From a virus: a DNA stretch of 40,754 nt. Within the stretch, counting starts at the first letter, position 1. Each line of letters starts with the position of its first letter. A program made the translations under genes and the position numbers. Positions 1-40,754 of the stretch are shown here, piece after piece. The notes under the pieces are model-generated. The model had not been told where the DNA came from. It did no database searches and worked only from the letters and a program-made list of their open reading frames with translations. The DNA is taken from the IMG/VR virus record IMGVR_UViG_3300033475_000073, positions 1-40,754 of that record, one strand, 5' to 3'.

Positions 1-127
1 TCGAACTCGCCGCGAAGATCAAAGAAATCCTTCATGTTCGCGCCACCGAACAACTCGATGTTGGCAATGAACTTGCCGGTCACGAACTTCTGAAGCGAGG
101 TTACGCCGGCCGCAACGATCTGCTTTT
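1..127. repeat. Terminal direct repeat, copy 1 (identical to 40628..40754)
   Basis: Read directly: tcgaactcgccgcgaagatc...gcaacgatctgctttt occurs at both ends. It lies inside a coding region, so it is most likely a circular-assembly overlap. Confidence 0.95.
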
Positions 128-200
128 CATCGTTGATGACGATCCAAAGCTGTTTCAGCTTGTTCGCCAACGCCGTCGCCTCAGCCTCAAGTGTCGTCAT
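1..200 (-). CDS. 5' part of a 104-aa hypothetical protein that spans the circular junction (3' part at 40513..40754)
   Basis: ATG at 200..198. Reading MTTLEAEATALANKLKQLWIVINDEKQIVAAGVTSLQKFVTGKFIAN... joins in frame with the 40513..40710 track ORF. The joined length is 315 nt. Confidence 0.6.
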   Translation of the reverse strand, partial: MTTLEAEATALANKLKQLWIVINDEKQIVAAGVTSLQKFVTGKFIANIELFGGANMKDFFDLRGEF

Positions 201-313
201 TTGATCGGAATGTTCGACCGCCCGCTCAAGCAGCGGCGCGATCTGGGGCCACAGCGTTTGAAGCGGTGACTTGCCGTCCGACCCCGCATCAGGGGGCACC
301 TGTATCAAATGCA

Positions 314-1426
314 TTACGTGGTGATGCCCGTGGGCAGCGAGTCACCGCCAGCCCAGCCGCCGTTCGCAAATCGAGGATCCCACGCGCCCTGATTGCCCAT
401 CGCACCGTAGCCGTAACCGGCGCCGCCGAAGCCTGCGCTCTGCATGAAAGTGTCCAGCATGTTTCCGGTCATGCTGTAGGGATTGGACGATGCCGTGCCG
501 CCCAAGGACGCCGTGAGAGCGTTGTTTGCGTCCATTGCAGCCTGATTGGGGTCGAAGCCAGACGGATTGCCTGATGACAGGTCACCGCCATAGGCCGCCA
601 CCAGGCTGGCGAACCCGGTTGGATAATTGCTGTTGAGATTGGCGTAAGGGTTGGCGTCGATTTGACTTGTGTCACCACCAATCAAAGATCCCAACCCCTG
701 GCCCACCAGGTTACCAATCGTATTGCTCGGGCTCATAAGCTGGCTAATGACGGACGGACTATTCTTGTCCGCAATCGTGTTTGAACCGTCACCAACTGCA
801 TACTGGGTCTGCGACGGACCATTTGCGCCCGTGTCGTAGCCGTTAACGAGCCCAGACCCGAAATTGAAAGCCGAGTTCGCCAAGCCAAGGCCCGGCACGA
901 CCATTCCAGCAAGACTGAGTGCACCGTTTGCCGCCTGCGCCGGGCTCACCCCAAATGGCAGCCCAGACGATGCATCAGACGCGTTGGGAAGCGCCGGCAA
1001 CCCCGGGGCAGGATTGCTGGGTAGCGAAGCCGAAGGATCATAATACTGGCCTGTGCTGCCACCGGAGAGTCCGTAGGACGGGAATTCCGCAAACTGCGCG
1101 TCTCCCGTACTGCCGCCCATCGGCGTGTAGCTGTCGTTACCCGCAATCGGGTTCACAGCTTCGTTGTTCTGCCCGCTGACCGGCTGCGAGGTGCCCTGGC
1201 CGGCTTGGTCTGGCGAGCTGTACGTCTGGGGCGTGACGGCGCCACGTCCACTGAGCGCGCGCGGATTCACGGACGGATCAACCGTCAACCCGCCAGCCTG
1301 GCCAGGAAATGCGTAGCCATCAATGCCAGTCATAAGCTGCGGCTTCATGGCGTTGGCAAGCAGTGTAGAAAGGTTGCCGATGCCTGACAGGTCACCGAAC
1401 CTGTTAATTCCGCTGGGTATGGTCAT
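314..1426 (-). CDS. Gly/Ser/Asn/Pro-rich virion-associated protein (putative internal/ejection or tail-tip protein)
   Basis: 370-aa ORF with low-complexity G/S/N/A/P composition. 4-nt stop/start overlap with the upstream gene at 1423..1426. Lies in the late structural operon. Confidence 0.55.
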   Translation of the reverse strand: MTIPSGINRFGDLSGIGNLSTLLANAMKPQLMTGIDGYAFPGQAGGLTVDPSVNPRALSGRGAVTPQTYSSPDQAGQGTSQPVSGQNNEAVNPIAGNDSYTPMGGSTGDAQFAEFPSYGLSGGSTGQYYDPSASLPSNPAPGLPALPNASDASSGLPFGVSPAQAANGALSLAGMVVPGLGLANSAFNFGSGLVNGYDTGANGPSQTQYAVGDGSNTIADKNSPSVISQLMSPSNTIGNLVGQGLGSLIGGDTSQIDANPYANLNSNYPTGFASLVAAYGGDLSSGNPSGFDPNQAAMDANNALTASLGGTASSNPYSMTGNMLDTFMQSAGFGGAGYGYGAMGNQGAWDPRFANGGWAGGDSLPTGITT

Positions 1427-1758
1427 CCGAGGATCACGTATCCAAAGGTTCTGTCCGCCTGCGAATTGTTCGCGTGCGTGAGCTTGAAGCTTGTCCCCTC
1501 CACATAGTCAGAGGGCTTGATATAGATGGTGCCGTTGCCGACTTCGGCCGCAGCGTTCGCCGTCTGGGGCGCCAGAAAGACCGAGCTGTTAGCCCCGATC
1601 AGCGGATTGGAAACCGTGGTGCTGGTTACGCCCGTGCCCAGAGTGACTGACCCAATGGCGTTGATTTTGCCAGTTAACCCGGCATTGATTGCACTGGCGA
1701 TCTTGCGCGGGTTAGATTCATCGGGGGCAACGAGCGGCGTGGCGATCTTCGTCGTCAC
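1423..1758 (-). CDS. Small virion structural protein, function unknown
   Basis: 111-aa ORF, coupled by 4-nt overlaps on both sides (1423..1426, 1755..1758). Confidence 0.55.
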   Translation of the reverse strand: MTTKIATPLVAPDESNPRKIASAINAGLTGKINAIGSVTLGTGVTSTTVSNPLIGANSSVFLAPQTANAAAEVGNGTIYIKPSDYVEGTSFKLTHANNSQADRTFGYVILG

Positions 1759-3206
1759 AGCTCGCCGTCATCCTCTGCGTCAATATCCAGGCCATTGGCG
1801 AATGTCCAAGTCGTCCCGGCGGGTATGTCGATCTGAAGCCTATGGAACCGGCCAGACGATAGCAGCGGCACATCGCCGTTGCTCTGCATGGCTGCCGATG
1901 ATGTCAGCGCTTCAGAGTCCGCGAACCGCTCTCGGCTTTGGCATGTAATAGTCGCAGCCGACGTATCGCACAGTGGGCGCAGATTGGTGATTATCGAGCG
2001 CCGACCCTTTGAAGGCTCAACGTCCGCCGTCGTCATCGTGGCAGCTAGATTGCTTCCCGCAAGTGAGCATAGTTGATGGCTGGAATTGAAGATGCCCATA
2101 TAGGCCGCGCCGCCCGTCCATGCGCGACTATCGAAGCTGATCGGCACGCTTTCGATGGTCGAATAGACCAAGCCAATGCCTTCGAGCGTCCAGGCTTCTG
2201 ACAGCGCCGGATATATCAGCTCGTGCGCCAGCTTCGCGTACGACCACTGCTTGTTGTACCAATTGTAGGCCAGGATTGTGTCAGGCTTGGTGACATCCGT
2301 CGCATCGGTCGAAACGAAGGACCAGAACACCAACTTGTTCTGAGGGTCGAAGCCGGAAGTAACTTCTTCAAGCGTGTTCGGCTGCAAATGTGCAGCAAAC
2401 CATTGGTCAACCATCTGGTTGCCGATGGATACGCTCTGGTTGTCGCCGTCCTTCTGATAAAAGCCGTCATGGTCGAGAAAGAAGACGCTTGCCCCCACCT
2501 TGACCAGCGACCCCGGCGCCGCGACGCCTCGATTGGTTTCCAGTACGTCAAACTGGAAATATAGCGGCGGCCCCACATAGGTCATGCGGGTTATGATGTT
2601 GTCCTGAAAAACATAGCCGACGTCCCCGCCAACTATGCCTTGGATCCAGCCGCCATCCTGAAGCGTCTGGGAATCGCACTGCGCCGTGCCCTTGGTCCAA
2701 TTCGTCGAGTCATTGAACCCCGACCAATAGACTTCGGAAGGACTATTGGCAGTATTCGCCAGAACTACGAAATCACGGATCCGGGCAATGTGCCTGGCCT
2801 TGGGCGGGCTACCCGTCAGGTCCGCGAACAGGGTTGACGACCCCATGTCGTAATACTGAACTGGGTCAGTAATTTCCGTGGCGATTACGCGCTGTCCGAA
2901 CTGGACAAATTTCCAACGCTCCACGGTCCCGACGCTATAGCCGCCGCTCTTGGAAACATCCGAAAAAGTGCCGGCTGAAAGCTTGTAGAGCTTCGTACCA
3001 TCGCCAGCGAACGTGTTGATCGACCCAAATGCATCTATGGCAGAGAATGCACCGGCGCATTGCCCATTTAGCGCCGTCGAGATGGCCGACATATCCCTGA
3101 CTGGGATATATCCGGCACCACTTGCGAACACATTCTTCGCGTCAGTCTGGCCCTGGTTGGCGAGGCCGAACATATCCGGTCGCCAATCCGAAAGACCTAT
3201 TCTCAA
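1755..3206 (-). CDS. Putative tail tubular/nozzle-like structural protein
   Basis: 483-aa ORF directly downstream of the adaptor-like gene with a 4-nt overlap. Position and size fit a podovirus tail hub component. No named motif recognised. Confidence 0.5.
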   Translation of the reverse strand: MRIGLSDWRPDMFGLANQGQTDAKNVFASGAGYIPVRDMSAISTALNGQCAGAFSAIDAFGSINTFAGDGTKLYKLSAGTFSDVSKSGGYSVGTVERWKFVQFGQRVIATEITDPVQYYDMGSSTLFADLTGSPPKARHIARIRDFVVLANTANSPSEVYWSGFNDSTNWTKGTAQCDSQTLQDGGWIQGIVGGDVGYVFQDNIITRMTYVGPPLYFQFDVLETNRGVAAPGSLVKVGASVFFLDHDGFYQKDGDNQSVSIGNQMVDQWFAAHLQPNTLEEVTSGFDPQNKLVFWSFVSTDATDVTKPDTILAYNWYNKQWSYAKLAHELIYPALSEAWTLEGIGLVYSTIESVPISFDSRAWTGGAAYMGIFNSSHQLCSLAGSNLAATMTTADVEPSKGRRSIITNLRPLCDTSAATITCQSRERFADSEALTSSAAMQSNGDVPLLSSGRFHRLQIDIPAGTTWTFANGLDIDAEDDGEL

Positions 3207-3853
3207 GGGTTGCCCGTGTCGCTAAAGGCCTGCCACGGCGAACCGGAAAAGCGGTCGTCCTTGTCAGACAGGTTTAGGCCGTTGATGATGCCGGCGAACA
3301 TGGCGCGCGCCTCTGACGCTTTCTCCGCATTGCGAATATAGCTGTATGCCTCCGCGAGCGTTCCTTGCAGGTAGGCGCCGAAAGCATTCTGAAGCAGCCA
3401 GTTGGTGTCGCTGTCGCTGGAAAGCGCGGTCAGCTTCTTGTAGTAGAGGCTCTTGCCAGTATAGGTGCTGTCTGGGATCGGGCCGAACACGAAGTTCTCG
3501 CCCTCAATCGTGTAGCGCGTAGGCGTGTCAGAAATGGAACTGATGTAGGTGCGCCAGAACAGCGTCGGAACAATATACTCAAGTTCTTGGATCGGGTTGG
3601 TGTTCAGATAGAGGCGTCGTGGCGCGAGGTAGCCGGTAGGGAGCGCCACAGTCTGGGCGTTGATCGTGATGTCGGCAGACGTCTCCATTGCGCGGATACG
3701 CAGCGGATCAACCGGGATGGGTCCAGCCCTGTCGCCATACGCGATCTTCGTTTCGGCCAACTGCACGAAGTACGGGATTTGCGTGGTCAGGTTGGAGCGA
3801 TTGAGGAAGCTCGCTACCGTAGCCTTCAGGTCGCCAAAGGTCGAAAGGCTCAA
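3203..3853 (-). CDS. Putative head-to-tail adaptor / tail tubular protein A-like
   Basis: 216-aa ORF. The N-terminus (LKATVASFLNRSNLTTQIPYFVQLAETKI) resembles phage adaptor-type proteins. Lies between the capsid block and the tail hub. Confidence 0.45.
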   Translation of the reverse strand: MSLSTFGDLKATVASFLNRSNLTTQIPYFVQLAETKIAYGDRAGPIPVDPLRIRAMETSADITINAQTVALPTGYLAPRRLYLNTNPIQELEYIVPTLFWRTYISSISDTPTRYTIEGENFVFGPIPDSTYTGKSLYYKKLTALSSDSDTNWLLQNAFGAYLQGTLAEAYSYIRNAEKASEARAMFAGIINGLNLSDKDDRFSGSPWQAFSDTGNP

Positions 3854-4105
3854 TTACTTACCCGCGCCCAAGAGGCCGACAATATTGGTCGCCGTGGTGC
3901 TTGTAGCCTTGATGTTGCGAAGGCGAACCGGGATTAGTGCCCCAGCGGGCACAGCCTTGAACAGAACGGTGCGGCCGGACGGCGTGACCACGTTCACGTC
4001 ACCCGCGACGCCAACGTAGAACCCTACAAAGTTATTGGGGAGCTCTTTGGTATCGCTCGTAGTGATTGCAAATGCGTCGTAGGCAAGGGCTTTGGGGTCG
4101 AACAC
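3854..4105 (-). CDS. Spike base protein-like (GTA Rcc01079 family-like)
   Basis: 83-aa ORF with a GTG start. The pattern FYVGVAGDVNVVTPSGRTVLFKAVPAGALIPVRLRNIKATSTTATNIVGL matches my recollection of the RcGTA head-spike base family. Confidence 0.45.
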   Translation of the reverse strand: MFDPKALAYDAFAITTSDTKELPNNFVGFYVGVAGDVNVVTPSGRTVLFKAVPAGALIPVRLRNIKATSTTATNIVGLLGAGK

Positions 4106-4689
4106 TTATCAGGCATCCATGATGGACGTTGAGCCGTCTTGCCAGCATCAGGATCATCGATCCCGTAAGGCACCTTGCGGCAGGGGTGTAAAAGGTAGTT
4201 TTGGGGCGGCACATAGACGCTAATCCCGCGCCCGCGTGCGAAGCCGATCAGATATTCCATATTAGGGCGCTGATAGGCGTATTCACCGCCAGTCGCCAAG
4301 TCGCAGCCCCAAATCCCGATGCGATCCGCACCTTCCAGGATCGCGAGCGCCATCATGTAGGCGATGGAGCTTTCGAGATAGGCAGTCCCGTAGCAGGTCG
4401 CGCCGAAGGTCTTCTTCACCTCCTCCATCGGGTATTCCACCGAGTGAGGGATGTCCGCTTCCTGCTGAAGCATGTAAACCGGGACCGTAAGCCCTGCCAT
4501 CCATGCCTTGTGTATCTCCGCTGGCTCGCCACCGCCAAGGAAGTTGCGCCAGTTTTCGTGCATCTCGAAGTGACGGTCTGCACGCGGGAGCAAGTCCCAG
4601 GCCAGTGCCCACACTTCCCAGTCGTTAAAGTCGATAGGGGCATCGCTCCGGGAGTTGGAACACTTCCCCATGATCGCTATCTTGCGCAT
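4024..4689 (-). CDS. Rossmann-like enzyme of unplaced family, coupled partner of the glycosyltransferase
   Basis: 221 aa from the ATG at 4689 (TGATG overlap with the GT stop). Motifs KIAIMGKCSNS, HFEMHE, YLESSIAYMMALAILEG, GIWGCDL. The 3' end overlaps the next gene by 82 nt. Confidence 0.6.
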   Translation of the reverse strand: MRKIAIMGKCSNSRSDAPIDFNDWEVWALAWDLLPRADRHFEMHENWRNFLGGGEPAEIHKAWMAGLTVPVYMLQQEADIPHSVEYPMEEVKKTFGATCYGTAYLESSIAYMMALAILEGADRIGIWGCDLATGGEYAYQRPNMEYLIGFARGRGISVYVPPQNYLLHPCRKVPYGIDDPDAGKTAQRPSWMPDKCSTPKPLPTTHLQSLRAIPKSSPITL

Positions 4690-5417
4690 CAAAGCTCTTT
4701 GTAGAGAGCCTGTTTCACCACTTCCGCCTCTTTGGAGAGGAAGTTGGTGTACTCGAAGTCACCGATATGCGCGATCTGCTTGCTCAGGTCGTGGTCGATA
4801 TGAACCGGGATGCCGGCCTTGTGCAGCTTGCGGCAGAAATACACGTCCTCACCAACATGCTTCACGAACTCCGGCGCCTGCGGCTCGATGGCAAAGAACG
4901 GCAAGTCAAGCTTGTCGAACACCCGCATGTCGATCAGCACGCAACCGAAGCCAAGAACGCTAACCTCCTGAATTCCGGTCGCGTTCTCGCCGGACCAAAC
5001 CGGCCCAACATAGTCGGGGCTGTCCAGATAGGCGGTTGGCCTCGCCTCCATGTTCTTGCGGGGGTAGTTGACGCCCACACAGGCCAGATTGTGATTCAGT
5101 AGCCGGGCAATCGTGTCCGGCGGAAATTTCATGTCCGTGTCAACGAACAGGATATGCGTGGCCTCGAAATCGTAGGCCCTGGCCACCAACCGCGCCCTGC
5201 CCTCGGGCAACAGCGAGCTTTTGACGATGGTTACGTCCACCTCTTTGCTGCCGTCGTAAGGCAGGGAGGTGAAGTGAATGGCCGCGCGCGTAACGCTATG
5301 CAGAAAACCGGCCTTGCAATCCCCGTGGCTAGGAATGGCAATGAGAACCTTGAGCGGCCGAAGCGGCTCATTCTTGCCCGCCACAGGCTTTGAGCCCTGA
5401 CGCTTGCCCTTTTTCAT
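4689..5417 (-). CDS. Family-2-type (GT-A fold) glycosyltransferase
   Basis: 242 aa. Has VLIAIPSHG near the N-terminus and a DxD-type motif in HILFVDTDMKFPPDTI. Confidence 0.8.
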   Translation of the reverse strand: MKKGKRQGSKPVAGKNEPLRPLKVLIAIPSHGDCKAGFLHSVTRAAIHFTSLPYDGSKEVDVTIVKSSLLPEGRARLVARAYDFEATHILFVDTDMKFPPDTIARLLNHNLACVGVNYPRKNMEARPTAYLDSPDYVGPVWSGENATGIQEVSVLGFGCVLIDMRVFDKLDLPFFAIEPQAPEFVKHVGEDVYFCRKLHKAGIPVHIDHDLSKQIAHIGDFEYTNFLSKEAEVVKQALYKEL

Positions 5418-5435
5418 GTGTCCCTCAGCTAGTGA

Positions 5436-5738
5436 CTAAACTCGACCGCCCCATGTGCGGAATTTCTTGTTGTCAGAATCATTGGCCCATTGGCGCCAGC
5501 GTTTCCTGTCTGCAAACCATCCCTCGCGCATCGCTTGGTCCATGACCTGCATGGGTATGACGGCGACGTGACGAAAATCTTTGCCGGGCGGTTCGTCTGC
5601 AATGACCTTCGCTGCCTCTATGATCGGATCACAATCCTGCGCGGTCTTGATGAGCAAGTCGCCGGGACGCATCTCGTCAAAATAGGCGACTTCGTGCAGT
5701 CCGCCGAACGAGCTAAGGAGAAGCTTCTTGGTACTCAC
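5436..5738 (-). CDS. Hypothetical protein
   Basis: 100-aa track ORF with native-looking composition, in the late operon; 4-nt overlap with the upstream gene. Confidence 0.6.
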   Translation of the reverse strand: MSTKKLLLSSFGGLHEVAYFDEMRPGDLLIKTAQDCDPIIEAAKVIADEPPGKDFRHVAVIPMQVMDQAMREGWFADRKRWRQWANDSDNKKFRTWGGRV

Positions 5739-5932
5739 TGGCCGTCACCATAGACGTAGGCGTAGTATTTCTTGGCGGCCTCAAGTACGCCGTCTGCGCC
5801 GCCGATCTTCTTGTTCGGCTCGGCAACGGTGAACTCAGGCTGGGTCTGTAAGGCCCATTCGATGCAGCGGGCTTTGTATTCAGGGCTGACAAATTTGCTC
5901 ATCGATGCGGTGCCAGGGTCCGGAACAATCAT
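5735..5932 (-). CDS. Hypothetical protein
   Basis: 65-aa ORF; GGAGGG SD 3 nt upstream of the ATG at 5932. Confidence 0.55.
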   Translation of the reverse strand: MIVPDPGTASMSKFVSPEYKARCIEWALQTQPEFTVAEPNKKIGGADGVLEAAKKYYAYVYGDGQ

Positions 5933-5941
5933 CTTCCCTCC

Positions 5942-5973
5942 AAGAAAGAGGGGCCGAGATTGCTCCCGGCCCC
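5942..5973 (-). terminator. Intrinsic terminator/attenuator just downstream of the major capsid gene
   Basis: On the minus strand: GGGGCCG-ggagcaatct-CGGCCCC followed by TCTTTCTTG. It starts 11 nt after the capsid stop, and its tail abuts the SD of the next gene. Confidence 0.6.
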
Positions 5974-5983
5974 GATGCTACGA

Positions 5984-6964
5984 TTACGACGAAGTGTTCA
6001 GGTCAGCGATGACGCCGAACGCACCTTCGTTGCGCATTTCCAGCGTGTATTCCACACGTAGGTCCTTGCGCTGCGAGTCGCCAGTCTTCGCCAGGTCATA
6101 GGTGAAGACCGGGCGCAGATAGGCAACCGAAGCGAACTCCGGGTCGTACACGATGGCAGAACGCTCGCGGCTGAAGCGGTTGGGCACCACCTTCAGGTCG
6201 CCATAGTCCGACGCATACATGTCCGCCGCGCCCTGGATCACATTCTTGTTGTTCAGAACGGTGCGGGCGTTGGAGCGGCCAGTGAAGGTCGAGATGGTCT
6301 GCTTGTTGTGCGGGCCAACCATGATGATCGACGGATCACCGCCGGTCGCGTACACCTGGGCCAGCAGCTTCTTCAGAAGCGATTCCGTCAACGCACGCAG
6401 ATGGGTCGCATCCGTCGCGGCATTGGTCGTGCCGTTGACACTGGTCGAGGACTTGCCCTTCGTGCCGCCCGAAGTCGCGGTAGTTTCACGCTGGGTATTG
6501 GTACGCAGCCAGGCTTCGAGACCGCGCAGCTTACGCGCAGTGCCGGTGGCACCCAAGGCGCCGGCCTGGTTGGAACACAGAATGGTTTCCATATCGCGCT
6601 TGAGCTCTTTCGAGCGCTTCGCCATCTGGTAGCCCATTTCCGAATTGCGGCCGGCCTTGTCCACGCTTTCCTGCGTGCCGGTCACAACCACGTCCTTGCT
6701 GGAAATCTGGCAGATGTTGCTCAGACGGACAGTCGGGGTGGACGACGTACCGACAACCACGTCACCTTCCAACTGGGCGTTGGTGGACGAAGCGGAAGCC
6801 AGGGTATCGGTCTGCCATTCATGCTTGGTCGCCTTGGCCTTCGACTTGCCGATGGACGACATGAAGGGGGTCTGGGTAGGCGAGATGTTGTAGATGACGT
6901 TGGTGAGGTCTTCGCGATTACCGATAGCGCCATAAGAGCTAAAGGCATTGGTCTGGATAGTCAT
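5984..6964 (-). CDS. Major capsid protein (HK97 fold, DUF5309/SU10-type family)
   Basis: 326 aa. The N-terminal signature YGAIGNREDLTNVIYNISPTQTPFMSSIGKSKAKATKHEWQTDTLA is typical of this capsid family. Lies directly after the scaffold gene. Confidence 0.9.
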   Translation of the reverse strand: MTIQTNAFSSYGAIGNREDLTNVIYNISPTQTPFMSSIGKSKAKATKHEWQTDTLASASSTNAQLEGDVVVGTSSTPTVRLSNICQISSKDVVVTGTQESVDKAGRNSEMGYQMAKRSKELKRDMETILCSNQAGALGATGTARKLRGLEAWLRTNTQRETTATSGGTKGKSSTSVNGTTNAATDATHLRALTESLLKKLLAQVYATGGDPSIIMVGPHNKQTISTFTGRSNARTVLNNKNVIQGAADMYASDYGDLKVVPNRFSRERSAIVYDPEFASVAYLRPVFTYDLAKTGDSQRKDLRVEYTLEMRNEGAFGVIADLNTSS

Positions 6965-6986
6965 GTTGGGTTAGAGGCTCCTGTCC

Positions 6987-7901
6987 TCAGAACATTGATT
7001 GGAACACCCGAGCCGCATCGTCGATGCTGCCGGTCTTTTGGAGCCGCTCGAAATCACCCTTTAATTTCTCGTCCTTGCTGGAAGACTGCGTGACCGTTCC
7101 CGGTTGCTGAACCGGAGGGGCCTTCGCCGCTTTCGCCTGTGCGGTCTTGAGAGCCGCCTGTGACGCCTTGAACTGCATGGCGTCGTGCAACAATGCGAAG
7201 TCATTTGCCGATGCCATAGCGAGCTGCTGGGGCGTGTAACCACGCTCCTTGATCGCGAAGTCCTGAAGTTTCTTGGCGAGTGCCGGACCCTTTTCGGGGT
7301 CCTTCAGATCGGGCAAGAACTTTTCGAGCTTCGTGCGCTCACTGGCCTGCCATTCGGCATGACGCTGCTGCGCCTGCTGATTGGCCTGACCTTGGGCCGT
7401 CTGCTGTGCCTGCTGGGCCTGCTGCAAACGGGCATTGGCAATGACGTAACGGTTGTAGCGATCCGGGTCTTCTTGGGCGACCCTCTGCAAATCATCAAAA
7501 CCCTTGATGTCTGCAAACTCGCCCCTAATCGCCGCTTCCAACTGCGGGACATAGGTATTGAGTGCGTTTAGGAACTGATTTCGAGTGGCTTCGGCTTCCT
7601 GAATCTTGCGAGCCGCTTCCGAACGCATCTGCTCCACGTCCGGCGCAGCGGCGTGGGCAGGCTGGGAAGGCTCTTCCGGGACTTCGGGGGCCGTATTGTC
7701 CGGGGCAGGCTCCTGCCGAGCCTCACTCGCCGGGGTCTCAACCTCGGACGCCTGCGCGGGCGCCGATGGCTGGGATTGGGGTACATCGGTCTGGGCTGGC
7801 GCGTCATCAGGTTGCTGCCTGTTAAGCAGGTCCGTGATGGCGCTTGCCGCCTGATCCAGATCGAGGTCTGTGTTATCTGAACTGTTTAAGTCGTCGGCCA
7901 T
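6987..7901 (-). CDS. Scaffolding protein
   Basis: 304 aa, acidic N-terminus and long Q/A/E-rich helical stretches. Lies between portal and capsid. Confidence 0.7.
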   Translation of the reverse strand: MADDLNSSDNTDLDLDQAASAITDLLNRQQPDDAPAQTDVPQSQPSAPAQASEVETPASEARQEPAPDNTAPEVPEEPSQPAHAAAPDVEQMRSEAARKIQEAEATRNQFLNALNTYVPQLEAAIRGEFADIKGFDDLQRVAQEDPDRYNRYVIANARLQQAQQAQQTAQGQANQQAQQRHAEWQASERTKLEKFLPDLKDPEKGPALAKKLQDFAIKERGYTPQQLAMASANDFALLHDAMQFKASQAALKTAQAKAAKAPPVQQPGTVTQSSSKDEKLKGDFERLQKTGSIDDAARVFQSMF

Positions 7902-8158
7902 GTGAATATGCTCCGCTTCGCACCCTCAAGTTCTTTGAGGCGCGCTTCCTTGAGTTTTCCGGTTGTGGCCGTGCTCTGAAGATCAGCGACGAGCTTCTCG
8001 ATCAGGCAGACGTAGCGATGACAGTCTTCACGGGCTTCAACGGTTTTAGCGTTGCGCCATGCCGCGTGATATTGCTGGTCAAGCGCGTTCAAGGCGTCCC
8101 GGAGATACTGGTTCTCTAGGAGTGCCTGGGCTTGGAGCCCCCTCTGGATTTCGTCCAT
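7886..8158 (-). CDS. Hypothetical protein downstream of portal
   Basis: 90-aa ORF; its ATG shares one nt with the portal stop (TAATG). Confidence 0.6.
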   Translation of the reverse strand: MDEIQRGLQAQALLENQYLRDALNALDQQYHAAWRNAKTVEAREDCHRYVCLIEKLVADLQSTATTGKLKEARLKELEGAKRSIFTWPTT

Positions 8159-10269
8159 TAGCCCGGCTTGCCGCCCGGCCTGACCGCAGGATCGGCAACC
8201 TTCATGGCGTTCGCCACGGCTGCGTTCTGCGTGTCGATTTCGTGGTCCAGAATGATTTGCGTCTGGCGCATCTTCAGTTCTTGCTGCGTCTGATAGGCCT
8301 GTAGGTTGGCCTTCTGCGCTGCGACGAACATCTGCGTTCTCGCGTCAGCCTGGTTCTTCTGTGCCGTCAGCGCGACATTCGCCTTGGCCTTGGCCTGCTC
8401 GATCTGCATCTTGCCGGCGGTCTGGGCCTGCTGGTTCTGGATATGAGCCTGGGCCTTAGCGGTCTCGGCCTGCGCCTTGGCCTGATCGGCAGGGTTGGGC
8501 CCGGCACCGGGCGGCATGATTGGCTGTTGAGCCTGCGGACCCTTCGGAAAGCTGAAGAAACGATCCACACCCTTCAGGCCCATAGCATTGATGCCGATCT
8601 CCGCGCTGTTGCGCAGATTATCGGACGAGACGAACCCAAGCGGGATGGCCTGGGCCTGCATCTGGGCCAGCAATCCAGCATGGGCCAACTGCTGATCCCG
8701 GTCGCCCATGCCCAGACCGACGCTTGCGGTCAGGTCCATGTCGCTGTTCCACGTGCGCGGGTCCATCGGAACCCAATCGTCACGCAGACGCACCATGCGC
8801 GGCTTGTCCTGATACTCACAAATCAGCTTCAGAATGAGCCGGAACGCGTCCTTGACGCCCGTCTCAGCAAAGGTTCGGGCGATAAGCTCAATCTTGCCCA
8901 TCGCGGCCGACATCAGCATACGCTCGCCAATGGCTGTCTCGTGCAGCTGGTTGGCGCCCAAGCCCTGCGTGCGCTGGGATACGCCCGTGCGCTGCTCCAT
9001 AACGCTGTCGATGTAATTCAGGCCGTTTAGAGCCTGGTCACCGACATTGGGCACTGGAATGGGGTTAATGGTGCCAATGGCCTTGACGCGGATCTTGCGG
9101 CCCGGCGCGCTCGAAAGCACCTCGGACGGATCGATCACCTGGGATTCGACAACTTCCTCGCGCTGGTTGTTAGCCAGATAGAGATTGTCGAGGTACTGAC
9201 GCATGATCGTGGACTTGATGAGCTGAATATCTCGGATCAAGTCGGCAACCGCACGGCCCCAGAAGCGGTGCGGCATGAGAATGGGTGTTAACGAAGCAAA
9301 CGGGCGCGGCGTGTCCCAAGCCTCGTTGCTAAGGATTTCGTAGACAGCGCCGGCCGTGACCACCTTGCGCATTTCCGCAATGCCGTCACCATCCACGTCA
9401 GCGAGGATATAGCCCTCGGTGACCCAGATTTGCCGCATAGCGTCGTTGATGTTCGGCTGGCCGGCCGGGACAACATACTCAACCGTGTTGCGGGCGATTT
9501 CCTCGGCATCCGTCTGAATGCTGGTTTCGTCGCCAGACAGGCGCTCGACAATCTCGCGGGAATAACCTTGCTCGATCATCCATGAAATTGTGCGGCGGCG
9601 GCGGTGGCCCACAAACCGCGCATGAGCAATATCGCGAGCGTCCTTGGAAATCAGGAACTCTTCCGGCGGAACCGGAACGATCTTGACGCACCCGCTTTTG
9701 TCAGTCCGCGTGATGACCAGATCGTGATAGGTCTGACCGTCATCGCCGTTAATCTCCGTATGCTCGGAGACTTCGACGCTCGGATCATTGACAATCATTG
9801 CGAACGAGACATCGTCCAGGCCGGCGTAACGCTCGCGCTTGGTCTTGGGCGTATCGTCCCACCAGATCTTCAGGATGCCATTCTTCTGAAGCAGGGCGTC
9901 CTTGAACCAGCTGTAATAGTTCCGGTAGCCGTGATTGTCGCGGTTCCAGATATAGTTGACGTAGTCCGTCGCCTGCTTTGCCAGCGGAACGTCGCGCTCT
10001 GTCTCAGGCTGGAACTCTACCGTGTCGTCCTGCGAGCAGAAAATCCGCATGAGCGTCGGCAGAATCCACTCGACGGTATCGGAAACGTCCTGCGAAACGA
10101 CTTGCGAGCGGCCATCAATCTCATTGCCAAACGGGCGCGCCTGGTAATAGTCCATATTGGCGGCACGTTCGATGGATAGCTGGGAATTGGCCTGACCGTC
10201 CGCACCTTCAATCTCAGCACGTATGATAGCCTTGAGGTCGGAGTCGGTGACCCCTTTGCGTGCTGCCAA
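8158..10269 (-). CDS. Portal protein
   Basis: 703 aa. The N-terminal pattern ERAANMDYYQARPFGNEIDGRSQVVSQDVSDTVEWILPTLMRIF is typical of podovirus portals. Position between terL and scaffold. Confidence 0.9.
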   Translation of the reverse strand: MAARKGVTDSDLKAIIRAEIEGADGQANSQLSIERAANMDYYQARPFGNEIDGRSQVVSQDVSDTVEWILPTLMRIFCSQDDTVEFQPETERDVPLAKQATDYVNYIWNRDNHGYRNYYSWFKDALLQKNGILKIWWDDTPKTKRERYAGLDDVSFAMIVNDPSVEVSEHTEINGDDGQTYHDLVITRTDKSGCVKIVPVPPEEFLISKDARDIAHARFVGHRRRRTISWMIEQGYSREIVERLSGDETSIQTDAEEIARNTVEYVVPAGQPNINDAMRQIWVTEGYILADVDGDGIAEMRKVVTAGAVYEILSNEAWDTPRPFASLTPILMPHRFWGRAVADLIRDIQLIKSTIMRQYLDNLYLANNQREEVVESQVIDPSEVLSSAPGRKIRVKAIGTINPIPVPNVGDQALNGLNYIDSVMEQRTGVSQRTQGLGANQLHETAIGERMLMSAAMGKIELIARTFAETGVKDAFRLILKLICEYQDKPRMVRLRDDWVPMDPRTWNSDMDLTASVGLGMGDRDQQLAHAGLLAQMQAQAIPLGFVSSDNLRNSAEIGINAMGLKGVDRFFSFPKGPQAQQPIMPPGAGPNPADQAKAQAETAKAQAHIQNQQAQTAGKMQIEQAKAKANVALTAQKNQADARTQMFVAAQKANLQAYQTQQELKMRQTQIILDHEIDTQNAAVANAMKVADPAVRPGGKPG

Positions 10270-10455
10270 TTAAGCTGTCCGTTCCGGTGTGTGCCCGAAT
10301 GTGAGCGACTTCAAGAATACCGTGCCCGATCCCGCTGGCGCGAACTCAAGCAGGTAATGGCAAGTCCCCTCGGTGTGTTGCAGACGCAAATGGCCGTACT
10401 CATTCCGTATTTCCATGATCGGCTTGGAATAAACGGTTTCAGCTTCGTCAGTCAT
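10270..10455 (-). CDS. Hypothetical small protein
   Basis: ATG at 10455 overlaps the terL stop (ATGA). It ends one nt before the portal ATG. Confidence 0.5.
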   Translation of the reverse strand: MTDEAETVYSKPIMEIRNEYGHLRLQHTEGTCHYLLEFAPAGSGTVFLKSLTFGHTPERTA

Positions 10456-11759
10456 ACGACCCATTTAGTGGCAGGCTGAGACCAGCCAGAATTGTTGCGC
10501 GGCTCTTCGTACGCGACGCACATCAAGCCGAACGCATCTGCGGCATGGCTCGACCAGTCATGTTCCGGTCCCAAGCCAATCTCGCGCTCATCCTCGGACT
10601 TCTTCTCGTGATACCAGCCAAGCGCATCGCGGCCGGCTTCAGTCCTGCTTACGTTGAACCAGATGCGCGGAAAGAGCCGGCGAGCGGCCTCAATACGCAT
10701 CTTGGCAGCCCCCTTACCCTGATTGGGGATCACATCGACGTTGAACTGAGCGTCTTGAAGGGCGCTCTTGTACGAAACGTCGTGAACCTTATCGTTCGTG
10801 TCGCCGTCATGCGGCAGGACACACAGCGCCTTGGAATAGCCGTTGTCACGAAGCCACTGCACATGACTGGCAAGCGGCTGGCCCTTGGCCTCATAATAGT
10901 CAAGCACGCGAATCTCGCGCCCAATGAACTGGCTGATCCAAATCGAGCAGGCGTCAGCCTTGGCGCCCGTACCGCCGATGTCCCAATAGGCTCGCAGCGT
11001 CATCAGAGGGTCGGCTGCGACGTTGCCGATGCGGCCCTGTGTTTTTGCCAGCAGCAGCGCCGAGGCGTAGTAAGCCCCCTCTACCACGGTCGCGTAACCG
11101 CCTTCCCAGATGTGATCGACTTGCTCTGGCCGCTCTGCGATGTCTCGCTGGCGATCACGTTCAAGCTTGGCTGGGAACTTGGGGTTGTCCCGCCAGTTGC
11201 ATTCGACAACCTTGATGCGCGGATCAGCCGACCGGCGAAACCTGGCCTCTACCGGCGCCGCCTTACGTTTTGGGTTCCACGTCACCCATAGCTCGGCATT
11301 CCAATCCTCGCCCTCCTCTCGAAGGGTCGGGATTACAGTCGTCCAGGCCGTATCAGTTACGGGCTCGGCCTCATCCACCCACAGGATGAGAACGCGGCCC
11401 TTGGACTTGATCGAGGCGACGTTACGATCCAGGCCAACAAAGGTGAACCAGATGCGCCCGTCCCGGCTTTTGATGTACTTCTCGCCAACGTCGTAATAGT
11501 CGGCAAGGAACGGCTCGTCGGCTATTGCCCGCTTGCACTCCTCAAGCGAGGAATCCTCAAGCGAGTTCATGAACTGGCGACCGCAGACAAGTTGGCCGCT
11601 GATACCCTGCTTGCCAAACATGTAACCGCGAACCGCGATCATCTTGGCGAAGCTTCTGGTCTTGGCGGATCCTCGCCCGCCGTAAGCCCCCCGAACGTCG
11701 GCCTCTCCCATGAATACCGGGATCAGCTTTTTGGGGAGGTCAATCCTTGCTGTCGTCAC
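10452..11759 (-). CDS. terL: Terminase large subunit (PBSX/Terminase_3-like)
   Basis: 435 aa. Walker A GGRGSAKT, Walker B-like LILWVDEAE, and a C-terminal nuclease region. Confidence 0.92.
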   Translation of the reverse strand: MTTARIDLPKKLIPVFMGEADVRGAYGGRGSAKTRSFAKMIAVRGYMFGKQGISGQLVCGRQFMNSLEDSSLEECKRAIADEPFLADYYDVGEKYIKSRDGRIWFTFVGLDRNVASIKSKGRVLILWVDEAEPVTDTAWTTVIPTLREEGEDWNAELWVTWNPKRKAAPVEARFRRSADPRIKVVECNWRDNPKFPAKLERDRQRDIAERPEQVDHIWEGGYATVVEGAYYASALLLAKTQGRIGNVAADPLMTLRAYWDIGGTGAKADACSIWISQFIGREIRVLDYYEAKGQPLASHVQWLRDNGYSKALCVLPHDGDTNDKVHDVSYKSALQDAQFNVDVIPNQGKGAAKMRIEAARRLFPRIWFNVSRTEAGRDALGWYHEKKSEDEREIGLGPEHDWSSHAADAFGLMCVAYEEPRNNSGWSQPATKWVV

Positions 11760-12051
11760 CAGCAGTCAGTTCTGTCAGCACGACCTTGGTCACCACTTCA
11801 AGCGGACCCTCGCCGTCTGCACCCGCAATTGCTTGGACAGCCTTGCCATCTAGGCGGTCAGCGACTTCCTTGATTGCCGGCACATCGCCACCAGCGGCCT
11901 TATCGACCAAGGCTTCGGCAATGCGAGCGATCTTCGTCTTGTCCCCCTCAGACCGCATAATCGCCAAGGTCAAAGCCTCTCTGAAAAGCTTATGTTTTTT
12001 TGGCCCGGGCGTTCCGTTCGGGTTGCCAGACTTTCCCGGCTCGAAAGGCAT
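11740..12051 (-). CDS. Putative terminase small subunit (DUF5681-like)
   Basis: 103 aa. N-terminal FEPGKSGNPNGTPGPKK motif. Immediately upstream of terL, overlapping it by 20 nt. Confidence 0.55.
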   Translation of the reverse strand: MPFEPGKSGNPNGTPGPKKHKLFREALTLAIMRSEGDKTKIARIAEALVDKAAGGDVPAIKEVADRLDGKAVQAIAGADGEGPLEVVTKVVLTELTAGDDSKD

Positions 12052-12071
12052 TGCGTTTTTCCATTAACTCT

Positions 12072-12551
12072 TTAGGCGGCCTTGGAAAGGGCGCGGGGCA
12101 TGAACACGGTCTCAGGACTGCGATAAACTGCAAAGCCCTTGGGGCCGCGCGGACGGTTTTGAGGTAGCCGTTCGTTGCGAAGGCGGTAACCACATCCCCA
12201 GTCCGTTTCGATCCAGTAGTCTGCGTTGGCGGCAGCGAGCTTCTGGCGGATGCGACAGACATGGACACTGACGTTCTTCATGCCGATGTCGGAGCCGTCT
12301 GCCTCGTCAAAAGCCAAGGAGCTTAGAAGCGATTCGGGCTTAACTGTTTTGCCCACGCGGGATACCAAGTGCTGCCAGACGCGCAGTTCGCGACGGTTGA
12401 GGTGGACACGGGGCGGCGGAGATACGCCCTCCTTGCCCATGTATGCCTCGCACAGAATGGATATTTTGTCTGCGGCGCGCTCGACTGCCGGATCAACCGA
12501 GATTGCCCGGATCTGATCCAGAAGCCTCTCGACTTCCTGATGAGCTGACAT
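12072..12551 (-). CDS. Orphan OmpR/PhoB-type winged-helix DNA-binding protein (putative late-gene regulator)
   Basis: 159 aa. LNRRELRVWQHLVSRVGKTVKPESLL...NVSVHVCRIRQKL...ETDWGCGYRL matches the Trans_reg_C pattern. No receiver domain. First gene of the late operon. Confidence 0.75.
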   Translation of the reverse strand: MSAHQEVERLLDQIRAISVDPAVERAADKISILCEAYMGKEGVSPPPRVHLNRRELRVWQHLVSRVGKTVKPESLLSSLAFDEADGSDIGMKNVSVHVCRIRQKLAAANADYWIETDWGCGYRLRNERLPQNRPRGPKGFAVYRSPETVFMPRALSKAA

Positions 12552-12774
12552 AGTTCAATCCCCTCGGATTGGTTAGGCTGCGATACGGCCAGCGGATGCC
12601 GGCGGATTTGTCGGCCGCGGGCCAGGATCAATCGCAAAGCGTGGATCCGGCCTGAGACGGAAGTCCTCGACAACCTTCGGCGTAAAGCTGACCGGGCTAT
12701 AAGCTGAACAGCGATGAGTGGCGCGGGCGCACTGACCGCCGACCTCGTAACGAGTTAGTGTCCCGGAATATGAT

Positions 12775-12954
12775 TCAACGCTGACTAGGGTTGCCATCCA
12801 GGCCCTCGTCTTTGAAACTGCCCTCTGGCATGGATGCGCTGAAGACATGGCCCCGCTGGGCCTCGTGAATTAGCTGGTCTGTCTCGACTTCGGTCTGATC
12901 GAAATCGTCTAGGACACCCGCTGTAATGCAGGTGACTGGCTTGCGCGGCGGCAT
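12775..12954 (-). CDS. Hypothetical small protein
   Basis: 59 aa from the internal ATG (MPPRKPVTCITAGVLDDFDQ...). Third-position GC is about 66 percent by hand count. The SD is weak. Confidence 0.4.
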   Translation of the reverse strand: MPPRKPVTCITAGVLDDFDQTEVETDQLIHEAQRGHVFSASMPEGSFKDEGLDGNPSQR

Positions 12955-13040
12955 TGCCTCGGCTGATTTGGCAAGAAAAAGCCCCGCGCGGCGATTACCG
13001 GGCGAGGCCAACGGCGCAGTTTTGCACCATACGTAAATGT

Positions 13041-13238
13041 CTACGCAGTTTCCGGAGGACGTGCAAGAGTCGGGATGAGTGCGATCATCGCCAAATATTG
13101 CTTTCTCAGCCTTTCCGCCTGATGTTTCATGCGCGCTCGGTAAACGCTATTCGCGAGTGCGTGGCAGCGATGGCAGTTGCGCTGATTGGGGCGGGCGATT
13201 TCTCCGCAGGAGCATTGGTTTTGTTTCATTTGCTTCAC
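13041..13238 (-). CDS. Small Cys-rich (zinc-ribbon-like) protein
   Basis: 65 aa with CSCG...CHRCH; 4-nt overlap with the upstream gene. Confidence 0.55.
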   Translation of the reverse strand: MKQMKQNQCSCGEIARPNQRNCHRCHALANSVYRARMKHQAERLRKQYLAMIALIPTLARPPETA

Positions 13239-13468
13239 GGGAAACGTTCCAAGTTGGGCGCATCACTGAATTCCGCAAGAGCCCGAGACATTTCTCTGTC
13301 AGAAACCATCATTGCCGTGATGACCCAAAAGCCGGGCCAACCGAACATAAGCGGCACCCAAATCATAAAATGATCGGGATACATCGCAAATCCGACGCAG
13401 GGCCACAGGAGGAATGCTAAAAGCCCAAGAACAATGGCCCACATCTTAATGACATGCAGCGCCATCAA
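13235..13468 (-). CDS. Small integral membrane protein
   Basis: 77 aa with 2-3 hydrophobic spans (WAIVLGLLAFLLWPCVGFA, IWVPLMFGWPGFWVITAMMV). Confidence 0.6.
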   Translation of the reverse strand: MMALHVIKMWAIVLGLLAFLLWPCVGFAMYPDHFMIWVPLMFGWPGFWVITAMMVSDREMSRALAEFSDAPNLERFP

Positions 13469-14010
13469 GCGCCCCTCGCTTTTGCAATCGCCTCGATAAG
13501 GCTGTCCAGAGCCTCACGGAAGCGCGCCAGCGTCGAATCTCGATAGCCAGGCTGTATGGACACCACCGTTTCGGCGACCTTGTAGCCCTCGCCGCAGACT
13601 CTCCTACAGATCATCCAGTCGTTGGTGCCCATGGCCAGTTCGACGCGGCGCCAGAACTGCTTGGTGGCGCGCTCAACATCCACGAACGAACCTGAAATCC
13701 CGGCAGCGCGGACACGGTTGGGATCGAACCCGGCAGGCCACGAGGCGTTAATAATTCGCCAGCCCTCGTCAAATGCGAAAGCTGCGTCACGCCTTGCATT
13801 GGCCCTACGCACCTCTTCCTTGATACCGTGCTTGGCGGCGGCAGCCTTGCAGCAAAGGTGACCCAGCCGAAATTCCTTCTCGTAGACGGTCAGTCGTTCC
13901 CAGCCCTGCTTCGCGCCGGCACGGGTTGAGATATGGCGGGTTTGTGCATGATCGGCCGTGATAATCGCCGGGCCCTGGATTTCAACAGCTTCGGCGGCGG
14001 TGGATTTCAT
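13465..14010 (-). CDS. Hypothetical protein
   Basis: 181-aa track ORF in the leftward early operon with native-looking composition. Confidence 0.65.
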   Translation of the reverse strand: MKSTAAEAVEIQGPAIITADHAQTRHISTRAGAKQGWERLTVYEKEFRLGHLCCKAAAAKHGIKEEVRRANARRDAAFAFDEGWRIINASWPAGFDPNRVRAAGISGSFVDVERATKQFWRRVELAMGTNDWMICRRVCGEGYKVAETVVSIQPGYRDSTLARFREALDSLIEAIAKARGA

Positions 14011-14013
14011 GTC

Positions 14014-14355
14014 TTACCCTTTCTGTTGTGTGAGGGCGGCGGTGAGGGCTGCGCGGGCAAGCTTCTCGTAGACGTGGTAATAGTGCGTCGTGTCCTTGCC
14101 TTCGCTTTTCAGCATCCCGATAACAGCATCGCGCACCATAACCTCCGTCACCTCTGTCTGTGTGGGTTGGGAAGCGAGATGGTCGGCGCAGGCGTCTACA
14201 TCGATCACAAGCATAGGGTCGCTTCCGTTTTCTGGCGAGAACTTTGGGTTTTCGACCACGATATAGCGGTCATCTTTGCCAGAAACCTTGTAGCCTTCGG
14301 CAATCGCTCTGAGTGCCGCCAGTATCTCGCGCATCACCTTGTCGTCGTGGGTCAT
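14014..14355 (-). CDS. Hypothetical protein
   Basis: 113-aa track ORF; 4-nt overlap with the upstream gene. Confidence 0.6.
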   Translation of the reverse strand: MTHDDKVMREILAALRAIAEGYKVSGKDDRYIVVENPKFSPENGSDPMLVIDVDACADHLASQPTQTEVTEVMVRDAVIGMLKSEGKDTTHYYHVYEKLARAALTAALTQQKG

Positions 14356-14606
14356 TGGGCGTCACCGAATTTCGCCAGAGCCTCTGCAAGCCATTTCTTT
14401 GCCACCGCTTCAGCGCGTTGCTGGCCAGCGACCTTATCAATCGACCGGGTCTTTAAGCGATTTCCAAACACTGACACGTTGTATCGCGGCTCTCCATCTG
14501 CGAGTTTAGACAGGCCCTCATACCAGACTGACAGTTTCATTCCTGGCCCTAGCACGGTCACTTCAGTGTCGAGATATTGACCTTCCCGTTTCCATTCTAA
14601 GTCCAT
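14352..14606 (-). CDS. Hypothetical protein
   Basis: 84-aa track ORF, tightly packed. Confidence 0.6.
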   Translation of the reverse strand: MDLEWKREGQYLDTEVTVLGPGMKLSVWYEGLSKLADGEPRYNVSVFGNRLKTRSIDKVAGQQRAEAVAKKWLAEALAKFGDAQ

Positions 14607-14607
14607 C

Positions 14608-14976
14608 TCACTTTTCCTTGTTGGCGGCTAGGGAACGGATGGCCTTGGAAAGCGCAGTATACCGTTCTTCACATTTGATGCTTTCCCGGTGCGAGCCCAT
14701 CGTATAAAGCTGGGCACTCATCGCCCTCAGTTCGCATTCCATTTCGCGCAGCGGCACCAAATATCCTTCCACCACCTCCGCCCGCGCATCGTCCGTGGAT
14801 GGGGTGCGGCCCTGCCGGATCGCTTCCTTGTACGCGCGCGTGAGGTAATGCATCGTATCGCACGATAAAATCCACTCGCTGTCAGCCCGGTTGAAGTGCG
14901 CCTCAGAAATAACCTTGTTGAGCAGCGTCTCAACGGTTTCCGCTTCAGTCCGTTCTGTCGTCATGGGGGCGGTCAT
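14608..14976 (-). CDS. Hypothetical protein
   Basis: 122-aa track ORF. Confidence 0.6.
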   Translation of the reverse strand: MTAPMTTERTEAETVETLLNKVISEAHFNRADSEWILSCDTMHYLTRAYKEAIRQGRTPSTDDARAEVVEGYLVPLREMECELRAMSAQLYTMGSHRESIKCEERYTALSKAIRSLAANKEK

Positions 14977-15116
14977 GGGGTGGGGTCCACCAGTTTTTCC
15001 TTGGCCTCTTCCCGAATCTGCTCCAAGAACGCCACAGTGAACGGAAGAGGATAATCTCTGGCGCCAGCAACGGCGTTAATCCAACGCTCAAGAATGAGAA
15101 ATTGCTCTAGTGTCAC
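14973..15116 (-). CDS. Hypothetical small protein (GTG start)
   Basis: Only the last 47 codons of the 118-aa track ORF look native (VTLEQFLILERWINAV...). The GTG at 15116 overlaps the upstream stop (GTGA). Confidence 0.45.
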   Translation of the reverse strand: MTLEQFLILERWINAVAGARDYPLPFTVAFLEQIREEAKEKLVDPTP

Positions 15117-15304
15117 TTCGTTTCCCTTCCTTGTTCTGAGGTGTAGCGGGATAGGGCACGGCCGATTTTGCAGTCGGGCGAATGAGCTGCTTCCTTGCGA
15201 TAGCAGACCGGGCAGCGATCCTCTGGCATCGACCACTCGATGTACCTCAAAGCTTCCGCCAGCTCGTCTACTAGTGGGGTCACGGCGTGCCTGCCAGACC
15301 GCAA
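15113..15304 (-). CDS. Small Cys/His-containing protein
   Basis: 63 aa with native composition (CPVCYRKEAAHSPDC). Confidence 0.55.
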   Translation of the reverse strand: MRSGRHAVTPLVDELAEALRYIEWSMPEDRCPVCYRKEAAHSPDCKIGRALSRYTSEQGRETK

Positions 15305-15570
15305 TAGCCGTGAGGCTCAATGACGCCATCCTTGCAGGGAAGTGTATTATACCGCTCGCTTACGTGTTCTCTCGGGTCCCAATTCCACTCTTCCCATTCT
15401 GAATGCTTACCCTTGGCCTGGACCATGAAAGTGCGCCTGACATGAGTTTCGCGCCAAGCCATGCAGGCGGACCCGATGCAGGCGCATGTTTCCTTCCAAC
15501 TTGGATCGCTGGGATCGGCGAAACGCGGGCGCTGATGGCACCATTTCGTCTTAGCTTCGTCCTCGGTCAT
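15280..15570 (-). CDS. Conserved-looking small Cys-rich phage protein
   Basis: 96 aa; KWCHQRP...CACIGSACMAWRE pattern. Confidence 0.6.
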   Translation of the reverse strand: MTEDEAKTKWCHQRPRFADPSDPSWKETCACIGSACMAWRETHVRRTFMVQAKGKHSEWEEWNWDPREHVSERYNTLPCKDGVIEPHGYCGLAGTP

Positions 15571-15875
15571 GTATCTGTCTCCGAAAGAGCGGCGCGGGCG
15601 ATTTCTCCGTGGTCGCGCGATACATCGTGGTAATATACCGCGTCGTCGCCCTTGGGGTTGAATTTATCTCCGTCAATCGCTTTCTGATTGGGGCCTTGGT
15701 AACGCTTTGGGTCTGCGTAGAATGTCAGCGCCTCAGTAAGCTTGGCGACGCGGTCGAGGAGATAGGCGCGGTCTGTGTGCGCTATGCCACCCCTGCTGCA
15801 CCCAAAGAAATACCCATTGTCCACGCGCTCCTGAACATCAGCGTGCCGTTCCGCAATCTCTTGTGTCCGTGTCAT
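15567..15875 (-). CDS. Hypothetical protein
   Basis: 102-aa track ORF; 4-nt overlap downstream. Confidence 0.6.
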   Translation of the reverse strand: MTRTQEIAERHADVQERVDNGYFFGCSRGGIAHTDRAYLLDRVAKLTEALTFYADPKRYQGPNQKAIDGDKFNPKGDDAVYYHDVSRDHGEIARAALSETDT

Positions 15876-15884
15876 GTTAGGGGC

Positions 15885-16076
15885 CTATTCGATCACGCGG
15901 TAAGCGATGATGTCGCAAACTTCTGGATTGCCGTGCTGCCAGCAGGCTTCAAAATCACCACATTTGCGATAGCCATCACGAAATATGACCTCGACAAATC
16001 GGCCAGGAACTGGGTTATTGCCGCCCAACCACGGCGTGAAATCTTCTGGAATTTCGATACTGTAATTGACTGTCAT
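15885..16076 (-). CDS. Hypothetical protein
   Basis: 63-aa track ORF. Confidence 0.5.
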   Translation of the reverse strand: MTVNYSIEIPEDFTPWLGGNNPVPGRFVEVIFRDGYRKCGDFEACWQHGNPEVCDIIAYRVIE

Positions 16077-16109
16077 CTCACCCTCTCTTTGGTTGGGAAT
16101 GGGAGCAGG

Positions 16110-16448
16110 TCATGCTGCGGCTTCCCACGGCTTCGGTTGCTCGATTCCCAGCAGTACGCGCGCACGGCGCAGCTTCTCGGCCTCGAGGTGAAGCACATGG
16201 TGCCAGCGATCCCGTAGTTCGTTCGATTTCGGGAACCAGGGCTTTTCGTTCCGCCATTTACCGATGACTTCGCGCAGATGGACTTCCGAGATGCCGTCCA
16301 GATCCTCGGCGTAGTCCTCAAACAACATTGTCCAGCTATCGGCCGGGCGCTCGGAACGGAAATGATTAGCAAGCCTGGCCAAGTGCGCAATCACCACGGA
16401 CTTCGCGGCCGGCGCCTGCCTAGCCTGTAGATCGGCCTCCATTGCCAT
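16110..16448 (-). CDS. Hypothetical protein downstream of the replication gene
   Basis: The native-looking part of the 160-aa track ORF starts at MAMEADLQ (ATG 16448). The upstream extension overlaps the 289-aa gene and looks non-native. Confidence 0.55.
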   Translation of the reverse strand: MAMEADLQARQAPAAKSVVIAHLARLANHFRSERPADSWTMLFEDYAEDLDGISEVHLREVIGKWRNEKPWFPKSNELRDRWHHVLHLEAEKLRRARVLLGIEQPKPWEAAA

Positions 16449-17289
16449 GAGAGATGGCAAGTCGGATGAGGTTGTCGGGGACGGTTTCCATCCCCTGCCG
16501 TTGTCCGTCGTCCAGACCAGCAGCTCGGCGTGCCCCGGCTGCGAGTTCGTCAAACTGCGATGACTTTGCTGTGTTTCGATCAGGTCTGGCATTGAGGCAC
16601 CAATTCAAAAACGTCTTTTTCCAATCCAGTTTCGAAGCCTTGGCCCCGGTCTCGGAGGCCCAGTAGGCGGTGAACTTCGTTGCCTCTACCCGCAAACTCG
16701 GCGGCGCTCGACCAAGCTCACGGAAACGCTCCTCGACCCAGGGAAACCAATCTGCTGGAATTTCTTGGTCAGATGGCCAGCGAGTACCGCGAATGGCCCG
16801 AAGCTTTGAGGCGCTCGCGTCAGCGGGCGCGCCTTCTACTTTTTTCTCTGTATCTGTATCTGCTTCTGTATCTGCCTCTGGGGGCGTTACATCGGCCGTT
16901 ACTGTAACGTTACATGTAACGTTACGCTTGCGGTCCCTAAATGCAGCAACCCTTTGATTAGGCGAGTCAGACTTGTACTGGGCCTCGTCCCAATCGTGCG
17001 GTCGATAGCCACGTTCCGTTTTGTCGAACAGCTTCGCACTCAGCAGCACTTGCATCGTGTCTCGCACCTTTGCCGGCGGCTTGCGCAGCACGAACGACAG
17101 AACTTCCAGGTCATCAGTGAACTCGCCCCCATGTTTAGAGGCGAAGCACAGGAGCGTGTGCCAGGCTCGGTACTGCCAGTCCGAAAGCATCTGGACCTTC
17201 GGATTGTCCATTGTTGTTTCGTACTGCCTGAACCAACGACCTTTAGCCAATCTGTTCTCCGTCAGTGGACGGATTAAACGTGCGCTCAC
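16420..17289 (-). CDS. Putative replication initiation / replisome-organizer protein
   Basis: 289 aa. N-terminal MDNPKVQMLSDWQYRAWHTLLCFASKHGG (DnaD/DUF1376-like flavour), an acidic TD/EA linker, and C-terminal KFTAYWASETGAKASKLDWKKTFLNW. Confidence 0.55.
   Translation of the reverse strand: MSARLIRPLTENRLAKGRWFRQYETTMDNPKVQMLSDWQYRAWHTLLCFASKHGGEFTDDLEVLSFVLRKPPAKVRDTMQVLLSAKLFDKTERGYRPHDWDEAQYKSDSPNQRVAAFRDRKRNVTCNVTVTADVTPPEADTEADTDTEKKVEGAPADASASKLRAIRGTRWPSDQEIPADWFPWVEERFRELGRAPPSLRVEATKFTAYWASETGAKASKLDWKKTFLNWCLNARPDRNTAKSSQFDELAAGARRAAGLDDGQRQGMETVPDNLIRLAISHGNGGRSTG
16847..16925. repeat. ori-like repeat cluster inside the replication gene linker
   Basis: Six tandem hexamers TCTGTA TCTGTA TCTGCT TCTGTA TCTGCC TCTGGG (16847..16882) preceded by a T-run. 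Six GTTAC/GTAAC pentamers (16886..16925) include a perfect 22-bp palindrome GTAACGTTACATGTAACGTTAC (16904..16925). Confidence 0.5.
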
Positions 17290-17764
17290 ACGGCGAGCTT
17301 TGAAAGTGTTCTGTGGAGTTGCTCACAAGCGCGCCGTTAACAATTTCCGGCTGCCTCTGCGATCTACGATTTCGCTCGCCACGCAGCCGCGCGAGCCCAT
17401 AAAGGATTGTCGTGTGGTCGAAGCCGGATGTGCGCGCCAGGCCGATCACCGTGTAGTACTGGTTCTCATTGAGAACGCGAGCGAAGGCCTTCCAGCGGAC
17501 GCGAACGACAGGCTTGGATAGGTGCCCCATAAGCACGCTCTTGACGCCAACGCCCGCGAGAGCTGCCTCGGTGCGGCAAGCATTGATCCAAACATCTGCG
17601 GGCGGCTGCTTGGCCTTCCATGCGCCAAGCGTGGGAATTTCGTTCCGCCGAAAGTAGTCGTAGGCAGAAGCCTCGTTAACGCCAACCCGACGCGCAGCCT
17701 CAGCAACGTGCACAGTCTTAGCCAAATCTTCCAGCTGCTCGGCCTGCTCTGCGGTGAAGGTCAT
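17243..17764 (-). CDS. DnaA domain IV-like helix-turn-helix protein (replication factor or GafA-like regulator)
   Basis: 173 aa from the ATG at 17764 (ATGA overlap with the rusA stop). RVRWKAFARVLNENQYYTVIGLARTSGFDHTTILYGLARL resembles the DnaA C-terminal DNA-binding domain. An extra N-terminal HTH is present (VAEAARRVGVNEASAYDYF). Confidence 0.6.
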   Translation of the reverse strand: MTFTAEQAEQLEDLAKTVHVAEAARRVGVNEASAYDYFRRNEIPTLGAWKAKQPPADVWINACRTEAALAGVGVKSVLMGHLSKPVVRVRWKAFARVLNENQYYTVIGLARTSGFDHTTILYGLARLRGERNRRSQRQPEIVNGALVSNSTEHFQSSPCERTFNPSTDGEQIG

Positions 17765-18162
17765 GCCGCCACCCGGTTGATCTGGATTTCCACACCCTTG
17801 ATTGGCGCCCACTCCGCTGAAATCTTGCGAACGTGCTTGGCGTTGTCGTTGGCTATGGCGCCAACCTTCACCAGCAGATCTTCCAACGGCTTGATGCAAT
17901 TGGATGCGTCGCGCGTGGGATGGCTGTCCTCCAGGCGGATCAGGATGTCCACTCGTCCGCCTAGGCGTCCCGTGACCTGAGAACGCAGGATCATGCCGCA
18001 GGTATTCAGCCAGTCGCGGTAGCGCTGGGTTTTGACGCGGCCTGCACCTGGCACGTTGCAGTACAGGTTATTCGTGGACGGCGGCATGATCGGCAATTCA
18101 AGCCGCATCGCCTCGTCCTTGATTTCCCGGCGTTGCACCGGAACGTCCAAACTAAATCTCAT
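17761..18162 (-). CDS. rusA: RusA-family Holliday junction resolvase
   Basis: LELPIMPPSTNNLY...RYRDW...DASNCIKPLEDLL...NDN matches the RusA pattern. An alternative start at 18108 would give 115 aa. Confidence 0.8.
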   Translation of the reverse strand: MRFSLDVPVQRREIKDEAMRLELPIMPPSTNNLYCNVPGAGRVKTQRYRDWLNTCGMILRSQVTGRLGGRVDILIRLEDSHPTRDASNCIKPLEDLLVKVGAIANDNAKHVRKISAEWAPIKGVEIQINRVAA

Positions 18163-18316
18163 ATTCGACCTATGCCCAGCCAGAGCGGTTTACGTTAACG
18201 ATGCAGGGGAATGCCCCGCAGAAGGTATGCATTGAGCCCAAACCAGATGAATGCTGTTAAGGGCCAGAGATTCACGGGAGGTCTCCCGTTTGGTGGAAGT
18301 GTTTTGAACGGCGAAC

Positions 18317-18472
18317 TCATTCGTTGTGCCTATCGACAAGCTGTTTGCTGATTTGTCGCTCGATCTTGTTGGATTCGAGGTCGGCACGGACGCGGGCGCG
18401 GAGTTCAGCCAGGGCGCGGGTGTCGCAGCGCGGGCGCTTGGTCTTGGGCGGAATGTGGAGGTGGAGGGTCAC
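18317..18472 (-). CDS. Hypothetical small protein (GTG start)
   Basis: The GTG at 18472 overlaps the upstream stop (GTGA), with a GGGAGG SD upstream; 51 aa. Confidence 0.4.
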   Translation of the reverse strand: MTLHLHIPPKTKRPRCDTRALAELRARVRADLESNKIERQISKQLVDRHNE

Positions 18473-18852
18473 AGCAGCGGCCTCCCGCCATGCTTGAACA
18501 TGAATCGACATAGGGCTTCGGTAGGAAGCGCAGGATCGAACTCCTCGTCCGGCACGATAGGCTTGCCGTCTGTTACGCCTTGGGCGATAGATCGGAAGAG
18601 CTTGATGGATTTGGTTTCGAGCGGACGAAAATGCTTTGTGCCGTAGCCGCGCTCGAACGTGCCAGTTTTATATTCTCTTGGCGGCGCGACAAGTTCACAA
18701 AGCCGCAGACCAACCTTTCCATCATCTGAAAACACCTCCCGGACCGTGTACACCCGATCTCTTACCGGCCATGGCAGATCGCTATCGGTCCTGCCGTTCG
18801 GCCAGTTATCATTTATGCAGACAATCTTCTGCCCGACGAACCACTCGCTCAT
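18469..18852 (-). CDS. Hypothetical protein
   Basis: 127-aa track ORF with native composition (MSEWFVGQKIVCINDNWPNG...). Confidence 0.65.
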   Translation of the reverse strand: MSEWFVGQKIVCINDNWPNGRTDSDLPWPVRDRVYTVREVFSDDGKVGLRLCELVAPPREYKTGTFERGYGTKHFRPLETKSIKLFRSIAQGVTDGKPIVPDEEFDPALPTEALCRFMFKHGGRPLL

Positions 18853-19202
18853 TCAGCAGCTCCCATTTGCAAATAGCTATTGACCAACATGGAAAGGGCG
18901 CGTTCGCGTTCGGGGTTGAGCGTCGTTTCGCAGCCCATCATCTGCATCGCCATCGCGCGCATCTCGGGAATCTCGCGGCACGCATTCAGGAAGTGCGCCA
19001 GAGACATGGCATTCATGCCCTGCTTGGCGTTCTCGGCGGCACGGACACTCGATCCAGTCGCTTCCGCAATCTCTTTCGCGGAGAAGTCCTGAAGCACTTC
19101 GGCAACGGCGTGGGTTACGTCACGCGTTGAAAAGCGTTCACGAATGGTTTTACGCGGAGCGGCCCGAAAGTTTCGGCGTCCCGACTCCAAAGAAGCTCGC
19201 AT
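18849..19202 (-). CDS. Small HTH-containing regulator-like protein
   Basis: The native-looking part starts at MRASLESG (ATG 19202). It contains FSAKEIAEATGSSVRAAENAKQG. A longer form from 19337 (ATGA-coupled) cannot be excluded. Confidence 0.5.
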   Translation of the reverse strand: MRASLESGRRNFRAAPRKTIRERFSTRDVTHAVAEVLQDFSAKEIAEATGSSVRAAENAKQGMNAMSLAHFLNACREIPEMRAMAMQMMGCETTLNPERERALSMLVNSYLQMGAAE

Positions 19203-19333
19203 GTCATGCCCTCTATCGTGGTTGGGCAAGACCGAGGGGTTATGCAGTGAAACGTGACGTGAGCGTACGATTGAGCAGAAAGGCGTTGCAGCGCCAGTTG
19301 CTCTTGCTGAAACTGAGGCGGTTGTGGATCCGA

Positions 19334-19447
19334 TCATCGGGCCACCCGCCAGCGGTGAAGCTGATTGAAGTATTGAGCCGCCGTCTGGCCCAGAAGGAGC
19401 GCGACAACAAGGCCGGCCAAAATTATCGCGGCGCGGTTTTTAGTCAT
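19334..19447 (-). CDS. Tiny membrane peptide (37 aa)
   Basis: Own reading: MTKNRAAIILAGLVVALLLGQTAAQYFNQLHRWRVAR. Start overlaps the upstream stop (ATGACTAA); stop overlaps the next ATG (ATGA). Confidence 0.4.
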   Translation of the reverse strand: MTKNRAAIILAGLVVALLLGQTAAQYFNQLHRWRVAR

Positions 19448-19541
19448 CGTCACCCCAGGCCCAAGCGAGCGTTCCAAGGATGATCGTGACAATGATGGCG
19501 AAGCAAAACGCCTGACCCGATGACAAGTCCAAAGCGCTCAT
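19440..19541 (-). CDS. Tiny membrane peptide (33 aa)
   Basis: Own reading: MSALDLSSGQAFCFAIIVTIILGTLAWAWGDDD. First ORF of the leftward early operon. Confidence 0.35.
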   Translation of the reverse strand: MSALDLSSGQAFCFAIIVTIILGTLAWAWGDDD

Positions 19542-19679
19542 GAGAACCACCCGCAGACGTTTGTAGGTGTTTCTACGTAGTGGGCGTCGCCTTTGCGCAC
19601 CGCCCTAAACATCTCGACAAGGTTACCCTCATGAAGGCGGGCGTTAGCCGTATAGGGGCGTTGATGGCTCCTGACATTT

Positions 19680-19997
19680 TTGCGACAAGCTGCTCTGTCA
19701 TTGAGCGGTTTGATTATGCTGACACCATTGCCAACACCGGACCACGGGCTATTGGTCATACTCGCGTATTTCACCACACTGCGGCAGCACAAGGGTGTGA
19801 AATGGTGTCGAACACGCGGCATCGGTGGATGCAGGAAGGTGCTGTCGAGCCCAGCGCCGGACTTGTCCGACCTGGGCATGGTCACAATCGACCGCGATCC
19901 CAATGCACTGCATAAGCGCATGGCAGAGACGCGCATGTACCTGGCGTTCCAGTGCCGACTATGCGGACAGTGCGAATTGTCGGAATCGCCGCTGTAG
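19680..19997 (+). CDS. Possible small Cys-containing protein (start uncertain: TTG 19680, ATG 19716 or ATG 19878)
   Basis: Best third-position GC of the competing frames in this region by hand count (about 65-72 percent). The C-terminus MVTIDRDPNALHKRMAETRMYLAFQCRLCGQCELSESPL looks native. Confidence 0.3.
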   Translation: MRQAALSLSGLIMLTPLPTPDHGLLVILAYFTTLRQHKGVKWCRTRGIGGCRKVLSSPAPDLSDLGMVTIDRDPNALHKRMAETRMYLAFQCRLCGQCELSESPL

Positions 19998-20043
19998 CCA
20001 AATTGTGCTACACTGTCACGGATATTCAGATCATGGGGTCCAT

Positions 20044-20424
20044 ATGAAACCCTTGCGCATTCGCAATATATCACAGGCCGAAGTGGCGAATTCAGGCCAC
20101 TCGATCCAATGGCATTTCGTTCTGGAAGATGGAAAGACGTGGGCGTGTGAATGCCCGGCTGACCTGGTACTGCAAATGATGCTGACGTTTCATAACGCGG
20201 CATGTGCGGCAGCACGGGAAAGAAGCGCCGAACAATTCGGCCTGACCTATGCTGAGGAAGCGGTAGGCGTGCGCGCAGGCCGTTTGATGCAAGGCTTCGT
20301 GCTGGAATTTGCGATGAAACGGGGCTTTCCGATGCAGGTGTCCCTGTCGGAACAACTTGCAAAGGACGCGATAAAGCGGATTGACGAGGCGTTTTCGTTT
20401 GCGCCGCCAGAGGCGAAGAATTGA
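20044..20424 (+). CDS. Hypothetical 126-aa protein in the immunity region
   Basis: The native-looking part of the 199-aa track ORF begins at MKPLRIRNISQAEV. Codon usage is typical of the genome (CTG, GCG, GAA rich). Confidence 0.65.
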   Translation: MKPLRIRNISQAEVANSGHSIQWHFVLEDGKTWACECPADLVLQMMLTFHNAACAAARERSAEQFGLTYAEEAVGVRAGRLMQGFVLEFAMKRGFPMQVSLSEQLAKDAIKRIDEAFSFAPPEAKN

Positions 20425-20430
20425 CCATCC

Positions 20431-20628
20431 TCACGCGCTCCCGCCGATAAATTCATGCCAGGGGATGCCCGTAATCTTTTCAAGGCGCTTTGCAGTCTCA
20501 CGCGACGTGCCGCTTATTCCGCGACGGATGCGAGAAATTTGGGACCGGGAGATTTCGCCACCGGCCTTATCGGCCAAGGCAGAATCCCCTATTCCCCGCT
20601 TTGACATCCATTGGGCGAGCTGTGTCAT
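20431..20628 (-). CDS. Cro-like small HTH regulator
   Basis: 65 aa from MTQLAQWMSKRGIGDSALADKAGGEISRSQISRIRRG...AKRLEKITGIPWHEF. Divergent from the CI-like gene across the operator region. Confidence 0.7.
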   Translation of the reverse strand: MTQLAQWMSKRGIGDSALADKAGGEISRSQISRIRRGISGTSRETAKRLEKITGIPWHEFIGGSA

Positions 20629-20632
20629 AGGG

Positions 20633-20741
20633 AAAATGTGCACTAAATGCACGGCTTGTGCAAGAGGTGAACATCCAAAATGTGCATTTGGTGCCATGTT
20701 CGACCGCCGCCAGCCCCCGCAAAATGTGCGTATGGCGAAAA
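20633..20741. promoter_or_regulatory. Multi-site operator of the immunity switch
   Basis: 17-bp sites TGTGCA-N5-TGCACA type: 20637..20653 (TGTGCActaaaTGCACg), 20657..20673 (TGTGCAagaggTGAACA), 20681..20697 (TGTGCAtttggTGCCAt), and a weak one at 20725..20741. AAAATGTGC boxes at 20633, 20677 and 20721 are exactly 44 bp apart. Confidence 0.7.
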
Positions 20742-21067
20742 AGACAAAAAAGGCCGTCAAAGCCCTAGGGCGGCCCCGGCACTACCTGAGGGAATGGCGG
20801 GACTATCGCGGGCTCACGCTGGAACGCCTCGCAGAGCGCATAGGGCTGACGCACGGCACCCTGTCCAAGATTGAGCGGGGAAAGACCGCCTATACACAGC
20901 CGGTCCTAGAGGCCCTTGCAGAGGCCCTACAGACGACGCCGGCCGACCTCATCATGCGCGACCCCAGCAAGCCGAACCCTTGGGCGCCACTTGAGGGCGT
21001 CCCCGAGGCGGATAGACCGCGCCTCATGCAGATCATTCAGACATTTAAGACGGGAACAGACGGGTAA
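20732..21067 (+). CDS. CI-like XRE-family repressor (no peptidase domain)
   Basis: 111 aa from MAKKTKKAVKALGRPRHYLREWRDYRGLTLERLAERIGLTHGTLSKIERGKT. Classic XRE HTH; the protein ends after a short tail. Confidence 0.8.
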   Translation: MAKKTKKAVKALGRPRHYLREWRDYRGLTLERLAERIGLTHGTLSKIERGKTAYTQPVLEALAEALQTTPADLIMRDPSKPNPWAPLEGVPEADRPRLMQIIQTFKTGTDG

Positions 21068-21082
21068 AAGGCTGTTTTTATT

Positions 21083-21400
21083 ATGATTTCCGCAGCTATT
21101 CGCTTCTGTTTGACGGTCCTGCTTGTTGTAGTCCCGGCTGCGGGCTGTAGCCGCCTCTCCGCCGGCCGGGCCGAAGCGGGCTGTGAGCTGGATGCCGTAA
21201 AATTTGAGGGCATTCACGCAAAGGATGCCGGTGGCGATTCGCGGTGGTCTGACATTGCCGAGCATGTCGAACTCTGCATGAGGATCCACGGGTTCAAGCA
21301 AACTGGCGGCAAAGGCTGCATCGACAATGATGCGTCGGCCCTAGCCCGGTATGTCAGGGCAACCTCCCCCAAGTGCTACAGCTACGATCTAAGCCTCTGA
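21083..21400 (+). CDS. Putative lipoprotein, co-oriented downstream of the repressor
   Basis: 105 aa. Signal-peptide-like N-terminus with a lipobox-like VVPAAGC; several further Cys. Confidence 0.65.
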   Translation: MISAAIRFCLTVLLVVVPAAGCSRLSAGRAEAGCELDAVKFEGIHAKDAGGDSRWSDIAEHVELCMRIHGFKQTGGKGCIDNDASALARYVRATSPKCYSYDLSL

Positions 21401-21432
21401 TTCAGCGGATTTAGCCAGCCAGACGAAAATAG

Positions 21433-21482
21433 TGTTCTCCTGGTGCACATTTCGCTAGACAGCGCTGTGCATATCGTGCACA
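21433..21482. promoter_or_regulatory. Second operator set upstream of the rightward early operon
   Basis: Perfect palindrome TGTGCAtatcgTGCACA at 21466..21482. GTGCACATTT at 21443..21452 is the exact reverse complement of AAATGTGCAC in the first operator. Confidence 0.65.
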
Positions 21483-21546
21483 CTCTCCCTCACCTGCCGC
21501 CTGCTTCGGTAGGGCTCCCGGATGGGCCGGGATTGGAGGGATCGCC

Positions 21547-22272
21547 GTGGAACAGTCAATTACTGCCGATGTGGCGAAGAAGGTTCTTGAGGTCGTTGAT
21601 GCCGGTCTCGCGAATGGCCTTGGCAAGCCAAAGCCGGGCCAGATGTGTGTCGAAGCGGCAGTCTGCTACGCTCTCGGACTCCCGCACAGCGATGACCCCA
21701 AGTGCGTGTCTCGCGCACTGCGTCAGTTGAAAATCAGGCTCAACGATAGCAATTGGTCGAGCAATGAAGCTCGCGCCAAGGGCCTTCGACGCCTCGCACT
21801 GATCCAGTTGGGCAGCGCCGGCACCCTAGATGACCGGGCTTTCGCAAAGCGCGTTGCCGAACTCGCAATCAGGAAGTCCGTCCCCGCCGCGCTGCGCGCT
21901 GCGGCTTCTATACAGAAGGATGCGCATCACGCCTCTGCGCTTCGCGACGCTGCGGACCGCTGCGAAAAATCTGGAACAGAAGAAGAAGCGCTGAAAGCGA
22001 AAAGTGCCGCCAACGCCGCCAACGCCGCCAACGCCGCCGCCGACGCCGCCGCCTACGCCGCCTACGCCGCCAACGCCGCCAACGCCGCCAACGCCGCCGC
22101 CGACGCCGCCGACGCCGCCGCCTACGCCGCCAACGCCGCCGCCGACGCCGCCGCCAACGCCGCCTACGCCGCTCGCGACAAGTCGCTCGCCACGTTCTGC
22201 GAAGACGTAGTCCAAATCCTAATCGAGATGAATGTCCCTGGCGTCCAGTGGCTTCATCTCACCGAGATCTGA
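21547..22272 (+). CDS. Ala-rich repeat protein (AAN/AAD/AAY periodic repeats), function unknown
   Basis: 241 aa, GTG start. Globular N-terminal half, then SAANAANAANAAADAAAYAAYAANAANAANAAADAADAAAYAANAAADAAANAAYAA, then a short C-terminal tail. Confidence 0.7.
   Translation: MEQSITADVAKKVLEVVDAGLANGLGKPKPGQMCVEAAVCYALGLPHSDDPKCVSRALRQLKIRLNDSNWSSNEARAKGLRRLALIQLGSAGTLDDRAFAKRVAELAIRKSVPAALRAAASIQKDAHHASALRDAADRCEKSGTEEEALKAKSAANAANAANAAADAAAYAAYAANAANAANAAADAADAAAYAANAAADAAANAAYAARDKSLATFCEDVVQILIEMNVPGVQWLHLTEI
22006..22173 (+). repeat. Triplet-phased GCC-rich tandem repeat with a 60-bp higher-order duplication
   Basis: Units gccgccaac / gccgccgccgac / gccgcctac. 22006..22051 is identical to 22066..22111 (46 nt). 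Confidence 0.9.
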
Positions 22273-22298
22273 CCCGAACACTGGCCCCGCAGCCAGTC

Positions 22299-22358
22299 AC
22301 CACCGGGTTGGTTCTTATCCCCCAGCCCCTTCAAGGATCAATCCGGTGGTTTCTATTT
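22299..22358 (+). terminator. Possible long-loop terminator after the Ala-repeat gene
   Basis: ACCACCGG (22299..22306) pairs with CCGGTGGT (22343..22350), followed by TTCTATTT. The 36-nt loop makes it weak. Confidence 0.3.
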
Positions 22359-22368
22359 GGAGGATGGA

Positions 22369-22632
22369 ATGAGTGACGCAGCTAAAAACGAAGTTTTGTC
22401 CCTTGTTGCCAACCTTGCCGCCGTCGTCCGCGTCCAAAACGGCAACCGGCACAGCGACACAAATTCTCTTTTAGCTCATGCATCGCAGTTTCTGTCGGAC
22501 GCCGCAATTATCAGGCAACGGGACGGGTTGTTGGAAGCGCTGCAAGACCTGATGGAATACTACAGCGGCGCTCCATATCCCGCCATCGAGCGAGCTAAAG
22601 CCGCCATCGCCAAAGTCAAAGGTGACGTATGA
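22369..22632 (+). CDS. Hypothetical protein
   Basis: The ATG at 22369 is preceded by GGAGGA. 87 aa of the 91-aa track ORF. Confidence 0.6.
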   Translation: MSDAAKNEVLSLVANLAAVVRVQNGNRHSDTNSLLAHASQFLSDAAIIRQRDGLLEALQDLMEYYSGAPYPAIERAKAAIAKVKGDV

Positions 22633-23018
22633 CCCGCTCAGTCTTCCTTGCACCGCTTGGCCGCTTCTATCTGGTCGAGGTCGATGAAACCACCATCCTC
22701 GAAATCAACAACCTCCCTCGCGGCAAAGACCTATCCGAACAGGATGCTATCGAACTCCTTGAACAGAACGAGGATGCAGTAGCGATCTATGAGGTGTGCG
22801 AAGGGCGGTTTTCAGATGCGTCTGCGAATATTGCAGAGGTCTGGTTGAAGCAACTCGCGGCGGATTTCGTGCCGGGCGAAACCGACTGGCCCGACTTCAT
22901 CAAGCGCCACGTTTCGCCTTCGACACTACACGATATCGAGGAAGAAATCTACGCAGAACGCTCTTGGGCTCGTCAGGAATTGAACGAGCGCATTCTTTCA
23001 GTGGGGCAGTTGGTATGA
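22629..23018 (+). CDS. Hypothetical protein
   Basis: 129-aa track ORF; ATGA overlaps at both ends. Confidence 0.65.
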   Translation: MTRSVFLAPLGRFYLVEVDETTILEINNLPRGKDLSEQDAIELLEQNEDAVAIYEVCEGRFSDASANIAEVWLKQLAADFVPGETDWPDFIKRHVSPSTLHDIEEEIYAERSWARQELNERILSVGQLV

Positions 23019-23281
23019 AAGAAGTCAAAAAGATTTTCATCACGAGATACGCCCTATCTGCCGGTATCCAAGTTCGCGAGTGCGAGATTACTGGTGACGT
23101 TGCAAGGCCGCTTTGTGATGGCTGGCAATTCTTCCATGTCGAAGGAAGGGACTGGCACAGGACGCTAGACGGGGCGATGGCCCGCGCCAACGAAATGCGT
23201 AAAACGAAGATCGTATCACTCAATAAGCAGATCAAGCGTCTCGACGCACTGGTGTTCAACGTAAAGGACACAACCCCATGA
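23015..23281 (+). CDS. Hypothetical protein
   Basis: 88 aa from MKEVKKIFITRYALSAG; the ATG overlaps the upstream stop (ATGA). Confidence 0.6.
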   Translation: MKEVKKIFITRYALSAGIQVRECEITGDVARPLCDGWQFFHVEGRDWHRTLDGAMARANEMRKTKIVSLNKQIKRLDALVFNVKDTTP

Positions 23282-23439
23282 TCGGAGACACAGACTATTC
23301 CTGGATGGACGAAGTGACGATACGTCCTCCGCTTCCATATCGAATGAGACAGTCAAGGTTCAGATACGTCTTCCTGTCCCTGTGTGTGGTGGCCGCAGGA
23401 ATTGGCGCGCTAATCGCAGCATTGCATTTGAGAGGTTAA
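23278..23439 (+). CDS. Small C-terminally membrane-anchored protein (53 aa)
   Basis: Own reading: MIGDTDYSWMDEVTIRPPLPYRMRQSRFRYVFLSLCVVAAGIGALIAALHLRG. ATGA overlap upstream; stop 1 nt before the erf ATG. Confidence 0.45.
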   Translation: MIGDTDYSWMDEVTIRPPLPYRMRQSRFRYVFLSLCVVAAGIGALIAALHLRG

Positions 23440-23440
23440 A

Positions 23441-24163
23441 ATGAACGCGCCTGCCAAGATAAAGCCTGAAGAAGCGAAGCCGGTTCACACGTTCTCGGAG
23501 GCCCTAGTCAGGCTTCAGGCCGCAATCCGGCCGGCGATCAAGGATGCCAACAACCCAGCATTCAGGGCGAAATATGCCGACCTGGGGGCTGTGTGGGAGG
23601 CGGTAAAGGATCCGCTCAAGGAGAATGGATTTGCGGTCGTACAGATGCCGCAGTTCGAGGGCGACACCATGTACCTCGAAACTATGCTTATACATGAAAG
23701 CGGTGACAAGCTGACGGGTCGCTATCCGCTCAGGCCCTCCAAGCCTGATCCGCAAGGGTATGGATCGGCTATCACGTATGCCAGGCGCTACGCCATCAGC
23801 GCCATGCTGGGCGTCATCGCTGATGATGACGACGACGGCAATGCCGCCAGCAATGTTGGTCAGCGTACTGTACAGACCGCACCCGCCAAACCAGCAACCC
23901 CTCACAATGCCGAGCAGGATCAAGACGTGACCGATGGCGTCACTAACTGGGTAGAAGCTCAGAAGCGCTTCCTCAACGCCTGTGGTGCCCTTCCCTCCGT
24001 CTACACATGGCTTGAGAAGATCGCGGGCGCCGGCACGATCACCGACCCAGACACCAGCAGCCCGCTCGACCGCCTCAAGAAGAAGTCGCCCGAAGCTTAC
24101 GGCGAAATCGTCCAAGCGTTTCAGCTTCGCCTCAGGCAGATCAATTCCAAGGAGAGCAAATGA
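23441..24163 (+). CDS. erf: ERF-family single-strand annealing protein
   Basis: NPAFRAKYADLGAVWEAV...MLIHESGD...GYGSAITYARRYAISAMLGVIADDDDDGN matches the ERF superfamily pattern. Confidence 0.88.
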   Translation: MNAPAKIKPEEAKPVHTFSEALVRLQAAIRPAIKDANNPAFRAKYADLGAVWEAVKDPLKENGFAVVQMPQFEGDTMYLETMLIHESGDKLTGRYPLRPSKPDPQGYGSAITYARRYAISAMLGVIADDDDDGNAASNVGQRTVQTAPAKPATPHNAEQDQDVTDGVTNWVEAQKRFLNACGALPSVYTWLEKIAGAGTITDPDTSSPLDRLKKKSPEAYGEIVQAFQLRLRQINSKESK

Positions 24164-24579
24164 GCGGTTCGGTCAATCTCGTAATTCTAGTGGGACACTG
24201 CGGCAAAGACCCCGAAGTTCGCCGCATGACCTCTGGCGAACCCGTCGTCACCCTGTCCGTAGCTACGTCGGAAACCTGGCGCGACAAATCCAGCGGCGAG
24301 CGCAAGGAAAAGACTGAGTGGCATCGCGTGGTTATCTTCAACGAACACGTCGCCAAATTCGCCGAAGCCCATATCGTCAAAGGCTCAAAGGTCTACGTGC
24401 AGGGATCGCTTCAGACCCGCAAATGGACCGACAAGGACGGGGCTGAGAAATACTCGACGGAAATCGTGCTTCAGCGATTCAAGGGCGAGTTAACGCTATT
24501 GGACGGGAAGAAGGATGGCGGCGAAACGGCGCCAGCGCACTTCGACAAAAAGCATATGGAAGACGAGATTCCCTTTTAA
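24160..24579 (+). CDS. ssb: Single-stranded DNA-binding protein
   Basis: OB-fold pattern VNLVILVGHCGKDPEVRR...TEWHRVVIF...VYVQGSLQTRKW, with an acidic C-terminal tip DEIPF. Confidence 0.92.
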   Translation: MSGSVNLVILVGHCGKDPEVRRMTSGEPVVTLSVATSETWRDKSSGERKEKTEWHRVVIFNEHVAKFAEAHIVKGSKVYVQGSLQTRKWTDKDGAEKYSTEIVLQRFKGELTLLDGKKDGGETAPAHFDKKHMEDEIPF

Positions 24580-24794
24580 TGGCTACCTATCCCGGTATCA
24601 CCGCGCGCTTCAAACTGGACAATCCTGACCAAGCCGCCGCGACACTCACCGTCACGATGAAGGTCCATCAATGGCGCGATATTGCCAATCAGCTCTCGGC
24701 AGAGGCTTACGAAAGCTGGCCGCTGCGGTTGGCAATTTGCGACTTAGTCAGAGAAGCGGAGAAGGTCTTTTATCATCGGGTACCGGAGGAATAA
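24579..24794 (+). CDS. Hypothetical protein
   Basis: 71-aa track ORF; TAATG overlap with the ssb stop. Confidence 0.6.
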   Translation: MATYPGITARFKLDNPDQAAATLTVTMKVHQWRDIANQLSAEAYESWPLRLAICDLVREAEKVFYHRVPEE

Positions 24795-25214
24795 GTGAAC
24801 GCCTGGTTCATCCGTGAAGACAGCGCACTTCGTCCCTTCGGTCGGGAAAGCGCAACTCTGTTCGATAAGGTGCCTCAGGGCAAGCCTGTCTTTGTGGAGG
24901 TGCGCCAGCCCCGCAACGCCAAGCATCACAGGCTCTATTGGACGATGTGCGCGCGGATTGCCGAAGCGGTCGGCTGCGAAGGCGAAGACATTTCCCATAT
25001 TCTCAAAATCCGCACGGGCCATGTCAAAGAGGTCAAGACCAAGCGCGGCATTGAGGAAATTCCGCTCTCCATCAGCTTCAAGGACATGGATCAGGAGAAG
25101 TTCCGCAACTTCTTCGACAAGTGCCTATACGTGATTGAGCATGAGATCGGCGTAGCCCGCCCAGACATTCTTGCCGAGATGAAAGACCTGATTGAGCCGC
25201 AGGAGGCTGCATGA
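24795..25214 (+). CDS. NinB/DUF1367-like recombination-associated protein (tentative)
   Basis: 139 aa, GTG start after GGAGGA. VFVEVRQPRNAKHHRLYWTMCARIAEAV parallels the lambda NinB segment IQERNRSLDQNRKLWACLGDV. Next to erf/ssb. Confidence 0.45.
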   Translation: MNAWFIREDSALRPFGRESATLFDKVPQGKPVFVEVRQPRNAKHHRLYWTMCARIAEAVGCEGEDISHILKIRTGHVKEVKTKRGIEEIPLSISFKDMDQEKFRNFFDKCLYVIEHEIGVARPDILAEMKDLIEPQEAA

Positions 25215-25414
25215 GCGAGTGGCAGCCTATAGAGACAGCGCCGAAGGATGGCACGGCGATTCTCGTGAGCGGGCTATCTCACGGCAAGCGGTACATCGAC
25301 ATCAATGTATGGCGCCGCAATGAGTGGCACTGTTTCCATCCGGAAGACAACGGATACACGGTCCCGGTCCTCCCAGCGACCCACTGGCAACCCCTGCCGG
25401 AGCCGCCGCAATGA
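25211..25414 (+). CDS. DUF551-like small phage protein
   Basis: MSEWQPIETAPKDGTAILV...THWQPLPEPP is the typical DUF551 signature. Confidence 0.7.
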   Translation: MSEWQPIETAPKDGTAILVSGLSHGKRYIDINVWRRNEWHCFHPEDNGYTVPVLPATHWQPLPEPPQ

Positions 25415-25797
25415 CTGGCCGATCCGTGCCGGAATGGATTGGCAAGACCGCCGACACCCCTATCCCTGACCGGGTGAAGCTTCGTGTCTTCGAGAAGCAC
25501 AAGGGCATGTGCCATATCGCCGGCCGCAAAATTCAGGCGGGAGAGCCTTGGGACGCAGAGCATGTCATCGCGCTCTGCAACTGGCTACCAAGCGACGACG
25601 CGCCCCACGGCAATAGAGAATCGAACCTAGCCCCCGCGCTTCGCTCGAAGCATCCCGAGAAAACCGCAGCTGACGTAGCGGAGAAATCCATGATCCATCG
25701 CAAGCGATCCAAGCATCTTGGCGTCGCAAAGGCCAAGCGCGGCTTCCCAAAACCTCCACCGGGATACAACGCCTGGACACGAAGGATTGAGACGTGA
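25411..25797 (+). CDS. HNH endonuclease
   Basis: 128 aa from MTGRSVPEW (ATGA overlap). CHIAGRKIQAGEPWDAEHVIAL...NLAPALRSKHPEKT gives the H-N-H arrangement. Confidence 0.75.
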   Translation: MTGRSVPEWIGKTADTPIPDRVKLRVFEKHKGMCHIAGRKIQAGEPWDAEHVIALCNWLPSDDAPHGNRESNLAPALRSKHPEKTAADVAEKSMIHRKRSKHLGVAKAKRGFPKPPPGYNAWTRRIET

Positions 25798-26015
25798 CCG
25801 CCATTAGCGCTGATTTTACCGTGAACTCAACGGCTATCGGCTGTGTGAGAAAATCGCTTTCCGATGATCTGCGCGCCGCGAGCATCGTGATCGCAAGCAT
25901 CCGTCGTCGGCTCGCCAGTGGTGAATACGCAGTGACAGGCAGCGATTTCATCGCGATCACTGAGCTGCATTCCGATACCGCCAATCTCGCGCACGACGCG
26001 CGCAAGCATCTTTAG
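25794..26015 (+). CDS. Hypothetical protein
   Basis: 73-aa track ORF, GTG start overlapping the upstream stop. Confidence 0.5.
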   Translation: MTAISADFTVNSTAIGCVRKSLSDDLRAASIVIASIRRRLASGEYAVTGSDFIAITELHSDTANLAHDARKHL

Positions 26016-26029
26016 AAAGCGAGCCACCG

Positions 26030-26191
26030 ATGCGGAAATGCACCTGCCATCCTTCTGACCGTCCGCCGCTCTGTCAGGGTCGCTACGCCGCGAGCGAGTG
26101 TCAGGCACGGTGGAAGCGCGACCGCTTGTGGCTGTTCGGATGGCTCGCGGCCATCGCCGGGCTAACCGTCATCATGTTTCTCAGCACGTAG
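26030..26191 (+). CDS. Small Cys-rich, C-terminally membrane-anchored protein (53 aa)
   Basis: Own reading: MRKCTCHPSDRPPLCQGRYAASECQARWKRDRLWLFGWLAAIAGLTVIMFLST. Preceded by the junction tagAAAGCGAGCcaccg. Confidence 0.5.
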   Translation: MRKCTCHPSDRPPLCQGRYAASECQARWKRDRLWLFGWLAAIAGLTVIMFLST

Positions 26192-26207
26192 GAATGGAGG
26201 GACAAGA

Positions 26208-26402
26208 ATGGTCCGGTGCGGTGAATGCCGATATTTTGTTCGCGACGGGAAGTGCGACTTCCTGCAATCCGCCGACGGTAAAGACCCGGCGCGGGCGTTT
26301 GCCCATGCCCCCTTCTGGGTCTGGTCGGACTGCTACAGCGACAAAGAGCAAGTTCGCGCGGGCGTCGAAAGTGCCCGTCCTGTCTTTTCACCTAAATCCT
26401 AA
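26208..26402 (+). CDS. Small Cys-containing protein
   Basis: 64-aa track ORF; GGAGGGA SD upstream. Confidence 0.55.
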   Translation: MVRCGECRYFVRDGKCDFLQSADGKDPARAFAHAPFWVWSDCYSDKEQVRAGVESARPVFSPKS

Positions 26403-26415
26403 AAGCGAGCCTGTT

Positions 26416-26616
26416 TTGAAGAAGCATTGGATCAAGGACAAGGGACTGACGCGGTTTTCCGAAACCGTGACCCATTGCGGCTTGGTCGGCTGGGAAGATG
26501 CCGTTGCCTCGCACGAGTTCGTGAATGTCAGTGGCGACAGCTTTGTCGCAGTCGAAAAACTGAAGGGTGTGACTTGTGGCCGGTGCCGCAAGGGCGCCAA
26601 TGCGAAATCCAACTGA
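26416..26616 (+). CDS. Hypothetical small protein (TTG start, tentative)
   Basis: The native-looking tail of the 172-aa track ORF is LKKHWIKDKGLTRFSETVTHCGLVGWED...CGRCRKG. Preceded by taaAAGCGAGCctgtt. Confidence 0.4.
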   Translation: MKKHWIKDKGLTRFSETVTHCGLVGWEDAVASHEFVNVSGDSFVAVEKLKGVTCGRCRKGANAKSN

Positions 26617-26632
26617 AAGCGAGCGATTGCCG

Positions 26633-26842
26633 ATGATCCTTTCTCCCCGCGCTGCGCTTGAACTCACCGTACCCGGTGATTCCGTCATGCTCGAATTGCA
26701 GGACGGGTCAAAGGTTGATGGCGAAGCAAGCTGGATCGGTAATGAAGGCGACGAGCCGCGAGATTGTTGGATGGGATTTGTCGGCAAGGACGGCGTGGAA
26801 ATTCTTAACGACACCATCAAAGCCGTTCACATCGATATTTAA
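26633..26842 (+). CDS. Hypothetical small protein
   Basis: 69 aa from MILSPRAALELTVPGD; preceded by AGCGAGCGATTGCCG. Confidence 0.55.
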   Translation: MILSPRAALELTVPGDSVMLELQDGSKVDGEASWIGNEGDEPRDCWMGFVGKDGVEILNDTIKAVHIDI

Positions 26843-26856
26843 GGGAGGGATTGCCC

Positions 26857-27045
26857 ATGATGGTCACAGCCAGGTTGACGCACCGAAACGGCAAGATGAT
26901 GGGGACCAAAAGCGTCCCCGAAGATTGCTTGGCGCTGCGGTATGGCGGATCGACGTTCGTTCGCACCAGCAGCGTCGATGGCGCGAACTCAGCCATCTAC
27001 TCGATGACTGACACCTATCACTTCAACAATCTCGATCAGGAATAG
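26857..27045 (+). CDS. Hypothetical small protein
   Basis: 62 aa; GGGAGGGATTGCCC before the ATG. Confidence 0.55.
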   Translation: MMVTARLTHRNGKMMGTKSVPEDCLALRYGGSTFVRTSSVDGANSAIYSMTDTYHFNNLDQE

Positions 27046-27056
27046 TGGAGCATCAA

Positions 27057-27233
27057 ATGAGCGAGAGGCAGACCTTTATCACCGGCAACGCGCAGACTGT
27101 GACCGACTGCTGCGAAGCAATGCGCGACGGCAAGTCGGTTGCCGTTGTCGTTTCCGGCATCACACTGGAAGGCGAAGTTGTTGCCATCCGCCGCCAGGAC
27201 GACGGCGATTTCCAGATCACCCTTCAGGAATAG
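27057..27233 (+). CDS. Hypothetical small protein
   Basis: 58 aa from MSERQTFITG; GGAG 6 nt upstream. Confidence 0.55.
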   Translation: MSERQTFITGNAQTVTDCCEAMRDGKSVAVVVSGITLEGEVVAIRRQDDGDFQITLQE

Positions 27234-27244
27234 CGGAGCCGTTC

Positions 27245-27517
27245 ATGCCGGGAGAAATCAGCCGCAGCATCGAAGCCAGAGACGACATGCCCTATGTCCC
27301 GTCTTGGTGTTACGCCGCCGGGCCGAAGATGTGCCCATGTGGCTGCCACGAAGGCTATCACAACGATGATCGTGAATGCCTGCGCCGCGCGAAATGTGGT
27401 TGCACCGGCATACCCGCCGAACTCGTCACCCCGATAGGTGGTGAGTCCACCCTCGGGCTCACGAAGGCCGAGGAAGAAGAAATTCTCGACCGGCCATGGA
27501 AGCCGGATCAGGAATAA
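27245..27517 (+). CDS. Cys-rich small protein
   Basis: 90-aa track ORF with WCYAAGPKMCPCGCHEGYH...CLRRAKCGC. Confidence 0.6.
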   Translation: MPGEISRSIEARDDMPYVPSWCYAAGPKMCPCGCHEGYHNDDRECLRRAKCGCTGIPAELVTPIGGESTLGLTKAEEEEILDRPWKPDQE

Positions 27518-27527
27518 GGAGCCGCAA

Positions 27528-27986
27528 ATGCAGAACGAAAAGGGCGTGATGCTTTCCAAGATGATCCTGCTGGCAACGCAGCATCACTCGGGGCAATTCG
27601 ACAAGGGCGGCAGGCCTTACATCCTCCATCCGCTGACCGTCATGCACCGGCTGCGGACTGACGATGAGGAATTGCAGTGCATCGCCGTCGGCCATGACCT
27701 GCTTGAAGATACGACCTGCACGGCAAGGGAATTGCTAGACGCCGGTTTCAGCCTCCGCGTGGTGACGGGCATCGAGGCACTGACCAAATCCCCGGACATG
27801 AGCCAGGGCGATTATAGGGCTGGCGTGAAGGCCAACCCTGACGCGGTGCGGGTGAAGATGGAAGACCTGCGCCACAACTCCGACATTCGCCGCCTCAAGG
27901 GCGTGACCGACAAGGATGTGCAGCGCGTCACCCGCTACCACCAATTCTACCTAGAACTGCGCGCCATTGCGCCAGTCATCCCGTAA
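27528..27986 (+). CDS. HD-domain (p)ppGpp/alarmone hydrolase-like protein (RelA/SpoT hydrolase fold, small alarmone hydrolase type)
   Basis: 152 aa from MQNEKG. ATQHHSGQFDKGGRPYILHPLTV, then VGHDLLEDTT, then VKMEDLRHNSD match the HD_4/SpoT hydrolase motif order. AAGGAGCC SD upstream. Confidence 0.75.
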   Translation: MQNEKGVMLSKMILLATQHHSGQFDKGGRPYILHPLTVMHRLRTDDEELQCIAVGHDLLEDTTCTARELLDAGFSLRVVTGIEALTKSPDMSQGDYRAGVKANPDAVRVKMEDLRHNSDIRRLKGVTDKDVQRVTRYHQFYLELRAIAPVIP

Positions 27987-27997
27987 GGAGGGACAAG

Positions 27998-28153
27998 ATG
28001 CAGCTTAATCCGTTGCGCTGGTGGGGCATCCGACACGTCCGTTGGTACTTCAAATATCAACGTGTTGACCATTGGGTCCGCGCGTGGGGCGGACTCTGCA
28101 TGAGCGCCAGCGATCAGAAGTATCTCGACGCCGTTTGGCGCGGAAAAAGATAG
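27998..28153 (+). CDS. Small Trp/Arg-rich protein (51 aa)
   Basis: Own reading: MQLNPLRWWGIRHVRWYFKYQRVDHWVRAWGGLCMSASDQKYLDAVWRGKR; AAGGAGGGA SD upstream. Confidence 0.45.
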   Translation: MQLNPLRWWGIRHVRWYFKYQRVDHWVRAWGGLCMSASDQKYLDAVWRGKR

Positions 28154-28164
28154 GAGCGATTGCC

Positions 28165-28371
28165 ATGACCAAGAAACACCCGTTCCTCTCTGCCGCCTCC
28201 GCGAAGGCCGCACGGGACGCTGCGCTGGCAACGGCTCCGGCGTTGCTTACCGACCTTGCCTGCATTGCTGCCTTCCATGTCGAAGACCCGCAGGCGCAGA
28301 TGAAGGTCTATGCCGCCATGAAGACGATCAACGTGCTGGCGGACCTGCCGCCAATGCCGCCCAAGAAGTGA
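28165..28371 (+). CDS. Hypothetical small protein
   Basis: 68 aa from MTKKHPFLSAASAKAARD; preceded by tAGGAGCGATTGCC. Confidence 0.55.
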   Translation: MTKKHPFLSAASAKAARDAALATAPALLTDLACIAAFHVEDPQAQMKVYAAMKTINVLADLPPMPPKK

Positions 28372-28385
28372 TGGAGGGACTGACC

Positions 28386-28565
28386 ATGAGAAAGATTGCC
28401 TGGAAATTGCGTTATGCGATCCATGCCTGGGGTCGCGGCATCCCGTGGCGCGCGGCTTGGCATTGCGCCGGCGCGAGCGTCGATGATGACAGCCTGGACC
28501 CGTGGCAGCAGCGCGACCCGTTGGAAGAAGCGGACGTTGAAATCTCTTACTGGCGCGAAGGCTAA
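28386..28565 (+). CDS. Hypothetical small protein
   Basis: 59 aa from MRKIAWKLRYAIHAW; GGAGGGA SD 5 nt upstream. Confidence 0.5.
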   Translation: MRKIAWKLRYAIHAWGRGIPWRAAWHCAGASVDDDSLDPWQQRDPLEEADVEISYWREG

Positions 28566-28575
28566 GGGAGCCGAT

Positions 28576-28707
28576 ATGTCGCCGTCCGAATGGATCAGGA
28601 AGGTTCTGCGCGAAGCCGCTGAGAAGGCAAAGCTGGAACACGCGCTCGGCCTTGGTCCTAAAATGCCGGATGGCACCTATCGCACCACCAATCCAGACCG
28701 GAAATAG
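28576..28707 (+). CDS. Hypothetical small protein (43 aa)
   Basis: MSPSEWIRKVLREAAEKAKLEH...; AAGGGAGCC before the ATG. Confidence 0.45.
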   Translation: MSPSEWIRKVLREAAEKAKLEHALGLGPKMPDGTYRTTNPDRK

Positions 28708-28716
28708 GAGCGTTCG

Positions 28717-28899
28717 GTGCTGAACCTGAAGGACATTGTTTTCGAGGACGGCGATTTCTTCGTGGTGAAGGTCGCCAAGGGCTTTGAAGTGTATCGGTCT
28801 GGCGTCACCCACCCGACGCGATGCGCCCAGATCGGCTTTGAAGGTCAGCCTGGGCTTGACCGCTGTAAGGCAGAAATCAACCGCCGCAAAGCGGCTTAG
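28717..28899 (+). CDS. Hypothetical small protein
   Basis: 60-aa track ORF, GTG start after TAGGAGCG. Confidence 0.5.
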   Translation: MLNLKDIVFEDGDFFVVKVAKGFEVYRSGVTHPTRCAQIGFEGQPGLDRCKAEINRRKAA

Positions 28900-28917
28900 G
28901 AATGGAGCGATTGAGCC

Positions 28918-29127
28918 GTGACTGAGCTAGAAAAAATCCGCGCTAACCCGGTGATGTCAAACCGAGAGAAAATTGCGCGCATCATCTTCTCAAAGCTGAA
29001 CACTGACCCCGATTGGGATGACGGTTATGAAATCCCGGAACAAGCGGCGCACTGCGATGAGGCGGAGGAACTGTCCCAGCAGGAATGTTTTGAGATAGCA
29101 GACGCCATCCTAGCGGCGCTGGAATAG
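28918..29127 (+). CDS. Hypothetical small acidic protein
   Basis: 69-aa track ORF, GTG start after ATGGAGCGATTGAGCC. Confidence 0.5.
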   Translation: MTELEKIRANPVMSNREKIARIIFSKLNTDPDWDDGYEIPEQAAHCDEAEELSQQECFEIADAILAALE

Positions 29128-29137
29128 GGACCCGCTG

Positions 29138-29314
29138 ATGCGGGTGCGATTGAACAAGAATACTGCGGAGGTTGTCCGGCTGCGCAACTTGGCAAAACGG
29201 ATCAGCGATCAGGCCGATAACCTGTCGCCCACGAACAACGTCCACCCTGCGCCGCTCATGCGCCAGTGGGTGCAGACCGTCATCGACATTGCCCAACAAC
29301 TCGAAGCGAAATAA
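29138..29314 (+). CDS. Hypothetical small protein (58 aa)
   Basis: Own reading: MRVRLNKNTAEVVRLRNLAKRISDQADNLSPTNNVHPAPLMRQWVQTVIDIAQQLEAK. Confidence 0.45.
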   Translation: MRVRLNKNTAEVVRLRNLAKRISDQADNLSPTNNVHPAPLMRQWVQTVIDIAQQLEAK

Positions 29315-29325
29315 CGGAGCCCATC

Positions 29326-29448
29326 ATGCTTGGCAAAATCCTTTGTTCTGTTGGACTGCACAAATGGGTTAGCGCGTCATACTTCTGCGACCGCTGCGAC
29401 CGTTGGATAACGCCGGGGCATTGGGCATTCTGGCGTAGCTGGTTTTAA
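29326..29448 (+). CDS. Hypothetical small Cys-containing protein (40 aa)
   Basis: MLGKILCSVGLHKWVSASYFCDRCDRWITPGHWAFWRSWF; ACGGAGCC SD upstream. Confidence 0.4.
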   Translation: MLGKILCSVGLHKWVSASYFCDRCDRWITPGHWAFWRSWF

Positions 29449-29458
29449 GGAGGGCCAG

Positions 29459-29617
29459 ATGCAGCAATGGATTTACAGCAGCAAGAACATCGCTCCCGGC
29501 GAAAGCCATTACGACATGTTGCGCCAGATGGGGCGCGAAGGTTGGGAAGCGTGGCACATCGAAAAGACCGAAAATGGCTGGCGCGAGATTTTCTTTAAGC
29601 GCCCGGTCGCGGAATAG
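29459..29617 (+). CDS. DUF4177-like small protein (52 aa)
   Basis: Own reading: MQQWIYSSKNIAPGESHYDMLRQMGREGWEAWHIEKTENGWREIFFKRPVAE; AAGGAGGG SD upstream. Confidence 0.5.
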   Translation: MQQWIYSSKNIAPGESHYDMLRQMGREGWEAWHIEKTENGWREIFFKRPVAE

Positions 29618-29626
29618 GAGCCGATC

Positions 29627-29818
29627 ATGCTGACCAAAGAGTATCTGGCCGAACGCATCGCCTATCACGGTGAAATCGTGGAAGCGCATGTCCTGGCCCA
29701 TGACCGCGCCTTGGCGACTGACCAGCCACCCAACCAGATCGAACACCATCTGAATACTGCGGCTCGCCATGCCGCCATCGTCACCGCTTTGACCGCCATA
29801 GCGGCGGCGAAACCCTGA
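29627..29818 (+). CDS. Hypothetical small protein
   Basis: 63-aa track ORF after TAGGAGCCGATC. Confidence 0.55.
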   Translation: MLTKEYLAERIAYHGEIVEAHVLAHDRALATDQPPNQIEHHLNTAARHAAIVTALTAIAAAKP

Positions 29819-29830
29819 GGAGCGATTACC

Positions 29831-30130
29831 GTGACCGCGCAGCTATCAGATACTCAGCCGCAGGCCGCATTCTCGGCGGCCGGCCTCGCGCGCCGCTGGG
29901 GCTGCTCAGCGCGGCATATTTACAACCTGATTGGCCAAGGGACCGTGCGCCCTTTTAAGATCGGCAACTTGTATCGTATATCGGCCTCGGAAGTGGCGAG
30001 GATCGAGAAATGCGGCTCCAGCTTTACCGGGGAAAGTGGGCAGCCACCGGAAGGACAAACGGCAAGCAGTGGCGGCGGTCCCTGGGTACAGCCGACCGCG
30101 CCGTCGCCGAGCGCCGATTCCGAGACCTGA
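29831..30130 (+). CDS. xis: Excisionase-type HTH DNA-binding protein
   Basis: AAGLARRWGCSARHIYNLIGQGTVRPFKIGNLYRISASEVARIE matches the excisionase/HTH_17 pattern. Directly upstream of int; its 3' 121 nt overlap int. Confidence 0.7.
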   Translation: MTAQLSDTQPQAAFSAAGLARRWGCSARHIYNLIGQGTVRPFKIGNLYRISASEVARIEKCGSSFTGESGQPPEGQTASSGGGPWVQPTAPSPSADSET

Positions 30131-30957
30131 AGGTTGAAGTACCTGGCGACATAGTTGCCGCGTATGTCGCCTCTTACTTGGCCGAAAAGCGCGAAAAGGC
30201 GCTACCGTCGATCAAAGCTATGGAATACGCATGGAAGGCGCTGGAGCCAACATTCGGAGTGCTGAGGCCCGATCAGATCACCCGCCAGAACTGCCAGGCA
30301 TACGCCAAGCGGCGGCGCAAGGCGGGCGTTCGGGACGGAACGGTCATCAAGGAACTAGGATTTTTGAAGGCAGCCCTGAACTGGGCCCGGAAGGGCTCTC
30401 AGGCGGTTTTCGAGATGCCTGGGGCGCCCCCACCGCGTGATCGGCACATCACCCTGGAAGAGTTCAATCGGCTTCTGGACGGCTGTCTCCTACCCCACAT
30501 GCGTCTGTTCTGCCTGCTGGGCTGGTACACCGCCGGCCGAGCGTCGGCCATCCTGGATCTGACTTGGGACCGGGTAGACTTTCAGAGGGGCCAAATCCGC
30601 CTGTCCAAGGGCGAGGGGCGCCGAAAGGGGCGGGCCACGGTTCCCATCGCTGATCGGCTGCGCACGGCGCTGTTGGAGGCCCAGGAAGCCCGCACAACCG
30701 ACTTCGTAGTGGAATGGGCTGGGCAGCAGGTTCGAAGCGTGGCCAGGGGGTTTCGGTCGGCCTGCGTCAAGGCCAAGCTCGATGATGTTTCTCCCCATGT
30801 CCTGCGCCACAGCGCGGCAGTCAGGATGGTGGAGAATGGCATCAGCCTGGCAGAAGTCGGCCAATACCTCGGGCATACCGACCTGAAGGTTACCTACCGC
30901 GTGTACGGTCGATTCACGCCTGGCCATTTGCGCAAGGCTGCGGAGGCGTTGGGTTAG
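30010..30957 (+). CDS. int: Tyrosine integrase
   Basis: 315 aa. Catalytic-box patterns TAGRASAILDL, HVLRHSAAVRM and LGHTDLKVTYRVYGRF (R, H-x-x-R, H, Y). Confidence 0.92.
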   Translation: MRLQLYRGKWAATGRTNGKQWRRSLGTADRAVAERRFRDLKVEVPGDIVAAYVASYLAEKREKALPSIKAMEYAWKALEPTFGVLRPDQITRQNCQAYAKRRRKAGVRDGTVIKELGFLKAALNWARKGSQAVFEMPGAPPPRDRHITLEEFNRLLDGCLLPHMRLFCLLGWYTAGRASAILDLTWDRVDFQRGQIRLSKGEGRRKGRATVPIADRLRTALLEAQEARTTDFVVEWAGQQVRSVARGFRSACVKAKLDDVSPHVLRHSAAVRMVENGISLAEVGQYLGHTDLKVTYRVYGRFTPGHLRKAAEALG

Positions 30958-30983
30958 GGACAGTGCGCTAGTGCGATTGAACT
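30957..30983 (+). repeat. Direct repeat DR1 flanking attP (candidate integrase arm site)
   Basis: GGGACAGTGCG-ctagtg-CGATTGAACT; partner at 31143..31170. Confidence 0.6.
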
Positions 30984-31064
30984 TTTCGGGCGGAACAAAA
31001 TGCGTTTGTTCTCCATTGGTTTCGCAGAACGTGCGCAGTTTTTCTAGGATTTCCGCGCGGCGAT

Positions 31065-31114
31065 TTCCCTTGGTAAGGGATAGGTCGTGAGTTCGATTCT
31101 CACCTACGGCACCA
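31065..31114 (+). other. attP core: 3' fragment of a tRNA-Thr(GGU) gene (anticodon arm to CCA)
   Basis: TTCCC-TTGGTAA-GGGAT anticodon arm (anticodon GGT), variable AGGTC, T arm GTGAG-TTCGATT-CTCAC, acceptor CTACGGC, then A and CCA. No matching 5' acceptor strand or D arm upstream, so it is not a complete tRNA. Confidence 0.8.
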
Positions 31115-31142
31115 TTCGTTTCAATAGCTTACGGGTTATTTC

Positions 31143-31170
31143 GGGACAGTGCGTCTGGGCCGATTGAACT
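31143..31170 (+). repeat. Direct repeat DR2 flanking attP
   Basis: GGGACAGTGCG-tctgggc-CGATTGAACT, 186 bp downstream of DR1. Confidence 0.6.
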
Positions 31171-31256
31171 CTGGCGCCCGCGCCGTCTGCGTGTAAACTG
31201 GGGCCCACCGACGCCCGCCATTCACCCTGACGCCGGACTAGCGAAGGGATTCGAGC

Positions 31257-31493
31257 ATGGGTGACCTCAGAAACAAATTCGCGAAGATCCAGCGCGCCAA
31301 GGCCGATAAGAGGGCCATGAATCGGTTTCTAGGGCTGCCGGCGGATTTCACACCTTCTTACCCAGCGCCAACACAAACCCGGTGTAGGTGCGGGTATACC
31401 TCTGTAGAGAGGCCTCTATGGCATGTGTCGGATAGAGGGGTGAACGGGGTTTATTGCAGGACGTGCTGGCCGGATGGAATTGAGAGGCCTTGA
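31257..31493 (+). CDS. Doubtful ORF (78 aa) in the attP-proximal region
   Basis: Track ORF. The first ~30 codons look native, but the rest is full of AGG/AGA/CTA/GTA codons and overlaps a cluster of CCTCT/AGAGG hairpins (31399..31438). Confidence 0.25.
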   Translation: MGDLRNKFAKIQRAKADKRAMNRFLGLPADFTPSYPAPTQTRCRCGYTSVERPLWHVSDRGVNGVYCRTCWPDGIERP

Positions 31494-31830
31494 ATGATGC
31501 GGGCCGGGCTTGATACCGGCTAGCGGGCCTTCCGAGGGGCGCCCTCCGCAACGCTTGGTACTTGCTGACAGCTTTCGCCCGTTCGTTCCCAATCGAAGCC
31601 CGGCAACTATCCCGCGCTGCTGTTTCGTGCGCGTCCATCCGCGCCGCCGCATCTGAAGGCCGTTTCGGAGGCTCTAGAACCCCGCATACCTGTCAGCGTC
31701 GAGGTGACAGGCTAAAACGGCCCACAGACAAGGCGATGTATTTACCTACCAAATCCACCCATAAAATGCAAGAGCGGGATTCCATTTAAGCCCGATAAAT
31801 GCTAGGTTAGATGAGAAGTTGGAGGTGCGC

Positions 31831-32073
31831 GTGGATATAGCGGAGGCCAGGAAAATAGCCGCAATAGTTGGAACCGCCGATGACGGATGCAGCCATTGCG
31901 TAAGAGGCTTAACAGATAGGCTAAACGACGCCTTCCCAGATTTTGTTTGGCATCCGACTGATGAGCCACAGCGAGAGATGCCGGCGTTGTCAACAGACAG
32001 CGACGACGCCACCACTATAGGAATAGTGGTCGCTGTATCGCGAAAAGATAAAGGCCCCGGCGACCCGCGTTAG
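31831..32073 (+). CDS. Moron-like hypothetical protein with atypical codon usage
   Basis: The GTG at 31831 lies 5 nt after GGAGG. VDIAEARKIAAIVGTADDGCSHCVRGLTDRLNDAFPDFVWH looks native. Many ATA/AGG/TTA/GTA codons, unlike the rest of the genome. Confidence 0.5.
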   Translation: MDIAEARKIAAIVGTADDGCSHCVRGLTDRLNDAFPDFVWHPTDEPQREMPALSTDSDDATTIGIVVAVSRKDKGPGDPR

Positions 32074-32090
32074 CAGATCAAGCCGGGGCC
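32053..32090. terminator. GC-rich stem-loop between convergent genes (candidate bidirectional terminator)
   Basis: GGCCCCGGC (32053..32061) pairs with GCCGGGGCC (32082..32090). 20-nt loop, no clear U-tract. Confidence 0.4.
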
Positions 32091-32141
32091 AGTACCGCGC
32101 TACTCAACAGCCGGGAGGGGGCCGACCGGAATGCGCGATCT

Positions 32142-32501
32142 CTAAAATGATTTCCTATCGAAGCCGTGTGCGATGCAGACGCGATCAGCAATTTCATCAA
32201 ATTCGGCGTTGTGCTGCGTCTTCGGCGTCTCCGACCGATTGATGTGCTGGTACAGATGGATTTGTTCGTGAGCCATAGAGGCCATGAGCATAAAGGTGCT
32301 GCCCACGAGTCTTTCAGAGATGGCGATTTCCACTTCGGTAGACCGCCGATACCCCTGCATGTGCGAGAAGCGATCCCTGTAACGCTTTACACTGAATTTC
32401 ACCTTGCTGGCTGGCGGCAGATTCAGTTCATCAAGTGGCGACGTTGCCCTCAGGTATTCATATGCCCTTGCGAGGTTCATCGGCGTAAGCCGCAGCGTCA
32501 T
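32142..32501 (-). CDS. SprT-like zinc metalloprotease domain protein
   Basis: 119 aa. KFSVKRYRDRFSHMQGY...IAISERL...MASMAHEQIHLYQH...HNAEFDEIADRV fits the SprT-like layout with an HExxH motif. Confidence 0.65.
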   Translation of the reverse strand: MTLRLTPMNLARAYEYLRATSPLDELNLPPASKVKFSVKRYRDRFSHMQGYRRSTEVEIAISERLVGSTFMLMASMAHEQIHLYQHINRSETPKTQHNAEFDEIADRVCIAHGFDRKSF

Positions 32502-32755
32502 GCAGAGAGACGCCTTGCAACAAGCTGGGCATAGCCGCCTATGTCGTGCCAGGAATCGAAATGGTCTTGGTTGCCGTTCAAAATTCGCGACACCTTGACC
32601 GCGATATGATCCAGGGCCTCGCGCTGATCTGGCGCCAATTCATTCCAGCGGCCGTTCATTCGAAACGCAGCCTTGATAGCCTGGGCAATGACAGATTGAT
32701 CTACAAATGAGCCGTACTCGCGGCCACGCTGTTCTAGCGTTCCCTCGATATTCAT
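32498..32755 (-). CDS. DUF6378-like small phage protein
   Basis: 85 aa. EQRGREYGSF...ALDHIAVKVSRILNGNQDHFDSWHDIGGYAQL resembles that family. Confidence 0.5.
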   Translation of the reverse strand: MNIEGTLEQRGREYGSFVDQSVIAQAIKAAFRMNGRWNELAPDQREALDHIAVKVSRILNGNQDHFDSWHDIGGYAQLVARRLSA

Positions 32756-32771
32756 GTTCCCTCGGATGCGG

Positions 32772-33608
32772 TTAAATTAGATGTGCCCAGTCGCCGCCGT
32801 ATTTGGCGCGGTGGTATTGCTGCAAGCTCATGCCGGTATATTTGCGGCACAAATAGTCCAGCGAGAGCGGCATGGGGCAGTGTTCGCCGTTTTGCACCTC
32901 GTTCAGGATCACGATACCGCGCCAGTGCCGCTGACCCTGCGCACCGCGATACGGCTCCTCGTGAACGTAGCAGCTGCCGGCCTGAATGCCCCACCATGTC
33001 TTACCGTTGCCCATGATCTTGGTGCCCATATCCAAGCCCTGCTGATGGCCGTGGACGAAGGACGCACCGATCTTTGTGAGCTTGTTGACGATGGAGCCAC
33101 CGATGGGCCGGTTGCTGTGCGATGCCTGGAAGTAATGGCTGTAGAGTATGCCATCTAGTTCAACGACTTTTAGGAAGTCGTGGCGCTCCCAGTCACGAGT
33201 ATCGCACTGGTCTGAGCCGATAGTGCCAAGCCACTTGGGATTGTTATTCGCAGCGCGGTCGGCGCGTATCTCGTGGTTGCCGGTGATGAAGACCTTGCGC
33301 GGATTCCAGCGCGCCCTATGTCTTGTCCGCCTGCGCTCAATCTCCGCATCCATAGGCTTGCAGAGAGTTGCGAATGCGGCATTACCAACCGCAACGTCAT
33401 CAGCATACCGCGCACCTTCAAGTGGTGCGGAGCCTGGCTCTTCATGCCCGTTAAGGCTAGGATGGTCCCAATGGTCCCCTAGGTGAATGACAACATCGGG
33501 CCTATAGTGAACTATGGCCTCTGCGATCCATTCAAGGTGGTCGAGTGGAACGCCGGGACGGACTTGGGTATCGGGTATAATCAGGTGACGCCTTGGCCCC
33601 TCAGCCAT
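32772..33608 (-). CDS. Calcineurin-like metallophosphoesterase
   Basis: 278 aa with LIIPDTQ, VIHLGDHWD, ITGNHE and FVHGHQQG motifs in canonical order. Confidence 0.85.
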   Translation of the reverse strand: MAEGPRRHLIIPDTQVRPGVPLDHLEWIAEAIVHYRPDVVIHLGDHWDHPSLNGHEEPGSAPLEGARYADDVAVGNAAFATLCKPMDAEIERRRTRHRARWNPRKVFITGNHEIRADRAANNNPKWLGTIGSDQCDTRDWERHDFLKVVELDGILYSHYFQASHSNRPIGGSIVNKLTKIGASFVHGHQQGLDMGTKIMGNGKTWWGIQAGSCYVHEEPYRGAQGQRHWRGIVILNEVQNGEHCPMPLSLDYLCRKYTGMSLQQYHRAKYGGDWAHLI

Positions 33609-33609
33609 G

Positions 33610-33867
33610 TTAATGCCTCACGAATGAGTAAATGGCGGCACCAATGCCAAACAGCCACCCGATCAGACCGCCAACCATCAGGATGGCGTTGAAGGCCCCG
33701 CCCCCCTGCGCAGCTATCTTTTCCAAGGCTTTGATCGAGTCTTTGATTTCCGAAACATCGCCCTGGACCGCAGACATTTCGGCCTCAAGGCGGGCCAAGC
33801 GTTCAACATCACTATGCGGCATAGGCCGCCAAGTCTGGCGATTGTGCCGGTTTCTGATATGACTCAT
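33610..33867 (-). CDS. Coiled-coil protein with C-terminal transmembrane anchor (possible lysis accessory)
   Basis: 85-aa track ORF (alternative ATG at 33822). LARLEAEMSAVQGDVSEIKDSIKALEK followed by AFNAILMVGGLIGWLFGIGAAIYSF. Confidence 0.5.
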   Translation of the reverse strand: MSHIRNRHNRQTWRPMPHSDVERLARLEAEMSAVQGDVSEIKDSIKALEKIAAQGGGAFNAILMVGGLIGWLFGIGAAIYSFVRH

Positions 33868-33908
33868 TCGCCATGTTCAGCCTGTTTAAGAGGTTGGGGA
33901 TGGAAGTC

Positions 33909-33940
33909 GGGGCCGCTGTTCTTCGCGGGAGAGCGGCCCC
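33909..33940 (-). terminator. Strong GC stem-loop just downstream of the holin gene
   Basis: GGGGCCGCT (33909..33917) pairs with AGCGGCCCC (33932..33940). 9-bp stem, 14-nt loop. No U-tract on the minus strand. Confidence 0.4.
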
Positions 33941-33949
33941 GGCGCTGTG

Positions 33950-34378
33950 TTACTTCGTTGCGACGCCGTTGAGCTTCTCATACATACGCATACTGCCAAG
34001 GCCCAACATGCCGGCAAGCAGCGTCAGAAGCGTTCCCATATCGAGGCTGGGATAATCTACGATGCGCCCAAACCACTGCGACAAGAACATGGCGAACGGA
34101 CGGAAAATAAACTGAGACAGAAGGCCGAGAGCGCAAACCCAGCCAACGGCGGGCCGCCAACCGGAAACGAACAGATTTGGGTTAGCCGCCTCGGCCGCGT
34201 TGACGGCGTTCTGCGCCTTGGCGATGTCCGTATCAGCCGTCAGCTGCGCCAGTTCGCCAGTCTGCGTCATCTTCAGCAGCTCAAGCTTCGCCGCGTCTTT
34301 TTGCGCCGGGTCAGGCCAGAGACGGTCGATCAGCTTACCACCGATGTCGAGCGCGGCAGAGATTGGGTCAAATGCCAT
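33950..34378 (-). CDS. Holin, 3-TM GTA-type family
   Basis: 142 aa. AQNAVNAAEAANPNLFVSGWRPAVGWVCALGLLSQFIFRP...LLAGMLGLGSMRMYEKLNG matches the GTA_holin_3TM pattern. Confidence 0.8.
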   Translation of the reverse strand: MAFDPISAALDIGGKLIDRLWPDPAQKDAAKLELLKMTQTGELAQLTADTDIAKAQNAVNAAEAANPNLFVSGWRPAVGWVCALGLLSQFIFRPFAMFLSQWFGRIVDYPSLDMGTLLTLLAGMLGLGSMRMYEKLNGVATK

Positions 34379-34737
34379 TATTCAATCACCTCAAGGATTT
34401 TGTCTTTGCTGGCCGCGACGGCCTTGCGCAAAGCGGGGCCGATCACGATGCAGCCGTGCGATGCGTCATGCTGTGAATTGTCGCCATGAATGCGAAACAG
34501 TGAGCGGCCGAAGGTGTTAGTACCTTCCAGTGGGTCCAGGTTCATTACGCACGGGCCAAGATGCGGATGGTCGTATGCGGGGCCGATGCTGTATTTGCCG
34601 ATGGGGATGGGGCCGACGCCTTGAACGGCAATCATTTTTGGGTTGTTGCGGCCTTCGTCACGGCCGGAATAACCTGAACCAACCCGCAAGGCGTCATGTC
34701 CGAGCCAGCCGGTTTCGATGCGGTAGAGCCAAGGCAT
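34378..34737 (-). CDS. Tlde1/DUF2778 (YkuD-like L,D-transpeptidase fold) protein, putative endolysin
   Basis: 119 aa from the ATG at 34737 (GGAGGA upstream). GVGPIPIGKYSIGP...GRSLFRIHGDNSQHDASHGCIVIG carries the His ... Ser-x-Gly-Cys catalytic pattern. Its stop shares a nt with the holin ATG (TAATG). Confidence 0.7.
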   Translation of the reverse strand: MPWLYRIETGWLGHDALRVGSGYSGRDEGRNNPKMIAVQGVGPIPIGKYSIGPAYDHPHLGPCVMNLDPLEGTNTFGRSLFRIHGDNSQHDASHGCIVIGPALRKAVAASKDKILEVIE

Positions 34738-34739
34738 CG

Positions 34740-36089
34740 CTAGCCAATCCTCCACCCTGACCCGTCATGGTAGACGGGCACATTGTTTGATCCGCCGCCA
34801 ACCGCAGAGGTGGCGAACGTCGTAGAATTGGCGTCTGATACGAAGGAGCGAGCTCCCTTGGCGCCGGTCGGGAGCGTTCCGACGGTATAGACCTTCGTCC
34901 CGAGCGTTCCGTTGCCAGTCGCAGTCGTACCGCCGATGATAAGGCTGCCGTCAGTCTGAACGACGGGGCCAAGGATTGAATCACTCGCGTTGTAGGCGAT
35001 GGTGAGCGCGGTTGTGCCGTGACCGGAGCCCGGTCCCATAAGCCACGCTTTTCCGCTCGCGGCTCCGTCGATAAAGCGTATCGAATCGCTGCTTACGCTA
35101 TTATTGGAAATGTTGAACTGGCTTGTGAGAGCTGCACCACCAACGCCAGCTTTGCCAGTCACCGCTAGCGTTGACGAGGCAGAGGTCGCCCGTGTGAGCG
35201 TGATATTGCCAGTCGATGTACCGCCCAGGGTAATCGTACCGGACCCCTTGGCATCGACTGTAAGGTTTTCATTTGTACCAGACGAATTTACCGAAATGGA
35301 GGCGCCTGACGCAGCCGCCCTGCCCGTGACCGTGATGCCAGTAGCGGCGCTTGGCGCAGATCCATCGACTTTTAGAGCGGGGTTGGTAGTTCCATTTGCG
35401 CCGACGCTTAGACTGGTGACAGTCAAATTCGAAGACGGCTTCCCGCCGGCGCTCCAAGAGAACGTAAAGAAGTCAGTCTGCGTGGCAAAGTCATCCGAAA
35501 GCGTCGAAAATCCCAGAAAGCCGGATGCGCCATAGATGACAGAGTTTTTCAGATTGGTGCCGGCACTGCTAGTGGCAAACTGAAATGTCGGCTGCGAACC
35601 GTCGCTAACACCAGGAAAGGAAGTGCCCATGCTAATCATGGTGAAAGCGCCGGGCCAAGGTGTACCCGTGACGGGAATTTGGCTCAGATAAACGGTAATA
35701 GTCTCATTGGCGAGCGAGCCGCCATTGTCCCACAGAACCTGAACATTCGTATTCGTGGAGAATGAGACACTGGAAATGGTGCCATAGATGGTGCCAGTGG
35801 ATGAGCCGACAGCCTTAACGCGGCGGTACTTGTGATAGACTGTGCTGACATCTACGCTGTTGATGCGAAATGCGTTGCCGCTGACGTAGACAACCTTGCC
35901 AACATCGGTGCCGTCACCAGAGCCGTAGCGGAACCAGATCAGATCGTTGAACGCAGATCGCGCATCCGCCATGTTTGCGCGGGCAGAATTGTTCACAACA
36001 CCGGGGTTCATCCCCTCGTCCCAGTTAATGCCAGTGTTGGCATTGATGTTGTTCGCGGCAGTTGTGGAATAGGTATTGTAGCCAGTCAT
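34740..36089 (-). CDS. Tail fibre / receptor-binding protein
   Basis: 449 aa, rich in G/S/T/N. The N-terminal INWDEGMNPGVVNNSARANMAD motif resembles virion-anchoring ends of podovirus fibres. Last structural gene before lysis. Confidence 0.65.
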   Translation of the reverse strand: MTGYNTYSTTAANNINANTGINWDEGMNPGVVNNSARANMADARSAFNDLIWFRYGSGDGTDVGKVVYVSGNAFRINSVDVSTVYHKYRRVKAVGSSTGTIYGTISSVSFSTNTNVQVLWDNGGSLANETITVYLSQIPVTGTPWPGAFTMISMGTSFPGVSDGSQPTFQFATSSAGTNLKNSVIYGASGFLGFSTLSDDFATQTDFFTFSWSAGGKPSSNLTVTSLSVGANGTTNPALKVDGSAPSAATGITVTGRAAASGASISVNSSGTNENLTVDAKGSGTITLGGTSTGNITLTRATSASSTLAVTGKAGVGGAALTSQFNISNNSVSSDSIRFIDGAASGKAWLMGPGSGHGTTALTIAYNASDSILGPVVQTDGSLIIGGTTATGNGTLGTKVYTVGTLPTGAKGARSFVSDANSTTFATSAVGGGSNNVPVYHDGSGWRIG

Positions 36090-36183
36090 GGCGATTTGCG
36101 ATTACCTATGAAATGGGGTAAAAGACCCTTCCCCTAGGAAGCGGCCCGTATGGAGCTCTCAACGGCTCTCGCCATTGTGATTG

Positions 36184-36206
36184 GAACGCCAATTCAGAAG
36201 GCGTTC
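36184..36206 (-). other. Stem-loop in the 123-bp gap upstream of the tail fibre gene
   Basis: GAACGCC-9 nt-GGCGTTC, beginning 7 nt after the stop of the 533-aa gene; no U-tract. Confidence 0.3.
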
Positions 36207-36212
36207 GTGAAG

Positions 36213-37814
36213 TTAGTTTTGCGAGCCAGCGAGCGAAGGCGCCTGCGTCGAGCTGATAAGCGCGAGCGGAAGGCGAAGCGGACTTAGGGCCGAAGCCGCT
36301 TGTGGTGCCCACGCCGGGCGTGAGCCGCTTAATGCGGCGCGCATCGCGACTTGGCCGGGTTTGGTATAAAGAGCCGCGCCCAACGCTGCCGGGATCGCCA
36401 TAGTTGGCGCCACCGTCGAGCCGCCAGAAAGAAGCAATGGCAATGAAGTAGCCAGCGCCCTACCCGTGGTCCCGGAATCAGGAACAGAACTCGGAAGAAC
36501 TTGGTTTGCCGCGTCTGACAAGTCCTGATTCAGTGCCTTGCCGCGTGCGTAGGCATTTTTGCCAGCGGTCTTATCCATTGCCTTTACGGCGTTGGCATAC
36601 TGAGGTGCAGTAAATACGCCGTCCTTGGACCCGACAGAGCTTGCCGCGCGACGGATGCGGGCATACTGAGCAAACGCTGCATTGGTGTCTTTAAGCGTTT
36701 GGGCTTGGATCGGGTTGCTGCGCTCAAGCATGTCATTAAAGGCCGACTGGGCCTCGGTGACGAGGTGGCCAAGCGCCTGCTCGTCAGCGTCACCGCTGCT
36801 GAGCTTTTCGCGCGCAATTTTTCCGAGATTTTGCTGAGCATCCTTCAGTGCGTCGCCAGTGAGCGTGCCAGACTGTACCCGGTCCAGGATTTGGGCCTTC
36901 AGCACATTGTTGAATCGATCCAGCGTATCCTGCTTGGCGCCTAATCCGATTGCGTTTGTCCCGATAGCGTTGATGTCTGATGCGAACTGATGGTCAAGGA
37001 CACCTGTCATATTCGACAATGTGCTGTCGTAACTGTCTTGGATTGCCTTATGGACAAAATCGACACCCTCGCGGCCGACGGGCACATTGCTGGGAAGCTG
37101 CTGGCCAATGGGCTTCAGGGAGTTGTCAAGAACTGCACGGTTGAACCCCTGCACACTGTCCGCTTGGGCACTTTTAATCATGTGCCCGACGACCGGCAGC
37201 GACGTAAACTTGTCTTCAAAATCCTTGGCAACGCCGCCAAGAGTCTGTCCGGGCGTCAGGGGTATTTTGGCCGCCATTAGCTTCTGAACAGCGGGGGAAA
37301 GCGCAGGAGAAATAATCTTTTGAAGGCCGCCAAGGGCCGCATCCGTCGTCTTCCCAAGAACTCCGCTTACAGCCGCGTCACCAGCGATCCCTAGAGGCGT
37401 CTTTTTGTCCGACGTCAGGGCCCCGAGGGCCGCGCTGCCGCCGAACGCACCAAGCGGTGCAAGGCCGACCATTGCAGGAACGTCGCCCGCGATTTTGCCT
37501 AAAAGGCCAGGTTCAGCACCGCTCGGATTTGCAGGGTTGCGAAGAGCGTCGGCAGATTCAGCGAGGCCGTGGCCGCCAGAGATAGCACGGACAATTGCAT
37601 CAGCCCCGGGGATATATTTACCGCCAAGCTCAGCGGCATTGCCAAGAAGCTTGCCGACACTCTGCTCGAAGCCAAGCGACTGACTTGTGTGCGTCGTACC
37701 GTCATTTAGCTGCGCTAGAACTGCTTTATCCGTCACCGGCTTCATGCTGGAAGACTGTGCGCCTAGCTGCTCGAGGACTTCTGGATCAGTTACCGGCGTC
37801 ATTCTTCCATCCAC
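36213..37814 (-). CDS. Large virion protein (putative internal/ejection protein)
   Basis: 533-aa ORF, Ala/Gly/Leu-rich with predicted helical stretches. Third of three consecutive large genes typical of podovirus core proteins. Confidence 0.55.
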   Translation of the reverse strand: MDGRMTPVTDPEVLEQLGAQSSSMKPVTDKAVLAQLNDGTTHTSQSLGFEQSVGKLLGNAAELGGKYIPGADAIVRAISGGHGLAESADALRNPANPSGAEPGLLGKIAGDVPAMVGLAPLGAFGGSAALGALTSDKKTPLGIAGDAAVSGVLGKTTDAALGGLQKIISPALSPAVQKLMAAKIPLTPGQTLGGVAKDFEDKFTSLPVVGHMIKSAQADSVQGFNRAVLDNSLKPIGQQLPSNVPVGREGVDFVHKAIQDSYDSTLSNMTGVLDHQFASDINAIGTNAIGLGAKQDTLDRFNNVLKAQILDRVQSGTLTGDALKDAQQNLGKIAREKLSSGDADEQALGHLVTEAQSAFNDMLERSNPIQAQTLKDTNAAFAQYARIRRAASSVGSKDGVFTAPQYANAVKAMDKTAGKNAYARGKALNQDLSDAANQVLPSSVPDSGTTGRALATSLPLLLSGGSTVAPTMAIPAALGAALYTKPGQVAMRAALSGSRPAWAPQAASALSPLRLPLALISSTQAPSLAGSQN

Positions 37815-39289
37815 TGACCATTGACCTTGTGGTAGGTCTTGCCGCCGATTGTCTTGGTCTCGGTGACGCCGCCTGCACCATGCATCTCAAGCTGGGCGCG
37901 CGTTTCCGGGGCCAAATAATCCTCGAAGTCGTTGAGCCCGGTGCTTTTCTGGTACTGCTGGTGAAGGCCGCTTAGCTGGCCCGCCATGAGACCCTTGTAG
38001 GTCTGGATGACACCGGCAAGCTGCTGAGGCGAACTCGCAGCGCTGATATTGCGGGCAGCTTCCTCGCGGTCACCAACGCCGCCACCGGCGCCAACAATGG
38101 CCTTCACGATTTCATCACCAACGAGCTGCTTGGCTGCGTTGAAGTTGGTCGGGGCCGGGCGACCCGTCTGCTGGCCGATAAACTGACCGATGCGATTGAC
38201 GGCCTGAATATCACCATTGCCCAGGGCCTGCGAAAGCTGACCGAGCTGATCGAGATGCTGCACGGCGACATTCAGGCTGCGAACGGTATTGCCATTCTTG
38301 CCGGTGGCGAAATCATTGCGCGCCTTGGTTTTGGAGCCGTACTGCGTGGCGTCGTACTGCGGGTTGTACTGGTTGACAGCGCTGGCAAGCTGGGCGCCGT
38401 AGGGCGAGCGCATTGCCATGCCTGTTAGGGGCGCCTGACGATACGTAGCAATGGCCTTCACGGTGCTTTGCAGGTTCGGGGGGAGAGTTTTGAGATAGGC
38501 GTCGCCCGTTAGCGGCTGACCATCGGCACCAGTCGGAACAGAGGCGGCCTGATTGCCACCGCTGTAAATAACCTTGCCGGTGACGGGATCAACCAGCGTT
38601 CCGCCGAACCCGACTTCTGTCGGCTTATGGAGCTGAGCCTGCGAAATGCCGATTTCTGCCTTTTGGTACTTCGTAAGCGGGGCATCGGCCGCGATCTGGC
38701 CTTCCTGACGCTTGATGCCAAGCTGCTGATCGATGGCCCCCTGCGACAGCATATCCGAGCCCTGCTTCACAACCGGGTTGCCGGAGATGTCCTTGTAGAC
38801 CACGGCATCGGGCTTGAAGCCCATCGCCTTCTTTTCGTCGGAAGTCATGGGCGTAAGCGCCGCATCCTGAATGCTCTGCTGGCGCTCGGCGTTCTTGGCC
38901 GCCAAGTTCAGAAGCAGCGGCATACCAACGGACGGGTCCGCGTTCTTCAGCAGCGGCAACAGGCCAGCGGCACCCGAGCCAAGCATCTGACCAGCGGGGC
39001 CATTGTATGAGATACCACCGGGGGCCGGGGCCGTAGCACCGCCACCGGGAAGCGACAGGTTTACCGGGGGACGCGCGGCAGGGGCCGGACCACCCGGCAA
39101 CTGCGGAGCGGTCGCATCCAACTGCGTCATGCCCGGCGCAACACCGGGAGCGCCAACCGTCGGCGGCGTGGGCGTACCAGAGCCGATGAGCGAGCGAAGC
39201 ATCGCCTGATAGCGATTGCGGTCACCCTGCTGGGCAATGACGTTGTTGACGGCCTGAAAGAATGGATCCCAATTGTAGCTAACCGACAT
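37799..39289 (-). CDS. Large virion protein (putative internal/ejection protein)
   Basis: 496-aa ORF with a Pro/Gly/Ala-rich segment near the N-terminus. Confidence 0.55.
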   Translation of the reverse strand: MSVSYNWDPFFQAVNNVIAQQGDRNRYQAMLRSLIGSGTPTPPTVGAPGVAPGMTQLDATAPQLPGGPAPAARPPVNLSLPGGGATAPAPGGISYNGPAGQMLGSGAAGLLPLLKNADPSVGMPLLLNLAAKNAERQQSIQDAALTPMTSDEKKAMGFKPDAVVYKDISGNPVVKQGSDMLSQGAIDQQLGIKRQEGQIAADAPLTKYQKAEIGISQAQLHKPTEVGFGGTLVDPVTGKVIYSGGNQAASVPTGADGQPLTGDAYLKTLPPNLQSTVKAIATYRQAPLTGMAMRSPYGAQLASAVNQYNPQYDATQYGSKTKARNDFATGKNGNTVRSLNVAVQHLDQLGQLSQALGNGDIQAVNRIGQFIGQQTGRPAPTNFNAAKQLVGDEIVKAIVGAGGGVGDREEAARNISAASSPQQLAGVIQTYKGLMAGQLSGLHQQYQKSTGLNDFEDYLAPETRAQLEMHGAGGVTETKTIGGKTYHKVNGQWMEE

Positions 39290-39292
39290 GGA

Positions 39293-40513
39293 TTAAAGGT
39301 CCAACAAGCTAGAGAACAGCGAGCCGCCCGAACTTGTCGGCGCTCCCAACAGGCTGACACCCGCACCCAACAGGCCGGGAACGATGGACTGGGACGGCTG
39401 CGTGCCGGTCGATGTTCCGCTGGTAGAACCGCCAAGGCTCCCGAGGCCCGAAACGACACCCGCGTAGTTGTTGAGCAAATTCCACGGCTGGGTTTGGGTG
39501 TAGTTGTAGCGGTTCAGTAGGTCGCTGATATTGGCTTGGTTCTGGTTCTGATATGCCGTGCCGACATTCAGCAGGTTGTTTAGATCGGTGTAGTCCTGAT
39601 TTGCGAGCGTCGGCGCCAGTGTCGCGGCAGCGATGGACTGGCCAGCCTGCGTGTTCTGGGCATTATTCAGCGACGTGGCGGTGCCAGCCCGGAAGTTCGC
39701 CTGGTTCAAAGCATTCTGGGAAAGCTGGCCGCCAGCATTCAATAGATTGGTAAGCTGGTTCTGCCCCATGCCGCCAAGAAGACTGGTGAGCGAGACGTTG
39801 CGATTGAGGTCGTTCGCGGACAGGTTGCCGGCATTGGCAACGGCATTGTTCTGAGAGTTATAAGCGTTGATGTTGTTGTTGACGGCCTGGTTGTAGTTGC
39901 TGCCGTATATGTTCGCGGCCAAGTCGCCAAGATTACGGGTAAGCGCCTGCTGGTCTGCAACTGATCCGGTACGCCCGCCAAGGCCAAACTGAGCCTGTAC
40001 GGCGTCGATGACCGGATTCGATGCCGCCTTGAACATGCTGTCCAAATACGGATTGACGTTCGTCGGGTTGGTGCTGGGGCCGCTCTGCGCCATCTGCTGG
40101 GCTTGGGGAAGTGCGGCGTTCCGCTGACCGATTTGGGATTGCGTCAGGCCAGCATAGGGATTCGCCTGCGTGGCCTGCTGGGTAAGGGCGCTACCGGGAT
40201 CATTGTACCCCGACAGAAGGCCTTTCAGCGCATCCTGGCCGGGAGTGGATTGCGGCTGCACGAGATTCATGACCGCATTATTGGCCGCGTTGACGACGGG
40301 CGAGCCGTTAATGGCCCTCTGTTGGGTCAGGTCTAGCCCAAGCTGTGTCGTATCACTGAGAGGCGCAACCGTGCTGAAGGGCGCATAAGAAGAGCCCTTG
40401 TTGTACAAGCCCTGCGCCTGGCTCATGAGGTCCGTCAGGTAAGGCTGAGAGCCTGACCACGGAGCCGAATTCTGAATGGTATTGGTGGAAGTCTGGCCGC
40501 CGCCTGAAGACAT
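39293..40513 (-). CDS. Gln/Asn/Ser-rich virion protein (putative internal/ejection protein)
   Basis: 406-aa ORF; its ATG shares one nt with the stop of the junction-spanning gene. Confidence 0.55.
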   Translation of the reverse strand: MSSGGGQTSTNTIQNSAPWSGSQPYLTDLMSQAQGLYNKGSSYAPFSTVAPLSDTTQLGLDLTQQRAINGSPVVNAANNAVMNLVQPQSTPGQDALKGLLSGYNDPGSALTQQATQANPYAGLTQSQIGQRNAALPQAQQMAQSGPSTNPTNVNPYLDSMFKAASNPVIDAVQAQFGLGGRTGSVADQQALTRNLGDLAANIYGSNYNQAVNNNINAYNSQNNAVANAGNLSANDLNRNVSLTSLLGGMGQNQLTNLLNAGGQLSQNALNQANFRAGTATSLNNAQNTQAGQSIAAATLAPTLANQDYTDLNNLLNVGTAYQNQNQANISDLLNRYNYTQTQPWNLLNNYAGVVSGLGSLGGSTSGTSTGTQPSQSIVPGLLGAGVSLLGAPTSSGGSLFSSLLDL

Positions 40514-40754
40514 TAGAGTTTTTTCGCCATCACATAGGAAGCGAGCCGGTAGTCATCCAAGAACTTGGTCCACCCTTTGCGCGCAAAAAACCTGATTTCC
40601 TCGCAGCCCTCCTCTTTCGCCCACTTCTCGAACTCGCCGCGAAGATCAAAGAAATCCTTCATGTTCGCGCCACCGAACAACTCGATGTTGGCAATGAACT
40701 TGCCGGTCACGAACTTCTGAAGCGAGGTTACGCCGGCCGCAACGATCTGCTTTT
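40513..40754 (-). CDS. 3' part of the junction-spanning 104-aa hypothetical protein (5' part at 1..200)
   Basis: The track ORF 40513..40710 is the truncated version. The reading frame stays open to the window end and continues at 128..200 after removing the duplicated 127 bp. Confidence 0.6.
   Translation of the reverse strand, partial: KQIVAAGVTSLQKFVTGKFIANIELFGGANMKDFFDLRGEFEKWAKEEGCEEIRFFARKGWTKFLDDYRLASYVMAKKL
40628..40754. repeat. Terminal direct repeat, copy 2 (identical to 1..127)
   Basis: Same 127-nt string as 1..127. Confidence 0.95.

Follow-up and report, generated by a model that had tools for sequence, protein, structure and literature searches.

To our knowledge, phage-encoded virion glycosylation has been shown essentially only in actinobacteriophages; virion glycosylation in giant and archaeal viruses is a separate case. 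In 2023, Freeman et al. reportedly demonstrated it in mycobacteriophages. Mycobacteriophage Corndog carries an O-methyltransferase and glycosyltransferases (gp35-38) within its structural operon (PMC4351075). The locus described here resembles the mycobacteriophage cassettes (Che8, Corndog) in that phage glycosyltransferases are placed with structural genes, accompanied in some relatives by methyltransferases. In the mycobacteriophages the acceptors, proposed in some cases and demonstrated in others, are proteins of the capsid and tail. The locus described here differs in several respects. Its hosts are apparently Gram-negative, its carriers are SU10-like podophages, its genes occupy a fixed slot between the major capsid protein (MCP) gene and an adaptor gene, and one partner has a sialyltransferase fold.

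Other glycosyltransferases act on host structures. CstII of Campylobacter jejuni sialylates lipo-oligosaccharide (LOS), and serotype-converting phages change the O-antigen. In serotype-converting prophages, the Gtr clusters adjoin int/attP, encode membrane proteins among others and are expressed by the lysogen. Those prophages, like the phage studied here, are temperate and encode glycosyltransferases. In contrast to Gtr proteins, the two proteins described here are predicted to be soluble, and their genes lie in a late operon, in the head module, ~15 kb from int. The Maf enzymes are cytoplasmic and glycosylate flagellin, a self-assembling structural protein, with nonulosonic acid.

Gene structure and position of the pair

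We analyzed two adjacent genes in the window, which is the whole 40,754-nucleotide stretch of viral DNA under study. Both are on the minus strand where the original prediction had placed them, and every motif string quoted there is present. The glycosyltransferase gene (GT; 4689-5417) encodes 242 aa from an ATG preceded, 4 nt 5' of it, by a GAGGGA ribosome-binding site. The second gene (4024-4689), whose product we call ST-like, encodes 221 aa from an ATG at 4689-4687; an alternative start, the TTG at 4692, gives the longest ORF (222 aa). The TGA stop of GT and the ATG of ST-like have one base in common (TGATG), as expected from the translational coupling proposed earlier. These are real genes and not chance ORFs, because their homologues reach E-values of 1e-118 to 1e-120, their AlphaFold2 models have mean pLDDT of 94.6 (GT; pTM 0.89) and 89.3 (ST-like), and their GC and GC3 are like those of neighboring genes. 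The same agreement in GC and GC3 led us to reject recent horizontal acquisition of the pair.

The gene order on the minus strand is TerL, portal, scaffold, MCP, a 65-aa ORF, a 100-aa ORF, GT, ST-like, spike-base protein, SU10 adaptor and tail genes. The MCP (5984..6964) is of the SU10 type (PF17236, E 2.2e-96; phrog_1328), with 9ny2 and SU10 (7z45) as PDB sequence relatives. Directly 3' of its stop codon, a consensus search found a GC-rich hairpin of 10 pairs (8 G-C) with a T-rich tail after it (5950..5973). This hairpin is likely a partial terminator that would lower expression of the downstream enzymes relative to the MCP. The 65-aa ORF (5735..5932) had no family match in Pfam, PHROG or NCBIfam, and the 100-aa protein, g100 (5436..5738), matched phrog_3982 (E 2.3e-14). 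At the downstream edge of the slot is the SU10-type head-to-tail adaptor (3203..3853; PF24175, E 1.9e-27). Upstream of the adaptor lies an 83-aa spike-base protein of the RcGTA Rcc01079 family (3854..4105; NF048002, E 5.6e-22; phrog_12296). The spike-base gene is missing from the source annotation and overlaps the ST-like ORF over 82 nt at its 3' end. All of these features are on the minus strand.

The genes had been predicted to belong to a late head operon, unlike the int-linked modules for O-antigen conversion, and our analysis agrees on both points. They lie between the MCP and adaptor genes, downstream of the MCP hairpin, and a scan of the minus strand from 3000 to 7200 gave no sigma-70-like promoter match, although such a consensus scan is a weak test and the consensus may not fit the host. 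The integrase gene is at 30010-30957. Neither enzyme has a transmembrane segment or signal peptide (maximum 19-residue hydropathy 1.41 and 1.17). The genome also encodes a repressor/Cro-like HTH pair, ERF and SSB, which together with the integrase are temperate-phage genes.

Folds and conserved residues of the two proteins

The GT model is a single Rossmann-like alpha/beta/alpha domain of the GT-A fold. Foldseek gave 234 PDB matches at E<=1e-3, and the top matches listed were all GT-A proteins. The best were COLGALT1, LH3, STIV A197 and Mimivirus R699 (E 1e-10 to 1e-8). Lower in the ranking were the capsule synthases KfiA and heparosan synthase, TarP (41st) and the GT2 enzyme SpsA (47th-49th). 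A GT profile run against PDB sequences matched Mnn9 (3zf8; E 3.5e-7, over only 110 residues), STIV A197 (E 2.9e-4) and COLGALT1. STIV A197, COLGALT1 (GT25), LH3, R699 and Mnn9/Anp1 (GT62) share the GT-A fold and a DxD motif with the window GT, and several of them are viral or act on proteins; the window GT is only 15-17% identical to them. It had no Pfam match at E<=0.1. Its only database family match was phrog_1574, a family without known function. PF03452 (Anp1, GT62) is precomputed on about a quarter of the listed GT homologues, with the window GT itself below threshold.

These results do not bear out the earlier description of GT as a family-2-type enzyme. We rejected membership in CAZy GT2 on the missing Pfam match, the PF03452 assignment of homologues and the rank of SpsA in the fold list. 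Judged by fold and profile matches, the protein is probably a GT-A glycosyltransferase that resembles GT62, GT25 and STIV A197, not GT2. Its motif residues, R74, D93-T-D95 (a DxD after beta4), E190-D191, D208 and H217, are 96-100% conserved across 127 diverse homologues. D93-T-D95 is invariant in 69 GT sequences and 99% conserved in the 127 more divergent ones. E190-D191 and H217 (98-99% in the 127) are candidates for an acidic catalytic-base motif and a C-terminal His metal ligand.

ST-like had been called a Rossmann-like protein of no named family. This stands as far as family models go: none in Pfam, PHROG or NCBIfam matches it, and 0/63 family members match any Pfam model, PF06002 and PF01973 included. 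In contrast, its fold can be placed. CstII chains made up the whole of the top 12 Foldseek PDB matches, among them all 9 with E<=1e-3. The likeness is moderate (E 2.5e-5 to 2e-3, probability 1.0, TM 0.42-0.47), and C. jejuni CstII/CstI, CMP-Neu5Ac sialyltransferases of GT42, are the best and essentially the only solved-structure match. Fold searches also returned SteA and weak QueC matches, and matches in BFVD included viral DUF115/MptE-like models (E 4e-4 to 1e-3). Residues from about 180 to 221, the stretch that overlaps the next gene, are disordered. ST-like is enzyme-like rather than a structural fold, and we group it with the sialyltransferase-fold (CstII/DUF115-like) proteins as a distant member. 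Thus both products appear to be enzymes, as proposed, rather than structural proteins.

Searches of PDB sequences with the single ST-like sequence or a narrow profile found nothing. With a wide 141-sequence profile, 9 of 11 weak matches were GT42 sialyltransferases, all at one segment (E about 0.45-2 for CstII, CstI and 9c08), and hhalign of the wide alignment against CstII gave a probability of 58% over 32 columns. In this segment, S108-S109...G129-x-D131 of ST-like aligns with T131-S132...G152-x-D154 of CstII, part of the CMP-binding site; we verified the CstII segment against the actual PDB sequences. An earlier hhalign run, in which a narrow alignment was compared with a CstII sequence, yielded a probability of 2% and was dropped as evidence. 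There is thus weak sequence support, independent of fold, for a GT42 likeness on the nucleotide-binding segment.

Across 147 divergent ST-like representatives, G9, H45, G129, E137 and Q141 are 93-100% conserved (G129 100%), and D131, Y138 and E146 are 86-89% conserved (D131 86%). ST-like and CstII have in common a beta1 glycine-rich loop and the S/T-S...(A/I)...G-x-D nucleotide-binding segment. Unlike CstII, ST-like has no PF06002 match, is ~70 residues shorter, is encoded in a phage head module rather than a LOS locus, and has a 6-residue loop in place of the lid (CstII ~155-188): D131 and the helix starting at Y138 are only 6 residues apart. The lid of CstII carries the phosphate-binding Tyr156/Tyr162 and the catalytic His188, residue roles reportedly assigned in a 2004 structure paper. 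Downstream of the ST-like motif we found no conserved His, and no equivalent of CstII His188 or Arg129 was identifiable. Y138 may match Tyr162, and H45 and E137 are candidate base residues.

Maf/DUF115 proteins (PF01973, MptE-like) belong to a fold superfamily in common with ST-like, seen through BFVD and SteA. They differ from it in that 0/63 ST-like members match PF01973 and no Maf structure is among the top PDB matches. In function, the Maf enzymes are the closest analogy.

The ST-like family is large, with about 4,700 clusters (4,741) at 50% identity. Inteins typically occupy functional sites, and two homologues contain one exactly between the GxD and EYxxQRP motifs. Many distant members have a long C-terminal coiled-coil-like tail. 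Ten long homologues scanned for fusion partners had no informative Pfam domain and one weak intein match.

The same slot in other phages

Conservation of the position in related phages was strongly positive. At 70/80 IMG/VR loci the ST-like gene is located between the MCP and adaptor genes of SU10-like phages, and the order MCP-g100-GT-adaptor is found at 65/79 GT-sampled loci and 39/73 MCP-sampled loci. Among other phage types, ST-like adjoins a phrog_10/617-type MCP or a phrog_442/40 head-tail adaptor at 6 of 9 loci; against this, two loci (L003 and L031) have it upstream of the terminase genes instead. Relatives of GT are encoded on at least 521 IMG/VR contigs, nearly all with the order MCP-g100-GT-adaptor, and the slot holds at least one of the two enzymes in hundreds of uncultured phages. 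The small gene g100 was found in 62/62 loci with both MCP and adaptor and always adjoins GT and/or ST-like; it is a core gene of the SU10-like head module. It has no credible PDB sequence relative, its sole match being a designed repeat protein.

The two genes had been described as a two-enzyme cassette. However, each enzyme also occurs alone, GT without ST-like at 39/73 MCP-sampled loci and ST-like without GT at most ST-sampled loci, so the pair is not obligate. Both enzymes mostly follow the MCP in vertical inheritance; across 115 MCPs there are about 5-6 gains or losses. The carriers apparently infect cyanobacteria as well as Alphaproteobacteria of soil and marine origin. This host span, with vertical inheritance, is easier to reconcile with a substrate intrinsic to the phage than with one specific to a host.

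The slot is occupied elsewhere by prolyl-hydroxylase-type 2OG-Fe(II) oxygenases (PF13640, PF13759) and generic class I SAM methyltransferases. The window has no lysyl hydroxylase, whereas its relatives have these oxygenases. In phiM5, the same slot holds a virion-associated SGNH hydrolase, so position in the head module is only circumstantial for function. One locus (L083), in which no MCP was identified, has a PseB/CapD-like dehydratase ~3 kb upstream of ST-like; sugar genes are otherwise missing from that locus, and the dehydratase is only a lead for the donor. The structural regions of an archaeal virus and of Microcystis phage Mel-JY34 also contain GT relatives, the one in Mel-JY34 adjoining the MCP gene. 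A pelagiphage relative has a second GT as its neighbor, and a putative structural protein is encoded about 3 kb downstream of it. Our literature search found no paper on the ST-like family, DUF115 in phage heads, nonulosonic acids on virions, or Mel-JY34.

Proposed role and competing explanations

What we observed, namely the structure of the genes, the folds and conserved motifs of their products, the place in the late operon and a slot conserved across hundreds of phages, is most consistent with the notion that GT and ST-like glycosylate virion proteins, the best reading and one that we give about an even chance of being right. GT and ST-like would be soluble, catalytically competent glycosyltransferase-like enzymes, made late alongside head proteins. 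Their cytoplasmic target would be a protein of the phage head, and the outcome a glycosylated virion. GT would hold a divalent metal through D93xD95 and H217 and take its nucleotide-diphosphate sugar from the pool of the host. For ST-like, the analogy to CstII and Maf/DUF115 points to a CMP-activated acidic sugar as the putative donor, e.g., Kdo or a nonulosonic acid. The two would be separate modules in one slot rather than steps of an obligate pathway. Any benefit, like the catalytic activity, donor and acceptor themselves, is inferred; it could lie in shielding, stability or changed surface properties.

We favor virion glycosylation because the best fold matches of GT (COLGALT1, LH3, R699, A197) are protein-glycosylating or viral enzymes, because modification enzymes (oxygenases, methyltransferases) fill the slot elsewhere, and because the genes are coupled, follow the post-MCP hairpin, have no promoter match and lie far from the integrase. 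Conservation of the slot in hundreds of phages suggests that capsids may be sugar-coated by the phages' own enzymes. Counting against virion glycosylation, the genome contains no sugar-nucleotide synthesis genes. The reading is also weakened because ST-like lacks the CstII lid and His188, with TM ~0.45 and sequence E about 0.5.

The MCP is the most likely acceptor candidate, with the spike as an alternative. Ser and Thr make up 21.8% of the MCP, and a variable loop rich in Ser, Thr and Gly lies at residues ~157-190. Among 115 MCPs, no column tracks the presence of GT or ST-like, including Ser/Thr/Lys of the variable loop; this test is low in power because there are only about 5-6 independent gains or losses. 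We also considered the MCP sequence TKGK as an acceptor signature and rejected it: most two-gene loci have TKGK, and L014, L061 and all GT-only clades are without it.

Alternatively, the enzymes might alter host envelope glycans (LPS core, O-antigen or capsule), either in the lysogen or late in infection against re-adsorption or superinfection. The phage is temperate, the characterized relatives of ST-like work on LOS, and KfiA, heparosan synthase and TarP are among the lower fold matches of GT. However, neither protein has a membrane segment or signal peptide, and int/attP is not adjacent. The operon position after the MCP hairpin, the coupling and the lack of a sigma-70-like match (with the caveat on consensus given above) together make expression from a prophage unlikely. 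Moreover, the slot is conserved over diverse hosts and unrelated head families, which is unexpected for enzymes tuned to one host glycan. We consider an envelope function distinctly unlikely. Glycosylation of phage DNA, a base hypermodification against restriction like that by the T4 glucosyltransferases and 5hmC/5hoC glycosyltransferases, seems very improbable. DNA-glycosylating phage GT-A enzymes show an R...DxD...ED(Y/F) pattern (bioRxiv 10.1101/2023.12.21.572611). The window GT has R74, D93xD95 and E190-D191-V-Y-F, and relatives have oxygenases and methyltransferases in the slot. Against this, the oxygenases are of the prolyl-hydroxylase type, the methyltransferases are of the generic class I SAM kind, the genes belong to the head rather than the replication module, and TarP ranks only 41st among the fold matches. 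Pfam recorded no DNA-hypermodification genes among the called genes of the 40.6-kb genome (no C5-methyltransferase, TET/5mYOX, dNMP hydroxymethylase or DNA polymerase), but for the small genes there is mostly no Pfam match of any kind.

A different doubt concerns ST-like alone. GT could be a real glycosyltransferase and ST-like another nucleotide-binding enzyme (an MptE-like pyrophosphokinase or ATP-pyrophosphatase-like protein) or a non-catalytic head-assembly factor. The fold superfamily includes MptE, SteA and the weak QueC matches, no Pfam model fits, the coiled-coil-like tails of distant members recall scaffolding or assembly proteins, and the missing lid and catalytic His and the TM of ~0.45 discussed above leave room for such a function. 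We think it fairly unlikely, given that sialyltransferases account for the top 12 PDB structure matches and 9/11 PDB sequence matches, that the matched segment is the CMP-binding S/T-S...GxD region, that polar residues are strongly conserved, and that family members are co-located with glycosyltransferases, methyltransferases and a nucleotide-sugar dehydratase. A more specific proposal goes the other way: ST-like may be the founding member of a very large phage-specific sialyltransferase-fold family that puts host CMP-activated acidic sugars (Kdo, pseudaminic/legionaminic-type) on the MCP. We offer this tentatively, as a real possibility that is on the whole doubtful. If it is true, a 'sialylation-like' capsid coat would be common and overlooked in environmental tailed phages, across at least two unrelated head-gene families, and would often come together with GT-A glycosylation, hydroxylation or methylation by enzymes of the MCP-to-adaptor slot.

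If virion glycosylation is correct, hundreds to thousands of uncultured phages would obtain glycosyl-, methyl- and hydroxyl-transferring enzymes from a fixed 'modification slot' between MCP and adaptor. These enzymes would write the surface chemistry of the capsid and make it a trait that can evolve, with a bearing on phage stability, on how phages adhere to particles and mucus, on immune recognition of phages used in therapy and on unexplained cryo-EM densities. The CstII likeness is a first fold-based functional lead for a large family without a Pfam, PHROG or NCBIfam model. Testable residues are D93, D95, E190, D191 and H217 of GT, and H45, D131, E137, Q141 and E146 of ST-like. Only two cultured or host-associated records contain either gene, and these offer entry points: Mel-JY34 for GT and Microcystis phage Mvi-Yong1342-1 for ST-like. 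Mvi-Yong1342-1 was recorded from a Microcystis viridis strain.

Gene order in the late operon

The first 127 bases of the window are repeated exactly, in direct orientation, at 40628-40754. From this terminal repeat, an assembly overlap, we conclude that the window is a complete circular phage genome of 40,627 bp. The assembly derives from JGI metagenome 3300045391. The phage is temperate, as judged from a tyrosine integrase (30010-30957, + strand), a divergent HTH repressor/Cro-like pair, ERF and SSB. No closely similar cultured phage was found. A tandem run of imperfectly repeated 9-nt units (GCCGCCAAC, plus GAC and TAC variants) occupies 21988-22209, where 16 overlapping copies of 69 nt were reported. 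It lies inside an ORF (21547-22272, + strand) for a 241-aa early-region protein, where it encodes low-complexity (Ala-Ala-Asn/Asp/Tyr)n.

The head genes are of SU10 type. The late operon, on the - strand, begins with TerL (10452-11759), followed by the portal (8158-10269; PF23899), the scaffold (6987-7901), the major capsid protein (MCP; 5984-6964; PF17236), a 65-aa ORF and g100, a 100-aa ORF (5436-5738; phrog_3982). Then come the 242-aa glycosyltransferase (GT; 4689-5417), the 221-aa sialyltransferase-like (ST-like) protein (4024-4689), an 83-aa spike-base protein of the RcGTA Rcc01079 family (3854-4105; NF048002, E 5.6e-22), the adaptor (3203-3853; PF24175) and the tail genes.

We found that the enzyme genes lie where the original prediction had placed them, in the late operon between the MCP and adaptor genes. 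Gene order and sequence confirmed this and the TGATG junction, in which one base belongs both to the stop of GT and to the start of ST-like; all of the predicted motif strings were found in the two ORFs. GT has the ribosome-binding site GAGGGA. The spike-base gene, not called in the source annotation, is read in a different frame from the ST-like ORF and overlaps its final 82 nt; the part of ST-like encoded there, its tail, is neither ordered nor conserved. Both enzyme genes match their neighbours in GC and GC3.

Directly 3' of the MCP stop codon is a strong, GC-rich hairpin (5950-5973, - strand; 10 bp) with a T-rich tail, probably an attenuating terminator controlling how much downstream product is made relative to MCP. 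A scan of the - strand from 3000 to 7200 gave no match to a sigma-70-like promoter, using a consensus that may not fit the host. This pattern fits high expression of MCP and lower, catalytic-level expression of the genes after it.

A conserved slot in related phages

Comparative genomics provided the main new evidence. A search of IMG/VR with ST-like retrieved 264 relatives; of the 80 loci read, 70 had the order MCP, ST-like, adaptor in an SU10-type module, with g100 adjoining. Nine loci came from phages of other types, and in six of them (L024, L058, L077, L045, L082 and L071) ST-like directly follows an MCP of the phrog_10/617 type or directly precedes a phrog_442/40 head-tail adaptor. ST-like is upstream of the terminase genes in locus L031 and in Microcystis phage Mvi-Yong1342-1. 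With MCP as the query, 586 relatives were retrieved and 80 of them read. The order MCP-g100-GT-adaptor was present in 39 of the 73 loci in which MCP and adaptor both occur (two cultured relatives from the 'phages' collection are counted here), and ST-like in none. Sampling by GT gave at least 521 relatives; 65 of the 79 loci read had this same GT order, and the remainder were mostly truncated forms of it.

These counts bear out the conservation of position that the original prediction proposed to check, for the slot, the interval between the MCP and adaptor genes, and not for the pair. On a neighbour-joining tree of 115 MCPs, 40 had GT only, 32 ST-like only, 10 both and 33 neither. Parsimony gave approximately 6 gains or losses for GT and 5 for ST-like, indicating that each enzyme is long-lived, mostly vertically inherited and independent of the other. 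All 62 SU10-like loci examined contain g100, which always abuts GT and/or ST-like. We found no annotated function and no fold relative by sequence (alignment A5) for g100; its counterpart in phiM5 is annotated 'conserved in LUZ24-like phages'. Cultured SU10-like relatives, phiM5 and ppBeUSDA76-2 among them, have neither enzyme, and the phiM5 slot holds a virion-associated SGNH hydrolase.

GT relatives also adjoin the MCP gene in cultured Microcystis phage Mel-JY34, and lie within the structural region of an archaeal virus. Pelagibacter phage HTVC027P has a relative beside a GT-B gene, with a putative structural protein encoded ~3 kb downstream of that relative. Among GTDB species representatives, the ST-like family was found only in prophage-like contexts, in MAGs of Rhodospirillaceae and other Alphaproteobacteria.

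Other genes occupy the slot as well. In marine relatives of SU10 type, 2OG-Fe(II) oxygenases of the prolyl-hydroxylase type (PF13640, PF13759) lie directly after the MCP gene (L067, 3726-4448; L081, 1277-2056) or directly after ST-like (L032, 853-1533). This placement may be relevant to an old question, the role of the 2OG-Fe(II) oxygenases that abound in marine phages. SAM methyltransferases are present in L013, L055 and L077. Fibre-like proteins, with either a Gly-rich domain or an intramolecular chaperone of the Peptidase_S74 type, lie between ST-like and the adaptor (L011, 9229-11648; L017, 10941-14640), and a ConA-like lectin-domain protein between MCP and ST-like (L024, 9182-9994). In L005, a prophage closely related to the window phage (ENA AH_forest contig, 244 kb), 11.8 kb with ~18 genes separate MCP from adaptor (3445-15261). 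GT and ST-like are among these genes, as are a DUF6973 protein and several large ORFs without a family match. This stretch indicates that the slot is an insertion hotspot. The sole hint of a donor pathway was a PseB/CapD-like UDP-sugar 4,6-dehydratase (PF02719, E 4e-98) at 3543-4499 of L083, ~3 kb upstream of ST-like (7356-8120); no MCP was identified in L083, and no further sugar genes in the rest of that locus.

Predicted folds of the two enzymes

GT had no match in Pfam or NCBIfam, and its sole PHROG match was phrog_1574, a family without known function. Approximately one quarter of the GT homologues listed carry a precomputed PF03452 (Anp1, GT62) assignment, and a profile of 69 sequences matched Mnn9 (E 3.5e-7), STIV A197 (2.9e-4) and COLGALT1. 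The AlphaFold2 model is confident (pLDDT 94.6), and its best Foldseek matches were COLGALT1, LH3, STIV A197 and Mimivirus R699 (E 1e-10 to 1e-8), followed by many other GT-A enzymes. R74, D93xD95, E190-D191, D208 and H217 are 96-100% conserved among 127 divergent homologues. Together, fold matches and motifs point to a GT-A, DxD-type glycosyltransferase. The GT-A part of the original prediction thus stands, and its 'family-2-type' label does not agree with these homologues.

ST-like had not been assigned to a named family. Neither it, nor any of 63 homologues, nor their profile had a sequence match in Pfam, PHROG, NCBIfam or PDB, and by sequence it is a member of neither GT42 nor DUF115; its fold can now be likened to known enzymes. 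The model (pLDDT 89.3) is a three-layer alpha/beta fold with residues ~180-221 disordered. In a PDB structural search, each of the 12 best matches was a chain of CstII, a GT42 sialyltransferase from Campylobacter (TM ~0.45, probability 1.0, best E 2.5e-5), with QueC and SteA ranked much lower. In a viral structure library, the annotated matches were DUF115 and MptE-like proteins. A wider profile (141 sequences) had 11 weak matches to PDB sequences, 9 of them to GT42 sialyltransferases (CstII, CstI, 9c08). All nine cover one segment, S-x-x-Y-M-x-A-x-A-I...G-x-D (hhalign probability 58%), which corresponds to the CMP-binding T131-S132...G152-x-D154 of CstII. The lid and His188 of CstII have no counterpart in ST-like. 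Conserved polar residues are H45, D131, E137, Y138, Q141 and E146. We treat ST-like as a distant, lid-less protein of predicted sialyltransferase fold, one that at least resembles GT42 or DUF115 enzymes and perhaps works as they do.

The family is large (4,741 clusters at 50% identity, E<=1e-3). Two homologues, P0341 (587 aa) and P0323 (548 aa), each contain a ~300-residue class-1 intein (first residue Cys, terminal His-Asn, next residue Ser) exactly between the G-x-D and E-Y-x-x-Q-R-P motifs, a location that argues for the functional importance of this site. To our knowledge, the family has not been described before as an intein host.

Possible substrates

Mycobacteriophage virions are reportedly glycosylated, according to work by Freeman in 2023 that is cited in PMC12801897. 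Virion glycosylation by phage enzymes is already known, the Corndog cassette being an example (PMC4351075). New in the present case are the setting (phages of apparent Gram-negative hosts, SU10-like and others), the fixed position of the modification slot, the scale (uncultured phages in the hundreds to thousands) and a family of predicted sialyltransferase fold; we found no literature on any of these.

Both enzymes are made late, have conserved catalytic-looking sites and are soluble as judged by hydropathy. The hosts of phages with this slot appear to include soil Alphaproteobacteria as well as marine bacteria and cyanobacteria. Late, soluble enzymes, in a slot fixed across hosts and unrelated head families that has recruited other protein- and sugar-modifying enzymes, make a phage-intrinsic substrate more likely than a host-specific one. 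Modification of the host envelope is weakened: the proteins have no membrane parts, the genes are distant from the integrase and have no match to a sigma-70-like promoter of their own (with the same caution about the consensus), and the slot is conserved across hosts. Glycosylation of DNA would suit the generic R...DxD...ED pattern that GT shares with DNA GT-A enzymes, but is weakened, as base-hydroxymethylation machinery is not recorded in the window genome.

If the substrate is intrinsic to the phage, a head protein is the obvious candidate acceptor. Ser and Thr make up 21.8% of the window MCP, which also has a variable loop rich in Ser, Thr and Gly; a search for MCP residues co-varying with enzyme presence found none. 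The fibre-like and lectin-domain proteins of the slot could be fibres or decoration proteins of the head, which would make them alternative acceptors. It is suggestive, and not more, that the best structural relatives of GT glycosylate proteins (collagen hydroxylysine) and that sister loci have prolyl-hydroxylase-type oxygenases. Overall, we judge the case for glycosylation of virion proteins by these enzymes to be evenly balanced.

It is a serious possibility that ST-like is not a glycosyltransferase and has another role, given the missing lid and catalytic His. Many distant members (P0252, P0263, P0332, P0369 and others) also have a coiled-coil-like C-terminal tail of 100-150 residues, and the wide profile matches the SAS-6 and prefoldin coiled coils in PDB. 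Such a tail could tether the enzyme to the scaffold or procapsid.

Follow-up and report, generated by a model that had tools for sequence, protein, structure and literature searches.

What would a phage gain from a stand-alone enzyme of the alarmone-hydrolase kind, and which nucleotide would that enzyme attack? The question is posed by a 152-codon gene in the window (the whole stretch of viral DNA analysed here, 40,754 nucleotides long), which an earlier note had read as a SpoT/Mesh1-type small alarmone hydrolase (SAH) that either counters defence by toxic small alarmone synthetases (toxSAS) or switches off the host stringent response.

The window closes into a circle of ~40.6 kb with a 127-nt terminal overlap and is the complete genome of a temperate phage, its lifestyle following from a tyrosine integrase gene. 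The gene and its surroundings are laid out as follows, RSH standing for RelA/SpoT homologue:

20381-21067, + strand: Cro/CI-type HTH gene, at the start of the arm that holds the hydrolase gene
27245..27517, + strand: upstream neighbour, a 90-aa Cys-rich ORF that shares the hydrolase operon but is absent beside the hydrolase in 16 related loci
27516..27521, + strand: Shine-Dalgarno (SD) AAGGAG, 6 nt 5' of the hydrolase ATG, read from the sequence
27528..27986, + strand: coding sequence of the 152-aa hydrolase, stop included; a single-domain RSH hydrolase, apparently of Aph1/PbcSpo type
27998..28153, + strand: downstream 51-aa ORF of uncertain coding status, with its own SD (AAGGAGG), 12 nt past the hydrolase stop
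30010..30957, + strand: tyrosine integrase (phrog_1, E 3.6e-53), at the end of the strand arm that holds the hydrolase gene

In the ORF list and its translation, the hydrolase frame runs from the ATG at 27528 to the TAA at 27984-27986 (152 codons plus stop), and its exact coordinates, credible SD start and coding statistics (GC3 0.77 versus GC2 0.41; self-trained codon log-odds of 36) bear out the 152-aa protein that had been claimed. The ATG lies 10 nt past the end of the preceding ORF, and the SD overlaps that ORF's stop codon (27515-27517), an overlap that points to translational coupling in one operon. Homologues begin at the same point as this ATG (MxKGxML...), and we set aside the GTG at 27438, which would lengthen the protein to 182 aa, since a frame opened there overlaps the upstream ORF, lacks an SD and starts ahead of the homologues. 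With a GC content of 0.59-0.61 the gene matches the genome (0.58), so a compositional sign of recent acquisition is absent.

The gene had also been assigned to an early accessory region. The + strand arm does run from the Cro/CI HTH gene through Erf, SSB, NinB and HNH genes to the integrase, with the hydrolase inside it, and the accessory setting stands; early expression is suggested from gene order only, because a promoter scan of 20.5-32.5 kb gave no + strand sigma-70-like site, with fewer sites than in shuffles and a consensus that may not be the host's. On the + strand no promoter-like or terminator-like site flanks the hydrolase, and one terminator-like hairpin (26358-26378) lies 1.1 kb upstream. 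The upstream 90-aa ORF matched no PHROG or Pfam family, and the downstream 51-aa ORF had no homologue in the related loci.

Elsewhere in the window, the ORFs at 34740-36089, 36213-37814 and 37799-39289 had no family matches, a tRNA scan found none, and attP was not identified, the gap after the integrase holding only weak repeats of 14-15 nt. A megablast search with 25000-31000 matched none of 50,697 phage records, so the phage is without a close cultured relative. It carries an SU10-type capsid. Its portal shows no more than 40% identity to those of freshwater metagenome, Bradyrhizobium and Rhizobium phages, a weak hint that the host is probably an alphaproteobacterium.

To place the protein, we compared it with family profiles, with solved structures and with its own homologues. 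The hydrolase is an HD domain of the RelA/SpoT-homologue superfamily: all of its significant PDB sequence and fold matches are RSH hydrolase domains. It extends over residues 6-147 and is unaccompanied by a synthetase, TGS or ACT domain, so the protein is a single-domain SAH. The earlier remark that the protein contains nothing else was correct, since this one domain spans the whole 152 aa. The strongest matches were to PHROG 990 (E 1.9e-53) and to Aph1 (PDB 7smg, E 3.9e-28, residues 6-144), and 3,628 homologue clusters were recovered at E <= 1e-10. Long Rel/SpoT hydrolase domains matched at E 1e-6 to 1e-8, TIGR00691 (spoT_relA) matched partially at 2.4e-12, and Pfam HD_4 scored 23.5 bits, under its cut-off of 27.2.

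Among characterised proteins, Aph1 stands nearest. An AF2 model of the hydrolase (pLDDT 88.5) found 7smg as its best Foldseek match (TM 0.86/0.91, rmsd 1.9 A), and the first four matches were all Aph1 chains (TM 0.84-0.86/0.89-0.91, rmsd 1.9-2.4 A). Over 142-145 aligned columns the model reached a TMt of 0.89-0.91 with 7smg and thus has the compact fold of the Aph family, compared with 0.58-0.73 for Mesh1, PaSAH and RelH, the lower values reflecting the extra 25-40 residues of these targets. When 54 homologues were combined into a profile, it matched Aph1 in the PDB at 4.9e-32 and its next match at 7.8e-12. The C-terminal 60 residues alone, searched across the whole PDB, matched only 7smg (E 2.7e-5, residues 96-141) and no other RSH at E <= 10, which reproduces the published definition of the Aph family by homology of the C-terminal ~53 residues, HD motif excluded, to Aph1 Y90-E143 (PMC10083569). 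From 56.6% identity to gp220 of Salmonella phage PVP-SE1, the hydrolase probably also belongs to the PbcSpo subfamily.

Of the label SpoT/Mesh1-type, then, the superfamily holds and the subfamily does not. Mesh1 was rejected on comparison with Aph1 (E 0.005-0.03, 22-23% identity, TM 0.77/0.67). A dNTPase, the example of a different HD subfamily that the earlier note had said would overturn its reading, was likewise rejected: neither dGTPase/SAMHD1-type nor HD-GYP/PDEase domains occur among the significant matches, the only dNTPase match being the dATPase of Salmonella phage PMBT28 at E 1.6 and a TM of about 0.4 (0.43/0.35).

Which substrate such a domain would accept depends on its active site, whose elements are these:

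27582..27632, + strand: motif HHSGQFDKGGRPYILHP, residues 19-35, holding D25-K26-G27 and the metal-ligand His34
27690..27713, + strand: motif GHDLLEDT, residues 55-62, with the HD dyad H56-D57 and the catalytic pair E60-D61
27861..27893, + strand: motif EDLRHNSDIRR, residues 112-122, with metal ligand D113, ribose contact N117 and Aph signature residues D119 and R122
27933..27938, + strand: R136-Y137, counterpart of the pyrophosphate-contacting K133-Y134 of Aph1

The three motifs that had been quoted are thus all present, the third as EDLRHNSD at residues 112-119. We take the metal-binding role of H56-D57 and the catalytic role of E60-D61 from established knowledge of the RelSeq and Mesh1 active sites. 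In alignments of 54 close and 10 broader homologues, H34, H56-D57, E60-D61 and D113 are invariant, as are D25 (aligned with Aph1 D24), N117, D119 and R122 (Aph1 N114, D116 and R119) and Y137 (Aph1 Y134), and R136 is at least 90% conserved. The Aph signature comprises D24, R96, D116, R119, K133 and Y134, and four of the six are exact in the hydrolase (D25, D119, R122 and Y137), K133 is conservatively replaced by R136, and G99 stands in the place of R96, which is lost, with R97 and K101 nearby at least 90% conserved. Mesh1, SpoT and Rel hydrolase domains have the superfamily fold and the metal and catalytic residues (HD, ED, H, D, N) in common with the hydrolase, but they are longer (178-190 aa or multidomain), have no equivalent of R122 and carry a guanine-stacking Arg in place of D25. 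Where the hydrolase has D25-K26-G27, (p)ppGpp hydrolases have R-R/K-S, and the PDB-search alignment shows R-K-S in Acinetobacter SpoT.

The nearest solved relative, Aph1 of Bacteroides caccae, gives these residues a meaning. Both proteins are compact single HD domains of ~150 aa, ~38-41% identical over their full length, without the extra C-terminal helices of Mesh1 and dimeric SAHs, and both genes are phage-borne. Aph1 is a tetramer that hydrolyses (p)ppApp specifically, with no detectable ppGpp hydrolysis; its D24 and R119 set adenosine specificity, R119 blocking the guanine carbonyl, and only the D24R+R119A double mutant gained ppGpp activity (PMC10083569). Both of these experimentally validated residues are retained in the hydrolase as D25 and R122, and the signature predicts adenosine 3'-pyrophosphates as its substrates, namely (p)ppApp and possibly the 3'-pyrophosphorylated CCA end of tRNA. 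Of 12 Aph relatives that have been assayed, all hydrolyse ppApp efficiently, 10 do not hydrolyse ppGpp and two do so modestly (PMC10083569), so specificity cannot be given with certainty by the sequence.

Taken together, the explanation that fits best, and one we consider fairly probable, is that an adenosine 3'-pyrophosphohydrolase of Aph1/PbcSpo type acts early in infection as counter-defence against toxSAS. The hydrolase would be a compact, divalent-metal-dependent enzyme in which the metal ligands H34, H56, D57 and D113 together with E60-D61 perform catalysis and D25 and R122 favour adenosine over guanosine. Transcribed with the early recombination and accessory arm and acting alone, with no partner gene, it would remove the 3'-pyrophosphate from pApp, ppApp and pppApp and perhaps from pyrophosphorylated A76 of the tRNA CCA end. 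Its opponents would be toxSAS that infection activates or that resident prophages encode, with FaRel making (pp)pApp and CapRel, PhRel, PhRel2 and FaRel2 pyrophosphorylating tRNA; were their products destroyed, translation and purine synthesis could continue and the phage could replicate. We infer the activity of the window protein and its counter-defence role during infection, and predict its specificity from the signature.

Among its relatives the closest that has been functionally tested is PVP-SE1 gp220 (56.6% identical over 89% of the protein), and the published tests on it support the counter-defence reading of the earlier note. Classed as a PbcSpo SAH, gp220 neutralised CapRel, PhRel, PhRel2, FaRel2 and FaRel, that is, all five toxSAS classes, in assays by plasmid co-expression (Jimmy et al. 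2020, PMC7229694). Like the hydrolase it is a stand-alone phage gene with no synthetase adjacent, although PVP-SE1 is a 146-kb strictly lytic enterobacterial myovirus and the window phage a 40.6-kb temperate phage of the SU10-capsid type from an uncultured, probably alphaproteobacterial, host. Two further single-domain enzymes that detoxify toxSAS products can be likened to the hydrolase by description: ATfaRel of Cellulomonas marina, a PbcSpo type IV antitoxin that is part of a three-gene TA operon, and PaSpo of Salmonella phage SSU5, which represents another SAH subfamily. The counter-defence idea is not new for phage SAHs, as Jimmy et al. had already proposed it and tested phage SAHs (PMC7229694). 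We found no demonstration in the literature that a phage SAH overcomes toxSAS defence in a real infection.

Homologues of the hydrolase occur in 305 phage genomes, most of them strictly lytic large myoviruses (Vequintavirinae, Aeromonas T4-like phages, RSP15), and a single-protein search of genome contigs added three loci, all in MAGs. The genes of these relatives lie in early accessory arrays alongside Lar restriction alleviation, PNKP-like phosphatase, DNA methylase and Mom genes. None of 13 related loci has a synthetase beside the homologue, and when 22 window proteins were compared by tblastn with 16 related loci, the hydrolase alone was common to them, revealing no conserved partner. The gene moves alone between unrelated phages, among early or accessory genes. 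Within the window itself, Pfam found no RelA_SpoT synthetase or MuF domain in 88 ORFs and PADLOC found no defence protein among 58 proteins. The genome being complete and without a synthetase domain, the hydrolase is an orphan and not the immunity gene of a phage-borne toxin; Aph1, in contrast, confers immunity to a MuF-fused (p)ppApp synthetase toxin (Apk2) whose gene is the adjacent one upstream of its own in a B. caccae prophage (PMC10083569).

As a sharper form of the counter-defence reading, we tentatively suggest that the substrate could be the 3'-pyrophosphorylated A76 of host or phage tRNA, the Aph/PbcSpo phage hydrolases then being dedicated tRNA-repair enzymes and a widespread counter-measure to CapRel, PhRel and FaRel2. 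Once acted on by SAHs, among them the PbcSpo enzyme ATfaRel, tRNA modified by FaRel2 can be aminoacylated again (10.1101/2021.04.30.441581). Were this form true, the D25/R122 adenine pocket would be an adaptation to reading the CCA end. The RSP15 homologue sits between a tRNA gene cluster and PNK-like and metallophosphoesterase genes, and in another related locus a PNKP-like phosphatase lies two genes upstream of the homologue, both placements hinting at tRNA repair.

The same enzyme could also have another beneficiary, which we regard as unlikely: expressed from the prophage, it might protect the lysogenic host, as a fitness factor or a superinfection shield, from external (p)ppApp-synthetase toxins such as T6SS effectors of the Tas1/Apk1 type, exported alarmone synthetases or MuF-Apk2 injected by other phages. 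The Aph-type adenosine signature would suit (p)ppApp toxins, the phage is temperate (integrase, Cro/CI HTH gene), Aph1 protects against the non-cognate T6SS toxin Tas1, and in ~14% of cases a bacterial Aph homologue has an integrase nearby and no toxin (PMC10083569). The gene nevertheless gives no sign of moron-like autonomous expression, being SD-coupled and free of flanking promoter- or terminator-like sites on its strand, and it lies in a recombination-gene arm of the kind that is repressed in lysogens of lambdoid phages and may be silent here as well. Such protection is, moreover, impossible in the strictly lytic myoviruses that hold most of the 305 phage homologues.

Less likely still is that the hydrolase degrades host (p)ppGpp during infection, preventing the ppGpp-driven down-regulation of transcription, translation and replication or biasing the lysis-lysogeny decision. 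This was the second purpose offered by the earlier note, and it falls behind counter-defence given the adenosine-type signature: an invariant D25 replaces the guanine-stacking Arg (R43 in TtRel, the R of R-K-S in SpoT), and R122 is retained, whose Aph1 counterpart had to be lost along with D24 before ppGpp was accepted. The RelA/SpoT-family domain, its matches to long Rel/SpoT domains and the modest ppGpp activity of the two Aph homologues keep this purpose in view, as does the frequent labelling of homologues as ppGpp enzymes, but Aph1 and the other 10 leave ppGpp intact, and the labels are automatic transfers and not tests.

We find it very improbable that the substrate is instead some other 3'- or 2'-phosphorylated adenosine compound, attacked for metabolic reprogramming or for destroying the signalling nucleotide of another defence system, on the pattern of the NADPH phosphatase activity and PAPS binding of Mesh1. 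In its favour, catalysis by RSH hydrolases is versatile, the fold matches include Mesh1 structures with NADPH and PAPS, and relatives adjoin anti-defence genes directed against nucleotide signals (an Acb2/Tad1-like ORF near the homologue in a related locus, itself a weak match); similarity to Mesh1 is nonetheless far weaker than to Aph1, and efficient ppApp hydrolysis was common to all 12 Aph-clade enzymes assayed. That the hydrolase is an antidote to the phage's own toxin, in an Aph1-Apk2-like pair or a type IV toxSAS-SAH module as in the native contexts of Aph1 and ATfaRel, is largely refuted and scarcely credible in a complete circular genome with neither synthetase, MuF domain nor PADLOC hit, when the related loci have no synthetase or conserved neighbour either.

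For counter-defence against toxSAS, the favoured reading, the hydrolase carries modest weight as one more case among hundreds of phage genomes with a stand-alone Aph/PbcSpo hydrolase, and it supports the view of such genes as freely exchanged single-gene anti-toxSAS cassettes. The key question is whether these enzymes beat toxSAS immunity in infection, and whether via (p)ppApp or via tRNA, for which the culturable PVP-SE1 or RSP15 are better suited than a metagenomic genome such as that of the window. Read through the Aph signature, such proteins are predicted to act on adenosine 3'-pyrophosphates, which improves on the customary "ppGpp hydrolase" label. Homologues are often entered as "(p)ppGpp synthase/HD superfamily hydrolase" or "guanosine-3',5'-bis(diphosphate) 3'-pyrophosphohydrolase", and since these proteins fall short of the Pfam HD_4 threshold, many carry the name "hypothetical protein" in the databases or are mislabelled as ppGpp enzymes or "GTP pyrophosphokinase".

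We assign the protein encoded at 27528-27986 to the hydrolases of the RelA/SpoT-homologue (RSH) superfamily, and specifically to those of Aph/PbcSpo type, with very high confidence. The gene lies exactly where the earlier note had placed it, running on the plus strand from an ATG at 27528 to a TAA at 27984-27986 (152 codons), and the three motifs reported for its product are present at residues 19-35 (HHSGQFDKGGRPYILHP), 55-62 (GHDLLEDT), and 112-119 (EDLRHNSD). Its frame is coding, with a GC3 of 0.77 versus a GC2 of 0.41 and a positive self-trained codon score, and the ATG is well supported because homologues start at the equivalent position. A Shine-Dalgarno sequence (AAGGAG, 27516-27521) sits 6 nt 5' of this ATG, where it shares bases with the stop codon of the ORF before it; an alternative GTG start at 27438 (182 aa) is without support.

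All significant matches of the protein were RSH hydrolase domains, which upholds the superfamily call of an alarmone-type hydrolase, and the similarity greatly exceeds what chance would give (PHROG 990 'metal-dependent phosphohydrolase', E 1.9e-53; PDB 7smg from the single sequence, E 3.9e-28; 3,628 homologue clusters at E <= 1e-10). The narrower placement as SpoT/Mesh1-type gave way to an Aph1/PbcSpo-type one, as 7smg itself, the (p)ppApp hydrolase Aph1 of Bacteroides caccae, was clearly closer than any other characterised relative, whereas single-sequence scores were 1e-6 to 1e-8 for SpoT/Rel domains and 0.005-0.03 for Mesh1. A 54-sequence profile likewise returned Aph1 at E 4.9e-32 and its next match at 7.8e-12. 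Foldseek with a confident AlphaFold2 model built on alignment A2 (mean pLDDT 88.5, pTM 0.85) put four Aph1 chains on top (TM 0.84-0.86 by query and 0.89-0.91 by target; rmsd 1.9-2.4 A), followed by Mesh1, the P. aeruginosa small alarmone hydrolase (SAH), C. glutamicum RelH, and long Rel/SpoT enzymes at target TM scores of 0.58-0.73 or lower. The searches that might have moved the protein to another HD subfamily, such as the dNTPases, returned none among the significant matches, the best being a phage dATPase at E 1.6. Pfam HD_4 scored 23.5 bits, below its cut-off of 27.2, and therefore most homologues carry no Pfam label and many phage records say 'hypothetical protein'. GenBank phage labels for the family are inconsistent, also including 'metal-dependent phosphohydrolase', 'guanosine-3',5'-bis(diphosphate) 3'-pyrophosphohydrolase', 'GTP pyrophosphokinase', and 'RelA/SpoT family protein'.

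The Aph family is defined by a C-terminal homology of ~53 residues that excludes the HD motif, and six residues (D24, R96, D116, R119, K133, and Y134) are kept in Aph enzymes and not in (p)ppGpp hydrolases (Ahmad et al. 2023, PMC10083569). In that study, all 12 purified Aph homologues hydrolysed ppApp, only 2 showed modest ppGpp activity, and Aph1 gained ppGpp hydrolysis only as the double mutant D24R+R119A (PMC10083569). The C-terminal 60 residues of our protein alone, searched against the whole PDB, found only Aph1 (E 2.7e-5) and nothing else at E <= 10. In a 10-member alignment (A3: our protein, Aph1, PVP-SE1 gp220, RSP15 ORF099, and six metagenomic relatives), D25, N117, D119, R122, and Y137 are invariant and correspond to Aph1 D24, N114, D116, R119, and Y134, while K133 is replaced by R136 and R96, aligned with G99, is not kept. 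Acinetobacter SpoT carries R-K-S opposite D25-K26-G27, in agreement with the description of ppGpp hydrolases (PMC10083569). Across 54 close homologues there is no variation in the metal ligands or the catalytic pair (H34, H56-D57, E60-D61, D113), and from these together with the Aph-type residues the enzyme is predicted to be active and to favour adenosine 3'-pyrophosphates; judged from sequence, we consider this substrate preference fairly likely.

The window begins and ends with an identical 127-nt stretch (1-127 and 40628-40754, an assembler overlap), as is usual for an assembly closed into a circle, and it is therefore a complete phage genome of ~40.6 kb (about 40,627 bp), with the following features.

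Genes and ORFs of the phage genome (coordinates, strand, description)
3203-3853, minus: adaptor
5984-6964, minus: SU10-type major capsid protein
6987-7901, minus: scaffold
8158-10269, minus: SU10 portal
10452-11759, minus: large terminase
12072-12551, minus: OmpR-type winged-helix DNA-binding protein, 159 aa (Trans_reg_C, E 7.4e-12), just upstream of the terminase genes; candidate regulator of late genes
16420-17289, minus: replication initiator
20381-21067, plus: Cro/CI-type HTH gene, start of the plus-strand arm
23441-24163, plus: Erf
24160-24579, plus: SSB
24795-25214, plus: NinB
25324-25797, plus: HNH endonuclease
27245-27517, plus: Cys-rich ORF, 90 aa (…CPCGCHEGYHNDDRECLRRAKCGC…), directly upstream of and probably translationally coupled to the hydrolase gene
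27528-27986, plus: hydrolase gene
27998-28153, plus: candidate ORF, 51 aa, 12 nt 3' of the hydrolase stop, with a strong Shine-Dalgarno sequence (AAGGAGG)
28072-28371, plus: candidate ORF, 99 aa, overlapping the 51-aa ORF in another frame
30010-30957, plus: tyrosine integrase, end of the plus-strand arm
32772-33608, minus: metallophosphoesterase (phrog_221, E 3.6e-49), between lysis and ejection genes
33950-34378, minus: holin, 3-TM
within 34740-39289, minus: three large ORFs (449, 533, and 496 aa) beside the DNA-ejection protein gene, with essentially no Pfam/PHROG match; probably internal virion, ejection, or tail proteins
39293-40513, minus: DNA-ejection protein

The phage is temperate and without a close cultured relative, with weak hints of an alphaproteobacterial host. 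Between the HNH and integrase genes runs a series of small, tightly packed plus-strand ORFs, the hydrolase among them, and by its likeness to the lambda pL operon we infer that the plus-strand arm serves early recombination, accessory, and integration functions. The Cys-rich product, which had no PHROG or Pfam match, may bind zinc; either of the two overlapping candidate ORFs could be real, and both lack a family match and are absent beside the hydrolase in related loci. Two gene-poor gaps are present: one upstream of the hydrolase operon (26015-26576) holds a plus-strand terminator-like hairpin at 26358-26378, and the other, 1.2 kb 3' of the integrase (30958-32141), showed only weak 14-15 nt repeats and no tRNA and is probably the attP region. 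Single predicted proteins of the window matched Pfam Tlde1/YkuD (L,D-transpeptidase-like), SprT-like metalloprotease, DUF6378, DUF5681, DUF5675, RusA, and K1-lyase_C.

The counter-defence role suggested in the earlier note is already published. Many SAHs are reported in phages and prophages, and the stand-alone SAHs of Salmonella phages PVP-SE1 (PbcSpo) and SSU5 (PaSpo) neutralise CapRel, PhRel, PhRel2, FaRel2, and FaRel (Jimmy et al. 2020, PMC7229694). Four of those toxic small alarmone synthetase (toxSAS) classes pyrophosphorylate the tRNA CCA end, a modification removed by SAHs including the PbcSpo enzyme ATfaRel (Kurata et al., 10.1101/2021.04.30.441581), and PaSpo is in routine use to tame CapRel and FaRel2. 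The only PVP-SE1 homologue, gp220, is 56.6% identical to our protein over 89% of its length, which supports the role at the level of co-expression; our literature search found no proof of phage SAH counter-defence during actual infection. Thus earlier work already covers the family, its occurrence in phages, the hypothesis itself, and the ability of a 57%-identical phage homologue to counter toxSASs; the refinement here is that the protein, being of Aph1/PbcSpo and not Mesh1/SpoT type, probably acts on adenosine substrates rather than on ppGpp. The hydrolase would be made early, along with the recombination/accessory arm, and its HD/ED metal centre would cleave the 3'-pyrophosphate off (pp)pApp from FaRel/Tas1-type enzymes and, by extension, off the pyrophosphorylated A76 of tRNA from CapRel/PhRel/FaRel2-type enzymes. 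Both are adenosine 3'-pyrophosphates that the D25/R122 pocket would fit, and the predicted outcome is that toxSAS-mediated abortive infection is cancelled.

We lean slightly towards counter-defence as the main biological role. Since the phage is temperate, the enzyme could plausibly shield the lysogen from imported (p)ppApp toxins, but the gene is without autonomous expression signals and lytic phages account for most of its homologues. Action on a non-alarmone substrate is conceivable, though unsupported. Degradation of ppGpp, by which the phage would silence the stringent response as the earlier note also proposed, is disfavoured by the Aph-type specificity signature. Aph1 and ATfaRel each counteract a synthetase toxin encoded next to them, and we therefore searched for such a toxin: Pfam found no RelA_SpoT synthetase or MuF domain in 88 ORFs of the window (all predicted genes plus long ORFs of ambiguous regions) and PADLOC found no defence protein there. 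With the genome complete, the hydrolase is therefore an orphan, and a role as antidote to the phage's own toxin is essentially excluded.

Beyond this genome, 305 phage records contain a homologue of the hydrolase, and no synthetase adjoined the gene in 13 related loci. When 22 window proteins were compared by tblastn with all 16 fetched loci, only the hydrolase gene was common, so it is a solitary cassette that moves among phages with no other relationship to one another (P22-portal types, SU10 types, and large lytic myoviruses). The genes around it in these relatives are of typical accessory or anti-defence kinds. A 43.5-kb metagenomic phage (L004) has an apparent anti-defence cluster at 4758-6456, with Lar restriction alleviation and a HAD/PNKP-like phosphatase directly before the hydrolase and a cytosine DNA methylase upstream, and three other loci carry nearby an N6/N4 methylase (L012), Mom (L015), and a weakly matching Acb2/Tad1-like ORF (L005). 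The closest homologue from a cultured phage is ORF099 of Ralstonia phage RSP15 (L001; 59.7% identity). There (1700-10500), a cluster of seven tRNA genes lies just before ORF099, followed by a 'NEDD4-binding protein', possibly PNK-like, and three metallophosphoesterase/phosphoesterase genes, an arrangement that looks like a tRNA-repair neighbourhood and is in line with a pyrophosphorylated tRNA substrate.

What the first reader, a model, noticed from the sequence alone, without database searches (positions are those of the whole stretch)
33950..34737. Tlde1/DUF2778 (YkuD-fold) protein in the endolysin slot next to a GTA-type 3TM holin
The gene directly before the holin, with its stop fused to the holin start (TAATG), is not a lysozyme, amidase or transglycosylase. 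It has the Tlde1-like layout GPIPIGKYSI ... FRIHGDN ... ASHGCIV, the His/Cys pattern of L,D-transpeptidase-fold enzymes. Tlde1 is known as a type VI secretion effector that attacks peptidoglycan stem peptides. Using this fold as a phage lysis enzyme would be unusual. Alphaproteobacterial walls are rich in 3-3 crosslinks, which could explain the choice.
Basis: partly seen in the sequence, partly recalled or inferred. Interest (0 to 1): 0.66.

Follow-up and report, generated by a model that had tools for sequence, protein, structure and literature searches.

The report
Phage lysis enzyme with transpeptidase fold
A complete 40.6-kb phage genome carries, in the position where the cell-wall-cutting lysis enzyme normally sits beside the holin, a tiny 119-residue cysteine enzyme of the L,D-transpeptidase (Tlde1/YkuD) fold, and relatives occupy the same position in many unrelated phages, which points to an undescribed class of phage endolysin.

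Summary
On the minus strand, a 119-aa ORF (34378-34737) passes Pfam's Tlde1_dom threshold. Its stop overlaps (TAATG) the start of a 142-aa GTA_holin_3TM holin (33950-34378). A confident AlphaFold model matches only L,D-transpeptidases, Tlde1a and Pgp2. His84 and Cys96 are invariant in homologues.

The window is a circular, complete temperate phage genome. I found no other recognisable peptidoglycan hydrolase in it. The same holin family sits beside a lysozyme, an M15 peptidase or an "endolysin" in other phages.

Close homologues (57-79% identity, all about 118-120 aa, no signal peptide) lie at the end of tail modules or in the Mu "lys" position. Small membrane proteins are enriched around them. 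They occur in podovirus, myovirus, Mu-like prophage and even microvirus genomes. A separate Enterobacterales clade has the type VI layout (Hcp upstream, signal-peptide protein downstream), which the window lacks.

Best reading: a holin-dependent L,D-peptidase endolysin. Its activity, and above all any cross-link cleavage, is inferred and not shown. The literature I searched holds only a database listing (PhaLP: "YkuD" class, 10 entries, one PF10908) and no experiments.

The parts
34378..34737 (-). Gene for a 119-aa (12.9 kDa, pI 7.0) soluble Tlde1/DUF2778-type, YkuD-fold cysteine L,D-peptidase. This is the proposed endolysin.
   Evidence: ORF and motifs. Pfam PF10908 E=2.3e-12, above cutoff. 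phrog_24118 E=1.9e-28. AF2 pLDDT 93.6. Foldseek hits are only LDTs, Tlde1a and Pgp2. No hydrophobic segment.
34486..34488 (-). Codon of His84 (FRIHG), the predicted catalytic histidine.
   Evidence: Read from the sequence. Invariant in 35 close homologues and 29 diverse ones.
34450..34452 (-). Codon of Cys96 (ASHGC), the predicted catalytic nucleophile.
   Evidence: Read from the sequence. Invariant in A1 and A3, together with S93 and G95.
34376..34380 (-). TAATG stop/start overlap that couples the enzyme gene to the holin gene.
   Evidence: Sequence; ORF coordinates.
33950..34378 (-). Holin, 142 aa, GTA_holin_3TM family.
   Evidence: Pfam PF11351 E=1.5e-23. phrog_3427 holin E=8.9e-34. Hydrophobic stretches at about residues 69-100 and 110-132. 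Homologues lie beside a lysozyme, M15 peptidase or endolysin in other phages.
34749..34753 (-). GGAGG Shine-Dalgarno-like motif 11 nt upstream of the enzyme's ATG, inside the 3' end of the tail-fibre-like gene (stop at 34740-34742, 2 nt before the ATG).
   Evidence: Sequence. The function is inferred.
34389..34392 (-). GAGG Shine-Dalgarno-like motif 10 nt upstream of the holin ATG, inside the enzyme gene.
   Evidence: Sequence. The function is inferred.
33610..33867 (-). 85-aa protein with a basic, coiled-coil N-terminal part and one C-terminal TM segment. It may be an antiholin or lysis accessory. Whether it belongs to the cassette is uncertain.
   Evidence: Weak hits only: DUF1515 E=0.0017 and phrog_10340 holin/antiholin E=7.8e-4. 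TM at about residues 55-83.

Best explanation
The 119-aa protein is most likely the phage's endolysin, a holin-dependent cysteine L,D-peptidase of the YkuD/Tlde1 fold.

Proposed course:
1. It is made from the late operation unit, directly after the tail-fibre-like gene and translationally coupled to the holin.
2. It accumulates as a folded soluble enzyme in the cytoplasm, because it has no export signal.
3. It reaches the wall when the GTA_holin_3TM holin permeabilises the inner membrane.
4. Cys96, activated by His84, attacks the carbonyl of the L-centre of meso-diaminopimelate at position 3 of peptidoglycan stems. This forms a thioester that water then resolves.
5. To cause rapid lysis it must act as an endopeptidase. 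The leaving group would then be the acceptor stem of a 3-3 cross-link, or the D-Ala4 that carries the acceptor stem in a 4-3 cross-link. Removing a free D-Ala4 (carboxypeptidase activity) would not be enough.

Shown here: gene position and coupling, fold, invariant catalytic residues, absence of an export signal, absence of any other recognisable muralytic gene in a complete genome, and recurrence of homologues in lysis positions of unrelated phages.

Inferred: enzymatic activity, bond specificity and the role in lysis.
For: 1. Family and fold. Pfam PF10908 is above threshold. The AF2 model has pLDDT 93.6 and pTM 0.87. Its significant PDB neighbours are only L,D-transpeptidases, Tlde1a (TM-score on the query 0.63-0.66) and the LD-carboxypeptidase Pgp2. 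H84, S93, G95, C96, R78 and R104 are invariant.

2. Slot. TAATG coupling to a holin. Homologous holins (33-47% identity) abut a lysozyme (MW202674), an M15 peptidase (phage Venkman) or an 'endolysin' (Paracoccus phage ParKuw1, same gene order as the window).

3. Complete genome. There is a 127-nt exact terminal repeat. No other peptidoglycan hydrolase appears among all ORFs of 100 aa or more by PHROGs and Pfam.

4. Recurrence.
- 543 clusters of mostly stand-alone proteins of about 118-120 aa.
- A syntenic relative, L078, keeps the enzyme but swaps the holin for a 2-TM DUF7940 protein with a 4-nt start/stop overlap.
- The same pairing occurs in a DNA-polymerase-A-encoding phage contig.
- A myovirus contig has it after the baseplate and fibre genes, followed by TM proteins.
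- A Mu-like prophage on a 1.15-Mb alphaproteobacterial contig has it between gam and terminase, where Mu's lysis genes lie (from background knowledge).
- A 4.36-kb microvirus encodes one.
- Small TM ORFs are enriched next to the gene: 29/73 near against 30/277 far, odds ratio 5.4, p=6e-8. An abutting small TM ORF is present in 14 of 29 loci.

5. Precedent for hydrolytic YkuD enzymes. Tlde1a is an LD-carboxypeptidase. LdtCd2 and LdtCd3 show LD-endopeptidase activity, and DpaA is an amidase (PMC12729407).
Against: - No biochemistry exists for any member of this clade.
- The one characterised relative, Tlde1a, is an LD-carboxypeptidase and D-amino-acid exchanger. In the cited work, cells expressing it formed blebs and lysed after about 4.5 h. 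It is not a sacculus-dissolving enzyme, so endopeptidase activity is an extrapolation.
- About half of the phage-type loci have no abutting TM ORF.
- PHROGs recognised only one holin and one Rz-like spanin among 131 neighbours.
- Some phages carry a DUF2778 gene outside a complete canonical lysis module, for example Burkholderia phage JC1 gp41 against gp72-76 (PMC9144972). Others carry it with no annotated lysis genes nearby, for example the Dickeya and Erwinia jumbo phages.
- About 20 window ORFs have no annotation. One of them could be an unrecognised endolysin.
Confidence: 0.65

Rival explanations
1. It is an accessory wall-editing or lysis-helper enzyme, not the main endolysin. For example, it could be an LD-carboxypeptidase, or a DpaA-like amidase that trims stems or detaches LDT-linked outer-membrane proteins. 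The true endolysin would then be one of the unannotated ORFs.
For: Characterised relatives are a carboxypeptidase/exchanger (Tlde1a) or a protein-detaching amidase (DpaA). The window has no recognisable spanin and about 20 ORFs without any family hit. Some phages with a full canonical lysis module also carry a DUF2778 gene.
Against: None of the unannotated ORFs lies in the cassette. The enzyme is the gene coupled to the holin, and this holin family is normally paired with a bona fide endolysin at that position. The microvirus has room for very few genes yet keeps this one.
Confidence: 0.17
2. It is a virion-associated wall-penetrating enzyme used at infection. It would be encoded as the last gene of the tail module and only happen to be adjacent to the holin.
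For: It starts 2 nt after the tail-fibre-like gene. BFVD shows YkuD-like domains embedded in virion proteins of more than 900 aa in cyanophages, and in a protein with a tape-measure domain.
Against: It is a free 119-aa domain with no attachment module. It overlaps the holin start. Homologues are also found in the Mu 'lys' position far from tail genes, and next to a DNA polymerase B gene with only short non-TM ORFs upstream in an 88-kb contig.
Confidence: 0.07
3. It is a toxin or moron of the Tlde1 type. It would be used by the lysogen against competitors or for superinfection exclusion, and not for lysis.
For: It shares 40-52% identity with a clade of Hcp-linked Enterobacterales proteins that have the effector-immunity layout.
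Against: The window has no Hcp, VgrG or PAAR gene and no downstream signal-peptide (immunity-like) gene. The gene lies in the late structural and lysis block, not near the integrase or repressor.
Confidence: 0.05

Closest known systems
Tlde1a (Tae5) of Salmonella Typhimurium, a T6SS effector (PDB 7UO3/7UO8)
   Same: Same Pfam family (PF10908) and YkuD-type fold. It has the catalytic His...Cys pair with the short spacing typical of DUF2778, and it acts on peptidoglycan stem peptides from the periplasmic side.
   Different: Tlde1a is 173-174 aa and has a capping subdomain. It is delivered by the T6SS and neutralised by a periplasmic immunity protein. The window protein is 119 aa, and its only predicted helix lies after the catalytic Cys. 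It is 14-17% identical in structural alignment and undetectable by sequence against the PDB. It is paired with a holin, not with Hcp and an immunity gene.
Hcp-linked Tlde1-domain proteins of about 120 aa in Enterobacterales (probably the Tae7/Tlde1c family of the Sibinelli-Sousa preprint)
   Same: Same minimal length and 40-52% identity. The genera match (Pantoea, Erwinia, Enterobacter, S. enterica subsp. diarizonae), as listed for Tae7.
   Different: These have Hcp directly upstream (PF05638, E=4.9e-27 in L050) and a 155-175-aa signal-peptide protein downstream. They form a separate clade in a rough NJ tree. They have a shorter loop after the GPIP hairpin and a longer His-Cys spacer.
'YkuD' enzymatically active domain class of phage lytic proteins in PhaLP
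   Same: It catalogues L,D-transpeptidase-fold domains in annotated phage lysins, including one PF10908 entry (PMC8310338).
   Different: It is a database tally of 10 entries with no biochemical or genetic characterisation. It does not recognise a large stand-alone clade located in lysis cassettes.
Hydrolytic YkuD-fold enzymes: DpaA/LdtF (E. coli), LdtCd2/LdtCd3 (C. difficile), Csd6/Pgp2
   Same: They show that this fold can hydrolyse rather than form bonds at the mDAP L-centre. The activities are amidase, LD-endopeptidase and LD-carboxypeptidase. Pgp2 is among the fold hits.
   Different: They are housekeeping periplasmic enzymes with signal peptides, and they are larger. None is a phage lysis enzyme.
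RcGTA-type holin/endolysin pair and other phage cassettes that use GTA_holin_3TM holins
   Same: Same holin family, with tight coupling to the adjacent wall enzyme.
   Different: The partner enzyme in those cassettes is a lysozyme/muramidase or an M15 peptidase, not a YkuD-fold cysteine peptidase.

Membership tests
Pfam Tlde1_dom (PF10908, formerly DUF2778), YkuD-like superfamily | Profile-HMM match above the curated gathering score | tested here: met
   47.8 bits against a cutoff of 30.1, E=2.3e-12, profile positions 4-97 of 120.
Pfam Tlde1_dom (PF10908, formerly DUF2778), YkuD-like superfamily | Catalytic His and [S/T]xGC Cys with short His-Cys spacing | tested here: met
   H84 and S93-H94-G95-C96. 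H84, S93, G95 and C96 are invariant in A1 (35 sequences) and A3 (29 diverse sequences).
Pfam Tlde1_dom (PF10908, formerly DUF2778), YkuD-like superfamily | L,D-transpeptidase (YkuD) three-dimensional fold | tested here: met
   AF2 pLDDT 93.6. All Foldseek PDB hits with probability of 0.77 or more are LDTs, Tlde1a, Pgp2 or one Clostridium amidase/peptidase.
Pfam Tlde1_dom (PF10908, formerly DUF2778), YkuD-like superfamily | LD-carboxypeptidase or LD-transpeptidase activity on mDAP-D-Ala | not testable with these tools
   This needs muropeptide assays.
Tlde1-type T6SS effector | Encoded with T6SS delivery genes (Hcp, VgrG, PAAR or Rhs) | tested here: not met
   There are none in the complete 40.6-kb genome. 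The Enterobacterales clade, by contrast, has Hcp upstream.
Tlde1-type T6SS effector | Adjacent cognate immunity gene with a signal peptide | tested here: not met
   The downstream gene is a holin. No ORF with an N-terminal signal peptide is adjacent.
Tlde1-type T6SS effector | Capping subdomain over the active-site cleft (Tlde1a) | tested here: inconclusive
   The protein is 119 aa against 174 aa. There is no helix before the catalytic His in the model. The TM-score normalised to Tlde1a is only 0.45-0.47. I could not superpose coordinates.
Canonical holin-dependent phage endolysin | Encoded in a lysis cassette next to a holin | tested here: met
   TAATG overlap with a PF11351 / phrog_3427 holin.
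Canonical holin-dependent phage endolysin | Soluble cytoplasmic protein without a signal or SAR sequence | tested here: met
   Maximum 19-residue hydropathy is 0.9.
Canonical holin-dependent phage endolysin | Degrades peptidoglycan and is required for lysis | not testable with these tools
   Only indirect evidence exists. It is the sole recognisable wall-active domain in a complete genome, and homologues recur in lysis positions.
GTA_holin_3TM (PF11351), for the neighbouring gene | Profile match and membrane segments, with a partner endolysin adjacent in other genomes | tested here: met
   E=1.5e-23. Hydrophobic stretches at about residues 69-100 and 110-132. Partners are a lysozyme, M15 peptidase or endolysin.

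The most novel reading that the evidence does not exclude
The enzyme attacks the mDAP L-centre acyl bond whatever the leaving group. It would then cut 3-3 cross-links, the donor stem of 4-3 cross-links, and the LDT-made tethers that fix outer-membrane proteins or lipoproteins to peptidoglycan. A single 13-kDa protein would do the endolysin job and part of the outer-membrane release job. That would explain why this phage has no recognisable spanin. It would also explain why a 4.36-kb microvirus can lyse with this enzyme plus one small TM protein. The Hcp-linked T6SS effectors would be domesticated copies of this phage endolysin class.
Probability: 0.12. Interest if true: 0.8.

Novelty: new variant of a known kind. 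Interest (0 to 1): 0.6.

Why it matters
Endolysins are grouped by a limited set of catalytic domains (glycosidases, amidases, metallo- and NlpC/CHAP-type peptidases). A widespread stand-alone cysteine L,D-peptidase of the transpeptidase fold would add a class that PHROGs still labels 'unknown function'.

- **Annotation.** It would give a function to the close homologues found here in phage and prophage DNA (543 protein clusters in all), and to a microvirus gene.
- **Evolution.** It would link type VI effectors to phage lysis enzymes.
- **Application.** It would offer a minimal (13 kDa) scaffold that targets the mDAP L,D bonds typical of bacteria rich in 3-3 cross-links.
- **Testability.** It makes one open point directly testable: whether YkuD-fold enzymes can run 'in reverse' as efficient cross-link endopeptidases.

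Tried and rejected
- **Megablast of 24.7 kb of the window against 50,697 phage records.** There was no real relative, so no annotated close genome could be used.
- **phmmer with the window's holin and its 85-aa neighbour against all fetched DUF2778 loci.** There were no homologues. The enzyme-holin pairing is therefore not a conserved pair, only a conserved kind of slot.
- **PHROGs scan of 131 small neighbours of phage-type homologues.** Almost nothing was recognised: one holin and one Rz-like spanin. I therefore relied on hydropathy-based TM counts from crude ORF calling. This measure is rough.
- **Sequence searches of the PDB with the protein and with two profiles.** No Tlde1a hit appeared, only a weak ErfK-family hit at E=0.37.
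- **Pfam scan of ten homologues with 120-250-aa N-terminal extensions.** I was looking for a cell-wall-binding domain that would mark modular endolysins. None was found, and one carried an RHS fragment.
- **Promoter and terminator scans around the cassette.** Counts were at chance level. A GC-rich hairpin just after the holin stop is not significantly stable (z = -1.86).
- **Search for a lipoprotein o-spanin in the window.** It gave only an antisense artefact.
- **Literature searches** on DUF2778/endolysin, Tlde1/phage/lysis, YkuD/endolysin, PF10908, transpeptidase/endolysin/holin and LD-endopeptidase/phage. No experimental report of such an endolysin turned up.
- **GTG start at 34755.** I considered it and rejected it, because the homologue N-termini support the ATG.
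Full report
**What is in the sequence**

Both genes of the finding lie on the minus strand.
- ORF 34378..34737 encodes 119 aa: MPWLYRIE...GPIPIGKYSI...FRIHGDN...ASHGCIV...EVIE.
- Its TAA stop (34378-34380) shares one base with the ATG (34376-34378) of ORF 33950..34378, which is 142 aa.
- The enzyme's ATG lies 2 nt after the TAG of a 449-aa tail-fibre-like gene (34740..36089).
- A GGAGG at 34749-34753 precedes the enzyme's ATG. A GAGG at 34389-34392 precedes the holin's ATG.
- A GTG at 34755 could extend the ORF to 125 aa. The N-termini of 35 homologues support the ATG.

**Identity of the two genes**

The enzyme:
- It matches Pfam Tlde1_dom (PF10908, formerly DUF2778) at E=2.3e-12, 47.8 bits against a cutoff of 30.1. 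It has sub-threshold matches to YkuD and DUF5675.
- PHROGs places it in phrog_24118, 'unknown function' (E=1.9e-28).
- An AlphaFold2 model built on 35 homologues is confident (pLDDT 93.6, pTM 0.87). It is a small beta-rich domain, and its only helix (residues 101-109) comes after the catalytic cysteine.
- Foldseek against the PDB returns only L,D-transpeptidases (LdtMt2, Ldtfm and others), Tlde1a (7UO3/7UO8, the best query-normalised TM-scores at 0.63-0.66), the LD-carboxypeptidase Pgp2, and one Clostridium amidase/peptidase.
- H84, S93, G95 and C96 are invariant in close and in diverse homologues, as are R78, F81 and R104.
- The protein has no hydrophobic segment (maximum 19-residue hydropathy 0.9). 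It therefore has no signal peptide or SAR domain.

The neighbour is GTA_holin_3TM (PF11351, E=1.5e-23) and phrog_3427 'holin' (E=8.9e-34).

**The genome**

- The window ends in an exact 127-nt direct repeat, so it is a circular assembly of a complete genome of about 40.6 kb with 57.9% G+C.
- The gene content is that of a temperate tailed phage. It includes an integrase, Erf, SSB, NinB and RusA, a large terminase, portal, scaffold and major capsid protein, and a P22-like 'DNA ejection protein'.
- The structural block runs across the ends of the window and finishes with the fibre-like gene, the enzyme and the holin.
- I scanned every ORF of 100 aa or more with PHROGs and put those without a hit through Pfam. 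Apart from the DUF2778 protein, no lysozyme, transglycosylase, amidase or peptidase domain appeared.
- About 20 ORFs remain without any family, so a novel hidden endolysin cannot be excluded.
- No lipoprotein-type spanin is detectable.
- The gene after the holin (33610..33867, 85 aa) has a coiled-coil N-terminal part and a single C-terminal TM. It gives only weak holin/antiholin-like hits.

**Is this the endolysin slot?**

Homologues of this holin (33-47% identity) occur in phages of Vibrio, Alteromonas, Pseudoalteromonas, Roseobacter, Paracoccus and Methylophilales. In the three I opened:
- Methylophilales phage Venkman has the holin overlapping an M15 peptidase.
- The Manatee Spring podovirus MW202674 has the holin overlapping a lysozyme.
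- Paracoccus phage ParKuw1 has an 'endolysin' immediately upstream of the holin, the same order as in the window.

This holin family is therefore habitually coupled to the wall-degrading enzyme. In the window that place is taken by the YkuD-fold protein.

**Relatives elsewhere**

Family size:
- The 5.8-billion-protein search gave 543 clusters. The best 120 are nearly all 117-121 aa, 57-79% identical, and carry PF10908.
- A profile search of 1.84 billion 50%-identity representatives found 2,755 (E<=1e-3), 1,880 (E<=1e-10) and 151 (E<=1e-30) proteins. Most of the best 150 are stand-alone. Some lie at the C-terminus of proteins of 1,286-2,250 aa.

Genomic contexts fall into three types.

1. Phage type.
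   - L078, a 43.9-kb IMG/VR contig, is syntenic with the window. Its order is enzyme, small TM proteins, a 279-aa protein, DUF6378, integrase. The holin place is filled by a 67-aa 2-TM DUF7940 protein whose start overlaps the enzyme's stop by 4 nt.
   - L079, a DNA-polymerase-A-encoding phage contig, has the same enzyme-DUF7940 pair.
   - L005, a myovirus contig, has the gene after the baseplate and fibre genes, followed by two overlapping TM proteins.
   - L035 lies on a 1.15-Mb contig of an alphaproteobacterial MAG. It is a Mu-like prophage with the gene between a Gam homologue and the large terminase. From background knowledge, that is where Mu keeps its lysis genes.
   - With crude ORF calling and a hydropathy rule, small TM ORFs make up 29 of 73 ORFs within two genes of the enzyme, against 30 of 277 farther away (odds ratio 5.4, p=6e-8).
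   - 14 of 29 non-redundant loci have a small TM ORF directly abutting the enzyme gene.

2. T6SS type. In Pantoea, Erwinia, Enterobacter, Mixta, Rahnella, Siccibacter and Salmonella diarizonae, the 120-aa gene usually lies between a 163-aa ORF and a 155-168-aa protein with an N-terminal signal-like segment. I scanned that 163-aa ORF only in L050, where it is Hcp (PF05638, E=4.9e-27). Photorhabdus has the signal-peptide ORF (175 aa) downstream but a 330-aa ORF upstream. This is the effector-immunity layout.

3. Rhs type. The domain ends proteins of 1,364-1,571 aa.

A rough neighbour-joining tree puts the window among phage-type loci and the Hcp-linked genes in a separate clade. It has no support values.

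Other phage occurrences:
- tblastn against 50,697 phage genomes found 58 records. They are the Erwinia and Dickeya jumbo phages, one Yersinia phage, and the 4,360-nt Citromicrobium microvirus vB_Cib_ssDNA_P1 (45% identity).
- The microvirus gpB passes the Tlde1_dom threshold (E=8.3e-12). Its paper leaves gpB unannotated.

**Mechanism**

The steps shown are the fold, the catalytic residues, the lack of an export signal and the coupling to the holin. The rest is inferred.

YkuD-fold enzymes use the cysteine to attack the carbonyl of the L-centre of mDAP at position 3 and form a thioester. An amine then resolves it (transpeptidation), or water does (hydrolysis). This is established knowledge summarised in PMC12729407 and PMC9638812.

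Hydrolytic members are known:
- Tlde1a is an LD-carboxypeptidase.
- Csd6 and Pgp2 are LD-carboxypeptidases.
- DpaA detaches Lpp.
- LdtCd2 and LdtCd3 show LD-endopeptidase activity in vitro.

For holin-triggered lysis a carboxypeptidase would not be enough. I therefore propose endopeptidase action on 3-3 cross-links, and possibly on the donor stem of 4-3 cross-links. The window protein is 55 residues shorter than Tlde1a, and its model has no helix ahead of the catalytic histidine. It probably lacks the capping subdomain that closes Tlde1a's cleft. An open cleft could admit a cross-linked substrate. This is speculation.

**Comparison with what is known**

- By Pfam score, motif and fold, the protein is a member of PF10908.
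- It is not a Tlde1a-type T6SS effector. It has no T6SS genes and no immunity gene, and probably no cap. Neither it nor two family profiles detect Tlde1a by sequence in the PDB.
- L,D-transpeptidase-fold domains in phage lytic proteins are catalogued but marginal. PhaLP lists a 'YkuD' class with 10 entries, one of them PF10908. A gut-phage survey mentions one multidomain protein with YkuD. BFVD shows such domains inside large cyanophage virion proteins.
- Six literature searches found no experimental work on a DUF2778/Tlde1-type endolysin.
- The 2025 LDT review mentions neither phage enzymes of this fold nor Tlde1.

**Caveats**

- Not every phage DUF2778 gene is in a lysis cassette. Burkholderia phage JC1 has one (gp41) next to the terminase, plus a complete holin-holin-lysozyme-Rz/Rz1 module elsewhere.
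- In the Dickeya jumbo phage JA29 the gene has no annotated lysis neighbours.
- The host of the window phage is unknown. The nearest genome hits are alphaproteobacterial MAGs (Rhizomicrobium and uncultured Alphaproteobacteria, 56-61% identity).
- The capsid protein resembles those of Sinorhizobium, Bradyrhizobium and Rhizobium phages.
- Relatives also occur in bins of other phyla.

**Verdict**

The biochemical claim stays open. I rate it a new variant of a known kind (an endolysin with an uncharacterised catalytic class), interest 0.6.

Noticed in passing
L001 (Citromicrobium phage vB_Cib_ssDNA_P1, MG214764.1) 1328-1738 and 4014-4190: This 4,360-nt microvirus encodes a Tlde1-domain protein (gpB, 136 aa, no signal peptide). 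It also encodes a 58-aa protein (gpE) with a basic N-terminus and one strongly hydrophobic TM segment. Together these could form a two-gene holin-like / L,D-peptidase lysis system in a microvirus. Its paper leaves gpB unannotated.
   Followed up: partly
L078 10354-10557; L079 10357-10569: DUF7940 (PF25612, 67-70 aa; the L078 copy scores E=1.1e-13, tested as L013 5351-5551) directly follows the DUF2778 gene with a 4-nt overlap in two unrelated phage contigs. Two TM segments are predicted in both copies. It is probably an unannotated holin family.
   Followed up: partly
window 31000-34000 and whole window: There is no recognisable spanin (no lipoprotein o-spanin ORF, no N-terminal-TM i-spanin) in a complete genome of a phage with a presumably Gram-negative host. 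The 85-aa gene after the holin (33610-33867) has a C-terminal TM and a coiled coil instead.
   Followed up: partly
window 1-127 and 40628-40754: An exact 127-nt terminal direct repeat shows the contig is a circular assembly of a complete genome. The structural gene block runs across the window ends.
   Followed up: yes
L042-L067, L072, L075 (Enterobacterales genome loci), e.g. L050 4498-5827: There is a clade of 118-124-aa Tlde1-domain genes. Most are flanked by a 163-aa ORF upstream (shown to be Hcp in L050) and a 155-175-aa signal-peptide protein downstream. These are compact Hcp-effector-immunity cassettes. Pantoea sp. FN060301 has three copies.
   Followed up: partly
window 33909-33940 (minus strand, just after the holin stop): A 9-bp GC-rich inverted repeat (GGGGCCGCU...AGCGGCCCC) without a U-tract. 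The 85-nt stretch folds at -26.9 kcal/mol but z is only -1.86, so it is not clearly a terminator.
   Followed up: yes
P0121 (262 aa), P0126, P0148, P0194: Some representatives carry two matched stretches of the domain. They could be tandem Tlde1-like domains, or two fused adjacent genes.
   Followed up: no
window 32772-33608, 32498-32755, 32142-32501 (minus strand): The lysis genes are followed by a metallophosphoesterase (phrog_221, E=3.6e-49), a DUF6378 protein and a SprT-like protein. A 279-aa ORF (no Pfam hit, not compared with the window's phosphoesterase) followed by a DUF6378 protein recurs in the syntenic contig L078.
   Followed up: no
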